Positions 1 to 64,000 are shown, numbered from the stretch's first letter. The stretch is 64,000 nucleotides of DNA from Caulobacteraceae bacterium (GCA_046349475.1 JAXMCG010000021.1:40-64039), one strand, 5' to 3'. Notes: generated by a model not told the origin, from the sequence alone. Made by a program: numbers and translations.

Positions 1-31
1 GGGTCCGCGCTCCACCTGGAGAAGTTGTTAG

Positions 32-784
32 ATGTTCCGCGTTCCGACCCTGGCGAGCCTCGCCATCCTGACCCTCGCCGCCTGCGCCAAACCGTCCGAG
101 GCGCCCAAGCCATCCATGGCTCCGGCCGCGCCCGCCGCCAGTACAGCGTCGGGCGATCTCGGACTCGGTGGAATCGAATTGGCGGCCAAGTCGGATGCAC
201 CCGCAGGCGCCTATGGGATCGACAAGGCTCACACCAGCGTCAACTTCCGGATCAGCCACATGGGCTTTTCCAGCTATACGGCCCGCTTCACGAAAATTGA
301 CGCGACGCTTAATTTCGACCGCGCCAACCCCGCCGCCATGAGTGTCTCGGCGACCATCGCCACCAACTCCTTGCAAACCAACTATCCCGGCACGGACGTG
401 AACTTCGATGCGGAGCTGACCGGTGCGAATTGGCTCGACGCCGCGAAGTACCCGGCCATCACCTTCAAATCGACCTCGGTCGCCGTCACCGGCCCGAACA
501 CCGCCAAGGTCACCGGTGATCTCACCTTGCATGGCGTCACCAAGCCGGTGACCTTGGATGTCACCTTCAACGGCGGCTATGCGGCGATGGCCATGGACCC
601 CGGCGGTTCGCGCATCGGCTTCTCGGCCCGGGGCATGATCAAGCGTTCCGACTTCGGCCTCGCCGCCGGAATTCCCGCGCCCGGCACGAACATGGGTGTC
701 AGCGACAATATCGAGGTGATCATCGAGACCGAATTCACCCGCCCGAAGGACTCCGTCCCAGCCCCCGCCCCGGCCGCGAATTAG
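32..784 (+). CDS. YceI-family periplasmic protein (probable lipoprotein)
   Basis: 250-aa ORF with signal/lipobox-like LAILTLAAC. The body resembles the YceI-like domain ([29 protein letters not shown]). Confidence 0.85.
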
Positions 785-966
785 TCGTCGCCTTCATCGG
801 GATGGGCGGCGATGGAATCTTCCTCTTCGTCGTCACGGCTCTTGATGACATAGCCGCCGGTCAGCCAACGCGAGAGATCCACGTCCGCGCACCGCTTCGA
901 GCAGAATGGCCGGTAGTCGGGTGAGTTCGGCTTGCCGCAGACCGAACAGGGGGGGCGCTTTTCCAT
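781..966 (-). CDS. yacG: DNA gyrase inhibitor YacG (zinc finger)
   Basis: 61 aa with a CxxC...CSxRC zinc-ribbon (CSVCGKP...[14 protein letters not shown]) and an acidic tail. Its start forms an ATGA overlap with the upstream gene's stop at 966. Confidence 0.9.
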
Positions 967-1952
967 CAGGCGTACTCCACCGAGAACCTGGCGCCGTAGC
1001 GTTGCGCCAGTTCGGCGAGGAGGGGTTTCATCGGTAACGCCAGCTGCGCGGACGCACTTGCCTCAATCCGTCCGCCAGGATCGGCGGTGGCCCGGCGCTC
1101 CAGCTCCCTGACCAGCCTCAGCGCTTCCGCATCCGCCCCGGCCAGCCACTCCGCCACCGGCCGGCGGCGGCGTGGAATCGACAGTTCCAGTGTCCCGAAC
1201 TTGCTGATCGGCCCGACGGCGACGCCTGGATTGTCAGGCGCGAAGGCCGCCCGGGCCGCCGCGGTGAGCGCCGCTCCATCGTGCCCCCGTCCGACGAGGT
1301 CGATGACGACTAGTCCTCCCAGTTCCTTCAGGCGCAGCACGCGCGCCAGGACCTGCAGGGCCGTCAGGTTCGCCAGGCGCGCGGCCTTCTTGACCTCCAC
1401 CCCAGCCCTGTCGCCCAGATCGATGTCCACCGCCGTCAAAGCCCGGGTGGGCTCCACGGCCAAGGTTCCACCGCCCGGCAGGGGGAACACCGTCTCCAGT
1501 GCTTCGGCCTCGGCCACGTCAGCCGCGTTTCGCGCCGCTTGCCCGGTGATGATGTCGGCGGCCTTTTCGAAATGCCTGAGCTCGTCTTCCAGGGTCGGCG
1601 CGGAAAGGAGAAGCCTCGGCGGGCCTTCGGCCACGCTGATGAACCGCAAGGTCGGCCCCTTCTCTGCCCTGGCCTCGCCGCGAATTTCCACTTCGACGGC
1701 GGCCCCCTGGGCCAGACGCGGCATGTCCGGCTTCAGCGCCAGAACCGCCGCTGGACCGGCGCCCAAGTCGACAAAGGCGCTCCCAAAGGCCCGCTCAATG
1801 CGGGTCACGCGGCCGACAACCCGCGCTCCAAGGGCCTGGACCGGGCTCGTTCCACGGCGTTCGATCAACAGGCGCTCCGGCCGCCCCCCCAGGGTGACGA
1901 CACCCCGGCGTTCGCCGATGCCTTCGTCGAGGAACAGTTTCCGCTCGCTCAT
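966..1952 (-). CDS. short ribonuclease E/G-family protein (RNase G-like)
   Basis: The internal ATG at 1952 overlaps the maf stop (ATGA). An S1-like N-terminus and a [12 protein letters not shown]...[10 protein letters not shown] core are typical of the RNase E/G catalytic domain. The maf-rng-yacG order is common in alphaproteobacteria. Confidence 0.75.
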
Positions 1953-2527
1953 GGCCGGTATCCAAGCCCGGTCAGCAGCGACAGGGTCTCGTAGAGCGGC
2001 AGGCCGACAATGCTCGAATAGGAGCCGGTGATCTCGCTGACATAGGCGCCTGCCCTGCCCTGGATCGCGTAGCCGCCGGCCTTGCCCCGCCATTCGCCGC
2101 AGGCGAGGTAACTGGCCGTCTCCTCGGCCGTCAGCCGCTTGAACGTGACGCGGCTCTCGTTGAGGCGCCGGCCCATCCGCCCGTCTGGCGCGATCACAGC
2201 CACGCCGGTGAGCACCTTATGCGTCCGCCCTGCGAGGAGCTTGAGGCAGGCGCGCGCCTCGGCCTCGGTTTCCGCCTTGGGGAGAATTCTGCGTCCCACC
2301 GCCACCACGGTGTCCGCCGCCAGAACATAGGCGTCCGGATTGGCCGCCGCCCTGGCTTTTTCGCAGGCAAGCCGCAGGGCCAGACGCCGGGGCGTCTCGT
2401 CCTTGGCGGGGGTTTCATCGATGTCTGTGGGCTGGACACTGTCGGGGATCAGTCCGACCTGGGCCAGGAGATCCAGCCGCCGGGGACTGGCGCTGGCCAG
2501 AACCAGGGCGGCCCTCGCCGGCGTCAC
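1949..2527 (-). CDS. maf: Maf-like nucleoside triphosphate pyrophosphatase (septum formation protein)
   Basis: 192 aa with LVLASASPRRLDLL, ADTVV and GKAGGYAIQG motifs. Confidence 0.92.
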   Translation of the reverse strand: MTPARAALVLASASPRRLDLLAQVGLIPDSVQPTDIDETPAKDETPRRLALRLACEKARAAANPDAYVLAADTVVAVGRRILPKAETEAEARACLKLLAGRTHKVLTGVAVIAPDGRMGRRLNESRVTFKRLTAEETASYLACGEWRGKAGGYAIQGRAGAYVSEITGSYSSIVGLPLYETLSLLTGLGYRP

Positions 2528-2540
2528 GCGATCAGGCAGC

Positions 2541-2759
2541 TTACTTGAACCGGTAGGTAATACGGCCCTTGGTCAGGTCATAGGGGGTCATTTCCACCAT
2601 CACCTTGTCGCCGGCGGAGACCCGAATGCGGTTCTTGCGCATCTTGCCCGCCGTGTGGGCCACGATTTCGTGGTCGTTCTCGAGCTTCACGCGGAACGTC
2701 GCGTTGGGCAGCAGTTCACTGACCGTGCCCGGAAACTCCAACAGTTCTTCTTTCGCCAT
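2541..2759 (-). CDS. infA: translation initiation factor IF-1
   Basis: 72 aa. [13 protein letters not shown]...[25 protein letters not shown]...GRITYRFK is near-canonical IF-1. Confidence 0.98.
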
Positions 2760-2876
2760 CTGGCCTCTCTGAAGGGATCGCCCGCCAAAGCAAGACGGCC
2801 CAAACCGGATCGATTCGGGCCGCGAGCTAGGCTTGCTGACCTCTGATCATAACGCATGAGGCCATATCAGGTCGAT

Positions 2877-2897
2877 GGGGCGGCTGCACGCCGCCCC
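2877..2897 (-). terminator. GC-rich hairpin just downstream of the OMP gene (possible terminator)
   Basis: GGGGCGGC-TGCAC-GCCGCCCC forms an 8-bp stem 11 nt past the stop at 2908. No clear U-tract follows. Confidence 0.35.
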
Positions 2898-2907
2898 ATG
2901 AGGTTAC

Positions 2908-3843
2908 TTAGAAGCGGAAGTTCAGCCGCATACCAACCGCATCGCTCTTGAACGAGATCGGGGTGGCGGAGAGCGTCCCGTTGGGCGCCGTGCCGCCGCC
3001 GGGCGAGCCCAGGGGCGTGGTGACGGTGGGAACCTGGGCCACCACCGCGTTGGTCGGCAGGCTGTAGACCTCTTCGCCCAGATCGGTGTGGCGGAACTCC
3101 ACGGCGAGGCTGACATTTTCGCTAAGGCCCCATTCCGCGCCGACGCCGGCCGTCCAGCCGTTGCGGCGATCGCCGGTGGCGCCGGTGACGTAGTTGGTCA
3201 CCGGCGTGGTGTTGACCACGGTGCAGCAGGCGCCGCCGCCGGGCGTGGCCGCCGCGCCGCCGGCGCTGGTGAAGGTGTCCTGCCCCTCGATATTGACCTG
3301 CGCGCCGGCGATGCCCGCCGTGGCGTAGATCAGGGTGTTTTCCCAGACGTAGCCAACCTTCAGGCGCGCGCTCCAGCGCCATTCGAGGTTCATGGAGCGG
3401 CGAACGGCGAAGGTGCTCTGGGGCGTCAGGAGCGTGGCGGGCGCGCTGAACGTCTGGGTGACGTCGGCGTCCTGGGTGGCGCTGTCGACATCGGCTTCCA
3501 CGCCGAACACCCAGTCGCTGCTGGCGAAGTTGTAGCCGACCTGGGCGCCGCCGAAGAGAGCCGTGGTTGTATCAGTGTCGCCGACATAGGCGAAGGTCGT
3601 GGCCGGAATGACGAAGACCGTATTGGTGCCGCCCGTGTTGCGGATGCTGGCGCCCGTGTACTGGTTCAGAGTTTCGCTAAAGGCGCCAACCTCCGGCTGG
3701 GCCTGTTCCGCGTAGAGATGAGCGCCAACATAGAATCCGGACCAGTCGTGTGCCGGCGCGGCCTGGGCCGTCCCGGCGCTGAACACCAGGAAACCCACGG
3801 AAATAGCCGCGGCGCTGGCCGCGGAAAGAAGCTTGGTAGACAT
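2908..3843 (-). CDS. outer-membrane beta-barrel protein (OmpA-like/porin family 8-12 strand barrel)
   Basis: Signal peptide MSTKLLSAASAAAISVGFLVFSAGTAQA and alternating beta-strand pattern, ending in ...RLNFRF (C-terminal Phe). The ATG at 3843 is preceded by GGAGGGG. Confidence 0.8.
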   Translation of the reverse strand: MSTKLLSAASAAAISVGFLVFSAGTAQAAPAHDWSGFYVGAHLYAEQAQPEVGAFSETLNQYTGASIRNTGGTNTVFVIPATTFAYVGDTDTTTALFGGAQVGYNFASSDWVFGVEADVDSATQDADVTQTFSAPATLLTPQSTFAVRRSMNLEWRWSARLKVGYVWENTLIYATAGIAGAQVNIEGQDTFTSAGGAAATPGGGACCTVVNTTPVTNYVTGATGDRRNGWTAGVGAEWGLSENVSLAVEFRHTDLGEEVYSLPTNAVVAQVPTVTTPLGSPGGGTAPNGTLSATPISFKSDAVGMRLNFRF

Positions 3844-3954
3844 GGAACCCCTCCGATTTGAGCTTCCATTCTGCAACATGTGGCCCGCCTTGGCCTAGGT
3901 GCATTTGAATTGAAACTGTGGCTCAATCGCCGGCGAATATCGCGCGCCGGGTGG

Positions 3955-5094
3955 ATGATGGACGAGGCGGGGATCGGCGCTTTTCTGGATCTGACCTACG
4001 GCGCGGCCTTGTCGCCCGGCCTTTGGCCGCGCGTCATCGAGACATTCGCTGACCTGGTGGATGCTGAATCCAGCGCCCTGATCTGGCAGAACCAGTCCAC
4101 GCGGCAGGGCGCCGGAATTAGCGCGCGGCTCGATCCACAGGCGCTTGGCGCCTACTTTGGCGGCTTCGCGACGCGCCATCCGTCACAACGCTGGGCTCAC
4201 AGCCCGCGGGAGCGCCTGCGCCACTTCGTGCCCCACATCGTCGCCGACGATGACGCCATGCCGAAGGACGAACTGATCCGCACGCCCTTCTACAACGAGT
4301 TCATGCGGCCCTTCGATCTGCACTCCGTGGTCCGCCTGGGTCTGACGACGCGCGCCGACGACGCCGCCTTCCTGATGGTCTCGCGCCCGCGCCGCCGCGA
4401 GCGCTTCGCCGGGCCGGATCTCGACATCGCCGGCCACCTCCACAACCATCTGATCCGCGCCTTCGAACTCAGCCAGCGCATTGCCGGTCAACGCACCCTC
4501 GACGCTGCCGGCGCCGACCTGATCGAGCAGTCGGCCAATGCCTTGATGATCCTTGATGAGGATGGCCGAGTGCGTCATGCCAACACCCCGGCCGAACGGC
4601 TGCTGGGCGCCCACTCCGGCCTGTCCGTGCTCGCTGGCCGTCTGATCGCGGGTTCCGCCGCAGCGACAGCGCAGCTGCGCGCCCTCATCGCCAAGGCCGC
4701 CGACCCAGACCCTGCCGACCGTCAAGGCGGATCGATGACCCTGCCGAGCCCCGGACGCCGCCTGCCCCTTTCCGTGATCGTCTCACCGGTCCGCGCGGAA
4801 CCTGCCCTCTTCCTGGGTCAAGGCCCTGCTGTGCTCGTCAGCGTCACGGACCTCCAGGCGGACACGCCCGTGGCCGAGGACCGATTGCGGGACATCTTCG
4901 GACTGACTCGCGCTGAAATCCGCGTCGCCGTCGCCCTCTTTGATGGGGCCAGTCCCAAAGAGACCGCTGAGCAGCTCGGCGTCAGCTTCCATACCGTGCG
5001 CGGCCACCTCGTGCGCATATATGAAAAGACCGAAACCAGCCGCCAGGCCGAACTGGTGCGCTTGATCGCGAGGCTTTCGGCGCCGGGAACGTGA
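3955..5094 (+). CDS. LuxR-family transcriptional regulator (PAS-like middle region, C-terminal HTH)
   Basis: The C-terminus LTRAEIRVAVALFDGASPKETAEQLGVSFHTVRGHLVRIYEKT is a LuxR/GerE HTH. Start chosen at the MM codons at 3955. Confidence 0.85.
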   Translation: MMDEAGIGAFLDLTYGAALSPGLWPRVIETFADLVDAESSALIWQNQSTRQGAGISARLDPQALGAYFGGFATRHPSQRWAHSPRERLRHFVPHIVADDDAMPKDELIRTPFYNEFMRPFDLHSVVRLGLTTRADDAAFLMVSRPRRRERFAGPDLDIAGHLHNHLIRAFELSQRIAGQRTLDAAGADLIEQSANALMILDEDGRVRHANTPAERLLGAHSGLSVLAGRLIAGSAAATAQLRALIAKAADPDPADRQGGSMTLPSPGRRLPLSVIVSPVRAEPALFLGQGPAVLVSVTDLQADTPVAEDRLRDIFGLTRAEIRVAVALFDGASPKETAEQLGVSFHTVRGHLVRIYEKTETSRQAELVRLIARLSAPGT

Positions 5095-5149
5095 CGCGGC
5101 CCAAGGGGTTCTCTTGCTCGGCCATCCCGCCGCAAGAGGAGCACTCCGG

Positions 5150-5572
5150 ATGAAAGTCAGCGACGTCATGACCGCCCAGGTGGTCACCGCCAAACCGACC
5201 ACCACTGTTCAGCAACTGGCCAAGACCATGTCCGAGATAGATTCCGGCGCCGTGCCGATCCTCGAGGATGGAAAGGTCGTCGGCCTCGTGACCGACCGGG
5301 ATATCGTCGTGCGCGTGATCGCTACGGGCGGCGACCTTTCGACGCCGGCCTCCGACATCATGTCCGGGGAGGTGCAAACCTGCCGTGAGGAGGACAACCT
5401 CGCCGACGCCACGGCCAAGATGGCGTCTCAGCAGGTGCGCCGCCTCGTGGTGCTGAATGAAGACGGCCGGCTCTGCGGCATCGTCTCACTGGGCGACATC
5501 GCCCTCGACTATGGCGACAAGGTCGTGGGCCATACGCTGGAAGAGATTTCCGCTGCCCCTGCGACACACTAG
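5150..5572 (+). CDS. CBS domain-pair protein
   Basis: MKVSDVMTAQVVT...VPILEDGKVVGLVTDRDIV...RLVVLNEDGRLCGIVSLGDI gives two CBS repeats. RBS AGAGGA lies before the ATG at 5150. Confidence 0.88.
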   Translation: MKVSDVMTAQVVTAKPTTTVQQLAKTMSEIDSGAVPILEDGKVVGLVTDRDIVVRVIATGGDLSTPASDIMSGEVQTCREEDNLADATAKMASQQVRRLVVLNEDGRLCGIVSLGDIALDYGDKVVGHTLEEISAAPATH

Positions 5573-5623
5573 GCAAGGCGCGAGCCTTCCCTGAAGGTGC
5601 GCCTCCCAGAAAGGGAGGCCGCC

Positions 5624-6256
5624 ATGCTCACTGTCCACCATCTCGGCGTTTCGCAATCCGAGCGCATCGTCTGGCTCTGCGAGGAACTGGGCATTCCCTA
5701 TGAGCTGAAGCTCTACGACCGCGTGCCGCCCGGCCGCGGTCTTGGCCCGCCCGAATACAAGGCGCTGCATCCCGTCGGCACGGCTCCGATCATCACCGAC
5801 GGTGACGTCGTCCTGCCGGAATCCGGCGCGATCATCGAATACATCATCGGCAAATACGGCAATGGGCGCTTCGCGGTCGGCCCTCAGGCGCCTAACTTCG
5901 CCGACTACCTCTTCTGGTTCCACTACGCGAACGCATCGTTCCTCTCCAGCCAGTCCATCGGACCGCGCGATCCCAACGACGAGAGCCCCCGCGCCCAGTA
6001 CATGCGCGCCCGCGCCGAGCGGCCCTGGACCCTCACCGAGCAGCGCCTGGGTCTGGTCCCCTATCTGGCGGGGGACGAACTGACCGCCGCCGACATCATC
6101 ATGGTCTTCATCCTCACCACCATGCGCGCCTTCGCCCCGAAGGACATTTCCGGCTACCCGAACATCCTGGCCTACCTACAACGTATCGGCGCCCGCCCGG
6201 CCTACCAGCGCGCCATGGCCAAGGGCGATCCGGGCATGACCCCGATGCTGACCTAG
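5624..6256 (+). CDS. glutathione S-transferase family protein
   Basis: Thioredoxin-like N-domain (SERIVWLCEELGIPYE, VGTAPIITDGDVVLPESGAIIEYI) plus a helical C-domain. RBS AGGGAGG. Confidence 0.85.
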   Translation: MLTVHHLGVSQSERIVWLCEELGIPYELKLYDRVPPGRGLGPPEYKALHPVGTAPIITDGDVVLPESGAIIEYIIGKYGNGRFAVGPQAPNFADYLFWFHYANASFLSSQSIGPRDPNDESPRAQYMRARAERPWTLTEQRLGLVPYLAGDELTAADIIMVFILTTMRAFAPKDISGYPNILAYLQRIGARPAYQRAMAKGDPGMTPMLT

Positions 6257-7560
6257 AGACCGCTCCACATACGCAAGAGCCCGAGGGCCGCCCCGGCCGC
6301 CACCAGCCAGAGCGCGCCGACCTTGAAGCGCCAGGCCGCCACGAACGCCGCCAGGGCCGCGCCCCCGGCAATCCAATCCACGTTAGCCGCCGGCAGGAAG
6401 GCCTCGCGGGCAATCAGCAGAGCGAGGCTGGCGATTACCCCCACCACGGCCGCTGTAACCGCCGAAAGCGCGGCGTGGGCGCGGCGGTCGCCGCTCAGCC
6501 GTTCTATCAGCGGCGCCCCGGCCAGCACGAAGTAGAAGCAAGGCAGGAAGGTCACCCAGGTCGTGATCGCGGCCGCCACGCTCGCCGCCGCCAGCGGGCC
6601 TAGCCCGCCTGCCGCACCGGACTCGGAGGCGTTCCAGCCGGCGAAGAAACCCACATACTGCGTCACCAGAATGAGCGGCCCCGGCGTGGTCTCGGCGAGA
6701 GCCAGGCCATGCACCATCTCGGCGCGGGACAGCCAGCCATATTGATCCACTGCCGCCTGGGCCACGAACGGGAGCACGGCATAGGCCCCGCCGAAGGTCA
6801 CGAAGGCCGCTTGGGTGAAAAAGCTCGCCACATCGGCGAAGGGCGCCGTCCCCGCCAACCAGATCGCCAAGCCTACGGGCGCCGCCCATAGCGCCACGAA
6901 CACGCAGCTCAGCAGCAAGAACCGCTTGAACGCCACCGCCCAGTTCACCGGCGCCGCCGGCGCAAGGGGCGAATCCCCGTGCCCTGCCGGGGCGATCTTC
7001 AGACCTATCCGGTCGGCGACGAGGCCAAACACGAGCGCAGCCCCGATGATTAAAGGAAACGGCAGTTTGAATACGACCAGCGCCAGGAAAGCCGCGCCAG
7101 CCAGCACCCAGGCGGTCACCGACTTCAACGTCCGCGTCCCGATCCGCCAGGCTGCGTGGGCGATCAGGGCGGTCACGATCGGCAGCATCCCCTGGAACAT
7201 CGCCTTCAGCGGCGGCCAGTCCCCGTGCGCCGCCGCCAGCCAGGCCAGGCCATAGAGCACCCCCGCGCCAGGCAGGACGAACAGCACGCCCGCCGCCAGC
7301 GCCCCTTTCAGGCCGTGCAGCTTCAATCCCAGATAGGTCGCCAATTGCTGCGCCTCGGGACCGGGCAGCAGCATGCAGAAGTTCAAGGCCGTCAGGAATG
7401 TGCGCTCGCTGACCCAGCGCCGGCGGTCCACTAGCTCCTCGTGCAGGATCGCGATCTGCCCCGCCGGCCCGCCAAACGATATCAGCCCGACCTTCAGCCA
7501 GAGCCGCACGGCCTCCGTGAAGGTTGGCTTGACAGTCTGAGAGGGCGCCGCATCCGACAT
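6253..7560 (-). CDS. chrA: chromate efflux transporter ChrA
   Basis: 435 aa and polytopic, with a duplicated CHR domain (LISFGGPAGQIAILHEELVDRRRW...LLPGPEAQQLA and a second FGGAYAVLP...TTPGPL). Confidence 0.9.
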   Translation of the reverse strand: MSDAAPSQTVKPTFTEAVRLWLKVGLISFGGPAGQIAILHEELVDRRRWVSERTFLTALNFCMLLPGPEAQQLATYLGLKLHGLKGALAAGVLFVLPGAGVLYGLAWLAAAHGDWPPLKAMFQGMLPIVTALIAHAAWRIGTRTLKSVTAWVLAGAAFLALVVFKLPFPLIIGAALVFGLVADRIGLKIAPAGHGDSPLAPAAPVNWAVAFKRFLLLSCVFVALWAAPVGLAIWLAGTAPFADVASFFTQAAFVTFGGAYAVLPFVAQAAVDQYGWLSRAEMVHGLALAETTPGPLILVTQYVGFFAGWNASESGAAGGLGPLAAASVAAAITTWVTFLPCFYFVLAGAPLIERLSGDRRAHAALSAVTAAVVGVIASLALLIAREAFLPAANVDWIAGGAALAAFVAAWRFKVGALWLVAAGAALGLLRMWSGL

Positions 7561-7801
7561 TTCCGCCTACCGGTAGCCTTGGTCCGCGACAGGGGGAAGT
7601 CACTCGCCCTACGGCTCCGCCCGGTCGAACGGCGCAGCCCACGGCCGCCTCCCCGCTTCGCATCGGCATTGTCAGCGGCGCCCTCATCGCGCCGGCCGCC
7701 GCTATGAAGCCTACCGCCACCCAACCTGACTGCCCTCACGTCATACTGGCGAGCCCCCTCATCCCCCTGGCAAACTGCCTCAAAAGAGGGAGCCAAAACC
7801 A

Positions 7802-9496
7802 ATGCCTACCCCCCAGGAAGCCCGCGCCGCCTTGCTCGCCTCCGGCCGCTTCGCGCTGGCCGACGAGCCATTCCATGACGGGTCGATCAAAGTCTACGCC
7901 AACGCCCCCGCCTCGATGCGCGAGATCCTGCTCGACAGCCGCCGCTACGGCGAGCGCGTGTTCACCGTCTACGAGGATGAGACCACAACTTTCGACCAGT
8001 TCTTCCAGCGCACCGCCGCCCTCGCCCGCCGGATGACCGAGGCCGGCATCGTCAAGGGCGACCGCGTCGCCGTCGGCATGCGCAACTATCCGGAATGGCC
8101 CGTCGCCTTCTTCGCCTGCCAGGCCATCGGCGCCATCGTTGTCGCCCTCAATGCCTGGTGGACCACCGCCGAGCTGGAATTCGCGCTGGAGGACTCCGAG
8201 CCCGCCGGCCTGCTGATCGACGGCGAACGCCTTGAGCGTCTGGCTCCCCTCCTCCAGGCCCATCCCCCGAAATTCCTCGCTGTTGCCCGGCGCGGCGGGG
8301 CGGGCCCTGGCGGCTTCGACTTCGACGAAGCCATGTCGGGCGAAGGCCCCCTGCCCGACGTCGAGGTTGGTCCGCACGACCTCTCCACCATCCTCTACAC
8401 CTCCGGCACCACGGGCCGGCCGAAGGGCGCAATGCACGCCCACCGCAATCACATCACCAACCTGATGAACGGTCAGCTGGGCGGCGCCGTCATGCGCGCC
8501 GTGGCCGGTGTCCCCAACCCCGACCAACCCCCGCCCGTCGAAGGCTCCGCCCAGGCCGGCGCCTTGCAGACCTTCCCCTTCTTCCACATTGCCGGGGTCT
8601 CCGGGATCTACTCAGCCGTCGCCAACGGCAGCAAGCTCGCCCTGATGTACAAATGGGTCCCCGCCGAAGGGGTCCGCCTTGTCGAAACCCACAAGCTCTC
8701 CAGCGCCGCCGGCGTGCCCATGGTGATGCGCCAGCTGCTCGAACACGCCCGCGAGAGCGGCGCGGACCTCTCGTCCCTGGCTGGCGTCGCAGCGGGCGGG
8801 GCCCCTGTCCCGCCGGACCTCATCAAACGCATCGGCGATCAGTTCCAGTCCCGCGCCTCGGCCGGCAACGGCTACGGCCTGACCGAGACCACCAGCGCCG
8901 TGATCTCCAACGGCGGGCCGGAATATTTCGCGCATCCAGACAGCATCGGCCGCCCGGGCACGACGGCTCAGATCCGGATTGTCGGCGAGGACGGGCAGGA
9001 TGTCGCCCAGGGCGACATCGGCGAGCTGTGGGTGCGCGGGCCGAACGTCATTCCCGGCTATTGGCGCAATCCCGAAGCCACGGAAGCCGCCTTCGGCGGC
9101 GGCTGGTTCCGCACCGGCGACCTTGGCTACGTCGATGAAGCCGGCCTGCACTACGTTGTCGACAGGGCCAAGGATGTCATCCTGCGCGGTGGCGAGAATG
9201 TCTACTCCGCCGAGGTGGAGGCCGCGATCCTGCCCCTGCCCGGCGTGAAGGACGTGGCGGTGCTGGGCCTGCCGCACGACATCTATGGCGAAGAGGTGGC
9301 CGCGGTCATCCAAATGCGCCCCGAGGCCATCACGCCAGGCGCCGAGGCGCGGATCGCCCAGGCCCTGGAGGCCGATATGGCCCGCTTCAAGATTCCTACT
9401 CGCATCATCCTGACCGCGGACGAACTGTTGCGGACCGGCACCGGCAAACTGCTCAAGCGTGAACTCAAGAGCCTGTACTTCCCGGTGGCGAGGTAG
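7802..9496 (+). CDS. AMP-dependent acyl-CoA synthetase/ligase
   Basis: AMP-binding motif LYTSGTTGRPKGAM, plus GYGLTET, WFRTGDLGY and a C-terminal GKLLKREL. Confidence 0.9.
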   Translation: MPTPQEARAALLASGRFALADEPFHDGSIKVYANAPASMREILLDSRRYGERVFTVYEDETTTFDQFFQRTAALARRMTEAGIVKGDRVAVGMRNYPEWPVAFFACQAIGAIVVALNAWWTTAELEFALEDSEPAGLLIDGERLERLAPLLQAHPPKFLAVARRGGAGPGGFDFDEAMSGEGPLPDVEVGPHDLSTILYTSGTTGRPKGAMHAHRNHITNLMNGQLGGAVMRAVAGVPNPDQPPPVEGSAQAGALQTFPFFHIAGVSGIYSAVANGSKLALMYKWVPAEGVRLVETHKLSSAAGVPMVMRQLLEHARESGADLSSLAGVAAGGAPVPPDLIKRIGDQFQSRASAGNGYGLTETTSAVISNGGPEYFAHPDSIGRPGTTAQIRIVGEDGQDVAQGDIGELWVRGPNVIPGYWRNPEATEAAFGGGWFRTGDLGYVDEAGLHYVVDRAKDVILRGGENVYSAEVEAAILPLPGVKDVAVLGLPHDIYGEEVAAVIQMRPEAITPGAEARIAQALEADMARFKIPTRIILTADELLRTGTGKLLKRELKSLYFPVAR

Positions 9497-9517
9497 GCTC
9501 CCCGAGACGCGCCGGCC

Positions 9518-9901
9518 CTACACCGGACCGCTGATCGACAGGGTGTTGCCGTCTGGGTCCTTGAACCAGCAGACGCCATGCGGCCCGTCAGGTCCCGCCG
9601 GGCGCCAGATGCCAAGCTCGTCCTGAGCCATGCCGGGATTGCGCTCGAAAACCACGCCCTTGGCGGCCAACGCCCGGTTTGCAGCGCGCAGGTCCGCAAC
9701 CTCCCATCCCACCACCGTGCCCGGAAGCGGCGCGGCGTCAGTCGCCTTGCGGACCATCAACTGGGCGTGGGCGCCGGCGAAAACCAGAGCGAAATCGTCC
9801 TCGTGGGCAAGGGTCAGGCCAAGCTGCCCCACGTAGAACGCTTTGGACGCCTCGGCCCTGGCGGTTCCCAGGAAGGCCACCATGGTCTCTTCGGACAGCA
9901 T
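9518..9901 (-). CDS. VOC (glyoxalase/bleomycin-resistance) family protein
   Basis: 127 aa with FYVGQLGL... and ...WFKDPDGNTLSI, typical VOC beta-alpha-beta-beta-beta modules. Confidence 0.8.
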   Translation of the reverse strand: MLSEETMVAFLGTARAEASKAFYVGQLGLTLAHEDDFALVFAGAHAQLMVRKATDAAPLPGTVVGWEVADLRAANRALAAKGVVFERNPGMAQDELGIWRPAGPDGPHGVCWFKDPDGNTLSISGPV

Positions 9902-9933
9902 CGCGTTCCTCCCGCTCCTGGCGGCAATCGCGC

Positions 9934-10377
9934 CTAGGCCACAGCCACGGCGAACCGATGGTCGATCCGCTCAATCAGAGTATCGCGCAGCGCCCTGTAG
10001 GCTTCCAGCATGTGATCGCGTGACCCGCTCACCTCGGTCGGGTCCGGGGTCGGCCAATATTCGATCTCCACGGCATGGCCCCGGCCGAGCTCGGTGGCGT
10101 GGTGCTGGGATTCCGGGGTCAGGGAGATCACCAGGTCGAAGGATTCGGCGTCGATGGCGTCGAACTGCTTGGGGCTGTGCCCCGAAACGTCCAGTCCGAT
10201 CTCCGCCATAACCGCCACCACGAAGGGGTCGGGGCCATCCTCCTCGAAGGGCTCCAGCCCGCAGCTGTCGACAAACACCCGGTCCCCGAAGCGCTGCTTC
10301 ATCAGGGCCTCCGCCATCGCCGAGCGCACGCGATTGTAGTGGCAGGTGAAAAGCACTGCCCCAGGCATGGAACTCAC
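9934..10377 (-). CDS. low-molecular-weight phosphotyrosine phosphatase / ArsC-like family protein
   Basis: P-loop CX5R(S) motif LFTCHYNRVRSAMAEAL near the N-terminus, at about 147 aa. Confidence 0.85.
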   Translation of the reverse strand: MSSMPGAVLFTCHYNRVRSAMAEALMKQRFGDRVFVDSCGLEPFEEDGPDPFVVAVMAEIGLDVSGHSPKQFDAIDAESFDLVISLTPESQHHATELGRGHAVEIEYWPTPDPTEVSGSRDHMLEAYRALRDTLIERIDHRFAVAVA

Positions 10378-10381
10378 GGGA

Positions 10382-10858
10382 TCAGCCTCGCCAGTGCAGG
10401 GCGCAGATCAGCGTGAAGAGCCGCCGCGCTGTGTCGAGGTCGGTTTCCACCTTGCCGGCCAGTCGCGCCTGCAGGGTCGCCGAGCCTTCGTTGTGCAGGG
10501 CCCGGCGGCCCATATCCAAGGCCTCGATCTGTTGCGGCGTCGAGTTGCGGATCGCCTGATAGTAGCTCTCACAGACCATGAAGTAGTCCTTGATCACTGT
10601 GCGCAAGGGCGACAGGGAGAGCAGATGCCGGCGCTCATAGTTGGGCCCCGAAATGTCCAGGGCGAGGCGGTTCTCGATCAGGGCGATTTTCAGATCATAG
10701 GGCCCGCCCTCCGCCCCTTCTGGCGCGAAGCTGTTGTCTTCGATCAGGTCAAAGATGGCGATCTGCCTCTCCTGCTCCTGGTCACGCGAAGCCGCGCCCA
10801 GCGATTCCTCGTCCAGGACCACGGATTGCAGACGTTGGTTGGCAGGGTCGGCGGACAT
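10382..10858 (-). CDS. UPF0262-family protein
   Basis: 158 aa. The position between hisD and the LMW-PTP and the motifs ([24 protein letters not shown]) match my recollection of alphaproteobacterial UPF0262. Confidence 0.75.
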
Positions 10859-10935
10859 CAGTCCCGTAAGGTGGGGCGGCGGATTCTTTGGCGCAATCTA
10901 GCGTCGCGCGCGGCCGATGTCCCGTCACGGAAAGC

Positions 10936-12225
10936 CTAGTTTCGACGGATACTCACCGAACGTGCATGGGCGGGCAGGCCTTCCGCCCCTGCCAGCGCCT
11001 CGGTGGCGCCTGCCAGGCGGCCGAATGCCTCGGCGTCCAGCCTGATGATCGAGCTGCGCTTGATGAAGTCATAGATCGAGAGGCCTGAAGAGAAGCGCGC
11101 CGCGCGGCTGGTCGGCAGGACGTGGTTGGAGCCCGCCACATAGTCGCCGATGGCCTCCGGCGCATGACGGCCGAGGAAGATCGCCCCGGCATGGCGCACC
11201 TGGTCGGCCAGGCGTTCCGGCGCCTCTACCGAGAATTCCACGTGTTCGGGGGCGAGGCTGTTCACCAGGCCCGGGGACGCTTCCAGAGGGGCCAGGATGA
11301 TCGCCCCGTGATCGCGCCAGGACGCCGCTGCATCCTCACCCGTCGACAGTGTCTTCAATTGCCGCTCGATCGCGCCCTCCACCGCTGTGGCGAAAGCCTC
11401 GTCGTCCGTGATCAGGATCGACTGCGCAGCCGGGTCGTGTTCCGCCTGGGAGAGCAGATCCGCGGCGATCCAGTCCGGATCGCTCAGGCCATCCGATACC
11501 ACTACGATCTCCGACGGCCCGGCCAGGGCGTCGATGCCAACGGTCCCATAGACCTGCCGCTTGGCCGTGGTCACGAAGTCGCTGCCCGGCCCGACGATCT
11601 TGTCCACCGGTCGGATCGGCCCGGCGCCATAGGCCAGGGCCGCCACGGCCTGGGCGCCGCCCACGCGCCAGATCTCCGTCACGCCCGCGATTTTCGCCGC
11701 CGCCAGCACGGCGGGCTCCAGCCGTCCGGGCGGGGTCACCATGGCGATCCGCTCAACCCCAGCCGCCGCCGCCGGCACGGCGTTCATCAGCACCGTTGAG
11801 GGATAGGCCGCCCGTCCGCCAGGCACGTAGATCCCCACGGCCTCCAGCGGTGTCCAGCGCCAGCCTAGACCGACCCCCGCCTCATCAGTCCAGCTCTGGT
11901 CGGCAGGCTTCTGGCGTTCGTGATAGGTGCGGATGCGGCTGGCCGCGAACCGGATCGCCTCGCGCACGTCCTCCGGGCAGGCCGCATAGCCGGCCTCGAT
12001 CTCAGCCTCCGTCACACGGATATTGGCCTCGGTCACCGGCGTCTTGTCGAACCGGGCGCTGAGCTCTAGCAGCGCGCTCAGGCCCTCGGACCGTACCCGC
12101 GCGATCACCTCCCGCACGACCTCGTCCACCGCCGCCGGCGTCTCGCGGCGTTCGTGCACGAAGGCCTCGAAGGCCTGGGCGAACCCTGGATCGGAATGGC
12201 GGAACAGGCGCATGGGCGCCTTCAA
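10936..12225 (-). CDS. hisD: histidinol dehydrogenase
   Basis: 429 aa with GIYVPGGRAAYPSTVLM, GPSEIVVV..., QAEHDP and GDYVAGSNHVLPT motifs. Confidence 0.97.
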   Translation of the reverse strand: MKAPMRLFRHSDPGFAQAFEAFVHERRETPAAVDEVVREVIARVRSEGLSALLELSARFDKTPVTEANIRVTEAEIEAGYAACPEDVREAIRFAASRIRTYHERQKPADQSWTDEAGVGLGWRWTPLEAVGIYVPGGRAAYPSTVLMNAVPAAAAGVERIAMVTPPGRLEPAVLAAAKIAGVTEIWRVGGAQAVAALAYGAGPIRPVDKIVGPGSDFVTTAKRQVYGTVGIDALAGPSEIVVVSDGLSDPDWIAADLLSQAEHDPAAQSILITDDEAFATAVEGAIERQLKTLSTGEDAAASWRDHGAIILAPLEASPGLVNSLAPEHVEFSVEAPERLADQVRHAGAIFLGRHAPEAIGDYVAGSNHVLPTSRAARFSSGLSIYDFIKRSSIIRLDAEAFGRLAGATEALAGAEGLPAHARSVSIRRN

Positions 12226-12255
12226 GCGGGGGCGGAGCGCAAACTCAAGGGAATT

Positions 12256-12678
12256 CTATGCGCCCATGTGCCCTGGGCGGTGCGGCGTACGCCAGGGCTG
12301 CGAGACATCCGCCAGGGCGGCGTCGACACATTCCACGGTCACGGCGATGTCCCCGCCACCGGAGAAAGCCAGCGTGATCACCCCGCCCGGCGCCTCACCC
12401 GGCTCGAAGCTGACGGTCAGCAGGGAGATCACGGCATCCTTCAGGTCGCGGCGGATATTGCGCGCCTTGACGGCCATCACCCCGCCCAGTTGCAGCCCGC
12501 AACGCACGCGACCGCCCTCGGCCTCCCAGCGGTAGCGGTTGAACGCCACGGTCAGCATCCGGCCCCTGCCATCCACCTGGATATCTCCGACCTTGGCCAC
12601 GGCGTCCTGCAGCGCCGCCGCGATCACGGCGAGATCGTCGGCGTCCTGCGCCAGCAGCCGGAGTGGCGCCTCGGCCAC
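12256..12678 (-). CDS. DUF2948-family protein
   Basis: 140 aa with LRLLAQDADDLAVIAAALQDAV...NRYRWE. It holds the conserved position between hisD and murA in alphaproteobacteria. Confidence 0.7.
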   Translation of the reverse strand: MAEAPLRLLAQDADDLAVIAAALQDAVAKVGDIQVDGRGRMLTVAFNRYRWEAEGGRVRCGLQLGGVMAVKARNIRRDLKDAVISLLTVSFEPGEAPGGVITLAFSGGGDIAVTVECVDAALADVSQPWRTPHRPGHMGA

Positions 12679-12681
12679 GGC

Positions 12682-13977
<1,296 letters not shown>

Positions 13978-14011
13978 GCCTACCCCTTTGCCAGGCTCTT
14001 CAGACGCGTCT

Positions 14012-14127
14012 TAGAGCTTGATGACTTCAGATGGAATCCATCTGAAGTCTGAATCAAGCTCGTCAACTTAGGAGTCGAGAGCACGATTCAGCGTCGCGCC
14101 GGTTCGGCCACTCCGCGTCGTGCTCTA
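14012..14127. repeat. 116-nt composite double-hairpin intergenic repeat (copy 1)
   Basis: Bounded by TAGAGC...GCTCTA. Hairpin A has outer arms GAGCTTGAT/ATCAAGCTC and inner stem CTTCAGATGG/CCATCTGAAG. Linker CTTAGGAGTC leads to hairpin D (GAGCACGAT...TCGTGCTC), whose inner stem is degenerate. A same-length copy sits at 26031..26146. Confidence 0.8.
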
Positions 14128-14161
14128 GCGCAAGGCGCGGCGGACGCAAGGTGAGCCCGCG

Positions 14162-14305
14162 TCAGTCCACAGGTTCCGGCCCTATCGGCTTTGCCCCTGC
14201 CCCGCTCGCCGCCTTGCGCCGCCGCAGATTCGTCCGCAGGGCCTCGGCCAGACGCTTCTCGCGCTCGACCTTGACACGTTCGGCTTCAGTGGGCGGCTTT
14301 TCCAT
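14162..14305 (-). CDS. possible small basic protein (47 aa)
   Basis: Hand-translated as MEKPPTEAERVKVEREKRLAEALRTNLRRRKAASGAGAKPIGPEPVD*. It is below the ORF-track size cut-off. Composition is plausible, but the RBS is weak and GC3 is only about 74%. Confidence 0.35.
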   Translation of the reverse strand: MEKPPTEAERVKVEREKRLAEALRTNLRRRKAASGAGAKPIGPEPVD

Positions 14306-14357
14306 CACGGGAAGTGTAGCCGAGCCCACCGCGAAAGGGTCAAGCCGGTTTTCCCCC

Positions 14358-14386
14358 TTGGCCGATCCGTCCGGGTTCGCTATAGC
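14358..14386 (+). promoter_or_regulatory. candidate housekeeping-sigma promoter for tRNA-Thr
   Basis: TTGGCCG-N14-GCTATAGC resembles the Caulobacter-type consensus TTGACGS-N10-14-GCTANAWC. It ends 17 nt before the tRNA. Confidence 0.4.
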
Positions 14387-14402
14387 CCGCGCCTCTTCAG
14401 TT

Positions 14403-14477
<75 letters not shown>

Positions 14478-14695
14478 CTGAAGTTTCAGGCCCATTGTCG
14501 ATGCGACACACTGGCTCCCACGCGGCGGCTAAGGTTCTCGCCTTCGCCGTTCACCACGCCTTCCGATCCACGACAACCTCGTCGCGAAGTTGCAACGGGG
14601 CGCACTACCTCTGCTCTGCGTGACAATCCGCCCCCTGTCGTTCACGCGTCCGTCAAGGCACACCCTCCCCCGCAATTCGGCGCCAGGAGGCCCGC

Positions 14696-15175
14696 TTGGA
14701 CGGATCATCATCTTTTGTCGGCAATAGCGACTTTCGGCCCGAAGTGTTCTTCGTCGGCCGGACGGAAGGCGCGGCTGTTCTGAAGGGTGCGTTCGGCCAG
14801 ATCCGGCGGCGGTGCTCCATCGTTACCGAGGGCGACTGGAACTTCGCCAAGCACAGCCTCGAGTTCCGTGAGACTTTCATCTACGACAACGGTGCGATCG
14901 ACACTTGGCTTTGGGCCACCCAGATCGGCGCCAATGGGACATATGTCTCCGCTGAGGCCCTGGCGGGTCCGGGCGTCGTCGGCCGGCGCCTCAAGGGCGA
15001 CTATGTGCTCAGCTTCAAGCGGCCGTGCGGTGCGTTCAAGGGGCTGTTCACGCCGCATTTCGTCATCCGTTTCACGCCCTTGGATAGCCAAACGGTGCTC
15101 ATGGCGGCGCGCTTCAGCCTGTTCGGCGTGCCGATCGGTTCAATGACCGGCATCCACCGCCGCGTCGCGCCCTGA
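14696..15175 (+). CDS. DUF3833-family protein (no signal peptide in this copy)
   Basis: TTG start 5 nt after AGGAGG. FRPEVFFVGRTEG...FGQIRRR..V..EGDW....L.F.E.F.YDNG resembles DUF3833 as I recall it. Confidence 0.6.
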   Translation: MDGSSSFVGNSDFRPEVFFVGRTEGAAVLKGAFGQIRRRCSIVTEGDWNFAKHSLEFRETFIYDNGAIDTWLWATQIGANGTYVSAEALAGPGVVGRRLKGDYVLSFKRPCGAFKGLFTPHFVIRFTPLDSQTVLMAARFSLFGVPIGSMTGIHRRVAP

Positions 15176-15176
15176 G

Positions 15177-16694
15177 CTAGACCCCGCGCGGGCGCTTCGG
15201 CTGGCCATGCAGCTCGTCACCCGCGTTGGCCGGCAGAGGCAGAAAGAACAGCAGCGAAATCAAGGTGGCGACCCCGACACCGATGAAGGCCGGGGCGATC
15301 GCCTGCGCGGTCGGCTCGTGCGCGCCCTGAGCCGACATGGTGACATGCAGCATGGCGGCGGCCAACGAAATGCCGATCGTCTGGGACAACTGCTGGCCCA
15401 TGGTGGACATGGAGGACGCCCGGCTCATCTGCCGCTGCTCCACATCGGCGAAGGCGAGGCCGTTCAGGCTGGTGAACTGCAAGGAACGGAAGAAGCCCCC
15501 GATAACCAGGATGCCGATGATCAGGGCGTGCGGCGTGGTCGGCGTGAAGAGGGCATAGGCCATGAAGCTCACAGCCACGATCACCGTATTGACGCTGAGC
15601 ACCCGCTTGAACCCGAACCGCGCGAGGATTGGCGGCGCCACGGTCTTCATGGCGAGGGCCGCCGCGGCGCTGGCGAAGGTCATCAGGCCGGCTTGGAAGG
15701 CCGAGAGATGAAAGGCCTTCTGCAGCAGCAGGGCCAGCAGGAACGGCGTCGCCCCCATGCCCATGCGCATGAACGCCCCGCCCACCACCGAGGCGTTAAA
15801 GGTCTGGAGTTTCAGCAGTGAAAGATCCAGCACGGCATGGGGCGTGCGGTTCGAGTGAAAGCCGTAGATGCCCAGGAAGGCCAGGCCAACAGTCAACGGC
15901 CCCACCACGGCCAGCCAGCGAATCTGCTCGCCGCGCACCGATTCCAGCCCGAACATCGCCGCCGCCAGACCGACCCCCACCAGAATGCAGCCGATCCAGT
16001 CGAGGCGCGGCGGAACCTCCTCCTTCACCTCCTTGATGAAGCGGGTCACCAGGAACACGCCGGCGATGGCGATCGGCACATTCAGGAAGAAGATCCAGCG
16101 CCAGTCGCCAAAGGTGACGATGGCCCCACCCAACAGCGGCCCGATCACCGGTCCAAGCATCGACGGCATGGTCAGCACGCTCATCGCCTGCACCAGGTCG
16201 TGCTTGGGCGTCGAACGCAGCAGGATCAGCCGGCCCACCGGCATCATCATCGCCCCGGCCATACCCTGAAAAAAGCGGGCGATGATCAGGTGCGTCAGGT
16301 TCTGGGCGAAGCCGCAGAGGGCGCTGGAGGCGGCGAAGATGATGATTGCCGTGGTGAACACCCTTTTCGCGCCAAAGCGGTCCGCCGCCCAAGCGCTCAC
16401 CGGCAGAAACACCGCCGAGGCCAGCATGTAGGTGGTGATCGCCAGGGACAGGGTCACCGCGCTCTGATGCAGGTCGACCGCCATGCGCGGCAGGGCGTTG
16501 GTGAGCACCGTGGCGTTCAGCGTCTGCATCAACATCGATGAGCCGATGATCAGAGGCACCACGGACGAGAAAGGCTTCACGTCCGGCTCGGGGGCCAGGG
16601 TGGCGGCCACGGGTTCGCCGGTCATGGCGGCCGCCGCATCGGATTCTGCCTGGCGCCGCTCGGCCATCGGGGCGTTGGAGAGCACTTCGGTCAT
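15177..16694 (-). CDS. MFS transporter, DHA2 (EmrB/QacA-like, 14-TMS) family
   Basis: 505 aa and polytopic, with MFS motif A-like AWAADRFGAKRVF. Shares an ATGA overlap with the upstream MarR gene. Confidence 0.88.
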   Translation of the reverse strand: MTEVLSNAPMAERRQAESDAAAAMTGEPVAATLAPEPDVKPFSSVVPLIIGSSMLMQTLNATVLTNALPRMAVDLHQSAVTLSLAITTYMLASAVFLPVSAWAADRFGAKRVFTTAIIIFAASSALCGFAQNLTHLIIARFFQGMAGAMMMPVGRLILLRSTPKHDLVQAMSVLTMPSMLGPVIGPLLGGAIVTFGDWRWIFFLNVPIAIAGVFLVTRFIKEVKEEVPPRLDWIGCILVGVGLAAAMFGLESVRGEQIRWLAVVGPLTVGLAFLGIYGFHSNRTPHAVLDLSLLKLQTFNASVVGGAFMRMGMGATPFLLALLLQKAFHLSAFQAGLMTFASAAAALAMKTVAPPILARFGFKRVLSVNTVIVAVSFMAYALFTPTTPHALIIGILVIGGFFRSLQFTSLNGLAFADVEQRQMSRASSMSTMGQQLSQTIGISLAAAMLHVTMSAQGAHEPTAQAIAPAFIGVGVATLISLLFFLPLPANAGDELHGQPKRPRGV

Positions 16695-17137
16695 GTGCGG
16701 TCCCCCGCCAGGCCGTTCAGCGCCGGCAGGGCCGCCGTCAGGGCCGCCCGCGCCTCGGGGCTCAGCCCCGCCAGCCGCGCCGCCAGCCAGTCATTCCTCT
16801 GCCGCCGGATCGCTTCCATGGCCTTCTGGCCCTTTGGCGTCAGGGTCAGGCCCACCCGCCGGCGGTCGTCGCAATCCGACCCCGTCTTGGCCACCCAGCC
16901 GGCCGTCTCCAGGCGCTTCACATGGCTCGACATCGAGGGCTTGGCCATCTGTTCCAGCTCGGCCAGGTCCGAGAGCCCTATGCCGGGGTTCTTCTTGATG
17001 GCGTTGAGCAGCTGCGCATCCAGCGCCGAGGCGCCCGCCCTCTGGGCCTCACGCCGCAACTGCCGGGACACCCGTAACAGGGCCGGACGAAGGTTTTCGG
17101 CCAGATCCAGCAGTCCAGGGTCGGAGGTGGTCACCAA
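16691..17137 (-). CDS. MarR-family transcriptional regulator
   Basis: 148 aa with a winged HTH (LSDLAELEQMAKPSMSSHVKRLETAGWVAK...DDRRRVGLTLTPKG). Confidence 0.9.
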   Translation of the reverse strand: MVTTSDPGLLDLAENLRPALLRVSRQLRREAQRAGASALDAQLLNAIKKNPGIGLSDLAELEQMAKPSMSSHVKRLETAGWVAKTGSDCDDRRRVGLTLTPKGQKAMEAIRRQRNDWLAARLAGLSPEARAALTAALPALNGLAGDRT

Positions 17138-17147
17138 GACACTCTAT

Positions 17148-17168
17148 ATAGTTAGGTCGCCTAACTAT
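17148..17168. promoter_or_regulatory. perfect 9-3-9 palindrome, candidate MarR operator
   Basis: ATAGTTAGG-TCG-CCTAACTAT lies 11-31 nt upstream of the MarR start codon. Confidence 0.55.
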
Positions 17169-17235
17169 CCATTTGCGCCGCGCCGTCCATTGCGTCAAGC
17201 GTGACGGTCCGCCGCGCCCATGAGATAAGCCGCAT

Positions 17236-17796
17236 ATGTCCCTGGATCCGCCCAATGACTCCCCGGTGATCGTCCAGTTGGACGCCCGCCCGATCAATTC
17301 GACAATCCATCTGGCTGACTACGATCCCCGATGGCCGGCGTGGTACGCCAAGGAAGAGGCCAAACTCACCCGCGCCCTGGAAGGCCTCGACCACACCCTC
17401 TGGCATGTTGGCTCTACCTCCGTGCCGGGCCTCGCAGCCAAGCCACTCATCGATATTCTGCTCGCCGTGCCGGACGCCGCCCGGGAGGCGGACTATGTCG
17501 ACCGCATCGAATCCACCGGCTACCGGCTGCACCTGCGCGAGCCGAATTGGCATGAGCACCGCCTCTTCAAGGGGCCGCGCCCGCCGGTGAACCTGCATGT
17601 CTTTTCGGCGGGCTCTTCGGAGATCACCCGCATGCTCGCCTTCCGCGACCGGGTGCGCGCCCACGATGACGAGCGCGCCCTCTATGAGGCCGAGAAGCGC
17701 CGCCTCGCCGCCCAGGTCTGGGCCAGGACACAGGATTATGCCGACGCGAAATCCACAGTCGTGGAAGCCATCATCGCTCGGGCGCTAGCGGGTTAG
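17236..17796 (+). CDS. GrpB-family protein
   Basis: HVGSTSVPGLAAKPLIDILLAV and LAFRDRVRAHDDERALYEAEKRRLA are typical GrpB motifs. Confidence 0.85.
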   Translation: MSLDPPNDSPVIVQLDARPINSTIHLADYDPRWPAWYAKEEAKLTRALEGLDHTLWHVGSTSVPGLAAKPLIDILLAVPDAAREADYVDRIESTGYRLHLREPNWHEHRLFKGPRPPVNLHVFSAGSSEITRMLAFRDRVRAHDDERALYEAEKRRLAAQVWARTQDYADAKSTVVEAIIARALAG

Positions 17797-18794
17797 GGCC
17801 CCGCCGTGAGCACGGCGCCGCTCGTCAACGCCGTCTTGCGCGCCAGGTCGGCCTTCGCCGCCTCGTATTCCGCCGCCAGACGATCCACCAGTTCGGCTGT
17901 AGAGACCACGGCTTTCACGGAGCCGATGCCCTGGCCGCCGCCATAGATGTCGGTCCAGACGCGGACCTTCTGGTTGCCGCCGGAATTGAAGTTCATCTTC
18001 GACTTGTCGCCCTTGGGCAGGTCGTTCGGGTCCAGCCCCGCCCGCACCACGGACGGCGACAGATAGTTGCCGTGCACGCCCGAGAAGAGGTCCGAATAGA
18101 CCACGTCGTCCGCGCCATATTCGACGATCATGTTCTTGTAGTCGTCCTTCGAGCGCGCCTCGGTGGTGGCGATGAAGGCCGTGCCGATATAGGCGAGGTC
18201 CGCCCCCATGGCCTGCGCCCCCAAGATCGCCGCCCCGTGTCCCATGGCCCCGGAGAGGGCGATCGGCCCGTCGAACCATTCGCGCAGTTCGCCGACGATG
18301 GCGAACGGGCTCTGCTTGCCGGCATGGCCCCCGGCCCCCGCCGCCACGGGGATCAGGCCATCGGCCCCCTTCTCCACGGCCTTGTGTGCAAAGGTCTGGT
18401 TGATCACGTCATGGAACGTCACCCCGCCCCATGAGTGCACGGCCTGGTTCACCTCCGGCACGGCGCCCAGGGAGGTGATCACCACCTTCGGCTTCCACTT
18501 CTCGATCACCTGCATGTCGTGCTCGAGGCGGTTGTTGGTCTTGTGGACAATCTGGTTCACCGCATAGGGCGCGCTCGGCCGGTCGGGATTGGCCTTGTCC
18601 CAGGCCGCCAGCTCCTCGGTGATCTGGTGCAGCCACTCGTCCAGCACCGGTTCAGGCCGGGCGTTGAGCGCCGGGAACGAGCCGACAATGCCCGCCTTAC
18701 ACTGGGCAATCACCAGCTCCGGGCCGGAGATCGTGAACAGGGGCGATCCGATCACCGGCAGACGCAGATGTTTGAGAGCTTCAGGCAGGGCCAT
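17793..18794 (-). CDS. nitronate monooxygenase (NMO / 2-nitropropane dioxygenase family)
   Basis: 333 aa, TIM-barrel FMN enzyme pattern (PVIGSPLFTISGPELV, GADGLIPVAAGAGGHAG). Confidence 0.85.
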   Translation of the reverse strand: MALPEALKHLRLPVIGSPLFTISGPELVIAQCKAGIVGSFPALNARPEPVLDEWLHQITEELAAWDKANPDRPSAPYAVNQIVHKTNNRLEHDMQVIEKWKPKVVITSLGAVPEVNQAVHSWGGVTFHDVINQTFAHKAVEKGADGLIPVAAGAGGHAGKQSPFAIVGELREWFDGPIALSGAMGHGAAILGAQAMGADLAYIGTAFIATTEARSKDDYKNMIVEYGADDVVYSDLFSGVHGNYLSPSVVRAGLDPNDLPKGDKSKMNFNSGGNQKVRVWTDIYGGGQGIGSVKAVVSTAELVDRLAAEYEAAKADLARKTALTSGAVLTAGP

Positions 18795-18893
18795 GGCGTG
18801 TCCGTTCCCTTAGGGAATATTTACGCCGTATATTTATGACCGGTTTTCACTGAAGCGCAAGAGGAAGGGAGCGACCGTGCGCTTTTCCTTTGT

Positions 18894-19020
18894 CCGCTCA
18901 TCCCGGCGAAAGCCGGGACCCAGGCTTTTTTGGTTTGGCTATGAGATCCTGACACAAACATCGCAGCTGACCCACCGGGCTGGAAAACACCTGGGTCCCG
19001 GCTTTCGCCGGGATGAGCGG
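18894..19020. repeat. MITE/REP-like element: perfect 31-bp terminal inverted repeats around a 65-nt core
   Basis: CCGCTCATCCCGGCGAAAGCCGGGACCCAGG (18894-18924) is the exact reverse complement of 18990-19020. Each arm also contains its own CCCGGC-GAAA-GCCGGG hairpin. Confidence 0.8.
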
Positions 19021-19025
19021 ATAGA

Positions 19026-19337
19026 TCAGGGGGTATCCAACAACGCCTTGAGAGCGCCCCGGTCGCCACCGAACAAGCGGTCAACCAGGGCCTGAACCTC
19101 CCCCGCCACATACGCCTCCCGCGTCAGTTGGGGGTGATAAAGCTGGCGGCCTTCCGAGCGCTCTGAGGTCACTAGGTCCTTGTGCATCAGCCGGGACAAC
19201 AGGGTCTTGATGGTGGCCGAGGCCCAGGTCTGGCGTTCCTGCACCTCTTCGATCAGGCTCACGAAGGGCAGAGGCCCCCGCCGCCAGAGGGCGGCGAGAA
19301 TCTCGCTTTCGGCCTCGGTGATATGGGCCTTTTCCAC
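19026..19337 (-). CDS. BlaI/MecI/CopY-family transcriptional repressor
   Basis: 103 aa with AESEILAALWRRGPL...TIKTLLSRLMHKDLV. The GTG start immediately follows the upstream stop. Confidence 0.85.
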   Translation of the reverse strand: MEKAHITEAESEILAALWRRGPLPFVSLIEEVQERQTWASATIKTLLSRLMHKDLVTSERSEGRQLYHPQLTREAYVAGEVQALVDRLFGGDRGALKALLDTP

Positions 19338-19811
19338 TTATGCCCCCCGCAGAACAGCGCGGTCGATGCGCGCTTCCACCGACCAGTTGGCGATCACCGC
19401 CACAACGCCGCAGAAGATCCCGAGCAGAAGGGTGAAGGCCATCTCAGCGAAGCCGTGCGCCAGCACCTGGATGGACGGCGTCTGGGCCATATTGGCCAGG
19501 CCCAGGCACGAATTGAGCAACCCGTAGCCGGCCCCGAACGCCCCGAGCAGGGGGCCGCCTGCCCGCAAGCTGGAGAGGAAGGCCGATCCCCCCGCCACGC
19601 GCGGCCCTTCCCGGCCTTTCAGCACGGCGATGACGATGGCGGCGATGGTCAGGCCGATCAGCAGCAGCATCACGAACTGCACCGGGATCGCCGCGTGGGC
19701 GAAAACGCCTCCCACGGTCAGCGGTTCGGCATGAGCCGCGGCGGGCGCGGCGATGAAAGCGGCCAGAAGAGCAGCCTTGGCGGCGGCGGGCCGGATAAGC
19801 GACTTGGACAT
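19338..19811 (-). CDS. small 3-TM membrane protein, minimal MotA/TolQ/ExbB-like
   Basis: 157 aa with a signal-like N-terminus and TM helices IPVQFVMLLLIGLTIAAIVIAVL, GGPLLGAFGAGYGLL (ExbB GLLGTV-like) and MAFTLLLGIFCGVVAVIANW. The family call is tentative. Confidence 0.5.
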   Translation of the reverse strand: MSKSLIRPAAAKAALLAAFIAAPAAAHAEPLTVGGVFAHAAIPVQFVMLLLIGLTIAAIVIAVLKGREGPRVAGGSAFLSSLRAGGPLLGAFGAGYGLLNSCLGLANMAQTPSIQVLAHGFAEMAFTLLLGIFCGVVAVIANWSVEARIDRAVLRGA

Positions 19812-19827
19812 GAGCGTTTCCCCGATT

Positions 19828-19866
19828 GACTACAATTGTAAACTGATACGACTACGAGCGTAAACT
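19828..19866. promoter_or_regulatory. two tandem BlaI/CopY-type operator boxes
   Basis: GACTACAATTGTAAACT (19828-19844) and GACTACGAGCGTAAACT (19850-19866). The first contains a perfect TACA-AT-TGTA. Spacing is 22 bp, 17 nt upstream of the 19811 start. Confidence 0.6.
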
Positions 19867-19940
19867 TGTGTCAAGTCCGAAATGTTCAGGCGTCCCAACG
19901 GCCTTGACGCGCCTAGCGTAAAGGTCTGCAACCAGCACCC

Positions 19941-21335
19941 ATGAGTGCTGCCATCACCCCCCTCGCCGCCGGCTTCGAGGCGCCAGACCGCGACGCCTGG
20001 CTGGGCCTTGTCGAGAAGACCCTGAAGGGCGCTTCTCTAGACACCCTGGTCACGAAAACCGCCGATGGCCTCGCCATCCAGCCCCTCTACGCGGCCTCCA
20101 CGGCCCCGGCCCTGCCCTCCTGGCGCGCCGGCACGGCCGAGCGCCCCTGGGACATTCGCTGCGTCACCGTCCACCCCGACCCGGCCCGCGCCAACCGTGA
20201 CATCCTCGAAGACCTCGAAGGCGGCGCCGCCTCCGTTCTCGTCCAGGTGAACAATCCCGCCGATCTGGCCCAGGTGCTCACCGGCGTGATGACCGACCTC
20301 GCCCCCGTGGCCCTCTCCGCTGGCTTCCTCGGCCCGCAGGCCACTGACGCCCTGGCCGCCATCGCCAAGTCGGCCCCGGGCGCGCCCCTCGCCTTCCACA
20401 TGGACCCGGTCACGGCCTTCGCCCGCTCGGGCTCGAGCCCCGGGCCCATCGACAGTCACATCATCGCCGCCGCCACGGCCGCGGCGCGCCACGCCGAGAC
20501 CTATCCGAAGGCTACATTCGCCCTCGCCAGCGGCCAGGTGGCGCACGAGGCCGGCGGATCCGAGGCGCAGGAACTGGCCTTCATGGCCGCCTCCGCGGTC
20601 ACTTACCTGCGCGCTCTCACCCGCGCCGGCGTCTCCCCGCCGCGCGCCCTCGCCGGCATCGTCCTCGGTCTCGCCGTCGACCAGGATTACTTCGTCTCCA
20701 TCGCCAAGCTCCGCGCGGCCCGCCGCATCTGGGGCCGCATCTCCGAGGCTTGCGGCACGGCCACCCCTGCCCGCATCGAAGCCCGCTCGTCACGGCGCAT
20801 GCTCACCGTCGCCGACCCCTGGACCAACCTCGTGCGCCTCACGGCCTCCTCCTTCGCCGGCGCCGTGGGCGGCGCGGACGCCATCGTGCTCGGCGCCTTC
20901 ACCGACGCCATCGGCCTTCCCGCCCTCCTCGCCCGCCGTCAGGCGCGCAACACCCAACTCGTTCTGATGGAGGAGGCTCACCTTGGCCGCGTCGCCGATC
21001 CGGCCGCCGGATCGGGCTTCGTGGAGGACCTCACCGACCAGCTGGCCGCCAAGGCCTGGAGCCTCTTCCAGGACATCGAGCGCGCCGGGGGCCTCGTCGC
21101 GGCGCTGAGAGCCGGGACAGTCCAGTCCGGCATCGCCGCCGCCCGCGCCGCTCTCACGGCCGACATTCAATCCGGCGAACGTAAGATCCTTGGCGTCACG
21201 GACTTCAAACCCACCGAGGAGGCTCCGGTCGACACCGAGGCCTTCACAGCCCAGCCCGAGGTGTCCGCCCGCCTGCCCGGCCCGGACAGTGTGTGTGACG
21301 CCCTGCCCGCGTGGCGTCTGGAGGAGGCGGTTTGA
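19941..21335 (+). CDS. mutA: methylmalonyl-CoA mutase small (beta) subunit
   Basis: 464 aa with a mutase-like barrel lacking the B12-binding domain. Its stop overlaps the start of the large subunit. Confidence 0.85.
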
Positions 21336-23491
21336 TGGCTGACATTCCGAATTTCGCCGACGTCGCCCTCGGCGCCCCAGCCTCCGCTCCGGCGCCGAAG
21401 GCCGAACCCTGGCAAACCCCGGAAGGCATCGCCGTCCAGCCCGCCTACAGCGCCGCTGACACGGCCGGCCTCGACTTCCCGGCCACCTATCCCGGTGTCG
21501 CGCCCTATCTGCGCGGCCCCTACCCGACCATGTACCTCACCAACCCATGGACCATCCGCCAGTACGCGGGCTTCTCCACGGCCGAGGACTCCAACGCCTT
21601 CTACCGGCGCAACCTCGCCGCCGGTCAGATGGGCCTCTCCGTCGCCTTCGACCTGGCCACCCACCGCGGCTACGACAGCGACCACCCGCGTGTGAAGGGC
21701 GACGTCGGCATGGCGGGCGTGGCGATCGATTCCATCCTCGACATGCGCACCCTCTTCTCGGAGATCCCGCTGGAGAAGATGAGCGTCTCGATGACCATGA
21801 ACGGCGCCGTCCTGCCGATCCTGGCCCTCTACATTGTCGCCGGCGAAGAACAGGGCGTGCCGCACGCCGCCCTGCAGGGCACGATCCAGAACGACATCCT
21901 CAAGGAGTTCCTGGTCCGCAACACCTATATCTATCCGCCGAAGCCTTCGATGCGGATCGTTTCGGACATCTTTTCATATACTTCGCGCGAAATGCCGAAG
22001 TTCAACTCGATCTCGATCTCCGGCTACCACATGCAGGAGGCGGGGGCCTCCCTCGACCTCGAACTGGCCTACACCCTGGCCGACGGGATCGACTATGTGC
22101 GCGCCGGCATCGCCGCCGGCATGACTGTCGACCAGTTCGCGCCGCGCCTCTCCTTCTTCTGGTGCGCGGGCATGAACTACTTCATGGAGGTCGCCAAACA
22201 GCGCGCCGCCCGCCTCCTCTGGGCCAAGCTGATGCGGGAGAATTTCGACCCGAAGGACGGCCGCTCCCTCTCCCTGCGGGCTCACACTCAGACGTCCGGA
22301 TGGTCGCTGGCCGCCCAGGACGTCTTCAACAACGTCGCCCGCACCACCGTCGAGGCTATGGCCGCCACCAACGGCCAGACCCAGTCCCTGCACACCAATT
22401 CCCTCGACGAGGCCCTGGCCCTGCCGACCGACTTTTCGGCCCGCATCAGCCGCAACACCCAGCTCTATCTGCAGGTGGAAAGCGGTCTCACCCGCGTCAT
22501 CGATCCCTGGGGCGGCTCCCACTACGTCGAGCGTCTCACCCACGACCTCGCCGCCCGCGCCCTGGAACACATCCGCGAGGTGGAAGCCCTCGGCGGCATG
22601 GCCGCCGCCATCGAACAGGGCCTGCCGAAACTGCGCATCGAGGAAGCCGCCGCCAAGACCCAGGCCCGCATCGATTCAGGCCGCCAGAGCGTCATCGGCG
22701 TCAACCGCTACCAGCCCGAAGGCGAGGACGAAATTCCGATCCTGAAGGTCGAGAACGCCGCTGTCCTGAAGTCCCAGATCGAAAAGCTTGAGCGTCTGAA
22801 GGCTGAACGCAGCCAGTCCGACGTCGACACCGCCATCGCCGCACTGGAAGCCGGGGCCCGGGGCAACGGCAACCTCCTGGAGCTCTCCGTCAACGCCGCC
22901 CGCGCCAAGGCCACAGTCGGCGAGATCAGCCTCGCCCTCGAACGCGCCTTCGCCCGCCATGAAGCCAAGCCGGCCGTCGTGAAGGGCGTCTATGGCGGCG
23001 AGCTGGGCTCCGCGCCCGCCGTCGCCCGCGTCAAAGCCATGATCGCCGCCTTCAAGGAGGCTGACGGCCGTACGCCCCAGATCCTCGTCGCCAAGATGGG
23101 CCAGGACGGCCACGACCGCGGCCAGAAGGTCATCGCCACCGGCTTTGACGACCTCGGCTTCGACGTCGATGTCGGCCCCCTCTTCCAGACCCCTGCCGAG
23201 ACCGCCAAGGCCGCCGTCGAGAAGGGCGTCCACGTGGTCGGCGCCTCCTCCCTCGCCGCCGGGCACCTCACCCTGATCCCCGAACTCAAGGCCGAACTGG
23301 AAAAGCTGGGCCGGGGCGACATCATGATCGTGGTCGGCGGCGTCATTCCGCCCGGCGACTTCAAGGCCCTCTATGACGCCGGCGCGGCCCTCATCTTCCC
23401 GCCCGGCACCGTCATCGCGGAGGCCGCCGCCCAGGTGCTAGAGCGCCTTTCCCGCGATCTTGGCTATGCCCAGACCGAGGCGGCGGAGTAG
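21335..23491 (+). CDS. mutB: methylmalonyl-CoA mutase large (alpha) subunit, B12-dependent
   Basis: [31 protein letters not shown], and the C-terminal B12 domain with [13 protein letters not shown] (DxHxxG). Confidence 0.96.
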
Positions 23492-23500
23492 CTTCGCCGG

Positions 23501-24106
23501 ATGATTTACTCCTACATCCTGATGAACCTCGCCCGGGGCGCCGCGCCCCGCCAGGCTTTCGCCAAGCGCCTTGCCGCCCGGCGCGAGCTCTTCACAGACC
23601 TGGGCGGCGAGATTCTCGGCTTCTTCACCGCCCAGCTCGGCTGGGAATCCGCCGAGGCCGCCCTCCTCATCCGCTGGAAGAACCAGCCGGATGTCGCCGC
23701 CACCGAAGCCTTGTTGTCCTGTCCCGAAGTGCTGGGCCACGTCCGCCAGCGCCTCGTCGCCACCCTGCGTCCCGAGCCCGAGGCGACGATCCCCGAGGGC
23801 GGCATCTTCGTGCACCGCTGGTTCGAGATCGACGGCGGCGATGTCGATGAATTCCTGAAGCTCTCCGGCGAAGGCTGGCAGGACTTCGAGCCGCGCTTCG
23901 ACGCCAGGGTGTTCGGCCTCTTCCGGGAGGAAGCCGCCCTGCCAGACGGCCGCCGCCGCCTGCTCCTCATCACCCGCTACGGCGACCACGGCGTCTGGGA
24001 GGAGAGCCGCGATCCTTCCACCGCCGCCATGCAGACCTTCGGCCGCCGCCAGGCCCTGACCAAGCGCACGGTCGCCGCCAGCACGCTTCTCGTTCCCCTC
24101 GGCTAG
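23501..24106 (+). CDS. hypothetical protein (possibly NIPSNAP-like duplicated alpha/beta barrel)
   Basis: 201 aa with high GC3 and two roughly 100-aa halves. The family assignment is only a guess. Confidence 0.5.
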   Translation: MIYSYILMNLARGAAPRQAFAKRLAARRELFTDLGGEILGFFTAQLGWESAEAALLIRWKNQPDVAATEALLSCPEVLGHVRQRLVATLRPEPEATIPEGGIFVHRWFEIDGGDVDEFLKLSGEGWQDFEPRFDARVFGLFREEAALPDGRRRLLLITRYGDHGVWEESRDPSTAAMQTFGRRQALTKRTVAASTLLVPLG

Positions 24107-24108
24107 AC

Positions 24109-24756
24109 ATGGCCGACATTCTCCAGCCCCGCCCGTCCGCCGCCATGTTCCCGCCGGGGGCCTTCGACCGGCTGGACCAGGCCGACGACGCCGAGTTCTA
24201 CGCCGAGGCCCGCCTCGTCACCCACATCGACGACATCGCCATCAGCGCCCTCACCGGCTTCTATTCCCTGTGCCTGCCGCCCGGCGGTAAAATCCTCGAC
24301 CTGATGAGCTCCTGGGTCAGCCATCTGCCGGAGGGTGTCGAGTACGCCGAAGTCACCGGCCTTGGCATGAACGCCGAGGAGCTCGCGGCCAATCCGCGCC
24401 TCACCCGCCGCGTCGTCCAGAATCTCAACGCTGACCCGGTCCTCCCCCTCGAGGACGGCCTCTTCGACGCCTGCGTGATCTGCGTCTCCGTCCAGTACCT
24501 GCAGCGCCCGGTCGAGGTCCTGCGCGAGGTTCTGCGCACCCTGAAGCCCGGCGCCCCGCTGATCGTCTCCTTCTCGAACCGCTGCTTTCCCACCAAGGCT
24601 ATCCAGCTCTGGCGGATGCTGCCCCTGAAGGATCACCCCAACCTCGTCGGCTTCTATTTCACCGAGGCCGGCTTCTCCGAAATCGAGGCCGTGCGGCTCG
24701 TCGACGGCATCGCCAGCGACCCCCTCACCGTCGTCGCCGGAATCAAGCCCGTATGA
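24109..24756 (+). CDS. class I SAM-dependent methyltransferase
   Basis: ILDLMSSWVSHLP and DACVICVSVQYLQRPVEVLREVLRTLKPGAPLIVSFSN (type-11 methyltransferase-like). Confidence 0.8.
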   Translation: MADILQPRPSAAMFPPGAFDRLDQADDAEFYAEARLVTHIDDIAISALTGFYSLCLPPGGKILDLMSSWVSHLPEGVEYAEVTGLGMNAEELAANPRLTRRVVQNLNADPVLPLEDGLFDACVICVSVQYLQRPVEVLREVLRTLKPGAPLIVSFSNRCFPTKAIQLWRMLPLKDHPNLVGFYFTEAGFSEIEAVRLVDGIASDPLTVVAGIKPV

Positions 24757-26033
24757 CCAAGCCCAACATCATCCTGATCTTCGCCGACGACCTCGGCTAC
24801 GGCGACCTCGGCTGCGAGGGCGGCAGGATCATCCGCACCCCCAATCTCGACCGCATGGCCGCCGAGGGGGTCCGCCTCACCGACTTCTACGCCAGCGCCA
24901 ATATCTGCACGCCCTCCCGCGCCGGCCTGATGACCGGCCGCTACGCCATCCGCCATGGCCTGGCCCACGAAGTCATCCAACCCAACGACGACAACGGCCT
25001 GCCCCTCGACGAACTGACCATCCCTCAGGTCCTCAAGTCGCAAGGCTACGCCACCGCCCTGATCGGCAAATGGCACCTCGGGCACGTCGCGCCCTTCTTC
25101 CCGCCCACGGCCTACGGCTTCGACGAATTCCACGGCCTGCCCTACAGCCACGACATGCGCCCGCTCGCCATGTACGAGGGCCGCGGCCCGGATGTGGTCC
25201 TTACCGAGGACAAGGTCGATTTCCCCAAGCTCACCGAGCGCTTCTTCGCCGAGACCCTGAAGTTCGCCGGCGCCCACAAGGACGGCCCCTTCGCCATCAT
25301 CCTGGCGCTGACCGCCCCCCACACCCCGCTGCGCCCCAATCCGGACGGCGACGGCAATTCCCCGGGCGGCGCCTATGGTGAGGTGGTCGAGGAGATCGAC
25401 CGCAATGTCGGCGCCCTCCTGAAGTCCCTCAAGGACATGGGCCTTGAGGAAAGCACCCTGGTCGCCTTCACCTCCGACAACGGTCCCTGGTTCGAGGGCT
25501 CGAGCGGCCCATACCGCGACCGCAAGGGCGGCGGCGCCTGGGAAGGCGGTTTCCGCGTCCCTTGCATCCTGCGTCAGCCGGGCGCCATCCCCGCTGGCAA
25601 GGCCATCGGCGGCCTCACCTCGAACCTCGACTTCATGCCCACCTTCGCGGCCATGGCCGGCGCGTCCGGCGCGATCCCCACGGACCTCGAACTCGACGGC
25701 TTCGATCTCTCCGGCATGATCCTGAAGGGCGAGGCCTGCCCGCGCGAAGAGCTGGTCCTCTTCAACAACACCAATGTCGCCGCCGTGCGCTCCGGCCGCT
25801 GGAAATATGTCGGCCAGTCCTACTACCGCACCCTCGACATCGATCTGGCGGCCTTCCGCTACCCCCTGCTCTTCGACCTGGAGACCGATCCCGGCGAGAC
25901 CTATTCCCTGGCCCGCATGCATCCGGACGTCATGACGAAAATGGCGGCCCGCTATGAGGCCGCCAAGTCGAAGTACGCGATCTTCAAACCGCTGAACCGG
26001 ATTCCGGAGCGTCCCGGCCAATACCGGGACTAG
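24753..26033 (+). CDS. sulfatase (arylsulfatase family, Cys-type)
   Basis: NIILIFADDLGYGDLG and the formylglycine signature CTPSRAGLMTGRY. No signal peptide. ATGA overlap with the methyltransferase gene. Confidence 0.9.
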   Translation: MTKPNIILIFADDLGYGDLGCEGGRIIRTPNLDRMAAEGVRLTDFYASANICTPSRAGLMTGRYAIRHGLAHEVIQPNDDNGLPLDELTIPQVLKSQGYATALIGKWHLGHVAPFFPPTAYGFDEFHGLPYSHDMRPLAMYEGRGPDVVLTEDKVDFPKLTERFFAETLKFAGAHKDGPFAIILALTAPHTPLRPNPDGDGNSPGGAYGEVVEEIDRNVGALLKSLKDMGLEESTLVAFTSDNGPWFEGSSGPYRDRKGGGAWEGGFRVPCILRQPGAIPAGKAIGGLTSNLDFMPTFAAMAGASGAIPTDLELDGFDLSGMILKGEACPREELVLFNNTNVAAVRSGRWKYVGQSYYRTLDIDLAAFRYPLLFDLETDPGETYSLARMHPDVMTKMAARYEAAKSKYAIFKPLNRIPERPGQYRD

Positions 26034-26146
26034 AGCCTGATACGTTTTGATTGGATCAATCAAAACGTTGAATCAGGCTCGCCCACTTAGAGTCCTAGAG
26101 CTCGATTCAACGTTTTGGCGGGTCCGCCAAAACGCATCGAGCTCTA
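26031..26146. repeat. 116-nt composite double-hairpin intergenic repeat (copy 2)
   Basis: TAGAGC...GCTCTA. Hairpin B has GAGCCTGAT/ATCAGGCTC arms and inner stem ACGTTTTGATTG/CAATCAAAACGT. Linker CTTAGAGTCC. Hairpin C has TAGAGCTCGAT/ATCGAGCTCTA arms and inner stem CGTTTTGGCGG/CCGCCAAAACG. Confidence 0.85.
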
Positions 26147-26154
26147 GCCGCTCC

Positions 26155-28602
26155 CTACTGCCAGTTCACCGTGAAGGAGACCCCGAAGGTCCGTGGGCGG
26201 CCGGGGAAGCGGACCACCACGTTCGCGTTGGAGGAGACGCTCGTCCAGTAATAGACGTCCGTCAGATTCTGCGCCCAGAAGCTCAGGCGCCACTTGTCGT
26301 CATTGTCGTGAACCCCGATCGAGGCGTTCACCAGGGTATAGCCGTCGATGGCGAAGCGCGGATCATCGCCGAGGTCCGAGGCCGAGTCGTTCTGGTAGCG
26401 CGCCGTCAGCGCCGCCTGCACCCCGATCCGGTCGTTGATTTCCCGGTTGTAGAGGCCGGTGACCGAGCCCTGGAACGTCGGGCTGTAGGGGAAGTGGCGC
26501 TTGTCGAACAGCTGCGGCTGCCCGGCGGCGTTGATGCCGTTGTAGTTATTGATCCGCGTCTCCACCCAGGTCGCCGAACCGATCAGGGTGAAGTTCTCAT
26601 TCGGCCGCCAGGTGAAGTCGCCGTCGACGCCCCAGGCTTCCGAGTCCGGTACGTTCGCCAGCCGCGCCAGGGCCGTATAGATCGGGTCGGCGAAATAGAC
26701 GCTCAGCTGCTTGTCCCGGTAGTCGTAGTAGAAGCCGGAGAGGTTGAGCTGCACCCGCCGCTCGAACAGCCCCGCCTTCATGCCCACCTCATAGGCCAGC
26801 AGCGTCTCCTGCCGCGCCGGTTCCTGCTGGGTGGAGATGTTGGCGGCGTTGATCGGCGTATTGCCCGCCTTCGCCCCCTGGCTCACCGAGGCATAGAGCA
26901 GCACCGTATCCGTCGCCTGCCAGTCCAGCGCGATCCGCCAGGCGACGTTGTTCTCCGAGAGGCTGTGGGCCAGCTGGGTGAAGGTGTTGGTCGGCGGATT
27001 GTAGGTCAGGCAGGCATTCGCCGTGATCGGCGCCGGCGTCACCCCATAGATCGTCGTCACCAGGTAGCGGTTCACGACATTCACGTTCGGCAGCATGTTG
27101 CCGTTGAAGTCCGCCGAACAGCCCACATAGGTCTGGTCGTCCTGGGTGTAGCGGATGCCCAGATTGAGCTTGAGGGCCTCGGTCAAGTCATAGGAGCCGT
27201 TGGCGAACACGCTCCAGGTCTCGCTCTTCATCTCCCCGAGGTCGCGATAGGTGCGGAAGGCCTGGGCCATCTGCGTCGCCGTATAGCCGCCGCTGTTGAA
27301 GAAGGTGCCCAGGAGCAGATTGCCGTTGTAGCGGATCGCCCCGACATTGGCGTTCTGGCCCAACATGGTGCGGTTGTTGTCGGTGATGTCATCCCGTGCC
27401 GCATAGCCCCCAATCAGCCAATTGCCGCGATCGAACTCACCTTCCAACCGCAACTCCTCTGAGATCGAACTGATCTTGCCCGAGGCCTGCTGAATGAGAA
27501 TCTCGTAGGGGCTGCCCGACCAGTCGAAGAGGGCGCTGCGCTCCAGGTGGTTGTAGCCGCTCAGCGAGACCAAACGCATATTGTCGGAGACCCGCCACGT
27601 CAGGCGCAGGGCGACGGCGCCGAACGAATTGTCCTCCTCAAGCGGCCCGGGCAGGCCAGTCCCGGAACCGATATCCTGGCCTCGCTGGCTTTGCGGCGCC
27701 CAGTCGGCCTGGGTGGCGTCGGTGGGGACATGAGTGGAAATATAGGTCGCCAGGCCCGGCGTATTGAACACCCCGAAGCTGCCAGAGCCCGGCGTCGTGT
27801 TGGGCGTGAAGCCAATGCCCTGGGCGACGACCGTGTCGGAGTTGTTCAGCCAGCCCGAGAGCGACAGGTCGACATCGATGTCCTCCGTCGGTTGCCAGGC
27901 GAAGGAGAGCCGCATGCCCAGCTTGTGCACCTCGCCCTGCCGCTCGTTGGGGCGCGTGTTGGAAACCTGCCAGCCCTGGTTCGAATTGTCGTACCGCAGG
28001 GCCAGCCGCGCCTGCAGATTGTCCGTCAGCGGCCCGGAGATGAAGCCCTCGATATTGTAGGTGGCGTAGTTGCCGACCTCGGCCGTCGCCGAGCCCTGCA
28101 GGCTGTCCGTCGGCTTGGCGGTGATGAAATCGATGAGGCCGGCCGTCGTGTTGCGCCCATAGAGGGTGCCCTGCGGCCCCTTCAGCACTTCCACCCGCTC
28201 GATGTCGAACACCGGCCCGGTCATCATGAACGGATAGGGGTAGGCCACCTCGTCCACGTAGGAGCCCACCGTCGAGGTGGCGGACAGGTTGATCGTGTTG
28301 AAGCCGATCCCTCGCAGCGTATAGATCGGCACGCCCTGATAGCTCTGCGAGACCGAGAAGCTCGGCGCCACCGCCGACAGGTCCTGCACATTGGTGACCC
28401 GCAGCTCATCCAGCCGCTCGCCGCTGAAGGCCTGGATCGGCATGCCGATCGAATTGGCGCTCTCCTCGCGCCGCTGAGCCGTCACGGTCAGGCTGTCGAC
28501 GTCTGTGGTCGCCGTTGGCGTGTCAGCCAGGGCCTGAACCGGCGCCAGAACCATCAGCATGGGCGCGGCGGCCGCGGCCGCCAGCAGGGACTTGATGTCC
28601 AT
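26155..28602 (-). CDS. TonB-dependent receptor
   Basis: Signal peptide MDIKSLLAAAAAAPMLMVLAPVQALA, a plug (VTAQRREE..., RVEVLKGPQGTLYGRNTTAG) and a long beta-barrel. The ATG at 28602 follows GGGGAG. Confidence 0.92.
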   Translation of the reverse strand: MDIKSLLAAAAAAPMLMVLAPVQALADTPTATTDVDSLTVTAQRREESANSIGMPIQAFSGERLDELRVTNVQDLSAVAPSFSVSQSYQGVPIYTLRGIGFNTINLSATSTVGSYVDEVAYPYPFMMTGPVFDIERVEVLKGPQGTLYGRNTTAGLIDFITAKPTDSLQGSATAEVGNYATYNIEGFISGPLTDNLQARLALRYDNSNQGWQVSNTRPNERQGEVHKLGMRLSFAWQPTEDIDVDLSLSGWLNNSDTVVAQGIGFTPNTTPGSGSFGVFNTPGLATYISTHVPTDATQADWAPQSQRGQDIGSGTGLPGPLEEDNSFGAVALRLTWRVSDNMRLVSLSGYNHLERSALFDWSGSPYEILIQQASGKISSISEELRLEGEFDRGNWLIGGYAARDDITDNNRTMLGQNANVGAIRYNGNLLLGTFFNSGGYTATQMAQAFRTYRDLGEMKSETWSVFANGSYDLTEALKLNLGIRYTQDDQTYVGCSADFNGNMLPNVNVVNRYLVTTIYGVTPAPITANACLTYNPPTNTFTQLAHSLSENNVAWRIALDWQATDTVLLYASVSQGAKAGNTPINAANISTQQEPARQETLLAYEVGMKAGLFERRVQLNLSGFYYDYRDKQLSVYFADPIYTALARLANVPDSEAWGVDGDFTWRPNENFTLIGSATWVETRINNYNGINAAGQPQLFDKRHFPYSPTFQGSVTGLYNREINDRIGVQAALTARYQNDSASDLGDDPRFAIDGYTLVNASIGVHDNDDKWRLSFWAQNLTDVYYWTSVSSNANVVVRFPGRPRTFGVSFTVNWQ

Positions 28603-28783
28603 CGTTTCGAACTCCCCCGCCCTCCCTTTCGCCACGTCTCTTCGCGGACGCACGGCCACACATGGAGGGGCGGCGCCTCCAGCTGGCTCGCCGGAGATTG
28701 ACAGGGGCGGCCTGGGCGCCAAGCTGACACAAGTGGCAGGTCACGCTGCGTCGCGCCAATGACGCCGGACCTCGGGAGGCCCC

Positions 28784-29521
28784 ATGAGCGCTTCGGCGAC
28801 ACCTGATCTGTGGGCCCAGGCCGACGCCCTGGCCGAGGCTGTCCGCGCCGCCGGCGAGCGGATCGGCCTGCCGTACATCGCCGCCCACTCCGACTTCGGT
28901 GACCCGGAACCCATGCGCGGCCAGTCCGGCGCGCCCTACGGCAAGACTCATTTCAAGTGGATCGATGCGGGATACGAATACTGGCTGAACCGGCGCCTCG
29001 CCCTGGAATCCCCGTTCCTGAAGGCCGCGCGCCTGATTTCCGAGCCGTTCTTCTACGCCCATGGCCGCCTCACCACCTGGCGGCCGACCCGCTGGCTGGA
29101 GGCCATCGACCTTTCCCACCTGCGCGACGCCGGCGGCGACTACGGGGCGATCATCGCCCCGGTCCACCTGCCCAAGGGCGTGATCGGCGCCATCGTCTGG
29201 GCCGGGCGTGGCCCGGATGTGGCCGAGGTCTTCCAGCGTGAGGCTGAAAGCCTCGCTGCCGCCGCCGCCCGCTTCCTCTCCGCCCACCAGGAGGCCAAAG
29301 GCTCGTTCCGCACCGAGGCCGGCGACCTCACGCGCCGCGAAGTGCAGTGCCTGAAATGGGCCGCCGCCGGGAAAACCGATCTGGAGATTGGCCTCATCCT
29401 CACCCTCTCGATCTCCACGGTCCGCTTCCACCTGCGCAACGCCGCCGCCAAGCTCGGCGCCACGGGCCGCGCCCAGGTGGTGCAGCTGGCCGTCGGTCTT
29501 GGCTATATCGGAGCGCGATAG
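28784..29521 (+). CDS. LuxR-family regulator with autoinducer-binding-like N-domain (no luxI in window)
   Basis: C-terminal LTRREVQCLKWAAAGKTDLEIGLILTLSISTVRFHLRNA. The N-domain is the size and layout of a LuxR-type ligand domain, but its key residues look divergent. Confidence 0.75.
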   Translation: MSASATPDLWAQADALAEAVRAAGERIGLPYIAAHSDFGDPEPMRGQSGAPYGKTHFKWIDAGYEYWLNRRLALESPFLKAARLISEPFFYAHGRLTTWRPTRWLEAIDLSHLRDAGGDYGAIIAPVHLPKGVIGAIVWAGRGPDVAEVFQREAESLAAAAARFLSAHQEAKGSFRTEAGDLTRREVQCLKWAAAGKTDLEIGLILTLSISTVRFHLRNAAAKLGATGRAQVVQLAVGLGYIGAR

Positions 29522-29579
29522 CGCCATTGACTGACGCAACGGCCCCGCGCGCCAATCCCAGTCAGATCAGGAGCGCCCC

Positions 29580-30713
29580 ATGAGCCTCGAAGCTGTCCTC
29601 GCCGAAACCGCCGCGGCCAATCCCATCCCAGGCTATGTCGCCGCTGTGGTCCAAGACGGCGAGGTAGTGGCCGAAGCTGCCTCTGGCGAAGGCATGGGCC
29701 AATCCACCGTCTTCCGCATCTTCTCCATGACCAAGGCCATCACCACCGCGGCGGCCATGCAGCTTGTGGAGCGCGGCAAGGCCGACCTCGACGCCCCGGC
29801 CTCGGCCTACGCCCCCGAACTAGCCGCCGTGAAGGTGCTGGCCGGCTTCGATGACAGCGGCGATCCGATCCTGCGCGAACCGGCCCGGCCGGTGACCTTG
29901 CGCGACCTTCTCCTGCACCGCTCCGGCTTCGCCTACACCATGTGGAACGCTGACCTCACCCGCTACATGGCCTGGCTCACCGCCCGGGGCGAAGCCGCCA
30001 ACATCAATCCCTATCTCGACATGCCCCTCGTCTTCGATCCGGGTGAGATGTGGGAATACGGCATCGGCATCGACTGGGCGGGCCGCCTCGTGGAACGGAT
30101 TTCCGGCCAGGGCCTCGACGCCGTCTTCGCCGAGAACATCACCGGCCCCCTCGGCATGGCCGACACCGGGTTCGACGCAACCCCCTCGATGGCCGAGCGC
30201 CTCGCCGACATGTACCTGCGCACCCCGGACGGCGCCCTGATGGCCATGCCTCGCAACGCGCCCTCATCCGGCGGCTTCTTCAGCGGCGGCGGCGGCCTTC
30301 TCAGCACCTCGGCGGATTACCTGACTTTCCTCACTGCCATGGCCGGCGATGGCTCGGCCCGCTCAGGCCGCATCCTGAAGCCGGAAACAGTCGCTCAGAT
30401 GGCCCATTGCGATGGCGGCGCGCCGAAGGTCCGGGCCCTCGCATCCCATGCCCCCATGCTCACCAACGACCTCGACATCTGGGGTGAGCATGAGGCCCGC
30501 TGGAGCCTAGGCTTCCTGGTCAATCCCATGGCCGGTCCGCATGGCCGCCCTGCCGGCTCCCTCGCCTGGGCGGGCCTTGCCAACACCTACTACTGGATCG
30601 ACCGCGATCGCCGTCTCGCCGGGGTTTTCATGACCCAGTTGATGCCCTTCGCCGACAAGAGCGCCCTCGCCGTCTTCAACGCCCTGGAGCGTGAGGCCTA
30701 CAAACTCAGCTGA
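29580..30713 (+). CDS. serine hydrolase (beta-lactamase/EstB-like family)
   Basis: S-x-x-K motif FRIFSMTKAIT, at 377 aa. Confidence 0.85.
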   Translation: MSLEAVLAETAAANPIPGYVAAVVQDGEVVAEAASGEGMGQSTVFRIFSMTKAITTAAAMQLVERGKADLDAPASAYAPELAAVKVLAGFDDSGDPILREPARPVTLRDLLLHRSGFAYTMWNADLTRYMAWLTARGEAANINPYLDMPLVFDPGEMWEYGIGIDWAGRLVERISGQGLDAVFAENITGPLGMADTGFDATPSMAERLADMYLRTPDGALMAMPRNAPSSGGFFSGGGGLLSTSADYLTFLTAMAGDGSARSGRILKPETVAQMAHCDGGAPKVRALASHAPMLTNDLDIWGEHEARWSLGFLVNPMAGPHGRPAGSLAWAGLANTYYWIDRDRRLAGVFMTQLMPFADKSALAVFNALEREAYKLS

Positions 30714-30781
30714 CAGAAACACCAGTTGCAGGGCCGCTCCGCCGCCCCCATTGATCCGCCACCGCGATGGAGGCGCGTGAC

Positions 30782-31969
30782 ATGGACCTGGCCCTCAGCC
30801 CCGAGGAGATCGCTTTCCGTGACGAGGTGCGCGCCTTCCTGGCCGAAAACCTGACTCCGGAACTGATCGCCGCCGGCCGGGCCCAGACCTCGGTCTTCTC
30901 CAACATCGCCGACAGCCTGCCCTGGCAACGCATCCTCGCCGCCCGGGGTTGGGCCGCTCCGCCCTGGCCCGTCGAATTCGGTGGCCCCGGCTGGAACGAC
31001 ATGCAGCGCTATATCTTCGCCGCCGAGTGCGCGGCGGCCGGCGCTCCCTCCCTCGCCCCTATGGGCCTTCGCATGGTGGCCCCGGTGATCATGCGCTACG
31101 GCTCGGCCGAGCAGAAAGTCACGCTCCTCCCCCGCATCCTCTCGGGCGAGGACTACTGGTGCCAGGGCTATTCCGAGCCCGGTTCCGGCTCCGATCTCGC
31201 CAGCCTCTCCCTGAGAGCCGAGAGCGACGGCGAGGACTACATCCTCAACGGCTCGAAGATCTGGACCACACACGCCCAGTGGGCCACCCATATGTTCGCC
31301 CTCATCCGCACCGACGCCTCGGGCCGCCCGCAGCAGGGCATCACCTTCCTGCTCCTGGAGATGACCCTCCCCGGCATCACCGTCTCGCCGATCATCACCC
31401 TGGCCGGCGATCACGAGGTCAATCAAGTGTTCTTCGAGAACGTCCGCGTCTCGAAGTCCGGCCGCCTCGGCGTCGAGAACGAGGGCTGGACGGTCGCCAA
31501 GGCCCTTCTCGAATTCGAGCGCGGCGGCGGCTCGGCGCCCGGCCTGAAAGTCGCCCTGAAGCGCCTGCGCGGCCTCGCCTCAGACGCGCCGCCCGGAGGC
31601 TCCCCCCTGATCGAGGAGCCGGCCTTCCGCCGCCGCCTCGCCGAGCTCGAGGCCGAGATCGAGGCCATCGAGATCACCGAGCACCGCGTCCTCTCCGCCG
31701 TCACCTCCGGCCAGAGCCCGGGCGCCCTCTCGTCCCTCCTGAAGATCCAGGGCACGGAGGCCATGCAGCGCATCGACGAGCTCTCAATCCTCGCCGCAGC
31801 CCCCTACGCCCTCGTCGACCAGCCCGTCCGCGGTTCCAACGACCCGGTCGGCCCGGCGGCGGCCCTCACCGCCATGCCTCGCTACCTCAACAACCGCGCC
31901 GCCTCGATCTACGGCGGGTCCAATGAGATCCAGCGCAACATCATCGCCCGGGCGATCATTGGCTTCTGA
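30782..31969 (+). CDS. acyl-CoA dehydrogenase
   Basis: WCQGYSEPGSGSDLASL, NGSKIWTT and the C-terminal IYGGSNEIQRNIIA. The ATG at 30782 follows GGAGG. An alternative start is at 30767. Confidence 0.9.
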   Translation: MDLALSPEEIAFRDEVRAFLAENLTPELIAAGRAQTSVFSNIADSLPWQRILAARGWAAPPWPVEFGGPGWNDMQRYIFAAECAAAGAPSLAPMGLRMVAPVIMRYGSAEQKVTLLPRILSGEDYWCQGYSEPGSGSDLASLSLRAESDGEDYILNGSKIWTTHAQWATHMFALIRTDASGRPQQGITFLLLEMTLPGITVSPIITLAGDHEVNQVFFENVRVSKSGRLGVENEGWTVAKALLEFERGGGSAPGLKVALKRLRGLASDAPPGGSPLIEEPAFRRRLAELEAEIEAIEITEHRVLSAVTSGQSPGALSSLLKIQGTEAMQRIDELSILAAAPYALVDQPVRGSNDPVGPAAALTAMPRYLNNRAASIYGGSNEIQRNIIARAIIGF

Positions 31970-31985
31970 ACCCCACAAAACACCG

Positions 31986-32085
31986 TGGCATCCCGGCGAA
32001 CGCCGGGACCCAAGCGGTGCTAGCCCGACCACAAGATCTTCAATCCGAAGCGCCGGCCTGGACCCCGGCCTTCGCCGGGGTGACG
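31986..32085. repeat. diverged copy of the CCCGGCGAA-GCCGGG REP/MITE-like element
   Basis: Left arm TGGCATCCCGGCGAACGCCGGGACCCAAG and right arm CCTGGACCCCGGCCTTCGCCGGGGTGACG are inverted, with the same core as 18894..19020. Confidence 0.65.
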
Positions 32086-32104
32086 TCGGGCCTGCCGGCC
32101 CTCG

Positions 32105-33550
32105 TCAATTCGGCGCCATCGACCCCCGTGGCGCGCCCATCGGCGGCGGCTGGATGGTTCCGGCCTTGATCAGCCCGAACGCCCGCCCGAACAGAGCCGC
32201 ATCGTCCGCCGCCGCACTATAGGCCGGCCAAGAGAAGCCCTCGCAGCTGAGCGCCCGCGTCGCATTGGTCGATTTGAAGAACGCCGTCCAGCAGAGGTTC
32301 AGCCGGCGCGATACGTCCTTGTCGTCGGCGTTCACCCGCGGATCGCCCGCCGACGAAAAGCCCCAGCTGTCGAACACATAGACAATCTCCGCCGAATGCG
32401 GGGCCCCGTTCGGCTGGGCCGGCTTCCGCCACTCCGGCACATAGGCGAAGTTGTAGAGATAGGACGGGGCCGATCCGGCCGCCGCCAACCCTGCGAGCGT
32501 CCGTGCCGCGCCCGCCCCCGGCTCGCCGTTGTTGGAGCCGACCAGGGTCGGCACATCCGCCGCCGTCCCGGCCGCATAGGCGTCCTGCAGGGAGCTCGTG
32601 ACGATCTTGCCGTCGATCACGCCCCGGATGCCGGTCCGCGTCGCCGCATTGGCCACCAGGGCCTCGGCCGGGATCGCGCGCAGCTGGTCGGCCGTGGCAT
32701 TCGCGCCCGGCAGGCCGAGAGCCGTCGCCGCTTCCACGCCCTTGGCTTCACCGGCCGCCAGATCGATGCCGCCGCGCAGGTTCGAGCCGCTCTCGATCAC
32801 CGCCTTGGCGAAGAGCCCACTGGCCGCCGGCGAGGCCAGCAGCTGCGAGACCATCGATCCGCCCGCCGACTGGCCGCCCACCGTCACATTGTTCGCATCC
32901 GCGCCCAGGGCCCGCGCATTGCGCTTCACCCACTTCAGCACCTCGATGGCGTCCATCAGGGCGTAGTTGACCAGGGGCTCGCCGCCGTTGGCCGCCGTCA
33001 GGGCCGGGTGAGCAAAGGCGCCGAACGCGCCGAGCCGGTAGTTCACCGTCACCACGATCACGCCGTTGCGGGCAAAGGCCTCGCCATTGTAGCCGCCCAG
33101 GTGCCCGGCCCCGAGATAGGCCGCCCCGCCATGCAGCCACACAAACACCGGCGCATTGCGCGCATTCTTCGGCACGGTGACATTGATGTAGAGGCAGTCC
33201 TCCGAGGTCGCCCCGGAAACGCCGCCGCCATTGACGCCCGTCGCCGGCACGGGCTGCGGGCACGGCAGGGCGAAATGGGTCGCGTCCCGGTCCCCCGTCC
33301 AATGAGCAGGCTGCTGCGGCATCCGCCAGCGCAGCGGCCCCACGGGCGGCCTCGCATAGGGCACGCCCCTGAAGGTGTTCACCTGGCCATCGGAAAAGCC
33401 CACCAAGGTCCCGGCGTCGATCTTTAGCCTTACCGCCGTCGTCCCGGCGGGCGCACCGCCCGCCCCTTGGGCCGGTTCGGCCCGCGATTCCGTCATGGTC
33501 ATTAGCGCCCCCATCAGCGCCAAAGCGGCGCCCCAGATCCTGATGTTCAA
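32105..33550 (-). CDS. secreted carboxylesterase, type B family
   Basis: GxSxG nucleophile elbow VTVGGQSAGGSMV and oxyanion region VWLHGGAAYLG. Likely TTG start at 33550 after GGGAG, giving signal peptide (M)NIRIWGAALALMGALMTMTESRA. The ORF is open to 33655. Confidence 0.85.
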   Translation of the reverse strand: MNIRIWGAALALMGALMTMTESRAEPAQGAGGAPAGTTAVRLKIDAGTLVGFSDGQVNTFRGVPYARPPVGPLRWRMPQQPAHWTGDRDATHFALPCPQPVPATGVNGGGVSGATSEDCLYINVTVPKNARNAPVFVWLHGGAAYLGAGHLGGYNGEAFARNGVIVVTVNYRLGAFGAFAHPALTAANGGEPLVNYALMDAIEVLKWVKRNARALGADANNVTVGGQSAGGSMVSQLLASPAASGLFAKAVIESGSNLRGGIDLAAGEAKGVEAATALGLPGANATADQLRAIPAEALVANAATRTGIRGVIDGKIVTSSLQDAYAAGTAADVPTLVGSNNGEPGAGAARTLAGLAAAGSAPSYLYNFAYVPEWRKPAQPNGAPHSAEIVYVFDSWGFSSAGDPRVNADDKDVSRRLNLCWTAFFKSTNATRALSCEGFSWPAYSAAADDAALFGRAFGLIKAGTIQPPPMGAPRGSMAPN

Positions 33551-33682
33551 AGCCGTGCTCCCATGCGGGTGTCTCGGACCCGCTTGATCACAGCTTAGCG
33601 GATGCGCGCATTCATGGGCAAGCCTGACTACTAAATGGAAGATGCGAACAGACACATTTGCGCCCTTCGCACTTTCTCGTTG

Positions 33683-33697
33683 TCGAATGTCATTCGA
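33683..33697. promoter_or_regulatory. perfect 7-1-7 palindrome upstream of the P450 gene
   Basis: TCGAATG-T-CATTCGA lies about 46 nt upstream of the ATG at 33743, in a divergent intergenic region. Confidence 0.3.
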
Positions 33698-33742
33698 AGG
33701 TCGCAGGTTGACGCGAGTGTCACTTTTTCACGGAGACCGGCC

Positions 33743-35056
33743 ATGAGCGACGGTGCGATCGATTTGAAGGCTGAAGCGCGCGCCCGCGTCTTCGCCGAGC
33801 CCATCGAAACTCTCAATGTGTCCCAGTCGCAGCTGTTCCAGGACGACGCGCATTGGCCCTACTTCGAGCGCCTGCGCGCCGAAGACCCGGTGCACTGGGT
33901 CCCGGCCAGCGACTTCGAGCCCCACTGGGACGTCACCCGCTATAACGACATCATGGAAGTCGACACCAATCACAAGGTGTTCTCCTCCGAGGGCGGCATC
34001 AGCCTTGGCCCGTCCGAAGAAATGATCGCCAAGATGGTCGCCTCCGGCGCCCAGATGACCGGCGGCCCGTTCGGCGGCCCTACCGGCGGCCCGACGATGT
34101 TCATCGCCATGGACCCGCCAAAGCATGACGAGCAGCGCAAGACCGTCAGCCCGGCCGTCTCGCCGCACAACCTGGCGATCCTTGAGCCCCTGATTCGTGA
34201 ACGCGCGGGCCAAATCCTCGACAGCCTGCCCATCGGCCAGCCCTTCGACTGGGTCGACAAGGTGTCCATGGAACTGACGGCGATGACGCTGGCCACCCTC
34301 TTCGGCATGCCGCAGGAGGATCGCCGCAAGCTGACGCGTTGGTCGGACATCGTCATGGCCCGTCCTGGCCAGGGCTTGATCGACACCTGGGAGCAGAAGC
34401 GCCAGGAAATGGGCGAATATGCCAGCTACTTCCTGAACCTCTGGCAGCAGCGCAAGGCCGCTGAGCCGGCGGGCGACCTGGTGTCCCTGTTGGCCCATGG
34501 CGAGGCCACGAAGGACATGAACCAGTTCGAATACCTGGGGAACATCATCCTTCTGACGATCGGCGGCAACGACACCACCCGCAACACGATCTCGGGGTCG
34601 GTCTACGCCCTCAACAAGTTCCCCGATCAGTACGCCAAGCTGCGCGCCAATCCGGACCTCATCCCCTCGATGGTTTCCGAAACCATCCGCTGGCAGACGC
34701 CGCTGGCGCATATGAAGCGTACGGCCACCGAGGACTATGAACTGGGTGGCAAGACCATCAAAAAGGGCGACGCCGTGGTCATGTGGTACGTCTCGGGCAA
34801 CCGCGACGACTCCAAGATCGAGCGGCCGAATGAGTACATCATCGACCGGGCCCGGCCGCGCGAGCACCTCTCCTTCGGCTTCGGCATCCACCGCTGCGTC
34901 GGCAACCGCGTCGCCGAACTGCAGTTGCGGATCATTTGGGAAGAAATCCTCAAGCGCTTCCCCGACATCCAGGTCCTGGAAGAACCCCAGCGAGTCTTCT
35001 CGACTTTCGTGAAGGGCTACGCCTCCATGCAGGTGATCATCCCCTCCAAGAACTAG
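33743..35056 (+). CDS. cytochrome P450, CYP153 (terminal alkane/alkyl hydroxylase) family
   Basis: MFIAMDPPKHDEQRKTVSP, LTRWSD, GGNDTTRN, IRWQTPLAHMKRTA and the heme loop HLSFGFGIHRCVGNRVAELQL. Very close to CYP153A sequences as I remember them. Confidence 0.93.
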   Translation: MSDGAIDLKAEARARVFAEPIETLNVSQSQLFQDDAHWPYFERLRAEDPVHWVPASDFEPHWDVTRYNDIMEVDTNHKVFSSEGGISLGPSEEMIAKMVASGAQMTGGPFGGPTGGPTMFIAMDPPKHDEQRKTVSPAVSPHNLAILEPLIRERAGQILDSLPIGQPFDWVDKVSMELTAMTLATLFGMPQEDRRKLTRWSDIVMARPGQGLIDTWEQKRQEMGEYASYFLNLWQQRKAAEPAGDLVSLLAHGEATKDMNQFEYLGNIILLTIGGNDTTRNTISGSVYALNKFPDQYAKLRANPDLIPSMVSETIRWQTPLAHMKRTATEDYELGGKTIKKGDAVVMWYVSGNRDDSKIERPNEYIIDRARPREHLSFGFGIHRCVGNRVAELQLRIIWEEILKRFPDIQVLEEPQRVFSTFVKGYASMQVIIPSKN

Positions 35057-35066
35057 ATCTCAGAGC

Positions 35067-35100
35067 GGGGACGTAGGCAGGCCTGCGTCCCCATTCTTTT
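35067..35100 (+). terminator. rho-independent terminator of the P450 gene
   Basis: GGGGACG-(loop)-CGTCCCC hairpin followed by ATTCTTTT, 11 nt after the stop. Confidence 0.7.
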
Positions 35101-35240
35101 GGGCGAGGGGTTCCCTTTTCGCGAAACCCTGCTAGCCTGTGCGCTCGCTCTCGGGCGAGGACACGCCGATCCCACCGTAAATACGGTCGAAATACGGTGT
35201 CAGCAGCTGGCAGCAGGGTGCGTTTCTAAAAACGACGCAT

Positions 35241-36398
35241 TCACGAAACCCGAGCCTCCAGCAGTCCTTCGTGCTGGGCGATCGTGTCCGGGTTCTCCGG
35301 GTCAAGCCGCTTGAACAGCGCCTCATTCCTGGACTTGTAAGCGTCCAGCTCAATGTCATGGCGGTCGACGGCCGCGAGCAGGGCGCGGCCTCCATCCTCG
35401 GCGTCGAAATCGCCGAAATAATAGCCGTGGCCCTTCAGAAAGCTGGAATTGTGGATCAGCGGGTAGCCGCCCCTCAGCACCTCATAATAAAGATAATTCA
35501 AGGCGTTCTCCCACTGGTGGGTCACCACGGCGTCGCAGTGGTTGGCCAGGAATTCCGCCGAGTTGAACCTCGGCTCCAGGGTCATGATCCCGGCCTGGAC
35601 CGATTTCAGGCAGAGGGTGAAACTCTTGAAGTGGGCGTTTTCCCGGTGAGGCCAGCCATTGGTGATATACATCGCCTTGAACGCGCCCGCCCGCGCCCGG
35701 TAGGCCGCTTCGCACACCAGCATGGGCAGGTGGCTGGTCTTCATCACGGTGATGTTCGGGTCCAGCGCCCCCACGCGCCAGGTCTTCGGTCCGGGCTTGT
35801 AGCCAAAGGTCGCCTTGGCCGCTGTCCTGTCGATGAAGAGCGGACTCCAAATCTGCGGCGCCTCCAACACGGGGCAGCGGTACAGGGTCTCGCACCAGCC
35901 CTTGTAGGTGTGGATGTGCTGCGGCGTCATCCAGATCTGGTCGAAGTAGTCGATGTCGAAATAGCGCTCGGCATCGGCGCGGGGCGGCTTGGCGATGATC
36001 GCCTCCATCGAGATCACCGCCCCGTTGCCGCCCTTATAGTTGATCATCCGGCACCCCCTGGCGCGCAGGGCCATGGCGGTCTCACGATCCAGGGCCGCGC
36101 CCAGGGAAATTACATAGTCCAGCTGGTCCAGCACCTTGGGCGTACGCAGGATGTCGGCAGCCTCGACTCCGAGGTCCGAGACATCCTCGACGGGCTCCCC
36201 ATCTCCATGATTGAGCAGGAACACGCGCGCGCAATTCGGTGAGGCTTTGAACAACCGGTAGAGAAAGACGACGTTCTGGCGCAGGCCGTTTTCATAAAGC
36301 CCCAAAGTGCCGTCGCCCTTGACGAAGATGGTGATCCCCACCGTGTAGCCACGTGGGGGCGCGCCGGGGCTTGGCGTTCTCCGTAGCGGCGCATTCAT
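35241..36398 (-). CDS. glycosyltransferase-like protein of unknown function, paralogue 1 (DUF2827-like?)
   Basis: 385 aa and paralogous to 36967..38076. Block DAVVTHQWENALNYLYYEVLRGGYPLIHNS resembles a GT-B C-terminal E-x8-E/G.PLI motif. ATGA overlap with the upstream gene. Confidence 0.7.
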   Translation of the reverse strand: MNAPLRRTPSPGAPPRGYTVGITIFVKGDGTLGLYENGLRQNVVFLYRLFKASPNCARVFLLNHGDGEPVEDVSDLGVEAADILRTPKVLDQLDYVISLGAALDRETAMALRARGCRMINYKGGNGAVISMEAIIAKPPRADAERYFDIDYFDQIWMTPQHIHTYKGWCETLYRCPVLEAPQIWSPLFIDRTAAKATFGYKPGPKTWRVGALDPNITVMKTSHLPMLVCEAAYRARAGAFKAMYITNGWPHRENAHFKSFTLCLKSVQAGIMTLEPRFNSAEFLANHCDAVVTHQWENALNYLYYEVLRGGYPLIHNSSFLKGHGYYFGDFDAEDGGRALLAAVDRHDIELDAYKSRNEALFKRLDPENPDTIAQHEGLLEARVS

Positions 36399-36970
36399 CG
36401 GAAGAGCTCCTTTTTGACCGAGATGCAGCCTGTTCCAGCCGGGGTCAGATAGAGCTGAAGTCCAGGATTGAGCTCGGAGATGCGCACATCGCGCATCAAG
36501 GTGCGCTCAGCCGCGAAGTTGGCGAATACCGTGGCCTTGAGGCGGTCGCACGGCGTTGGCCACCAGATGGTCTGCTGATACATGCCCGAGCAGTCCGGCG
36601 TGACCATCAGGCTGGAGAGCCGAGTGCGCCCGGAGGGATCACCGCTCTCAATGACAAACACCACCGGCCAGCGGTTGGCGTCCGGTCCAAGAGGTTGCGC
36701 CGTGAACTTGGCCGGCTGCCCCTCGATCAGGAAATCCGCCGCCCGCTGAACTGCGGGAGCGCAGGCGTTCATGCGCAGCTGGCGAAGCGTATTGGCGATG
36801 TCCTGCGAGGCAGTGGTGCTCATGCCGCCGGAGACACCGCCGGCGGGAGAGCCGGATCGCGTGGCCGGCGGCGACGGCGTATAGGCCGGCGGGCGGGGGG
36901 CCGGCCGGGGCTGGGCGAGGGCTGGGCTCGCCAGGCAAAGGGCGGCCGCGAGGGCGAGAATCCGTCTCAT
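36395..36970 (-). CDS. small secreted protein (signal peptide, Pro-rich linker, 4 Cys), unknown function
   Basis: MRRILALAAALCLASPALAQ signal. ATGA overlaps at both ends (36967-36970 and 36395-36398). Confidence 0.7.
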   Translation of the reverse strand: MRRILALAAALCLASPALAQPRPAPRPPAYTPSPPATRSGSPAGGVSGGMSTTASQDIANTLRQLRMNACAPAVQRAADFLIEGQPAKFTAQPLGPDANRWPVVFVIESGDPSGRTRLSSLMVTPDCSGMYQQTIWWPTPCDRLKATVFANFAAERTLMRDVRISELNPGLQLYLTPAGTGCISVKKELFR

Positions 36971-38076
36971 GCCGCCATCGCGCTGTCGAGCAGCGCGGCA
37001 TGCCGGCGCTGCACTTGGGGATTGTCGATATTGAAGCGCCAGAGGAGGTCGAACACCGCCTCCCTTTGGGCGTCGCGCCGGGCGGCATGGCCCTCCAGGG
37101 CGTCCTTCAGAACGGCCCCACCCTTCTGCGGATCGAAAGCCGGATAGTAATAGCCAACCTCCTCAAAGGCTTCGGAATTGTGGATCAGCGGCCAACCCAG
37201 ATAGAGGGCGTCCCAGTAGAGGTAGTTCAGCTCATTCTCCCACTGGTGGGTCACCACGGCGTCGATGTGCGTTCCAAGGACCTGGGCCAGCGGAAAGCGC
37301 CCCTCGGCGAACACCCGCTTCTGGCGGCCTAGATCCGTTGCCGCGCAGAACTCCTCGAAATGCGTCGTGCCGATCAGCTGCGAGGCGGAGAACAGCAGCA
37401 CCCGGTCGATCAGGCCCTCCCGCGCCCTGTGGGCCTCTTCGCAGACCAGGAGGGGCAGGTGGAAGGTCTTCAGGACATTGATGTTGGGATCGAAAACCCC
37501 GATCCGCCACGCTCCTTCCGGCGGCCTCCAGAAGGCGTTCACCTTCGACATCTGAGCCGATTGCGTCAGGCACATCGGGTGCCAGACATGGGGGGCCATT
37601 TCGACGTTGGGGCTGCGCGTCATGGCCGCGTAAGATCTGTTCATCCGCCAGTGTTGAGGGGTGATCCAGCAGGCGTCGCAGCCCACCTCGCTGATGTGCT
37701 CTCCATGGCGAACGTCGCTGGCGAGATCTTCGAAGTTCATGGCGAGGGTGTTGCCGGCCATGTAGGAAATCAGCTTTCCGCCGCGAGCGCGGAAGAGCCG
37801 CATCAGGTTCGCATCGGCCCGCACTCCCAGCTCGATGATCACATCGAGGGCTCCCGCCGCCTCGTTCACCTGCAGCGTTGGCAGCCCGAACAGATCCCCC
37901 AGGGGGTTCGGCTTGTCCGTGGCCGGGCAGTTGACGATCGCGGCCAACTCCACCTCCGGCAGGCGCTGCAACAACATCCCGAGATAGACAATGTTCTGGG
38001 CTATGCCGCTGGACCAGAGGGCGGCGAAGGCGTCCACGTCCGCCTGGGCGGTGATTCCGACTTTCAGCCGCTTCAT
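36967..38076 (-). CDS. glycosyltransferase-like protein of unknown function, paralogue 2 (DUF2827-like?)
   Basis: The ATG at 38076 (MKRLKVGITA...) follows GAAGGGGA and aligns with paralogue 1 (YTVGITIF...). Shared block DAVVTHQWENELNYLYWDALYLGWPLIHNS. The ORF is open to 38202. Confidence 0.7.
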   Translation of the reverse strand: MKRLKVGITAQADVDAFAALWSSGIAQNIVYLGMLLQRLPEVELAAIVNCPATDKPNPLGDLFGLPTLQVNEAAGALDVIIELGVRADANLMRLFRARGGKLISYMAGNTLAMNFEDLASDVRHGEHISEVGCDACWITPQHWRMNRSYAAMTRSPNVEMAPHVWHPMCLTQSAQMSKVNAFWRPPEGAWRIGVFDPNINVLKTFHLPLLVCEEAHRAREGLIDRVLLFSASQLIGTTHFEEFCAATDLGRQKRVFAEGRFPLAQVLGTHIDAVVTHQWENELNYLYWDALYLGWPLIHNSEAFEEVGYYYPAFDPQKGGAVLKDALEGHAARRDAQREAVFDLLWRFNIDNPQVQRRHAALLDSAMAA

Positions 38077-38095
38077 GGCATCCCCTTCTCGCGTC

Positions 38096-38129
38096 GAAAC
38101 GGCGCCCGCTCCTTTCGGAGCAGGCGCCG
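38096..38129 (-). terminator. hairpin/attenuator between the adhesin gene and the downstream genes
   Basis: On the minus strand CGGCGCCUGCUCC-GAAA-GGAGCGGGCGCCG forms a 13-bp stem with one G.U and a GNRA loop. Only UUU follows, so it is probably a partial terminator. Confidence 0.45.
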
Positions 38130-38158
38130 CCCGGACCGTCTCTAGACGGGTGTTGGGC

Positions 38159-39937
38159 CTACCACTTGAACCCGAGGCCGGCAGACCCGCCCCATCCGTC
38201 ATTCGAGGCGCCGACGCCGATCCCGAAGACCATGCCCTCGGTCCAGCGCGCCTCGTACCTGACGGAGAAAGCGCTCTGGCTTTCGAAAGTTCCCACCCCG
38301 ACGGCGATCCCCTGTTCTCCAGGCGCCAGCGGCAGAGAGACGGAGCTCATCGCCAGGCCGAGCGCGACCCCGCCATAGGCCTTCTCGACCTGGGCGACAT
38401 TGGCGCCGTCGGTGGGATCAATGCCCTCGGCGACATTGACCAGACGCCGCTCGGACCCCGGCGCCCCGAAGGAGACCACGTTCGGCGCATTGGCCGCCGA
38501 CCCGGCGCCGATCGCCACCGAGTTGGAGCCACTGGCGCCGACCGAGGCATTGTAGCCGATAGCCGTGGCGTTCACCGCGGAGGCGCTGATCGTCGAGCCG
38601 GCGCCCACCGCCGTGCCGCCGTCCGCCCCGACATGGGCATTGGCGCCGACCGCGGTATCGTTCGGGCCGGCCGCGAACGCGTTGGTGCCGACCGCCACGG
38701 ATCCGGCGCCTTGGGCCCGGGCGTTGGCCCCGACCGCCGTCGCGCCCGCCACAGCCGATGCACCAAGCCCGACGTTCAGACCATTGGTCGGCTGGGGGAT
38801 CGCCCCAATCGACGCGAACCGCGCGTCCACCGAGGTGGAGAGGGTCGAAAGGCTCGAGTTGGTGCTGGAGAGTGAGGAAGAGACGTTGGTCAGGCTGGTC
38901 GATGTATTGGCCAGATTGGAATTCGTCGTCGACAAGGATGAGGAGACATTGGCGACGTTCGAGTTCGTGCTCGAGAGGCTCGTCGACACATTGGCCAGGT
39001 TGGAGTTGGTCGTCGACAGCGACGTCGAGACGTTGCCAAGGCTGGCGTTGGTGTTGCCGAGGTTCGAATTGGTCGTCGAGAGGCTCGATGACAGGTTCAC
39101 GTAGTTCGAGTTCGTCGTCGACAAGGACGTCGAGAACCCGGTCAGGCTGGTGGAGATGTTGGCCTGGGTCGAGTTCGTCGTGGACAGCGACGACGACAGG
39201 TTCACGACGTTGGAATTGGTCGAGGACAGGCTCGAGGATAGCCCGGAAATCCCGCTCGAGAGCGAGGTCGAGACGTTGGCCAAGTTGGAGTTGGTCGTCG
39301 ACAGACTCGTCGAGACATTGGTCAGGTTCGAATTGGTCGTCGAAATCGAGGACGAAACGTCTGACAGGCCCGTCGACAGAGACGTCGAGACGCTCGCCAG
39401 GTTCGAGTTCGTCGTCGAGATCGAGGACGACACGTCTGACAGACCGGTCGACAGGGACGTCGAGACATTGGTCAGGTTGGAATTCGTCGTCGAAAGCGAT
39501 GTCGAAACGCCGGTCAGGCTCGTGGAGATATTGTCCTGAGTGGACAGACCGGTCGACAGCGAGGTCGAGACATTCACCAAGCTGCCGGAGATGTTGACCT
39601 GTGAGGTCGACACGTTGGTCAGGGTGGAGTCGGTCGACGACAGCGACGTTGAGATGTTCGCCTGCGTCGAGAGTCCCGTCGAAAGGCTGGTCGAGATATT
39701 GGCCTGATTGGAGTTGGTCGAGGACAGGCTCGAGGAGACGTTCGTCAGATTGGAATTGGTCGTCGAGAGCGAGGTTGAGACACCCGTCAGGCTCGTGGAG
39801 ACGTTACCCAGAAGCCAAGCTGGTCGATTGGCCGGCCAACGAAGTCGACTGACCTGCCAGGCTCGTCGAGTTGTTCGCGGTGCTGGTAGAGACATTGTCG
39901 AGGCTGGAATTTGTGGACGACAACGAGGTCGAGACAC
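38159..39937 (-). CDS. TAA C-terminal fragment (repeat stalk, YadA-like head/neck, beta-barrel anchor)
   Basis: Genuine adhesin sequence begins about 39808 (GNVSTSLTGVS...). Head repeats NSVAIGAGSAA, neck VVSFG..ERRLVNVAEGIDPTDGANVAQ, and anchor GVALGLAMSS...GIAVGVGTF..QSAFSV...GLGFKW. The first 43 or so codons of the track ORF are out-of-frame read-through. Confidence 0.85.
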   Translation of the reverse strand: MSRPRCRPQIPASTMSLPAPRTTRRAWQVSRLRWPANRPAWLLGNVSTSLTGVSTSLSTTNSNLTNVSSSLSSTNSNQANISTSLSTGLSTQANISTSLSSTDSTLTNVSTSQVNISGSLVNVSTSLSTGLSTQDNISTSLTGVSTSLSTTNSNLTNVSTSLSTGLSDVSSSISTTNSNLASVSTSLSTGLSDVSSSISTTNSNLTNVSTSLSTTNSNLANVSTSLSSGISGLSSSLSSTNSNVVNLSSSLSTTNSTQANISTSLTGFSTSLSTTNSNYVNLSSSLSTTNSNLGNTNASLGNVSTSLSTTNSNLANVSTSLSSTNSNVANVSSSLSTTNSNLANTSTSLTNVSSSLSSTNSSLSTLSTSVDARFASIGAIPQPTNGLNVGLGASAVAGATAVGANARAQGAGSVAVGTNAFAAGPNDTAVGANAHVGADGGTAVGAGSTISASAVNATAIGYNASVGASGSNSVAIGAGSAANAPNVVSFGAPGSERRLVNVAEGIDPTDGANVAQVEKAYGGVALGLAMSSVSLPLAPGEQGIAVGVGTFESQSAFSVRYEARWTEGMVFGIGVGASNDGWGGSAGLGFKW

Positions 39938-40175
39938 CCGTCAGGCTCGTCGAGACGTTCGTCTGCGTTGAGACGGTCGATGACAGCGACGTCGAGATAT
40001 TGGCTTGGGTGGAATTGGTGGTCGATAGGCTACTCGAAAGGTTGGTGACGTTCGAATTAGTCGTCGATAGCGAGGTCGAGACACCCGTCAGGCTTGTGGA
40101 GACGTTACCGAGGCTGGTCGACTGGCCGGCCAAAGAAGTCGATTGACCTGCCAGGCTCGTCGAGACGTTGGTGAA
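38835..40175 (-). repeat. in-frame tandem coding repeats (21/42-nt period) of the adhesin stalk, with a ~180-nt segmental duplication
   Basis: 14-residue units such as TNSNLANVSTSLST repeat dozens of times. 39690-39870 and 39990-40165 are about 80-90% identical by eye. Confidence 0.85.
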
Positions 40176-40349
40176 GTTGGAGTTGATCGCGGTGTTGTCG
40201 GTCGTGTCGGCCTGATCCGTAACTGTCACAATCTGGGCTTGAGCAACCGCGGGCGCGAGGGCCGTCATCGCTAAGCCCAGGGATGTCACGGAGACGCCAA
40301 GCAGCAATGCCGCGCGCACGGGTGCGCGGCCACCATTTAATCTATTCAT
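39804..40349 (-). CDS. TAA N-terminal fragment (signal peptide plus S/T/N repeats)
   Basis: MNRLNGGRAPVRAALLLGVSVTSLGLAMTALAPAVAQA followed by NVSTSLAGQSTSL... repeats. Ends at a TAA created by the frameshift. Confidence 0.8.
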   Translation of the reverse strand: MNRLNGGRAPVRAALLLGVSVTSLGLAMTALAPAVAQAQIVTVTDQADTTDNTAINSNFTNVSTSLAGQSTSLAGQSTSLGNVSTSLTGVSTSLSTTNSNVTNLSSSLSTTNSTQANISTSLSSTVSTQTNVSTSLTGVSTSLSSTNSSLDNVSTSTANNSTSLAGQSTSLAGQSTSLASG

Positions 40350-40696
40350 TATTGAGCGTCCCTTTGAGAAGTCGCGATTTGTCCGGTGATTGTGTCGGAC
40401 AGCCGACTTCTGAGCCGGCGCTTACCCTGAACAACCAAGTGCACAACCAGCACTTAGCCATCAAAGTTCATGGCGGTCCGCCGAATTTTGGCGAAAACCT
40501 GAATTATTATACAGACTTAACCTTATGGACGCGTCCGTAATTCTACCCAATTACAGAACAAGCAGGAGCACACGGCCGCCTTTCCAGCAAGCCTTCTAGC
40601 TAAACCACAGCGCTAGAATCATCGACCACAGGCTGTGGCGCGCAGGTCACATTCAAGTAGAGCCGAAATGGCGCAACGGCGCCGGAATGTGGGCGG

Positions 40697-41527
40697 TCAG
40701 GCCGCCCGTTCCACGCTGCGAAGGACCGCTTCCAGGAAAATCGGGAAGAGTTTGGGCGGCATGTCATGCCCCATCCCCTCGATGATCCTCAGCTCGGCGC
40801 CCGGCACATTGGCCGCCGTGTCTCTGCCCCCCGCCACGGGCACCAGGGGGTCATCCGCCCCGTGCAGCACCAGGGTCGGAACCTTCAGCGCCCTGAGACC
40901 CGGCCGGCGGTCGCCTGTCGCTCCAATCGCCTGCATCTGCCGCTGTACCCCCGTGGGATTAAAAGCCCGGCGGTATTCACTCTCCGCCCGCGCCCTTAGC
41001 TCCCCTTCTGCCCAGGGATAGGCCGGGCTGCCGATGGTGAGGGCGTTGGAGACGCCATGGGCGATGAACGCCTCCCAATCAGTCTCGGGATTGGGCGCGG
41101 CGTTGGTGATTACGCCGATTGCCGGGGGCGGCGGCAAATCCGGATTGCCGGTGTTCGACATGATGCTGGTCATGGAGAGCACCCGGTCCGGATGCTCGAT
41201 CGCCACCTGTTGCACGATCATCCCACCCATCGAGACACCGACGAGGTGGGCCTTGGGGGCGCCGGCCGCGTCCAGCACCATCACCACGTCGCCGGCCATC
41301 TCGGAAAGGGTGTAGGCGTCGCCCGGCTTGAACCAGGTGGACTTGCCGGTGTCGCGGTTGTCCATGCGCACGGCGCGCAGCCCCTTGGCGACCAGCATTT
41401 CGCAGAACGGCGCTGGCCAGCGCGTCATCTGCGAGCCAAGGCCATTGACCAACATCACTGTCGGAGCGCCGGCCTCGCCAAAGACTTCGTATTCGATCTC
41501 TACACCGCGTCCGCTGGCCCTGGGCAT
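40697..41527 (-). CDS. alpha/beta-fold hydrolase
   Basis: HLVGVSMGGMIV nucleophile elbow and C-terminal GMGHDMP. The ATG at 41527 follows GAGGGGAG. Confidence 0.85.
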   Translation of the reverse strand: MPRASGRGVEIEYEVFGEAGAPTVMLVNGLGSQMTRWPAPFCEMLVAKGLRAVRMDNRDTGKSTWFKPGDAYTLSEMAGDVVMVLDAAGAPKAHLVGVSMGGMIVQQVAIEHPDRVLSMTSIMSNTGNPDLPPPPAIGVITNAAPNPETDWEAFIAHGVSNALTIGSPAYPWAEGELRARAESEYRRAFNPTGVQRQMQAIGATGDRRPGLRALKVPTLVLHGADDPLVPVAGGRDTAANVPGAELRIIEGMGHDMPPKLFPIFLEAVLRSVERAA

Positions 41528-41650
41528 GGATGGCTCCCCTCGATGTTCTGGCGGCCGGAACGTCGTGAAATCTGATTGGACGATGGCCCTGGCCATAGCT
41601 TAAGCCGCCAGCCAAGATCGCCGCAACGCGACGTAAGGGAAGGACCAGGT

Positions 41651-42838
41651 ATGGCGGACGGACCTCTGAAGGGCCTGAAGGTGCTCGACTGCACCCATGT
41701 CATCGCCGGCGCCTGGTGCTCCCTGCTTCTGGCCGACCTCGGGGCGGACGTCATCAAGATCGAGCCCCTGGAGGGCGAGACGACGCGCGGCCATCCTAAG
41801 GCCCGCTTCAAGGCGTTCGACTATGTGAACCGCAACAAGCGCGCCATCGCCGTCGACATGACCACCCCAGCCGGCGCGGATGTCATCAAGAGGCTCGCCA
41901 AGGGCGTTGACGTTTTCGTGGAGAACTACCGGCCCGGCGCGCTGAACCGCATGGGCCTCGGCTACGAGGACCTCGCCAAGGTCAATCCACGCCTCGTCTA
42001 TGCTTCCGTCTCAGGTTTCGGCCTCACCGGGCCCTATTCCGACCGGGGCGGCTTCGACCTCATTGCCCAGGCCATGAGCGGCATCATGAGCTTCACCGGG
42101 CAGCCGGGCGATGAGCGCCCCTCCGCCGCCGGCGTACCCCTCTCGGACCTCAATGCCGGCCTTTTCGCCGCTTTCGGGGTGATGGCCGCCCTGCGCCACC
42201 GCGACGCCACCGGCGAAGGCCAGCATGTGGAGGCTTCCCTGCTGGAGAGCGCCGTCGCCTACACCATGTGGGAAACCGGCATGTACCTCTCCACGGGCGA
42301 GGTCGCGAAGCCCAACGGCTCCCGCCACCGCCTCGCCGCTCCTTACGAATCCCTGCGCACCCGCGACGGCTGGATTGTGCTGGGCGTCAACAATGACCGC
42401 CTCTGGAAGAAGCTGATCGACGCCCTCGGTGCGGACGACCTCGCCGCCGATCCTCTCTTCGCGGATGGCAGGTCCCGCCTTACCAACCGTGACGAGCTCG
42501 AAAAGCGCATCGAGGCGATCTTCGCCACAGACGATACCGCCGCCTGGGTCGAGAAGCTCAATGCCAAGGGCGTGCCCTGCGGCCCGATTAACACCATCGA
42601 CCAAGCCCTCGCCGACCCGCAGGTGGAAGCCCGCGGCCTCCTTGCCGAGGTAGATGGCCGCCGCTTCACGCGAGCCCCCCTGGGCTTTTCCAAGACCCCG
42701 GCCTCGGTGCGCACCGGGGTACCGGCCATTGGGCAGCACACCCGCGAAGTGCTGAACGCCGCTGGCATGTCCGACCGCGATATCGATACCCTCGCCGCCG
42801 ACGGCGTCCTCGGCCTCAATGGAGAAACCGCCCAATGA
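41651..42838 (+). CDS. CaiB/BaiF family III CoA-transferase
   Basis: LKGLKVLDCTHVIAGAWCSLLLADLGADVIKIE, VENYRPGAL and GFDLIAQAMSG. Confidence 0.9.
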   Translation: MADGPLKGLKVLDCTHVIAGAWCSLLLADLGADVIKIEPLEGETTRGHPKARFKAFDYVNRNKRAIAVDMTTPAGADVIKRLAKGVDVFVENYRPGALNRMGLGYEDLAKVNPRLVYASVSGFGLTGPYSDRGGFDLIAQAMSGIMSFTGQPGDERPSAAGVPLSDLNAGLFAAFGVMAALRHRDATGEGQHVEASLLESAVAYTMWETGMYLSTGEVAKPNGSRHRLAAPYESLRTRDGWIVLGVNNDRLWKKLIDALGADDLAADPLFADGRSRLTNRDELEKRIEAIFATDDTAAWVEKLNAKGVPCGPINTIDQALADPQVEARGLLAEVDGRRFTRAPLGFSKTPASVRTGVPAIGQHTREVLNAAGMSDRDIDTLAADGVLGLNGETAQ

Positions 42839-43590
42839 CCGGCGTCGTCCACATCGACCATCACTCGTCTTCCGTGGTGGTCCTGACCATCGACAATCCG
42901 CCGATGAACCCCCTGGGGCCGGACATGCGCGCCGCCTTCATGGGCGTGCTGGATGAGGTCGAGAAAAGCGACGCCCTGCGCTGCATCGTCATCACCGGCA
43001 AGGGCCGCTCCTTCTGCGCCGGGGATGACCTGAAGCAGGCCCACGCCTCTGGCGGCGAGGACCTCGCCGGCTTTGGCCGCCTGCTGGAGCGCCTCGACCA
43101 GTCGCGCGTGCCCATCGTCGCCGCCATCAATGGCTGGTGCGTCGGCGGCGGCTTTGAGCTCGCCCTCTGCTGCGACATCCGCATCGCCTCCACCGAGGCG
43201 AAGTTCACCGCCGCCGGGGTGAACATGGGCCTGATGGCCTCGGCCTACCGCCTGCCCCGCCTGATCGGCGTCTCCCGCGCCAAGCAGATCCTGCTCACCG
43301 GTCTCCCCACCGACGCCGTCACAGCCGAGCACTATGGCCTCGTCACCGGCCTCCATGCCCCCGAAGCGCTGATGCCCGCCGCCCTCGAACTGGCCGACCG
43401 CTTGGCGTCTAGGGCCCCGCTCTCCGTGGAAGCCACCAAACGCGTCTCGTCGCGCGCGCCGGACCTCTCCCCGGAGGACGCCGAGACCCTGCAGGCCAAG
43501 GAACTGCGGGTGCTGCGCCGCTCGGAGGATCACAAGGAAGCCGTTGCCGCCTTCAACGCCAAACGCGACCCGGTCTTCAACCGGCGCTGA
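42835..43590 (+). CDS. enoyl-CoA hydratase/isomerase (crotonase) family
   Basis: ITGKGRSFCAGDDL and AAINGWCVGGGFELALCCDIRIAS. ATGA overlap with the CoA-transferase gene. Confidence 0.9.
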   Translation: MTGVVHIDHHSSSVVVLTIDNPPMNPLGPDMRAAFMGVLDEVEKSDALRCIVITGKGRSFCAGDDLKQAHASGGEDLAGFGRLLERLDQSRVPIVAAINGWCVGGGFELALCCDIRIASTEAKFTAAGVNMGLMASAYRLPRLIGVSRAKQILLTGLPTDAVTAEHYGLVTGLHAPEALMPAALELADRLASRAPLSVEATKRVSSRAPDLSPEDAETLQAKELRVLRRSEDHKEAVAAFNAKRDPVFNRR

Positions 43591-44056
43591 CGCTCTCCGC
43601 CGCCGGCGCCTCATGCGTCGGAAGGGTTTCTTTGACACCATAGCGTTGCCGCCAGCGATTGATCTCGGCCGTCAGGTCATGCGGGGCCAGGGTCCAGCAG
43701 GAATGCACGCCCCAGATCTTTCCGTCCTTCATGGCCAACTTGACCACGTTGAACCAGTTCGCTTTGACCACAAGCGCCCGGTCGATCGTCTCCCAGGGCC
43801 AGGCCGGGCCGCCCCGTCCATGCTCGATGCGCACGCCTTGTTCGGAGATGATCATCTCGCTCGGGCGGAAGAGCACAAGGATGAAATAAAGGGCATGGTA
43901 GCCGAAGAAGAGCGCCATCGCGCCCCCGGTCCCGATGGCGACATTGTTGTCGAAACTTAAGGCCAGCCAGAAGCCCACGGCGCATAGGGGCGCGGCGCAG
44001 GCGAGATATCCCGCCGCCTTGCCGCGCGACTGGCGGTCCCGGAACGGCGCCTCCAC
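43577..44056 (-). CDS. hypothetical membrane protein (2 TM plus PH-like C-terminal region)
   Basis: 159 aa. The GTG start overlaps the upstream stop by 1 nt. Coding-like GC3. Confidence 0.55.
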   Translation of the reverse strand: MEAPFRDRQSRGKAAGYLACAAPLCAVGFWLALSFDNNVAIGTGGAMALFFGYHALYFILVLFRPSEMIISEQGVRIEHGRGGPAWPWETIDRALVVKANWFNVVKLAMKDGKIWGVHSCWTLAPHDLTAEINRWRQRYGVKETLPTHEAPAAESVSAG

Positions 44057-45549
44057 TAGGCCTCCATCGCCGCACGGCCTGCGGCGTCATGATCGTCCAG
44101 CACCCGGCATTCCTTATCGAACACCATGGTCGGCAGGCTCTCCGCCGTCACCGGAGCCCAGCCCGGATTGCCGGTCCGGGCAAAGGCGATCCAGGCATCC
44201 GCCATGGTCGCCGCCAGGGCCCGGGCTTCATCGCCCCCGCCCGTGTGGTTCAGGCACCGGTCGATGTTGTCGAGGCAAAAGGCGAGGTCGGAGCAGTGGA
44301 AGGCGCGCGGCCGGCCATCCAGCACAGGGGTCTTCCAGGCGAACTGATAAAGATAGGCCGGCGCCCCGCCCGCCGCCGCCTTCAGCCGGGCCTGGGCGAC
44401 TGGCTGCAGCCGGCCCATCGAAGCCGAATTGATCACCGCGGCGATCTCCACCGGCAGGGCCTCCGGATAGACGGCCCTCCAGGCCGCGATCACCTGCGGA
44501 TCGCGCCGCACCTGGTCCCAGCCGATGGCCTCCATCTTCGGCACGCCCATGCTGGGCGAGCTCTCATGCAGGGTCCCGCCGACCAGCAGGGGGATGTCAT
44601 GTGAGGTCGCGGTCGGCGCCGGATGGTAGGGGTGGCGCGCCACCTCGACCCCATCGACGAAAGGCTGCCAGACCATGCCTTCCCAGACCGCCCCGTTCGG
44701 CCGCACCGCCTTGCGCAGCGCCGCGGAAGCCTGAGCTCCGGCTTCCACGAGGGCCCGGGCGGACAGCGCTCGTAGCCCCGCCTCATCACAGCCCGCCGCG
44801 TCCAGCAGGGCCGCGCGCACTTCGTCGGCCCGCTCGGGCGAGGCAATCCGCAGCTGCGAGCCCGACTGCACGATCATCTTGTGGAAGAGGCCCGTGGCCG
44901 CCGGCATGGCCGTCAGGGTGTTGATCTTCGCCCCACCGCCGGACTGGCCGAAGACCGTGACATTGCCGGCGTCGCCGCCAAACGCCGCCGCGTTCTCCTT
45001 CACCCATTCCAGAGCCAGCACGATGTCCAGCATCCCCGGATTGGCGGCCCCGCCCTCCAGCTTCAGATAGCCGAACGGGCCCAGCCGGTGATTGACGCTG
45101 ATCACCACCACATCGCCGCGCCGGGCGAGGTTTTCGCCGTCATAGGCGGGCAGCTCCTGGCTCGACCCGGCCTCGTAGCCGCCGCCATGGATGAAGAACA
45201 TCACCGGCCGTTTGCCCTGCCCGCCCGGCGTCCAGACGTTCAGGCGCAGGCAGTCCTCACCGGGAAAGCCATCATCCCAGTCGAACAGGAACGCCACCTC
45301 GTCGTGCTTCCACCCCGCCCGCTCGATCTGCGGGCACACCGGGCCATAGGCCAGGGCCGATCGCTCGCCCGTCCAGGCCTTGGCCGCCTCCGGGGCCAAG
45401 AAGCGCTCGGCGGCGCCATAGGGGATGCCCTTGAAGGTCAGGATTCCCGCCCGCGAAACGCCGCGCACCTTGCCCAGTGAGGTCTCGATCACCGCAGCGG
45501 CGGGCGTGGTCAACCCGCCAGCGGCGCTCACCCGCGATCCATCGGCCAT
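44056..45549 (-). CDS. carboxylesterase, type B family (cytoplasmic)
   Basis: FKGIPYGA, FIHGGGYEAGS and VTVFGQSGGGAKI. No signal peptide. Confidence 0.9.
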   Translation of the reverse strand: MADGSRVSAAGGLTTPAAAVIETSLGKVRGVSRAGILTFKGIPYGAAERFLAPEAAKAWTGERSALAYGPVCPQIERAGWKHDEVAFLFDWDDGFPGEDCLRLNVWTPGGQGKRPVMFFIHGGGYEAGSSQELPAYDGENLARRGDVVVISVNHRLGPFGYLKLEGGAANPGMLDIVLALEWVKENAAAFGGDAGNVTVFGQSGGGAKINTLTAMPAATGLFHKMIVQSGSQLRIASPERADEVRAALLDAAGCDEAGLRALSARALVEAGAQASAALRKAVRPNGAVWEGMVWQPFVDGVEVARHPYHPAPTATSHDIPLLVGGTLHESSPSMGVPKMEAIGWDQVRRDPQVIAAWRAVYPEALPVEIAAVINSASMGRLQPVAQARLKAAAGGAPAYLYQFAWKTPVLDGRPRAFHCSDLAFCLDNIDRCLNHTGGGDEARALAATMADAWIAFARTGNPGWAPVTAESLPTMVFDKECRVLDDHDAAGRAAMEA

Positions 45550-45582
45550 TGCGGCGCTCCCATGTCTAGCATGGCGCCAAGC

Positions 45583-45987
45583 CTAGGCTTGGCGGGGCGT
45601 CACGTCGACAAGGTCTTCCACGGTGTAGGGCACGCCATGGCGGCGCTCGATGTCCTTTTGCAGCGCGCCGGCCGCGAGGAGATGGCCGGGGAACAGGAAG
45701 TCCGCCGCATAGCCCGCCAGGGGCACGTCGCTGAGGGCGGTGTCCACGGTCAGATAGGCGCCCATTTTAAGTAGCGTGAGCAGTTCGGCCTTGGCCTGAA
45801 TAGCCTGCAGCAGAATCCAGCCCCCGGCGATCGCCGAGAAGGCCGTGTTGGCGATGGGGATGAAGGACACGAGGCTGTCGAGGCCGATGCCAAAGGGGCC
45901 GATGCCGATCACCCGGTCGGTGAGCTTCTTGAACTTCTCGGCCCGGAGCCAGACCGCATGGGCGCGCTGGCGTTCTTCGTTGTCCAT
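45583..45987 (-). CDS. DUF4112-family membrane protein
   Basis: IGIGPFGIGLDSLVSFIPIANTAFSAIAGGWIL. The ATG at 45987 is preferred. The ORF is open to a TTG at 46029. Confidence 0.7.
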   Translation of the reverse strand: MDNEERQRAHAVWLRAEKFKKLTDRVIGIGPFGIGLDSLVSFIPIANTAFSAIAGGWILLQAIQAKAELLTLLKMGAYLTVDTALSDVPLAGYAADFLFPGHLLAAGALQKDIERRHGVPYTVEDLVDVTPRQA

Positions 45988-46060
45988 CAAGGAAATCCCC
46001 GCGGAGTCGGGCTCAGAATGAACCCGCAAGGCTTACAGATGGTGACGATTTCGCCGGCTG

Positions 46061-46702
46061 CTAGGCCTCGGCGGCCAGAGCCTTGTCCGCGAACCGCTTG
46101 GCCTGCGCCACCCAGGCGTCACGCACGGCGCGGCCTTTGAGGTTCAGCGCCTTGTCCACCCGCTCCAGCTCGCGCGCCTTCCAGCGGGCCATCTGGGCGA
46201 AGGTCGTCACGCCGCGCTCGGCCAGGGCCGCCGCCAGCTTGGGGCCAATGCCGACGATCATCGTCAGGTCGTCGGGCGCGGCGGTTTCCGCCACGGCTTC
46301 GACCACCGGTTCGGGGGCAGGTTCGGGTTCAGGCGCGGCCTCCACGAGGGCCGCCGCCTCCGCCATCGCGGCCTGGGCGGCGCGTTCGGCGATCACATGA
46401 GGCATGTCGTCCACCGCCGACCCGAAGGCGATGTCGGCAGCCGTGTCTTCCGGCGGGGCGACAACGGGCTGCGGTTCCAGCACCGGAACCAGATCCATGA
46501 GGCTGGGGACCTTCATCACCGGCGCCTTCAGGGCCGGCGGCATCATCGCTTCCAGGTTCACCGGCTTGGCCCAGCGGGTCATCCAGAAATAGGCGGCGCC
46601 GAAGCTGGCCGCCGCGCCGAACGCGAACCACATGGGGGACATCATCCCCACCGGCAGGCTCATCGCCTTGCCAGGTTCAGTCTTGGAAGGGGTCACGGCC
46701 AT
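46061..46702 (-). CDS. membrane-anchored protein with C-terminal helix-hairpin-helix motif
   Basis: N-terminal TM (MWFAFGAAASFGAAYFW), an Ala/Pro/Glu-rich linker and a C-terminal IVGIGPKLAAALAERGVTTFAQMA. The ATG at 46702 follows GGAG. Confidence 0.6.
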   Translation of the reverse strand: MAVTPSKTEPGKAMSLPVGMMSPMWFAFGAAASFGAAYFWMTRWAKPVNLEAMMPPALKAPVMKVPSLMDLVPVLEPQPVVAPPEDTAADIAFGSAVDDMPHVIAERAAQAAMAEAAALVEAAPEPEPAPEPVVEAVAETAAPDDLTMIVGIGPKLAAALAERGVTTFAQMARWKARELERVDKALNLKGRAVRDAWVAQAKRFADKALAAEA

Positions 46703-46808
46703 GAGGGTGCTCCGTTGCGCGCCATGTTGCGTCGCAGCATACCACCGGCGCGCCCTTCGCATACGCAAAATCGTGTGACGCACCGAAAGGCGCCTGATCG
46801 GCGGGCGC

Positions 46809-47627
46809 CTAAAGCGGATCGACTCTTCCCAGAGCGCCTTTTTCTCCCAGAACCCGGGCGATCCAATCGGCCGCCACCTGCGCCTTGGCCGCCAGCCCTA
46901 CCGGCGGGTTTAGAGCCGCGATGGCGCAGCCGTTCATTTTCAGGGGATCATCCAGGGGCCGCATCCGCGTCTGCGCCACGAAGCCCGGAGCCCCCACCGA
47001 CGCCAGGTTCGTCTCGAAGCGGTCGAGCGTGTCGAGGTCCTTGATCGGCAGCCAGATGAAGAGCGACGCGGCCGCATTGCGCTTCAACACGGCCCGGGCC
47101 GTCTCAACGATCCGCTGATAGTCGTCGGGCCTCTCGAATGGCGGATCGATCACCACCAGGGTCGCCTCGCCCGCCTGAACCCGGGCCGCCGCCGTCTGAT
47201 ACCCATCGGCCCGCACCGCCTCAGCATTCGGGGTCTTGGCGAGGGCCTGGCGCAGCAGGGCGTGATCGTCGGGCCGGAGTTCACAGGCGACATAGTGGTC
47301 TGTCTTGCGCAGTCCCCGGCTGATCAGGACCGGGGAGCCCGGGTAAAGCCGTCCGCCCTGCCGGCGCAGGTCCGTCACCGCCTTCACCAGCCCGCTGAAC
47401 ACATCGGGCGCCCCCGCCTCGGCCAGCAGCCGCTCGATGCCCGCCGCCGCCTCCCCGGTCCGCGTGGCCGGCACGTCGCCGAGATCATAGATCCCTGCCC
47501 CCGCATGGGTGTCGATGATGCTGAGCGGCCTGGAGTCACGGGTCAGGGCGGCCACAGCCTCGATCAGCAGGGCATGCTTCAGCAGGTCCGCGAAATTGCC
47601 GGCATGGAAGGCGTGGCGGTAGTTCAT
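46809..47627 (-). CDS. rlmJ: 23S rRNA (adenine2030-N6)-methyltransferase
   Basis: MNYRHAFHAGNFADLLKH... and the later IDPPFE motif. Confidence 0.9.
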   Translation of the reverse strand: MNYRHAFHAGNFADLLKHALLIEAVAALTRDSRPLSIIDTHAGAGIYDLGDVPATRTGEAAAGIERLLAEAGAPDVFSGLVKAVTDLRRQGGRLYPGSPVLISRGLRKTDHYVACELRPDDHALLRQALAKTPNAEAVRADGYQTAAARVQAGEATLVVIDPPFERPDDYQRIVETARAVLKRNAAASLFIWLPIKDLDTLDRFETNLASVGAPGFVAQTRMRPLDDPLKMNGCAIAALNPPVGLAAKAQVAADWIARVLGEKGALGRVDPL

Positions 47628-47694
47628 TGGGCGGCGGCTCCGGAACCTCGTCCTCGCCTACCACGTTGCGGCCTCATGAGTGAAAGGGGCGATC

Positions 47695-48672
47695 ATGCCG
47701 CGTGACATGGCAGAACACAGCGCCGCCCCCCTGGCGCCGCCGGGCCTCTCCTATGCCACCGACATCGATCCCGGCATCCGCCGTCTGGCGCAGGGCTACA
47801 AACATCCGGATGGGGCGCCGGTGACGGACAAGGCGACGCTCGAGCGCATCGCCCGCCTGGTCATTCCGCCGGCCTGGACAGAGGTCTGGATCTCGCCCGA
47901 CCCGCACGGCCACCTGCAGGCGACGGGCCGGGACGCCAAGGGCCGCAAACAGTACCGTTATCACGACGACTGGCGGCGGTTTCGCGATGAACACAAGTAC
48001 GGCCGCCTGCTAGAGTTCGGCCGCGCCCTCCCCCGCCTGCGCCGGCGCGTCGAGGAAGATCTCGCCCTGCCGGGCCTGCCCCGGGAGAAGGTGCTTGCCG
48101 CCGTGGTGCGGCTGCTGGAGCTCACCCTGATCCGCGTCGGCAACGACGAGTACGCCAAGGCAAATAAGAGCTTCGGCCTCACCACCCTGCGCAAGCGGCA
48201 CGTCACCTTGAAGAGCGCCGGGGCGGTCTTTGAATTCCGGGGCAAGAGCGGGGTCTCGCACAAGACCGGCTTCCAGGACCGCCGCCTCGCCCGGCTCCTT
48301 AGCCGCTGCCAGGACCTGCCCGGCCAGCGCCTCTTCCAATATGTCGACAGTGAGGGGCGCCGCCATCCGGTCGAATCCGCCGACGTCAACGCCTACATCC
48401 GCCAGACCATCGGCGAGCATTTCAGCGCCAAGGACTTCCGCACCTGGGCCGGCACCCTCCTGGCGGCGCGGGCCCGGACCCTGGAGCCGTCCAACCTGAA
48501 GGCCTGCGTCAAGGCCGTCGCCGGCATGCTGGGCAACACCCCGGCCGTCTGCCGCGCCTGCTACATCCATCCCCTCGTGCTGGAGATCGAGGACCTCCCA
48601 GTGGCCCTCGCCAAGGAGGGCCGGCCGGCGGAGTTGGCCCTTATCAAGCTGCTGGAAAGCGCCGCTTCCTAG
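47695..48672 (+). CDS. DNA topoisomerase IB (poxvirus/eukaryote-like type)
   Basis: GRDAKGRKQYRYHDDW..FRDEHKY, LTTLRKRHV, F.F.GKSG, FSAKDFRTWAGT and the catalytic-Tyr context CRACYIHP. Confidence 0.88.
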   Translation: MPRDMAEHSAAPLAPPGLSYATDIDPGIRRLAQGYKHPDGAPVTDKATLERIARLVIPPAWTEVWISPDPHGHLQATGRDAKGRKQYRYHDDWRRFRDEHKYGRLLEFGRALPRLRRRVEEDLALPGLPREKVLAAVVRLLELTLIRVGNDEYAKANKSFGLTTLRKRHVTLKSAGAVFEFRGKSGVSHKTGFQDRRLARLLSRCQDLPGQRLFQYVDSEGRRHPVESADVNAYIRQTIGEHFSAKDFRTWAGTLLAARARTLEPSNLKACVKAVAGMLGNTPAVCRACYIHPLVLEIEDLPVALAKEGRPAELALIKLLESAAS

Positions 48673-48734
48673 ATCGCCGATTGCCGCGATCGCGGGTTCA
48701 GGCGCATCCTGAACTTGTATCGGGGCAGGATGCT

Positions 48735-49148
48735 ATGCGCACATTCTTGGGTATCGCTTTCGCAAGCGTGGTGGCCGCCTTGATCAGCCCATGGCTCCAC
48801 GGTGTCGCTCTGGCCCTCATCGAACCTGAGCCATTTTCTCTTGCATCCTTGGCGATAGATGCGATTGCCAGCCTGCTGCAGACGGCCTCCTACTTGCTAT
48901 TCTTCGGCCTCTCATGGCTCATCCTGAAGACGACAGGGCGACTGTCCTGGTGGATGCTCGGCGTGTTGGAAGGCCTCTTGCGCTGTGCGGTGCTCGGACT
49001 GGCCGCGACTTTGTTTCAGCAACATCTGATCGAAGCGTTCCGAAACGTAGGTCTGCGCATCCCACTCATGATGGTCCTGCCCCTTCGCGACATGATCACA
49101 TTCAACATGTACGTCGTTAGTCTGACGCAGTCGCCCCCGCCCTACTGA
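48735..49148 (+). pseudogene. polytopic membrane protein gene truncated by IS insertion (5' part)
   Basis: The reading frame runs straight into the IS left end, and its TGA stop (49146-49148) is the first 3 nt of the IS inverted repeat. GC is lower than the surroundings. Confidence 0.7.
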
Positions 49149-50407
49149 CCTGCCCCCTTCCTGATCCCTCGGTTTGAGTGAGAGTCCGTCACAGCAAGGA
49201 GACGGACGTGAAGAAGAGCAGGTTCAACGAGGCGCAGATCATCGGCGTGCTGCGCGAGCAGGGAGGCCGGAAGCCCGACGGCGGAGGTGTGTCGTCGGCA
49301 CGGTATCAGCGAGCAGACCTTCTATCGGTGGAAGGCGAAGTACAGCGGCATGAGCGTGTCGGATGCGCAGAAGCTAAAGACGCTGGAGGATGAGAACTGG
49401 CGGCTGAAGAAGCTGTTGGCGGAGTCGATGCTGGACGTCTCGGCCCTGAAGGATCTCCTGGGAAAAAACTGATCGGCCCGGCGGCGCTGGGAGGCCGTGC
49501 TCCGCTTAATGGCGGAGCGCGGCTTCTCACAGCGGCGTGCCTGCGGGCTGGTCCGGGTCGATCCGAAGACCGTGCGCCGCACGCCTGAACCTGGCGATGC
49601 GGACGTGCGTGAGCGGCTGCGGGGCCCGGCGGCGGAACGACGCCGCTTCGGTTACCGGCGGCTGGGCATCCTGTTGCAACGTGAGGGCATGCGCATGAAC
49701 AAGAAGAAGCTCTTCCGGCTCACTATGAGGAAGGCCTGGCGGTGCGCCGGCGGAGGGGCCGCAAGCGGGCGACAGGCACGCGGGTTACCGATGGCGCTGC
49801 CGGACGGCCCGAACCGGCGCTGGAGCCTGACTTCGTGGCCGACACCCTGGAGTTGGGGCCGGCGCTTCCGGATCCTGTGCATCGTCGACGACTACACCCG
49901 CGAGGCCCTGGCGCTGGTCGTGGACACCTCGATCGGCGGCCATCGCATGGCTCGCGAGCTGGACGTCCTGATCGCCCGGCGGGGCATGAAGCGCCTGCGA
50001 CCATCGTCAGCGACAACGGCACGGAGATGATCAGCCGGGCCATGCTGGAATGGACCAACCGCACCGGCGTCGACCGGGTACTACATCGCGCCCGGCAAGC
50101 CGCAGCAAAACGGCTTCGTCGAAAGCTTCAACGGCAAGCTTCGCGACGAGTGCCTGAACGAGGAGGTCTTCAGGAACCTGGCCGAGGCCCGCGCCGTCAT
50201 TGAGCGCTGGCGGCTCGACTACAACCATGTGAGACCGCATTCGGCGCACGGTGGACTGACGCCCGAAGCGGTGCGTCTGAACCCCGCGGCCGGACGGCTG
50301 CGCAACTTGATCAGCTCCACCGCCCGGCCGCTACCGCCAGCGTCGAAGACAAGCTACCAACCCAAAGGACTCTCACAATGATCGAGGGACCAGAGGGGGG
50401 CAGGTCA
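49146..50407 (+). mobile_element. IS3-family (IS407-group-like) insertion sequence, 1262 bp, transposase decayed
   Basis: Imperfect ~40-bp terminal IRs: TGACCTGCCCCC...GAGAGTCC at the left and its reverse complement ending at 50407. It is flanked by a 4-bp direct repeat, CTAC at 49142-49145 and 50408-50411. Confidence 0.9.
49208..50381 (+). pseudogene. IS3/IS407-type OrfA-OrfB transposase with multiple frameshifts
   Basis: OrfA-like (V)KKSRFNEAQIIGVLREQ then shifts frame to CRRHGISEQTFYRWKAKY...LLGKN. A slippery GGAAAAAAC is present. OrfB (DDE) pieces are spread over all three frames ([21 protein letters not shown] / [19 protein letters not shown] / [20 protein letters not shown]...[15 protein letters not shown]). 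Confidence 0.88.
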
Positions 50408-50411
50408 CTAC

Positions 50412-50513
50412 CGGGACAGTGCCGCAATCGGCATCCTCACGTTTGTCCTTGCTGCGCTCTTGTCTGGATTGGCTGGCGGATTCGTATTTCGCCTTGCGAC
50501 AGGACGACGGTAG
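50412..50513 (+). pseudogene. 3' remnant of the IS-interrupted membrane protein gene
   Basis: After removing the IS and one CTAC copy, the frame continues ...SPPPY|RDSAAIGILTFVLAALLSGLAGGFVFRLATGRR* (one more TM helix). Confidence 0.65.
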
Positions 50514-50632
50514 GGCAAGGTTCGTTTTCGAACATTCGGTACGCATTGGCTCTGGCGGCACGGTCAAACGTCTGTTTTATTGCCCCCGAATTCAGCCGCC
50601 CGGCGAGGCGGTGCATATCATTGGGGACTTCA

Positions 50633-51859
50633 ATGGCCGGCCAAAAACTCCGCTTCGGCGCTTTCATCGCGCCCTTCCATCCGATCGACGAGAACCCCAC
50701 TCTCGCCATGGATCGCGACCTGGAATTGGTCCAGCACATGGACAAGCTGGGCTATGACGAAGCCTGGATCGGCGAACACCATTCGGCCGCCTATGAGCTT
50801 ATCGCCAGCCCGGAATTGTTTATCGCCGCGGCCGCGCAGCACACCAAGCACATCAAGTTCGGCACCGGGGTCTCGTCCCTGCCCTACCACCACCCCTTCA
50901 TGCTGGCTGACCGTATCAACCAGCTGGACCACATGACCCGCGGCCGGGTGATGTTCGGCGTTGGCCCGGGCTCACTCTCCTCGGACGCCTACATGATGGG
51001 CATCCCCATCGCCAAGCAGCGCGACCGTATGGATGAGGCGCTCTCCGTGCTGATCCCCCTGCTGCGTGGGGAGCAGGTGACCTACAAGTGCGAGTGGTTC
51101 GAGTTGAATGGCGCCCAACTGCAGATGACGCCCTATTCGCGGCCCAGCGTGGAGATTGCCGTCGCCAGCCAAGTTTCCCCCACAGGGGCCCGGGCCGCCG
51201 GGACGAATGGCATCAGTCTCCTGTCCCTCGGCGCCTCATCGAACGCCGGCTTCAACGCCCTGCAATCCAACTGGGCCATCGCCGAGCAGATGGCGGCTGA
51301 ACATGGCAAGACCGTAGATCGAAACAATTGGCGCCTCGTCGGTCAGATGCACATCGCCGAGACCAAGGACAAGGCGATCGAGCAGATCCGCTTCGGCCTC
51401 GAAAAGTGGATCTACTACTTCCGGGAAATCGCCAACCTGCCGATGGTCGCGGACGCCGCCGCCGGGCAGGATCCGGTTGAAGCTTTCCTCGCCCAGGGCT
51501 CGGCAACGGTTGGCACGCCCGAAGACGCCAAGCGCCGCATCCAGGAGATGGTCGACACCTCCGGCGGCTTCGGCTGCTACCTGCTGATGGCCCACAACTG
51601 GGCCAATTGGGAGGACACCAAGCGCTCCTACGAGATGATCGCCCGCTACGTGATGCCAGAGTTCCAGGAGCTCAACACCGGCCGCGCAGCCTCCATGGAA
51701 TGGGTGCGTCAGAACAAGAACGACTTCACCGCGCAATCCCGCATGGCCGTTGGCGATCGCATCCGCCAGCACGCCGAAGAGAAGGGCGCGGAGAACCTCA
51801 ATCCGATGTTCGTCAAGATGATGGGCCTCGATAAAGCCAAGACCGAAGAGAACAAATAA
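50633..51859 (+). CDS. LLM-class (luciferase-like) flavin-dependent monooxygenase/oxidoreductase
   Basis: MAGQKLRFGAFIAPFHP...YDEAWIGEHHS...GTGVSSLPYHHP. The track ORF's upstream extension runs into the IS end, so the ATG at 50633 was chosen. Confidence 0.85.
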   Translation: MAGQKLRFGAFIAPFHPIDENPTLAMDRDLELVQHMDKLGYDEAWIGEHHSAAYELIASPELFIAAAAQHTKHIKFGTGVSSLPYHHPFMLADRINQLDHMTRGRVMFGVGPGSLSSDAYMMGIPIAKQRDRMDEALSVLIPLLRGEQVTYKCEWFELNGAQLQMTPYSRPSVEIAVASQVSPTGARAAGTNGISLLSLGASSNAGFNALQSNWAIAEQMAAEHGKTVDRNNWRLVGQMHIAETKDKAIEQIRFGLEKWIYYFREIANLPMVADAAAGQDPVEAFLAQGSATVGTPEDAKRRIQEMVDTSGGFGCYLLMAHNWANWEDTKRSYEMIARYVMPEFQELNTGRAASMEWVRQNKNDFTAQSRMAVGDRIRQHAEEKGAENLNPMFVKMMGLDKAKTEENK

Positions 51860-51861
51860 TC

Positions 51862-52938
51862 ATGCGCGCCGTCATTCGCCGGAACGGGAAACTGGTCGTC
51901 GATGAGATGACTCTGCCCCCGCCTGGCCAGGGGCAATTGCTCACCCGGGTCCTCGTCTGCGGCATTTGCGGGTCGGACCTGCACGCCCTGGATCACTACG
52001 ACCACATGATCGACCTCACGGCCGGCATGGGCGGGGTCTCGCAGATGCGCAAGGGCGAGGACACTGTCTTCGGCCACGAGTTCTGCTGCGAGGTTCTGGA
52101 GAACGGGCCAGGCACGGCCGGGGCATTCAAGGCGGGCGATCATGTGGTCTCGATCCCCGTCCTGATGACCGGCGGCGGCATGGAAAGCCTCGGCTATTCC
52201 TCCAACCTGCCGGGCGGCTTCGCCGAGCAAATTCTGCTGAGCGAGGCCATCGCCCTGAAGGTGCCGAACGGCCTCGCTCCGGAGATCGCCACCCTCACCG
52301 AACCCCTGGCCGTGGGCGAGCATGCCGTGGCCATGGCGACGCCGGAGAAGGATCACGTCTTCATGGTGGTGGGTCTGGGCCCGGTGGGCCTCGCCGTCAT
52401 TGCCTCTCTGAAAGCCCGGGGCTTCGGGCCCATCATCGCCACCGACTTCTCGCCCGAGCGCCGGGCGGCGGCGGAGAAGATGGGCGCCGACGTCATCGTC
52501 GATCCGAACGAGACCTCGCCCCACGCCTCCTGGAAGCAGTTCAGCGTGCCGGGCAACCGGGGCGAGGCGATGATGGCGGCCATGCAGGGCGTCGCCGTCA
52601 AACGCCCGATCATTTTCGAATGCGTCGGCGTGAAGGGCGTGGTGCAGAACCTCGCCATGGCCGCCCCAGCCGGGACCCGCATCGTCGTCGTCGGGGTCTG
52701 CATGGAGACCGACAACATCGAGCCCCTACTCTTCATCACCAAGGAGATCGAGCTGCGCTACGTCTACGGATATTCCCGGGACGAGTTCGCCGCCTCGCTG
52801 AAGAATTTGGCCGAAGGCAATACCGGCTATTCACAGATCGTGACCGGTGTGGCTACCCTAGAGGAAACGCCGGACGCCTTCGTGCGGCTTCAGACCGACA
52901 AGAGTCAGATTAAAATCCTGGTGGCGCCCGGAAAATAG
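51862..52938 (+). CDS. zinc-dependent alcohol dehydrogenase (MDR family)
   Basis: VCGICGSDLH, GHEFCCEV and Rossmann VVGLGPVGL. Confidence 0.88.
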   Translation: MRAVIRRNGKLVVDEMTLPPPGQGQLLTRVLVCGICGSDLHALDHYDHMIDLTAGMGGVSQMRKGEDTVFGHEFCCEVLENGPGTAGAFKAGDHVVSIPVLMTGGGMESLGYSSNLPGGFAEQILLSEAIALKVPNGLAPEIATLTEPLAVGEHAVAMATPEKDHVFMVVGLGPVGLAVIASLKARGFGPIIATDFSPERRAAAEKMGADVIVDPNETSPHASWKQFSVPGNRGEAMMAAMQGVAVKRPIIFECVGVKGVVQNLAMAAPAGTRIVVVGVCMETDNIEPLLFITKEIELRYVYGYSRDEFAASLKNLAEGNTGYSQIVTGVATLEETPDAFVRLQTDKSQIKILVAPGK

Positions 52939-53028
52939 TCCGGGGCGATCAGGCCAAACCAACCCGGGGCCGACGTGTGCCCAGCGTCATACCGGGAACA
53001 AAAAAACTGGGCGGGGTGGAGATATCGC

Positions 53029-55485
53029 ATGGCTCTCGAAGCCGAGGGATTCGACGCGTCCACACGCGAGCGCCTCACCAAAGCCATCGGCGTCCTGGGA
53101 ACCTCCACCGGCCACCGCCAGACCGAAACCGTCGCAACCGCCGCCCGGCAACCCCTTTGGCCGATCATCGCCAAGTCGTGGCCCTACCTGAACCGCTATA
53201 TGTCCGGGCGGTGGAAGGACCTGGTCGGAGGGCCGATCGATCCGGCTGATCGCAGGAACGGCATGTTATTCATGCCTGTCATGGTGAGTTTGCTCGCTGT
53301 CGCGCTTTGGGCGGCCGGCCACATCGCCATCGCCACGCCGACACCCACCCAGACCTTCCTCGCGTTGTTCGCCAAGCTGGTTGCGAGCGGGACGGCGCTC
53401 GCCGCCTGGGGCATCTTCGTTACGCGCCGGGTGGCACAGGTGACCCTCTCCATCCTGGCGGTGATCCTCTCCCTGTTGACCCTCGTCGCCGGCGGAATGC
53501 TGGCGCCCTATTCCGGCGACGCCCGCCTGCTGGCGCTCGGCGTCTTCCTGTTCACAGTGCTAGGCTGGATCTTCCGGCTGCACGTGGGGGCCAAAGGGAT
53601 AACCCTGTCGGTGCGGGTCGATGGCCACATTCTATACTACTACATTCTGGCCTTCATCGCCTCGAACACCCGGCTGATCACCGGCCTCGTCACGGTTGAT
53701 CTGCTGACCAGTTCGATCCTGCTCGGCCGACCTTTGTCCGAACGCCTCGTGAAAATCTTCGGGCGGCCGGACCTCGGCCACGGCGTGGAGTTCATGGGCC
53801 AGGAATACCTCAACGCCGCGTCGCGGCATGAGCTGCTCTGGTACAATCTCGGCGTCACCTTGGTGATCTGGCTGATCCTGACCATCCCGTTCCAGGCTGG
53901 CCTCAGCTACTATTCCGTCTGGATTCACCAGCGTCTGAACCAGGACCTGCGCATGGATCTGCTGGCTCGATGGGCCCAGCTGTCACCGCGCTATCACGCC
54001 GAACACCGGGTGGGAGATTCAATCTACCGGATCATCCAGGACTCGTCCGGCATCACCAACATCATCAGCCGCCTCTATATCGGCGCCACGGCCATAACCG
54101 GTGTCCTGCAGGCCATTTTTCTACTCTGCTTCTTCGATGGTCGCTTCGTGCTGTTCGGGCTGGGCATGGCGGCGCTGATGAGCGCCTTCGCCTGGTGGTA
54201 CTCGCCGCGGCTCAAGTCTCGCGCCATCGCCGCCCGCGAGTCCAATTCCGACCTGACCTCCTCCACTCAGGAAATCGTCGGCGGTGTTCGCGTCACCAAG
54301 GCCTATCGCCAGGAAGGCCGCGAACAGGCTCGCTTCGAGACCGACAGCGTCAAGGCCTTCGATGGCGCATTCCGGGCACGGTGGCTGTTCACCGTCACCG
54401 GCGTTGTCAGCTTCTGTCTCGTCGGCTTCTTCCTGTTGCCGGCGGACTATATGAGCGCCCTCCTGGCGAACCAGCAGCAGGCCGTGGCCGGGGCGGGCGT
54501 CGTGGCCATCATTGGCCTTTCCTTCACCTCATGGAACGCCGCCGCCTATCGCTGGGTATCCGGCGAGATGGACACGGTCGCGGGGCGTATCCGGGGTATC
54601 AATTCCGAGTGGGCGTCCGCCCAGGACAACACCATGGCCCTGCGCCGCGTGTTCGAGATTCTCGAGACCGAGCCGGATATCCAGGACCCGCCGAACCCCT
54701 ATCCGATCAGCGAGTTCAAGGAAGAGATTCGCTTCGAGAACGTCTCCTTCGCCTATGAGGCCGATAGGCCCGTGCTGGACGATGTCTCCTTCACCGCCAA
54801 GCCTGGTTCGATCACGGCGATCGTCGGCCCCACCGGCTCGGGCAAGTCCACCCTGATGGCGACCCTGCTCAGGGTCTTCGATCCGGACAGAGGCCGCATC
54901 ACGATCGACGGGCGCGACCTGCGCGAGCTTTCCGTCGACCACCTGCGTGAACTTGTCTCCGTTGCCCCTCAGGAACCCCTGCTCTTCGCCACCAGTGTCA
55001 TCGACAACATCCGCTACGCCATCCCGGAGGCGAGCCCGGAGGCCGTGCGAGCCGCCGCTGAGGTGGCCTGCGCCCATGACTTTGTTGAGGGCCTGCCGAA
55101 GGGTTACGAGACGGCTCTTGGCGACCGGGGCGCCGGCCTCTCACCAGGCCAGAAACAGAGGCTTTGCATCGCCCGCGCCATCGTGAAGGACGCGCCGATC
55201 GTCATCCTCGATGAGCCCACAGCCCCTCTCGACGCCGCCACCGAGCACCAGGTGATGGATAACCTCGCCAAGTGGGGCCAGGGACGGGCGATCTTCATCA
55301 TCACCCACCGCCTCTCCACGGTACGGCGCGCCGATTCCATTCTCTTCCTGGAAGGCGGCAGGCTCACCGAGGCCGGCTCGCACAAGGATCTTATGGCCAA
55401 GGACCGTGGCCGCTACCGCGCCATGGTCGATGCTGAAACCGCCCTCGCCGAACGCGGCCGGGCCGATGCCGGAGTGATCGCATGA
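53029..55485 (+). CDS. fused ABC exporter (permease plus ATPase) with a large insertion of extra TM segments
   Basis: Walker A GPTGSGKST, signature LSPGQKQRLCIARA and Walker B IVILDEPT. About 230 extra residues with several hydrophobic helices lie between the first TMD helix region and the ...IHQRLNQDLRMDL segment. Confidence 0.88.
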   Translation: MALEAEGFDASTRERLTKAIGVLGTSTGHRQTETVATAARQPLWPIIAKSWPYLNRYMSGRWKDLVGGPIDPADRRNGMLFMPVMVSLLAVALWAAGHIAIATPTPTQTFLALFAKLVASGTALAAWGIFVTRRVAQVTLSILAVILSLLTLVAGGMLAPYSGDARLLALGVFLFTVLGWIFRLHVGAKGITLSVRVDGHILYYYILAFIASNTRLITGLVTVDLLTSSILLGRPLSERLVKIFGRPDLGHGVEFMGQEYLNAASRHELLWYNLGVTLVIWLILTIPFQAGLSYYSVWIHQRLNQDLRMDLLARWAQLSPRYHAEHRVGDSIYRIIQDSSGITNIISRLYIGATAITGVLQAIFLLCFFDGRFVLFGLGMAALMSAFAWWYSPRLKSRAIAARESNSDLTSSTQEIVGGVRVTKAYRQEGREQARFETDSVKAFDGAFRARWLFTVTGVVSFCLVGFFLLPADYMSALLANQQQAVAGAGVVAIIGLSFTSWNAAAYRWVSGEMDTVAGRIRGINSEWASAQDNTMALRRVFEILETEPDIQDPPNPYPISEFKEEIRFENVSFAYEADRPVLDDVSFTAKPGSITAIVGPTGSGKSTLMATLLRVFDPDRGRITIDGRDLRELSVDHLRELVSVAPQEPLLFATSVIDNIRYAIPEASPEAVRAAAEVACAHDFVEGLPKGYETALGDRGAGLSPGQKQRLCIARAIVKDAPIVILDEPTAPLDAATEHQVMDNLAKWGQGRAIFIITHRLSTVRRADSILFLEGGRLTEAGSHKDLMAKDRGRYRAMVDAETALAERGRADAGVIA

Positions 55486-57518
55486 CCCTCGCGGCCGACG
55501 CCCCCGAAATCTCCGCCGTCCGCGGCGCCGCCCTGAACGACAGCCACACCGGCTTCGCCGAGGTGTTCCGGGTGATCATCAGGGCCTTTCGCTACGTAGG
55601 CCCGTTCAAATGGCGGTTCTTTGGCAAGTGGTGGCTGAACGCCATCGGCCTGATACCGGTGCTCTATGTGCCCTGGCCGGGCAAACTGATGCTGGACCAG
55701 GTGGTGCAGGGCAACCCCCTGACCCCAGAAGTCGTCGCCAAGTTCCCGCCTTACCTGCAATGGGCCGTCGCGTTGCTGGTCGGAAAAAGCGCCGGCGAGA
55801 TCGCCCTGTGGGTGGTCATCGTCGGGTTCGTCACCCTCGTGGTCTTTGGACTCTTCGGCCAGGGCGCCATGTCCCAGAACACGGTCGGCGGTCGTGACCA
55901 GAGCGCTGACGCCACCACCGGCACACGCACCAATATGGGCGAGGGCTCCGACACCGCCGCCAACAGCGAGAACGCCGCCAACTACGGCTCCTCCTGGGCG
56001 TCCGGGCTCTACGGCCTCTTCGAATACCGCTTCCAGCTGCGCCTGACCCAGGCGGTGAACCACTATTTCCGCGCCGATCTTTTCCGCAAGATCAAGACCC
56101 TGCCGATGACCTCCATCGAGGACCGGCGGGGCGGCGATATGATCTACCGGGTGATGTACGACACCCCGATGATCACGGGGCTGGTCTACGACATCCTGCT
56201 TACGCCCTTCGCGCTCGGCACCTTCGGGATGCTGCTCTACGTGATGAATTTCTCCTATGGCGACGCGCCGGAAGTGGTCTGGCTGGCCGTGGCCATGGTG
56301 CCGGTGGGCTTCATCCTCACCGCGCCTTTCTCCGCCTTCGTGCGCCGCCGCAGCGCCGCCTCGCGCATGGCCGGGGCGGTGACCACCCACACGATCGAGG
56401 AGAACCTCTCCAACGTCTTCGCCGTGCAGTCTCTCGGGGGCTACAAGCGCGAATTGAAGCGGTTCGAGTTGGCCAGCCTGGAGAGCTTCCGGCGCTTTCG
56501 CGGCACCGTTTTCGCCGGCATCGTCATCACCGTGGCCGCAGGCCTGGGCACGCTCGCCATGAGCCAGGTCTTCACCTTCATCGTTGCCGGCAAGATCATC
56601 GATGGCCAGTACACCCTTGGCGACTACGGGGTGATGTTCTTCAATTACCTCTACATGTCCGGCTCGATGGCCGTGCTCTCGCAGCTTTGGATTCGCATCC
56701 AGGACAATGTCGTCGGCGTGCGTCGCGTCTTCGCCCTGATGGATTTGGCCGCCGAGACCGACAAGGGAACCCAAACTCTCGCCCCCGTCACCCAAGGTGT
56801 GAAAGCCCAGAGCGTCAGCCTCGTCTACCCGGATGGCCGCAAGGCGTTGGAAGGCGTCGACTTCGAGGCAAAGGTCGGTGAGATCACAGCCATCGTCGGC
56901 CCCACAGGGGCGGGCAAGACCAGCCTCGCCTACCTGATCCCGCGTTTCCACGTCGCCACGGAAGGCGCGGTCACGGTCGATGGGGTCAACGTCAACGATC
57001 TGACCCTTAAGAGCCTTCGCGACCAGGTGACCTACGTCTTCCAGGACACCCAATTGTTCTCGGGCACGGTGATCGACAACATCCGTTATGGCGCGCCCGG
57101 CGCTTCGATCGAAGACGTGGAGCGCGCGGCGAGGGTCTCTGGCGTCGACCAGTTCATCAAGAGCCTGCCGGAGGGCTATGAGACCGAGCTCGGCGCCCGG
57201 GGCGCCAAGCTTTCCGTCGGCCAGCGTCAGCGGATCGCCATCGCCCGGGGCCTGATCTGCGCCTCAACGGTGCTGATCCTCGATGAGCCGACCAGCGCCC
57301 TCGACCCGGAAACCGAGACCTATCTCGTGGACGCACTGCACGAGGCGGCCAAGGGCAAGGCGGTGATCATCATCGCGCACCGGCTCTCGACCATCGCCCA
57401 TGCCGACAAGGTCGTGTTCCTGCAGGACGGCAAGGTGCTGGAGAGCGGGCGGCCCAGCGACCTGGTGACGACACCGGGCTCAGCCTACGGGGCCTTCGTG
57501 AGACTGCAGACGCACTAG
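55482..57518 (+). CDS. fused ABC exporter (permease plus ATPase), partner subunit
   Basis: Walker A GPTGAGKTS, signature LSVGQRQRIAIARG and Walker B VLILDEPTS. ATGA overlap with the preceding ABC gene. Polar ~60-aa loop insertion after TM1. Confidence 0.9.
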   Translation: MTLAADAPEISAVRGAALNDSHTGFAEVFRVIIRAFRYVGPFKWRFFGKWWLNAIGLIPVLYVPWPGKLMLDQVVQGNPLTPEVVAKFPPYLQWAVALLVGKSAGEIALWVVIVGFVTLVVFGLFGQGAMSQNTVGGRDQSADATTGTRTNMGEGSDTAANSENAANYGSSWASGLYGLFEYRFQLRLTQAVNHYFRADLFRKIKTLPMTSIEDRRGGDMIYRVMYDTPMITGLVYDILLTPFALGTFGMLLYVMNFSYGDAPEVVWLAVAMVPVGFILTAPFSAFVRRRSAASRMAGAVTTHTIEENLSNVFAVQSLGGYKRELKRFELASLESFRRFRGTVFAGIVITVAAGLGTLAMSQVFTFIVAGKIIDGQYTLGDYGVMFFNYLYMSGSMAVLSQLWIRIQDNVVGVRRVFALMDLAAETDKGTQTLAPVTQGVKAQSVSLVYPDGRKALEGVDFEAKVGEITAIVGPTGAGKTSLAYLIPRFHVATEGAVTVDGVNVNDLTLKSLRDQVTYVFQDTQLFSGTVIDNIRYGAPGASIEDVERAARVSGVDQFIKSLPEGYETELGARGAKLSVGQRQRIAIARGLICASTVLILDEPTSALDPETETYLVDALHEAAKGKAVIIIAHRLSTIAHADKVVFLQDGKVLESGRPSDLVTTPGSAYGAFVRLQTH

Positions 57519-58378
57519 GGCTCCTGCGGCCCCCGGAAGCGGATGAGGCCTTCCTGCACCGCCGAGGCCACGAGCTTGCCGTCGCGCGTGTAGATGTCGC
57601 CGAGATTGAAGCCGCGCCCGCCGGAGGTGGACGGGCTTCTCTGGTGATAGAGGTGCCACTCGTTGAACTGGGTCGGCCGGTGGAACCAGATGGCGTGGTC
57701 CAGGCTCGCTGACTGCAGGCCCGGCGTCTGCCACCCCATGGCGTGGGGCCGCATCGAGGTGGAGAGAAAGCTCATGTCGGAGGCGTAGGCCAGCGCCACC
57801 TGGTTCATCACCACATCGTCGCCGATCGGCTGGGTGGCGCGGAACCAGACGTCCTGCACCGAGGCCTTCTTGCCGCCACCCATGAAGCCCGTGGGATCGA
57901 TCGGCCGCATTTCGATAGGACGCGGGCGAAGAGCCATTTCCCGCATCGCATCGGGCATGCCCTTCATCATCTTGTCGCGGACTTTGTTCTCGTCTTCCAG
58001 GTCGTCCGGCCCGGGCACATTCGGCATCTCGTCCTGATGCTCCAGGCCGTCTTCCGGCACCTGGAACGAAGCGGCGAGGTTGAAGATCTGCTGGCCGTGC
58101 TGGATCGCCGTCACCCGGCGGGTGGTGAAAGTCTTGCCATCGCGCGAGCGGTCCACGTCGTAGAGGATCGGCACCGAGGGGTCGCCTGGCCGGATGAAGT
58201 AGCAGTGCAGGGAGTGGCACAGCCGGCCTTCCACCGTCTTGTAGGCCGCCATCAGGGCCTGGGCGATCACCAGACCGCCGAAGATGCGGCCCCGGCCGTC
58301 CTTGTCGCGGCCCCGGAACAGGTTCACTTCGATCGCCTCGAGGGAGAGGGTGTCGATCAGGCTTTCGGGCTCGGCCAT
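57515..58378 (-). CDS. tesB: acyl-CoA thioesterase II
   Basis: LSLEAIEVNLFRG, GGLVIAQAL, a double hot-dog layout and SLDHAIWFHRP. The ATG at 58378 follows AAGGAGG. Confidence 0.88.
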   Translation of the reverse strand: MAEPESLIDTLSLEAIEVNLFRGRDKDGRGRIFGGLVIAQALMAAYKTVEGRLCHSLHCYFIRPGDPSVPILYDVDRSRDGKTFTTRRVTAIQHGQQIFNLAASFQVPEDGLEHQDEMPNVPGPDDLEDENKVRDKMMKGMPDAMREMALRPRPIEMRPIDPTGFMGGGKKASVQDVWFRATQPIGDDVVMNQVALAYASDMSFLSTSMRPHAMGWQTPGLQSASLDHAIWFHRPTQFNEWHLYHQRSPSTSGGRGFNLGDIYTRDGKLVASAVQEGLIRFRGPQEP

Positions 58379-58519
58379 GGCTTTCGCCTCCTTCGCGGAA
58401 AGAGGCGCTGCTGTTAGCGCTTGCAGCAAGCTGCCGCAAGGCAGCGCTCCCTCCCCTTCATGGGGAGGGTCCCGAGTGCAGCGAGGGGGTGGGGTAAGGC
58501 TGTGTAGCTCCGCCTTTCC

Positions 58520-59476
58520 CTAGCCCAAGCCCTTGCGCGCCACCGTCCAGGTCGCGTCGGTGCAGAGCCCGCATTGCCGCCCGAGGAACATCCTCCCTGC
58601 CGCGTCATCGCCCAGGAGCCGCCAGCGCAGCCAGGCCGAGACCACTGCCCCGTAAGGCCCGCCATCCGCCTGCTGATATGTGCCGCCGTGGCCGACAGCC
58701 AGGTTGATCGCCATCACCGGAACCGTGGTGATCTTGTCGAAGTCATCCATGCCGTTGACGTAGGCGATGTCGGTCGGCCCCCCGAGCACATAGAGGGCGG
58801 GCGCGTGCAGCCGGGTCAGGGCGTCCTTGCCGATGCGCACGCCGGACCGGCCGCCCGGCCGCACATATACGCCGCTGTTCATGACGAGAGTCGTGCGGAT
58901 GCGCGGGTCGGCGCTCACTGCAAGGGCCTGCAGGCCGCCGCAGGAATGGCCGCCCACCGCGGCGTTGTTCACGTCCAGCCGATGGTAGAAGCGCGATCCC
59001 CGCCGGCTGTTCTCCCGCTTGGCCCAGTTCAGAGCGTCGATCAGCTGCGAGGGCTGGGTGGGATCGGTCCCGCTCTCCGGCCCGCCCGGATTGGGCGGCG
59101 GGGGCGGCGCGGCGCCTGCCGGGCGCTCCACGCGCTGGCGCGGCGGGCCGATGGCCATCACCAGGATGCCCTGCGAGGCGATCTGGCGCAGGAACTTCTC
59201 GTACTGCGCCCCATTGTCGGCGCACCCGCCCTCGGCCCAGGCGAACACCGGCATCTTGCCGGGCGGCAGGGTCACGGGCGCATAGATCGTATGGGTCGGC
59301 AGCGAGGTGGCCGAATAGCCGCGTGCGGGGAAAGGCCCGGTTCCGCCCACCTCGCCCTGGAAGTTCGCGATCACTGGCGCCTCGGACACCGCCACGATCT
59401 GCGGCGACGGCTGCGCTTGGGCGCTCAGCGCCACGCCCAGCAGGGCCAGCCCCGCGATCCCTGCTTTCCAACCCAT
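58520..59476 (-). CDS. secreted alpha/beta hydrolase (esterase/lipase-like)
   Basis: Signal peptide MGWKAGIAGLALLGVALSAQA and nucleophile elbow AVGGHSCGG. Sub-family not resolved. Confidence 0.7.
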   Translation of the reverse strand: MGWKAGIAGLALLGVALSAQAQPSPQIVAVSEAPVIANFQGEVGGTGPFPARGYSATSLPTHTIYAPVTLPPGKMPVFAWAEGGCADNGAQYEKFLRQIASQGILVMAIGPPRQRVERPAGAAPPPPPNPGGPESGTDPTQPSQLIDALNWAKRENSRRGSRFYHRLDVNNAAVGGHSCGGLQALAVSADPRIRTTLVMNSGVYVRPGGRSGVRIGKDALTRLHAPALYVLGGPTDIAYVNGMDDFDKITTVPVMAINLAVGHGGTYQQADGGPYGAVVSAWLRWRLLGDDAAGRMFLGRQCGLCTDATWTVARKGLG

Positions 59477-59556
59477 ACCTCGCGCCTATTCGTTTGGAGT
59501 TCTATCGATACGCTACACAAACGATCTTCGCGGGCAAGGTCTGCTAGGCTGGCGCC

Positions 59557-59958
59557 ATGTCCCCCGCAGAAGCCCTCGCCCACCTGCTTGAACCCCGCCC
59601 GGCGCCTCCCAACGGCCCCGCCCGCCTCGACATTCTCACCGCGCCCCTCGAGGACCAGCTGCACCTCTGGATCGCGGTGAACCCGCGCACCCGCGAGATC
59701 GCCGCCGCCTCGATCGACCGGCGGGATGACATAGCCGCCAACAGCTTCATCGGCGGCATCTATGTCAGCGGACGGCTGTACCTGGACGGCTTCAAACCCT
59801 ACCACGCGGCCGGTCGCGAGATCCTGGGCGTCGACGTCGACGTCGACTTCGCCCAGTTGACCCAGGTCTATGGCGACCGCGACTACAAGGCGCCGGCCCC
59901 GGACCCCGCCCGCCTGCTCGCCCTCCGCGCCGAACTAGAGGCGTGCTTGGCCCGCTAA
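59557..59958 (+). CDS. hypothetical protein
   Basis: 133 aa with high GC3 and a normal composition. I recognise no family. Confidence 0.5.
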
Positions 59959-61436
59959 GCCCAGTCCAGCGTGCGCGCGACGGCCTTTTTCCACTGGCCG
60001 AACTGGGCTTCCCGCGCTGCGGCGTCCATCTTCGGGGACCACTCCGCATCCTTGCGCCAGTGGGTCTTCAGAGCCGAGGCGTCCGGCCAGACCCCGACCG
60101 CTAACCCTGCCGCATAGGCCGCCCCCAGGCAGGTCGTCTCCGTCACCGCCGGGCGCACCACTGGGCAATCCAGCACGTCGGCCTGGATCTGCATCAGCAA
60201 GCCGTTCGCCGTCATGCCGCCGTCGGCTTTCAAAGCCTGCAAGGCGACCCCGCTGTCGGCCTTCATGGCGTCCACGACCTCGCGCACCTGCCAGGCCACC
60301 GCCTCCAGCACGGCGCGGGCGATATGGGCGCGGGTCACATAGCCGGTCAGGCCGACGATCACGCCCCGCGCATCGCTGCGCCAATGCGGTGCGAAAAGGC
60401 CCGCGAAAGCCGGCACGAAATAGGCGCCGCCGCTATCGGCGACCGAGCCCGCCAGGGCCTCCACGTCGGCGGCTTTCTCGATCATTTTCAGATTGTCACG
60501 CAACCACTGCACCAGTGACCCCGCCACCGCGATCGAGCCCTCCAGGGCATAAACGGCCGGCGCCCCGCCGATCTGATAGCCGACCGTGGTCAGGAGCCCG
60601 CTCTTGGAAGCCACGGCCTTGGTTCCAGTATTCACCAGCAGGAAGGCGCCGGTGCCATAGGTGCACTTGCCCTCCCCCACCTCGAAACAGGTCTGGCCGA
60701 AGAGCGCCGCCTGCTGGTCGCCCAGGGCCGAGGCCACCTTCACGCCCTCGAGCACGCCCCGCGCCGTCCCATAGACTTCCGACGAGGGCCGGATCTCAGG
60801 CAACATGGCCCGCGGCGCGCCAATGGCGTCCAGCAGGGTCTCGTCCCAGTCGAGGGTGGCCAGGTTCATCAGCATGGTGCGGCTGGCATTGGTCACGTCG
60901 GTGACGTGGCGGCCGGTGAGGTTCCAGATCAGCCAGGTGTCCATGGTGCCGAACAGGATCTCGCCCCGCTCGGCCCTGGCCCTCGCTCCCTCCACATTGT
61001 CCAGCAGCCAGCGGATCTTCGGGCCGGAGAAGTAAGTGGCGAGCGGCAGGCCGCAGCGGTCGCGAAACCGGTCCTGGCCGACATCCCCGGCCAGTTGCTC
61101 GGCGAGCTTGTCCGTGCGCGTATCCTGCCAGACGATAGCATTGTGGATCGGCCGGCCCGTCGTCTTTTCCCACAGCACCGTCGTCTCACGCTGGTTCGTG
61201 ATGCCTACGGCCGCGAGGTCCTGCGCGGCAATCCCGAGCTTCGCCAGGGCCTCGCCCACCACCTCCTGCACATTGGTCCAGATCTCGGCGGCGTCGTGCT
61301 CCACCCAGCCGGCGCGCGGGAAGATCTGTCGGTGCTCCTTCTGGCCTACCGCCGCGATGGCGCCATCCGCATCGAAGATGATGCACCTTGAGGAGGTCGT
61401 CCCCTGGTCGATCGCCGCCACATAGGGACCGCTCAT
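59955..61436 (-). CDS. glpK: glycerol kinase
   Basis: [45 protein letters not shown] and [10 protein letters not shown]. Confidence 0.97.
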
Positions 61437-61460
61437 CGGCCTCTCCCTTGAAGTCTTGTC

Positions 61461-62705
61461 TTACTTGCCCAGCCGACGTTCGCCGCGCAGCAGGCCCATC
61501 AGGCCCGGCCGCACATAGCCCTGCACCACCTGGTCTCGCGTGATCCCAGGCGCCCAGGCCCCCAGGTAGGCCGACGAATTGATCAGGGCCATGATCATCT
61601 GCCCGGCCACCAGAGGATCGACGCCCCGGATCGAGCCGTCCGCGATCCCTTCGGAGACGAAGGAGGCGAAACGGTGCGCCGTATCCATGAAGCTCTCCAG
61701 CATCGCCTGACGCAGCTTCGGCGGCAGGGCCGAGAGGGCATAGGCGCGCACCAGGGGCCCTGCCGGGGAATTATGGAACACCGCCAGCGCGGAGGCCGCG
61801 AGGCAGACCCGCTCCCATCCCGTCGGCGCCAGGGCCGCGCGCCGCTGGGCGTCGCGCATCAGCTGGAAGGTCCGCTCGAAGCAGGCCACCACCAGATCAT
61901 TCTTGTCGGTGTTGTGGTAGTAGAACGCGCCCTTGGTGAGGTTCAGCCGCGCCGAGATCTTGTCGACCGAGGCGCCCCGGTAGCCCTGTTCGTTGATCAG
62001 CTGGCAGGCTGCCCGCAGGAAAGCTTCACGCGGCGCCGCGCGTTCATCCGAGAATGGCGGGGCCAGCTCCAGATGGGTCATCTGCGGCCATCCCGCGGCC
62101 GGATGGGCCAGGCCATCCAGCAGGATGTCGGTCATCCGCCGGGCCGCCTTGTCGAAATCCTCGCTCTCCCTGGGCCGCAGCCAGGCCACCGCCCACATCA
62201 GCTGCTCCAGCACGAACCGGGCCCTAAGGCCCGCCCGCGTGGCGTCCACGCCAGCCGGATTGTCGCTGAAGAGGCGCCCGATCCTCGGGAACATCTCCCA
62301 GAAGGCCCGCATCACCTCACGGCCGAAGGGCTCGCCTAAGAACCGCACCTCATTGAACGAGGCCAGCTCCGGCGCCGTCCCGGCGAAAATCTGCCGGCGT
62401 GTCTCGAAATAGGCCCCGATGAACGCCGTCACCCGCTCGCGCGGCGAGGCTTTCGCCTCTGCCGCATCCAGCATCGCTCCGAACCGGCCGATGGTCTCGG
62501 TCAGGCAGGCCGCGATCAGCCCATCCTTCTTCTTGTAGTAATAGGCGAGGCTGGCCGGATGAACCCCCATCGTCTCGGCCACGGCGATCAGGGTGAAGCC
62601 CGAAACGCCTTGAGTATTCAGCACCGCCGTCGCCGCCAGCAGAATCCGGTCCTTCTTGGCCAGATAGCGCGCGCTTGCGCGGGTGGCGGTCTTCTCCTCG
62701 GTCAA
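61461..62705 (-). CDS. tandem-duplicated TetR/AcrR-family regulator (two HTH modules in one chain)
   Basis: Two TetR_N-like segments: ILLAATAVLNTQGVSGFTLIAVAETMGVHPASLAYYYKKKDGLI and FLRAACQLINEQGYRGASVDKISARLNLTKGAFYYHNTDKNDLV. Confidence 0.85.
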   Translation of the reverse strand: MTEEKTATRASARYLAKKDRILLAATAVLNTQGVSGFTLIAVAETMGVHPASLAYYYKKKDGLIAACLTETIGRFGAMLDAAEAKASPRERVTAFIGAYFETRRQIFAGTAPELASFNEVRFLGEPFGREVMRAFWEMFPRIGRLFSDNPAGVDATRAGLRARFVLEQLMWAVAWLRPRESEDFDKAARRMTDILLDGLAHPAAGWPQMTHLELAPPFSDERAAPREAFLRAACQLINEQGYRGASVDKISARLNLTKGAFYYHNTDKNDLVVACFERTFQLMRDAQRRAALAPTGWERVCLAASALAVFHNSPAGPLVRAYALSALPPKLRQAMLESFMDTAHRFASFVSEGIADGSIRGVDPLVAGQMIMALINSSAYLGAWAPGITRDQVVQGYVRPGLMGLLRGERRLGK

Positions 62706-62768
62706 CGGCGCCTCGAACGTATGCCCTGTCCTTTCATGGCGGGCTTGGCTGTCCCTGACAAGGGCGGC

Positions 62769-63557
62769 TCAGCCAGTCGGATTCGACCGCAGATGGTGCA
62801 ACACGATCCCTGCGGTCGTGGCGACATTGAGAGAATCGAAGCCCCCAGCCATGGCGACGCGGACGCCTTTGGCCTTGGCGATCAGGGTCGCCGGCAGGCC
62901 CGGCCCTTCCGCGCCCAGCAGCACGGCTGATCGCGCCGCGGCCCGCACTGCTTTCAGTTCCATGGCGCCCGCGGGCGTCAGGGCCAGCACCTCGAATCCT
63001 TGGCTCAGCAGAAGGTCGGCCAGGTCGCCATCGGTGCGCGCGAAAGGAACCTGTAGGACCCCGCCGACCGATACCCGGATGGCCTTTCGGTACAGCGGGT
63101 CACAGGAGGTGGCGTCGAGGATAACGGCATCGACCCCGAAAGCCGCCGCATTGCGGAAAAGTCCGCCCATATTGTCGTGATTAGCGATGCCGTGCAGGGC
63201 GAGGACCAGGGCCTTGTCCGGCAATCCTGTCAGCAGATCGGCCGCCCCCGGCCCCGGCTTGCGCCGCCCGAGCGCCAGGATGCCCCGGTGCAGGTGAAAC
63301 CCGGCCACCCGGTCCAGCACCCCCTGGCCGGCCAGATAGACCGGACATCCCAGAGTCTGGAGCAGGGGAGCCAGCTTCTCCGCCCTCTGTTCGGCGATCA
63401 GGGCCGACACAGCCTCACAGGTCCGGCTGCGCGCCAGCACGTTCAGCACCACCTCGCCCTCGGCGATGAAATGCCCCTGCCGGCCCACGAGGTCCTTCTC
63501 GCGGATGTCGCGATAGGCGGCAATTCGCGGATCGTCTTCGTCATCGATGCGGATCAA
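62769..63557 (-). CDS. TrmH/SpoU-family RNA 2'-O-methyltransferase
   Basis: ALHGIANHDNMGGLFRNAAAFG, LLGAEGPGL and SLNVATTAGIVLH. Confidence 0.88.
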   Translation of the reverse strand: MIRIDDEDDPRIAAYRDIREKDLVGRQGHFIAEGEVVLNVLARSRTCEAVSALIAEQRAEKLAPLLQTLGCPVYLAGQGVLDRVAGFHLHRGILALGRRKPGPGAADLLTGLPDKALVLALHGIANHDNMGGLFRNAAAFGVDAVILDATSCDPLYRKAIRVSVGGVLQVPFARTDGDLADLLLSQGFEVLALTPAGAMELKAVRAAARSAVLLGAEGPGLPATLIAKAKGVRVAMAGGFDSLNVATTAGIVLHHLRSNPTG

Positions 63558-64000
63558 TCCAGCACCGCCTCGGCGTCGTGATCACGCACAGCATCCAGGG
63601 TCACGCGCAACCAGCGCGGACTGTCCTGGAAAACGGACTGAAAGAGATTGGTGAGCAGCGAAAATCTGTAGTCCAAATAGGCGGCATCAAGGCCGTAGCC
63701 GCGTACGCCGTGCGCCTCCAACGCTGTTACATAACGCTTCAGCAGCCTGCGGTCTCGCGCCGCTCTGTCCGGGCTCGCCGCGGAGACCAGAGCATAGGCA
63801 AGATCATGCGGGCCCCGCCCCGGCTTCACCTCTGACCAATCTATCACTTTCAACCGCGTCTGGCCCGGCGGCGGCTGGAACACATTGCCCATCAGGTGGA
63901 AGTCGCCATGCACCAAGGTCAGATGATCCGTCGTCTCGGACCGCGTCCGCATCATTGCTGGCCAGAGCGCGACGACGCGTTCGAGCAGCCGCCGTTCGTC
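63554..64000 (-). CDS. phosphotransferase (APH/choline-kinase-like) family protein, 5' end outside the window
   Basis: LVHGDFHLMGNVF and VIDWSEV..GRGPHDLAYAL (Brenner/DxG-like motifs). The frame stays open to the window edge. ATGA overlap with trmH-like. Confidence 0.75.
   Translation of the reverse strand, partial: DERRLLERVVALWPAMMRTRSETTDHLTLVHGDFHLMGNVFQPPPGQTRLKVIDWSEVKPGRGPHDLAYALVSAASPDRAARDRRLLKRYVTALEAHGVRGYGLDAAYLDYRFSLLTNLFQSVFQDSPRWLRVTLDAVRDHDAEAVLD

Follow-up and report, generated by a model that had tools for sequence, protein, structure and literature searches.

A four-gene cassette joining a Ser/Thr-rich trimeric autotransporter to two predicted GT-B-fold DUF2827 proteins and a small secreted four-cysteine protein in Caulobacteraceae

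Sequence comparison and structure prediction suggest that a YadA-type adhesin of a Caulobacteraceae bacterium is probably sugar-coated by a pair of DUF2827 proteins encoded beside it. The locus lies within the window, the whole 64,000-nt stretch of MAG sequence under study. In our preferred reading, to which we give a probability of roughly 0.55, four genes form a cassette in which the DUF2827 pair (P1 and P2) would O-glycosylate the adhesin stalk prior to export, with a small secreted protein acting on the same adhesin. The features are as follows:

35067-35092, no strand assigned: GC-rich stem-loop of 11 bp where the P1 and P450 genes converge (terminator scan)
35241-36398, minus strand: P1, DUF2827 paralogue of 385 aa without signal peptide, predicted GT-B enzyme
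36395-36970, minus strand: small secreted protein of 191 aa (ORF list, homologue alignment, AF2 model)
36967-38076, minus strand: P2, DUF2827 paralogue of 369 aa without signal peptide, predicted GT-B enzyme
38099-38130, minus strand: GC-rich GAAA-loop hairpin; the adhesin stop lies 28 nt before it and the P2 start 22 nt after it
38159-39809, minus strand: adhesin 3' part, with the remaining S/T/N heptad stalk, YadA-head-type repeats, neck and YadA-type beta-barrel anchor
39804-39816, minus strand: frame break in the adhesin (gcttctgggtaacg; sequence and repair analysis)
39804-40349, minus strand: adhesin 5' part of 181 aa, with a Sec signal peptide and the opening ~140 residues of the S/T/N heptad region (ORF list, translation)

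The ORF list gives the minus-strand order adhesin, P2, 191-aa secreted protein and P1, and agrees with the coordinates and strand that an earlier note on this DNA had assigned to the last three genes. P2 starts at MKRLKVGIT, consistent with its orthologues, and the ATGA stop/start overlaps described in that note are present at both junctions, P2/small protein and small protein/P1. The hairpin, which the note placed at 38100-38129, was recovered at about 38099-38130 between the adhesin and the enzyme genes as a stable fold, the 96 nt around it having a folding energy of -53 kcal/mol (z = -5.2 versus shuffles). Its 3' tail is only GUUU, and the consensus terminator scan makes no call on this strong stem-loop; most orthologous loci have an equivalent hairpin after the adhesin stop codon, and a full U-tract often accompanies it (L007, L011, L034, L040, L043 and others). 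We read the element as a terminator/attenuator or an mRNA-stabilizing structure. At the other end of the cassette, the stem-loop between P1 and the P450 gene, with a T-tract on the plus strand, likely marks the end of both transcripts.

The identification of the adhesin as a YadA-type trimeric autotransporter fits its Sec-type signal peptide (cleavage about AVA/QA), its Pfam matches above cut-off to YadA_head (36.6 bits) and YadA_anchor (27.2 bits), and a 3' part whose C-terminal end reads ...GLGFKW. The uninterrupted gene from 40349 to 38159 that had been claimed was, however, not found: this span measures 2191 nt, which is no multiple of 3, and comprises two ORFs in different frames, the first terminating with TAA at 39804-39806. 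The signal peptide and the anchor, which in a type Vc protein belong to one frame, are thereby placed in different frames with a stop between them. Either a +1 shift or a one-base deletion restores a single adhesin of 729 aa. Since the gene carries this break, in this assembly it has either become a pseudogene recently or been misassembled; orthologous adhesins at other loci are single intact ORFs. There is about an even chance that this copy of the cassette is decaying, with a pseudogenized adhesin and a non-functional locus, or that the break is an assembly artefact of repetitive MAG sequence. Consistent with this, the break site has 7 nt more than a sister repeat at about 40120, which also move the heptad register by 2 residues, along with the in-frame TAA; an export signal is missing from the second ORF; the sequence source is a MAG; and look-ups found neither ORF product in any other assembly. 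Against it, the other three genes encode intact proteins with all their invariant residues, and the repeat copies flanking the break are only ~85-90% identical by eye, which does not readily suggest the simple collapse of a repeat. Moreover, the question bears on the state of this one copy rather than on the nature of the cassette.

The two enzyme-like proteins, for which the name DUF2827 had been suggested, do prove on Pfam HMM search to be full-length members of PF10933: both cover profile positions 1-361 of 362, P1 at 336 bits (E 3e-100) and P2 at 295.8 bits (E 5e-88), against a gathering score of 25 bits as the membership threshold. They share 33% identity, in keeping with their proposed paralogy. 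No other Pfam family was matched by P1 or P2 at E <= 0.1, no sequence-level link of DUF2827 to any CAZy-type family was found, and even a profile search yielded no PDB sequence match to OGT/NGT. The proposal of a GT-B-like fold fared well at the structural level. The AF2 model of P1 (pLDDT 85.7, pTM 0.85) has two Rossmann-like halves with alternating strands and helices plus a C-terminal helix, and a Foldseek search against the PDB returned 133 matches at E <= 1e-3, the best 50 of which are all GT-B-fold enzymes (probability 1.0, TM about 0.5). The top matches are structures of XcOGT (2xgm, 2xgo, 2jlb), a protein O-GlcNAc transferase homologue of GT41, with 15-16% sequence identity and a TM-score of only about 0.5. 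The matches listed further include human OGT, MshA, SenB, BshA, TarM, WaaG and MurG, the serine-rich-repeat adhesin enzyme GtfA (4pqg), and UDP-GlcNAc 2-epimerases, which also have the GT-B fold. By structural criteria the model thus places P1 in the GT-B fold superfamily. Membership in GT41 itself was considered and rejected, there being no Pfam or PDB sequence match and P1 having 385 aa without an extra N-terminal domain. The best explanation is that P1 and P2 are ancient DUF2827 paralogues which are cytoplasmic and adopt the GT-B fold.

Examination of gene neighborhoods across Alpha- and Betaproteobacteria supports the expected co-occurrence with adhesins. An adjacent YadA-anchor, Ser/Thr-rich adhesin gene is present at 31 of the 35 informative DUF2827 loci, i.e., those flanked by 3 kb or more in each direction, and at 54 of 68 loci overall; the linked adhesins contain 19-47% Ser+Thr. 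In about 30 loci of Caulobacterales, Sphingomonadales and Hyphomonadaceae the adhesin is followed by the hairpin, a P2-like gene, a small-protein gene and a P1-like gene, in exactly this order and amid differing flanking genes; many bacteria of soil and water carry the four-gene set. The cassette travels as one block, its genomic surroundings being unrelated from locus to locus. This mobility weighs against the best-surviving functional alternative, which we nevertheless deem unlikely, namely that DUF2827 builds or modifies a lipid-linked or surface glycan, either transferred en bloc by an O-oligosaccharyltransferase or ligase or serving as a polysaccharide partner of the adhesin. Many of the GT-B fold matches do use lipid or small-molecule acceptors (WaaG, MurG, MshA, BshA, TarM), EmaA-type adhesins are glycosylated via the O-antigen pathway, and four of the informative loci (L003, L037, L049, L057) have no adhesin within 10 kb. 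However, the Ser/Thr-rich adhesin is the sole constant partner, and neither the conserved cassette nor the flanks in the window contain an initiating phosphoglycosyltransferase, flippase, polymerase or oligosaccharyltransferase; sugar-nucleotide and accessory Sec genes are likewise not found near the cassette in these flanks.

A link between DUF2827 and trimeric autotransporter genes was noted bioinformatically by Dorison et al. in January 2026, together with an independently proposed cytoplasmic glycosyltransferase role (bioRxiv 10.64898/2026.01.22.700529). The groups named in that preprint are Burkholderia, Veillonellales and Pasteurellales, and its text makes no mention of Caulobacterales, Sphingomonadales, serine-rich stalks or the small secreted protein. 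The cassette described here shares with that work the PF10933 family, its adjacency to these genes and the cytoplasmic glycosyltransferase proposal, but differs in being alphaproteobacterial, in its fixed P2-small protein-P1 order and in the conserved hairpin following the adhesin. As the preprint had already connected DUF2827 to adhesins, the enzyme-adhesin pairing can no longer be called undescribed, as it was in the earlier note; the cassette instead adds a new lineage and a variant form to a candidate system.

The composition of the stalk bears on the kind of linkage. After frame repair, its 485 aa are 31.5% S, 19% T and 13.2% N, a sum of 64% that matches the reported two-thirds; L and V/I occupy the core positions of the heptads and Ser/Thr/Asn nearly all others, with a hydrophobic periodicity of 3.5 residues and tandem repeats of 42, 75 and 105 nt in the gene. 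The approximately 40 N-x-S/T sequons counted earlier are likewise there (40 in the frame-repaired adhesin), but they are not the conserved feature: sequons are neither conserved nor enriched in orthologous adhesins, where their number ranges from 1 to 71 and tracks composition, while S/T-L-S-T type heptads are kept in all those examined. Hence, on these sequence patterns, O-linkage of sugar to the stalk appears more likely than N-linkage.

The N-linked alternative, in which DUF2827 proteins would be HMW1C/NGT-like cytoplasmic N-glycosyltransferases placing hexoses on the Asn of these sequons, we regard as improbable. GT41, which also includes HMW1C/NGT, supplies the best fold matches listed for P1 (XcOGT, human OGT); in the window's stalk an N-[VI]-S motif recurs periodically besides the sequons, and the GNVSTSL repeat of this stalk is also found in the adhesins of betaproteobacterial modules. 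Additionally, HMW1C-like cytoplasmic GT-B enzymes, dedicated to adhesins, are reported to modify trimeric autotransporters among them (PMC4550697). Yet the 40 sequons observed are near the 30 expected from composition, and in close orthologues, from loci where P1 and P2 match those of the window at about 65-70% identity, the count does not exceed expectation (L008, 7 versus 15; L042, 1 versus 13; L001, 12 versus 12; L067, 17 versus 47), the adhesin repeats having Gly instead of Asn (GVSTSL). Unlike the HMW1C/NGT enzymes acting on HMW1, Knh and EmaA, which work as one enzyme, DUF2827 comes as two paralogues here and lacks a Pfam match to GT41, a TPR domain and the N-terminal all-alpha domain (AAD).

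Comparison of 48 P1-clade, 47 P2-clade and 43 Burkholderia-type sequences delineates a set of family-wide invariant polar residues: Q41, D94, E132, D153, N215, K220, R277, H294, N301, H316 and N317. In the P1 model both halves carry these residues where strands end and helices begin, the pattern a GT-B cleft would predict; K220, R277, H294, H316 and N317 occupy strand ends in the C-terminal half. The E-x8-E motif formerly read in the C-terminal block survives only in part: E297 is Glu in just 58-85% of sequences per clade, whereas position 306 always has an acidic residue (Glu or Asp), and the strict invariants within the block are H294, N301, H316 and N317. It is improbable that DUF2827 proteins are GT-B-like non-transferases (stalk holdases, targeting factors or sugar epimerases) in a module serving adhesin export, for although UDP-GlcNAc 2-epimerases are among the fold matches listed, no sequence similarity to any characterized transferase was found and GtfB is a non-catalytic, substrate-binding GT-B protein, an active-site-like polar set (K220, R277, H294, H316, N317, D94, E132) is invariant in all clades, and catalysis therefore fits better than chaperoning.

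The retention of these residues also separates the cassette from the GtfA/GtfB system of Gram-positive serine-rich-repeat adhesins, in which glycosylation is cytoplasmic and precedes export. The two are alike in having a Ser/Thr-rich repeat adhesin gene beside two paralogous GT-B proteins, and GtfA itself is among the fold matches listed for P1. However, the analogy to a catalytic/non-catalytic pair, in which a GT4 enzyme is joined by a substrate-binding paralogue devoid of catalytic residues, was rejected because every family-wide polar invariant is present, at 91-100%, in the P1 and P2 clades alike. Further, P1 and P2 have no Pfam match to the GtfA/GtfB families (no Glycos_transf_1, no DUF1975), the adhesin uses normal Sec and a type Vc anchor without accessory Sec genes, and its stalk is heptad-periodic rather than built of disordered dipeptide repeats. 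In the Aah/TibC (BAHT) systems, too, the gene for a cytoplasmic O-glycosyltransferase adjoins that of its autotransporter, AIDA-I or TibA, which is modified on Ser/Thr ahead of Sec export; there, however, the enzyme gene lies upstream, the substrates are type Va rather than type Vc, and the enzymes belong to a different family, P1 and P2 having no Glyco_transf_9 match.

The small protein consists of a signal peptide, a Pro/Ala/Ser-rich linker and a domain of ~135 aa. Alignment with its homologues, 93 of them close, reveals four invariant cysteines (C70, C127, C141, C182), which are also seen in a distant homologue from betaproteobacterial modules. It has no Pfam or NCBIfam match, and its AF2 model (pLDDT 84) has no PDB fold match at E <= 1e-3. 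The suggestion that it is a helper of the SadB/TpgA kind holds in one respect: like them it is a small envelope protein encoded beside a trimeric autotransporter gene, and its family tracks adhesin genes of the cassette type even where DUF2827 is absent, as seen with relatives at 27-34% identity; one distant relative, on a 2-kb contig, adjoins exbD. Kinship with them was not recovered by Pfam, NCBIfam or PDB fold comparison. SadB is a lipoprotein, and TpgA combines BamE-like and OmpA-like peptidoglycan-binding domains, while the cassette protein, with its four cysteines, has no BamE or OmpA domain and no lipobox cysteine conserved in the signal peptide across homologues; identity with either was rejected on these grounds.

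Taken as O-glycosylation of the stalk, the cassette might operate in the following way. The hairpin past the adhesin stop would probably end or stabilize most transcripts, with a fraction reading through into the three tightly coupled genes. P2 and P1, both presumed active glycosyltransferases using common nucleotide sugars, could then modify Ser/Thr residues of the stalk while it is still unfolded and cytoplasmic, ahead of Sec export. They might divide their labor sequentially, one adding the first sugar and the other extending it, or by acting on different repeat types. The small protein, likely disulfide-bonded and periplasmic, would act on the passage, folding or anchoring of the adhesin rather than in sugar chemistry. 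A broader generalization, which we offer only tentatively, is that DUF2827 proteins make up a new family of cytoplasmic protein O-glycosyltransferases working in pairs on the Ser/Thr-rich heptad stalks of a widespread group of trimeric autotransporters, with the four-cysteine protein as a periplasmic partner independent of glycosylation. If true, the cassette would be a Gram-negative equivalent of serine-rich-repeat glycoprotein systems, and the four-cysteine protein would constitute a so far unrecognized third family of periplasmic partners of trimeric autotransporters.

The four-gene arrangement described in the earlier note is real, the broken frame of its adhesin excepted. The genes for P1 and P2, two paralogous DUF2827 proteins, and for the small secreted protein encoded between them lie where that note had placed them, and the P2/small protein and small protein/P1 junctions are both ATGA overlaps, as seen in the ORF list and the sequence; the adhesin, a trimeric autotransporter that had been read as a single ORF at 40349-38159, occupies a span of 2191 nt that falls into two frames. 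The cassette thus comprises the following features:

Features of the cassette (window coordinates)
35241-36398, minus strand: P1, 385 aa (ORF list)
36395-36970, minus strand: small protein, 191 aa (ORF list)
36967-38076, minus strand: P2, 369 aa, with a start supported by orthologues
about 38099-38130: GAAA-loop hairpin between the adhesin stop and the P2 start
ending at 38159, minus strand: adhesin 3' frame, with the remaining repeats, YadA-head repeats and the YadA anchor
39804-39816, minus strand: adhesin frame break, 7 extra nt relative to the sister repeat near 40120
39804-40349, minus strand: adhesin 5' ORF, with a signal peptide and about 140 repeat residues, stopping at TAA

Flanking the cassette are genes for a P450, two carboxylesterases, an acyl-CoA dehydrogenase, a CoA-transferase, an enoyl-CoA hydratase, an alpha/beta hydrolase and a beta-lactamase-family protein, with no sugar-nucleotide, flippase, polymerase or oligosaccharyltransferase genes among them; this is a lipid or xenobiotic catabolism neighbourhood with no relation to the cassette. 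None of these flanking genes recurs beside the cassette in other loci, which marks the cassette itself as the conserved unit. Paralogous carboxylesterase-family genes (32105-33655 and 44056-45549, both on the minus strand) flank it at a distance, GC content is slightly lower over 34-42 kb (62-65% versus 67-69%), and an Rfam scan of the whole window found one tRNA and nothing else. The source is a metagenome-assembled genome (MAG), and the small protein is 100% identical to its U1E50_15710 (hypothetical protein, Caulobacteraceae bacterium).

P1 and P2, which are 33% identical to each other, are full-length members of PF10933/DUF2827 (E values of 3e-100 and 5e-88), so that the family named in the earlier note is borne out by the Pfam search. 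None of P1, P2 and the small protein has a model in NCBIfam, and PDB sequence searches with P1 and a 31-sequence profile returned chance matches only, among them designed proteins and an integrase. The AlphaFold2 model of P1 obtained from the 31-sequence alignment is a confident one (pLDDT 85.7, pTM 0.85) and displays two halves of alternating strands and helices together with long C-terminal helices. When this model was compared with the PDB using Foldseek, 133 matches were obtained at E <= 1e-3, and the best 50 of the 133 are GT-B-fold enzymes, in keeping with the glycosyltransferase-like structure that had been anticipated. The top matches are to XcOGT, the Xanthomonas O-GlcNAc-transferase homologue (2xgm, 2xgo, 2jlb; 15-16% identity), and next come MshA, SenB, sucrose-phosphate synthase, BshA, TarM, glycogen synthases and WaaG; GtfA, the enzyme of serine-rich-repeat adhesins, ranks 40th, and UDP-GlcNAc 2-epimerases are also among the matches listed. 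The TM-scores are around 0.5, a value usual for two-domain GT-B proteins that differ in domain angle.

Conservation was assessed on an alignment of 138 full-length DUF2827 proteins from the fetched loci, comprising a P1 clade (48), a P2 clade (47) and a Burkholderia-type group (43). A set of residues (Q41, N42, D94, E132, D153, W156, W184, N215, K220, R234, R277, H294, W296, N301, H316, N317, G325, Y326, H347) is retained at 85-100% in the P1 and P2 clades and at 77-100% in the Burkholderia-type group. On the P1 model these residues map to strand ends and helix starts in both halves, as expected of an active site lying in a cleft. This retention and placement suggest that P1 and P2 both keep the putative active site and look catalytically competent. 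The E-x8-E motif proposed for the C-terminal region holds in part, in that E306 is always acidic, but E297 is conserved in only 58-85% of the sequences of each clade. Differences between the clades adjoin K220, with T217/S222 in P1 versus N/F in P2, and positions 217 and 222 are candidate specificity positions.

The genomic linkage of DUF2827 was examined in 68 loci, 67 from a one-genome-per-species scan and one from a metagenome contig, whose six-frame ORFs were searched using HMMs of DUF2827, of the small protein and of the C-terminal part of the adhesin, and then with a rebuilt anchor HMM. A YadA-anchor ORF is adjacent in 54 of the 68 loci and in 31 of the 35 in which the DUF2827 block is flanked by 3 kb or more on each side; as the loci are anchored on DUF2827, these figures give the share of DUF2827 beside adhesins and not the share of adhesins with DUF2827. 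Hence DUF2827 genes nearly always adjoin such an adhesin, and the co-occurrence that the earlier note had put forward as a check is found. The four exceptions, where no trimeric autotransporter lies within 10 kb, comprise two loci of proteobacterial MAGs with a solo P1-like gene (L003, L037) and two loci of Paraburkholderia carrying three DUF2827 copies each (L049, L057). Overall, two DUF2827 copies are present in 53 loci, three in 9, four in 2 and one in 4, and the Ser+Thr content of the adjacent adhesins ranges from 19 to 47%.

The order seen in the window (adhesin, P2-like, small protein, P1-like) is repeated in about 30 loci from Caulobacteraceae, Brevundimonas-related MAGs, Sphingomonadaceae, Polymorphobacter, Allosphingosinicella and Hyphomonadaceae, with a sub-variant (L043, L044, L047, L064) in which the small-protein gene lies downstream on the opposite strand. 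Carriers that may be open to culture are Brevundimonas sp. TWP2-3-4b2 (L064), Caulobacteraceae bacterium PMMR1 (L042) and Novosphingobium ovatum FSY-8 (L046). The classical loci of Burkholderia, Paraburkholderia, Cupriavidus and Trinickia combine the adhesin with two to four DUF2827 genes and lack the small protein. In betaproteobacterial MAGs the order is adhesin, P1-like, P2-like, a 387-aa signal-peptide protein and a distant small-protein homologue (profile E ~1e-8) with the same four cysteines. The 387-aa protein (L029, 12252-13412) ends in FEARANW and looks like an outer-membrane protein from its sequence; the alphaproteobacterial cassette is without it. Additionally, the adhesins of two Burkholderiales MAGs (L029, 6350-9991; L033, 7338-9935) carry a Pro/Ser/Thr/Ala-rich tail of 35-60 residues past the YadA-type anchor; C-terminal (periplasmic) extensions of this kind have been described as largely absent from Proteobacteria (bioRxiv 10.64898/2026.01.22.700529).

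The hairpin begins 28 nt past the adhesin stop and ends 22 nt ahead of the P2 start; the 96-nt region containing it folds at -53 kcal/mol (z = -5.2). Only GUUU follows on its 3' side, and a consensus terminator scan makes no call. In most alphaproteobacterial loci the adhesin stop is separated from the first DUF2827 gene by 50-110 nt that contain a strong GC-rich hairpin, in many cases with a full U-tract (L007, L011, L034, L036, L038, L040, L041, L043, L044, L047, L064). The hairpin belongs to the architecture of the cassette. Given the little room before the next start (22 nt here), the downstream genes would most simply be expressed by read-through, which would yield much adhesin and little enzyme. 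Alternatively, they may have a promoter of their own within the adhesin gene, near its 3' end; a promoter scan of 35000-40700 found no sigma-70-like promoter and is uninformative either way.

Within the adhesin, the 7 extra nt at the break site shift both the reading frame and the heptad register, and the 3' frame has no export signal of its own. Deletion of one base at the GGG run (39808-39810) restores an adhesin of 729 aa. The break is seen in no orthologous locus, and the split gene is either a pseudogene or a MAG assembly error; no adhesin fragments or P2 are on record in other assemblies, and the only other contigs of the strain are shorter than 3 kb. Runs DRR438530 and DRR438534 contain P1 and small-protein genes identical to those of the window. 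A programmed +1 frameshift at GGG-UAA-C was rejected, since the orthologues are unbroken, no Shine-Dalgarno-like stimulator precedes the site and the 7-nt insertion disrupts the heptad register.

The repaired stalk (485 aa) is composed of 31.5% Ser, 19% Thr and 13.2% Asn. The hydrophobic pattern repeats most strongly every 3.5 residues, Leu and Val/Ile being spaced alternately by 3 and 4, and the repeat periods of the adhesin DNA are 42, 75 and 105 nt. The stalk (38159-39937) matches Pfam DUF1664 at 37.4 bits (cut-off 34.6) as well as SMC, EzrA and crescentin-type models of Pfam/NCBIfam; homology to these was rejected, the matches reflecting heptad periodicity and low complexity. The Ser/Thr repeat DNA also creates long open frames on the antisense strand, as in L001, where the gene caller took an antisense ORF (5355-7433, minus) and not the adhesin (5062-8070, plus), and similar ORFs lie within 38565-39597 (plus) in the window, e.g., 38758-39597 (279 aa). 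Such ORFs are an annotation trap that could hide adhesins of this type from surveys.

With respect to the linkage, the repaired adhesin contains 40 N-x-S/T sequons, just as had been estimated, where its content of Asn and Ser/Thr predicts 30, and modification of Asn in this particular adhesin is possible. In loci with P1 54-71% identical to that of the window, the sequons number 12 observed versus 12 expected (L001), 7 versus 15 (L008), 8 versus 8 (L009) and 1 versus 13 (L042); in distant Burkholderia-type loci with P1 about 36% identical, they number 15 versus 37 (L056) and 17 versus 47 (L067). Further, Caulobacteraceae orthologues have Gly for the Asn of N-V-S-T-S-L (G-V-S-T-S-L), and the Ser/Thr-rich heptads (VSTSL, SLSTG, SSLST, DTSLT) are kept everywhere. 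If one conserved acceptor is common to the enzymes, it would be Ser/Thr.

The small protein has a Sec signal peptide in which no lipobox is conserved, and a linker rich in Pro, Ala and Ser connects this to a domain of about 135 aa; four cysteines of the domain are invariant, and its C-terminal G-C-x-S-[VI]-K-K-E-L-F is conserved. A word-indexed search recovered 93 homologues, all lacking Pfam domains of their own, and an exhaustive profile search recovered 386 cluster representatives at E <= 1e-3; the family matches listed are all 58-291 aa long, mostly about 170-240 aa, and ten distant relatives gave no Pfam match. In its AlphaFold model (pLDDT 84) two helices are combined with eight strands, and Foldseek found nothing in the PDB at E <= 1e-3, the best matches being designed beta-barrels and mucin domains with TM-scores of about 0.2. 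In a metagenome scan anchored on the small protein (49 loci), close relatives lie among DUF2827 genes with an adhesin upstream, and relatives of 27-34% identity without a nearby DUF2827 gene directly adjoin YadA-anchor or adhesin-like genes, some as tandem duplicates (L110, L111/L112, L114, L115, L117, L121, L122 and L123, of the set L109-L123). Other distant members lie directly after a trimeric autotransporter anchor ORF (L074), between DUF2827 fragments (L073) and, in the case of P0257, directly downstream of exbD (L071; contigs L071 and L072 are only about 2 kb). The relatives found beside adhesins without DUF2827 indicate that the family tracks the adhesin and not the enzymes, which fits a periplasmic partner of the adhesin; the small protein is a relative of neither SadB nor TpgA, the known trimeric autotransporter helpers, and its family may represent unrecognised partners of these adhesins.

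Taken together, a dedicated adhesin-glycosylation module is the best-supported reading, and we place the probability that the DUF2827 enzymes glycosylate the neighbouring adhesin at about 55%, an estimate based entirely on the predicted fold, the conserved residues and the conserved gene neighbourhood. The earlier note's description of the system as undescribed does not stand: a preprint of January 2026 (bioRxiv 10.64898/2026.01.22.700529), which clustered the neighbours of trimeric autotransporter genes from 1383 genomes, had found DUF2827 neighbours chiefly in Burkholderia, with others in Veillonellales and Pasteurellales, called them cytoplasmic and proposed them as glycosyltransferases, citing structural homology. 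Its text mentions neither serine-rich stalks, Caulobacterales, Sphingomonadales nor the small protein. A literature search found no experimental work on DUF2827. Serine-rich trimeric autotransporters of the Burkholderia cepacia complex were described in 2011 (PMC3417366), and for one of them, BCAM2418, O-glycosylation was suggested with no enzyme assigned (PMC7142374).

The cassette hence extends the candidate system of the preprint to a new lineage and is a fuller variant of it. What is new here is the four-gene cassette of Alphaproteobacteria with its mobility, the conservation of the hairpin, the apparent retention of the putative active site in both paralogues, the argument for O- over N-linkage and the adhesin-tracking small-protein family. 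The last may be the most original lead, and its link to the adhesin bears on the preprint's view that further trimeric autotransporter helper proteins are unlikely to be found (bioRxiv 10.64898/2026.01.22.700529). The cassette is compact: it consists of four genes and does not depend on special sugar pathways. If DUF2827 proteins do glycosylate the stalks, they would define a new protein glycosyltransferase family and explain the serine-rich trimeric autotransporters of the Burkholderia cepacia complex, and dedicated adhesin glycosylation would be common in environmental Caulobacterales and Sphingomonadales, beyond pathogens.
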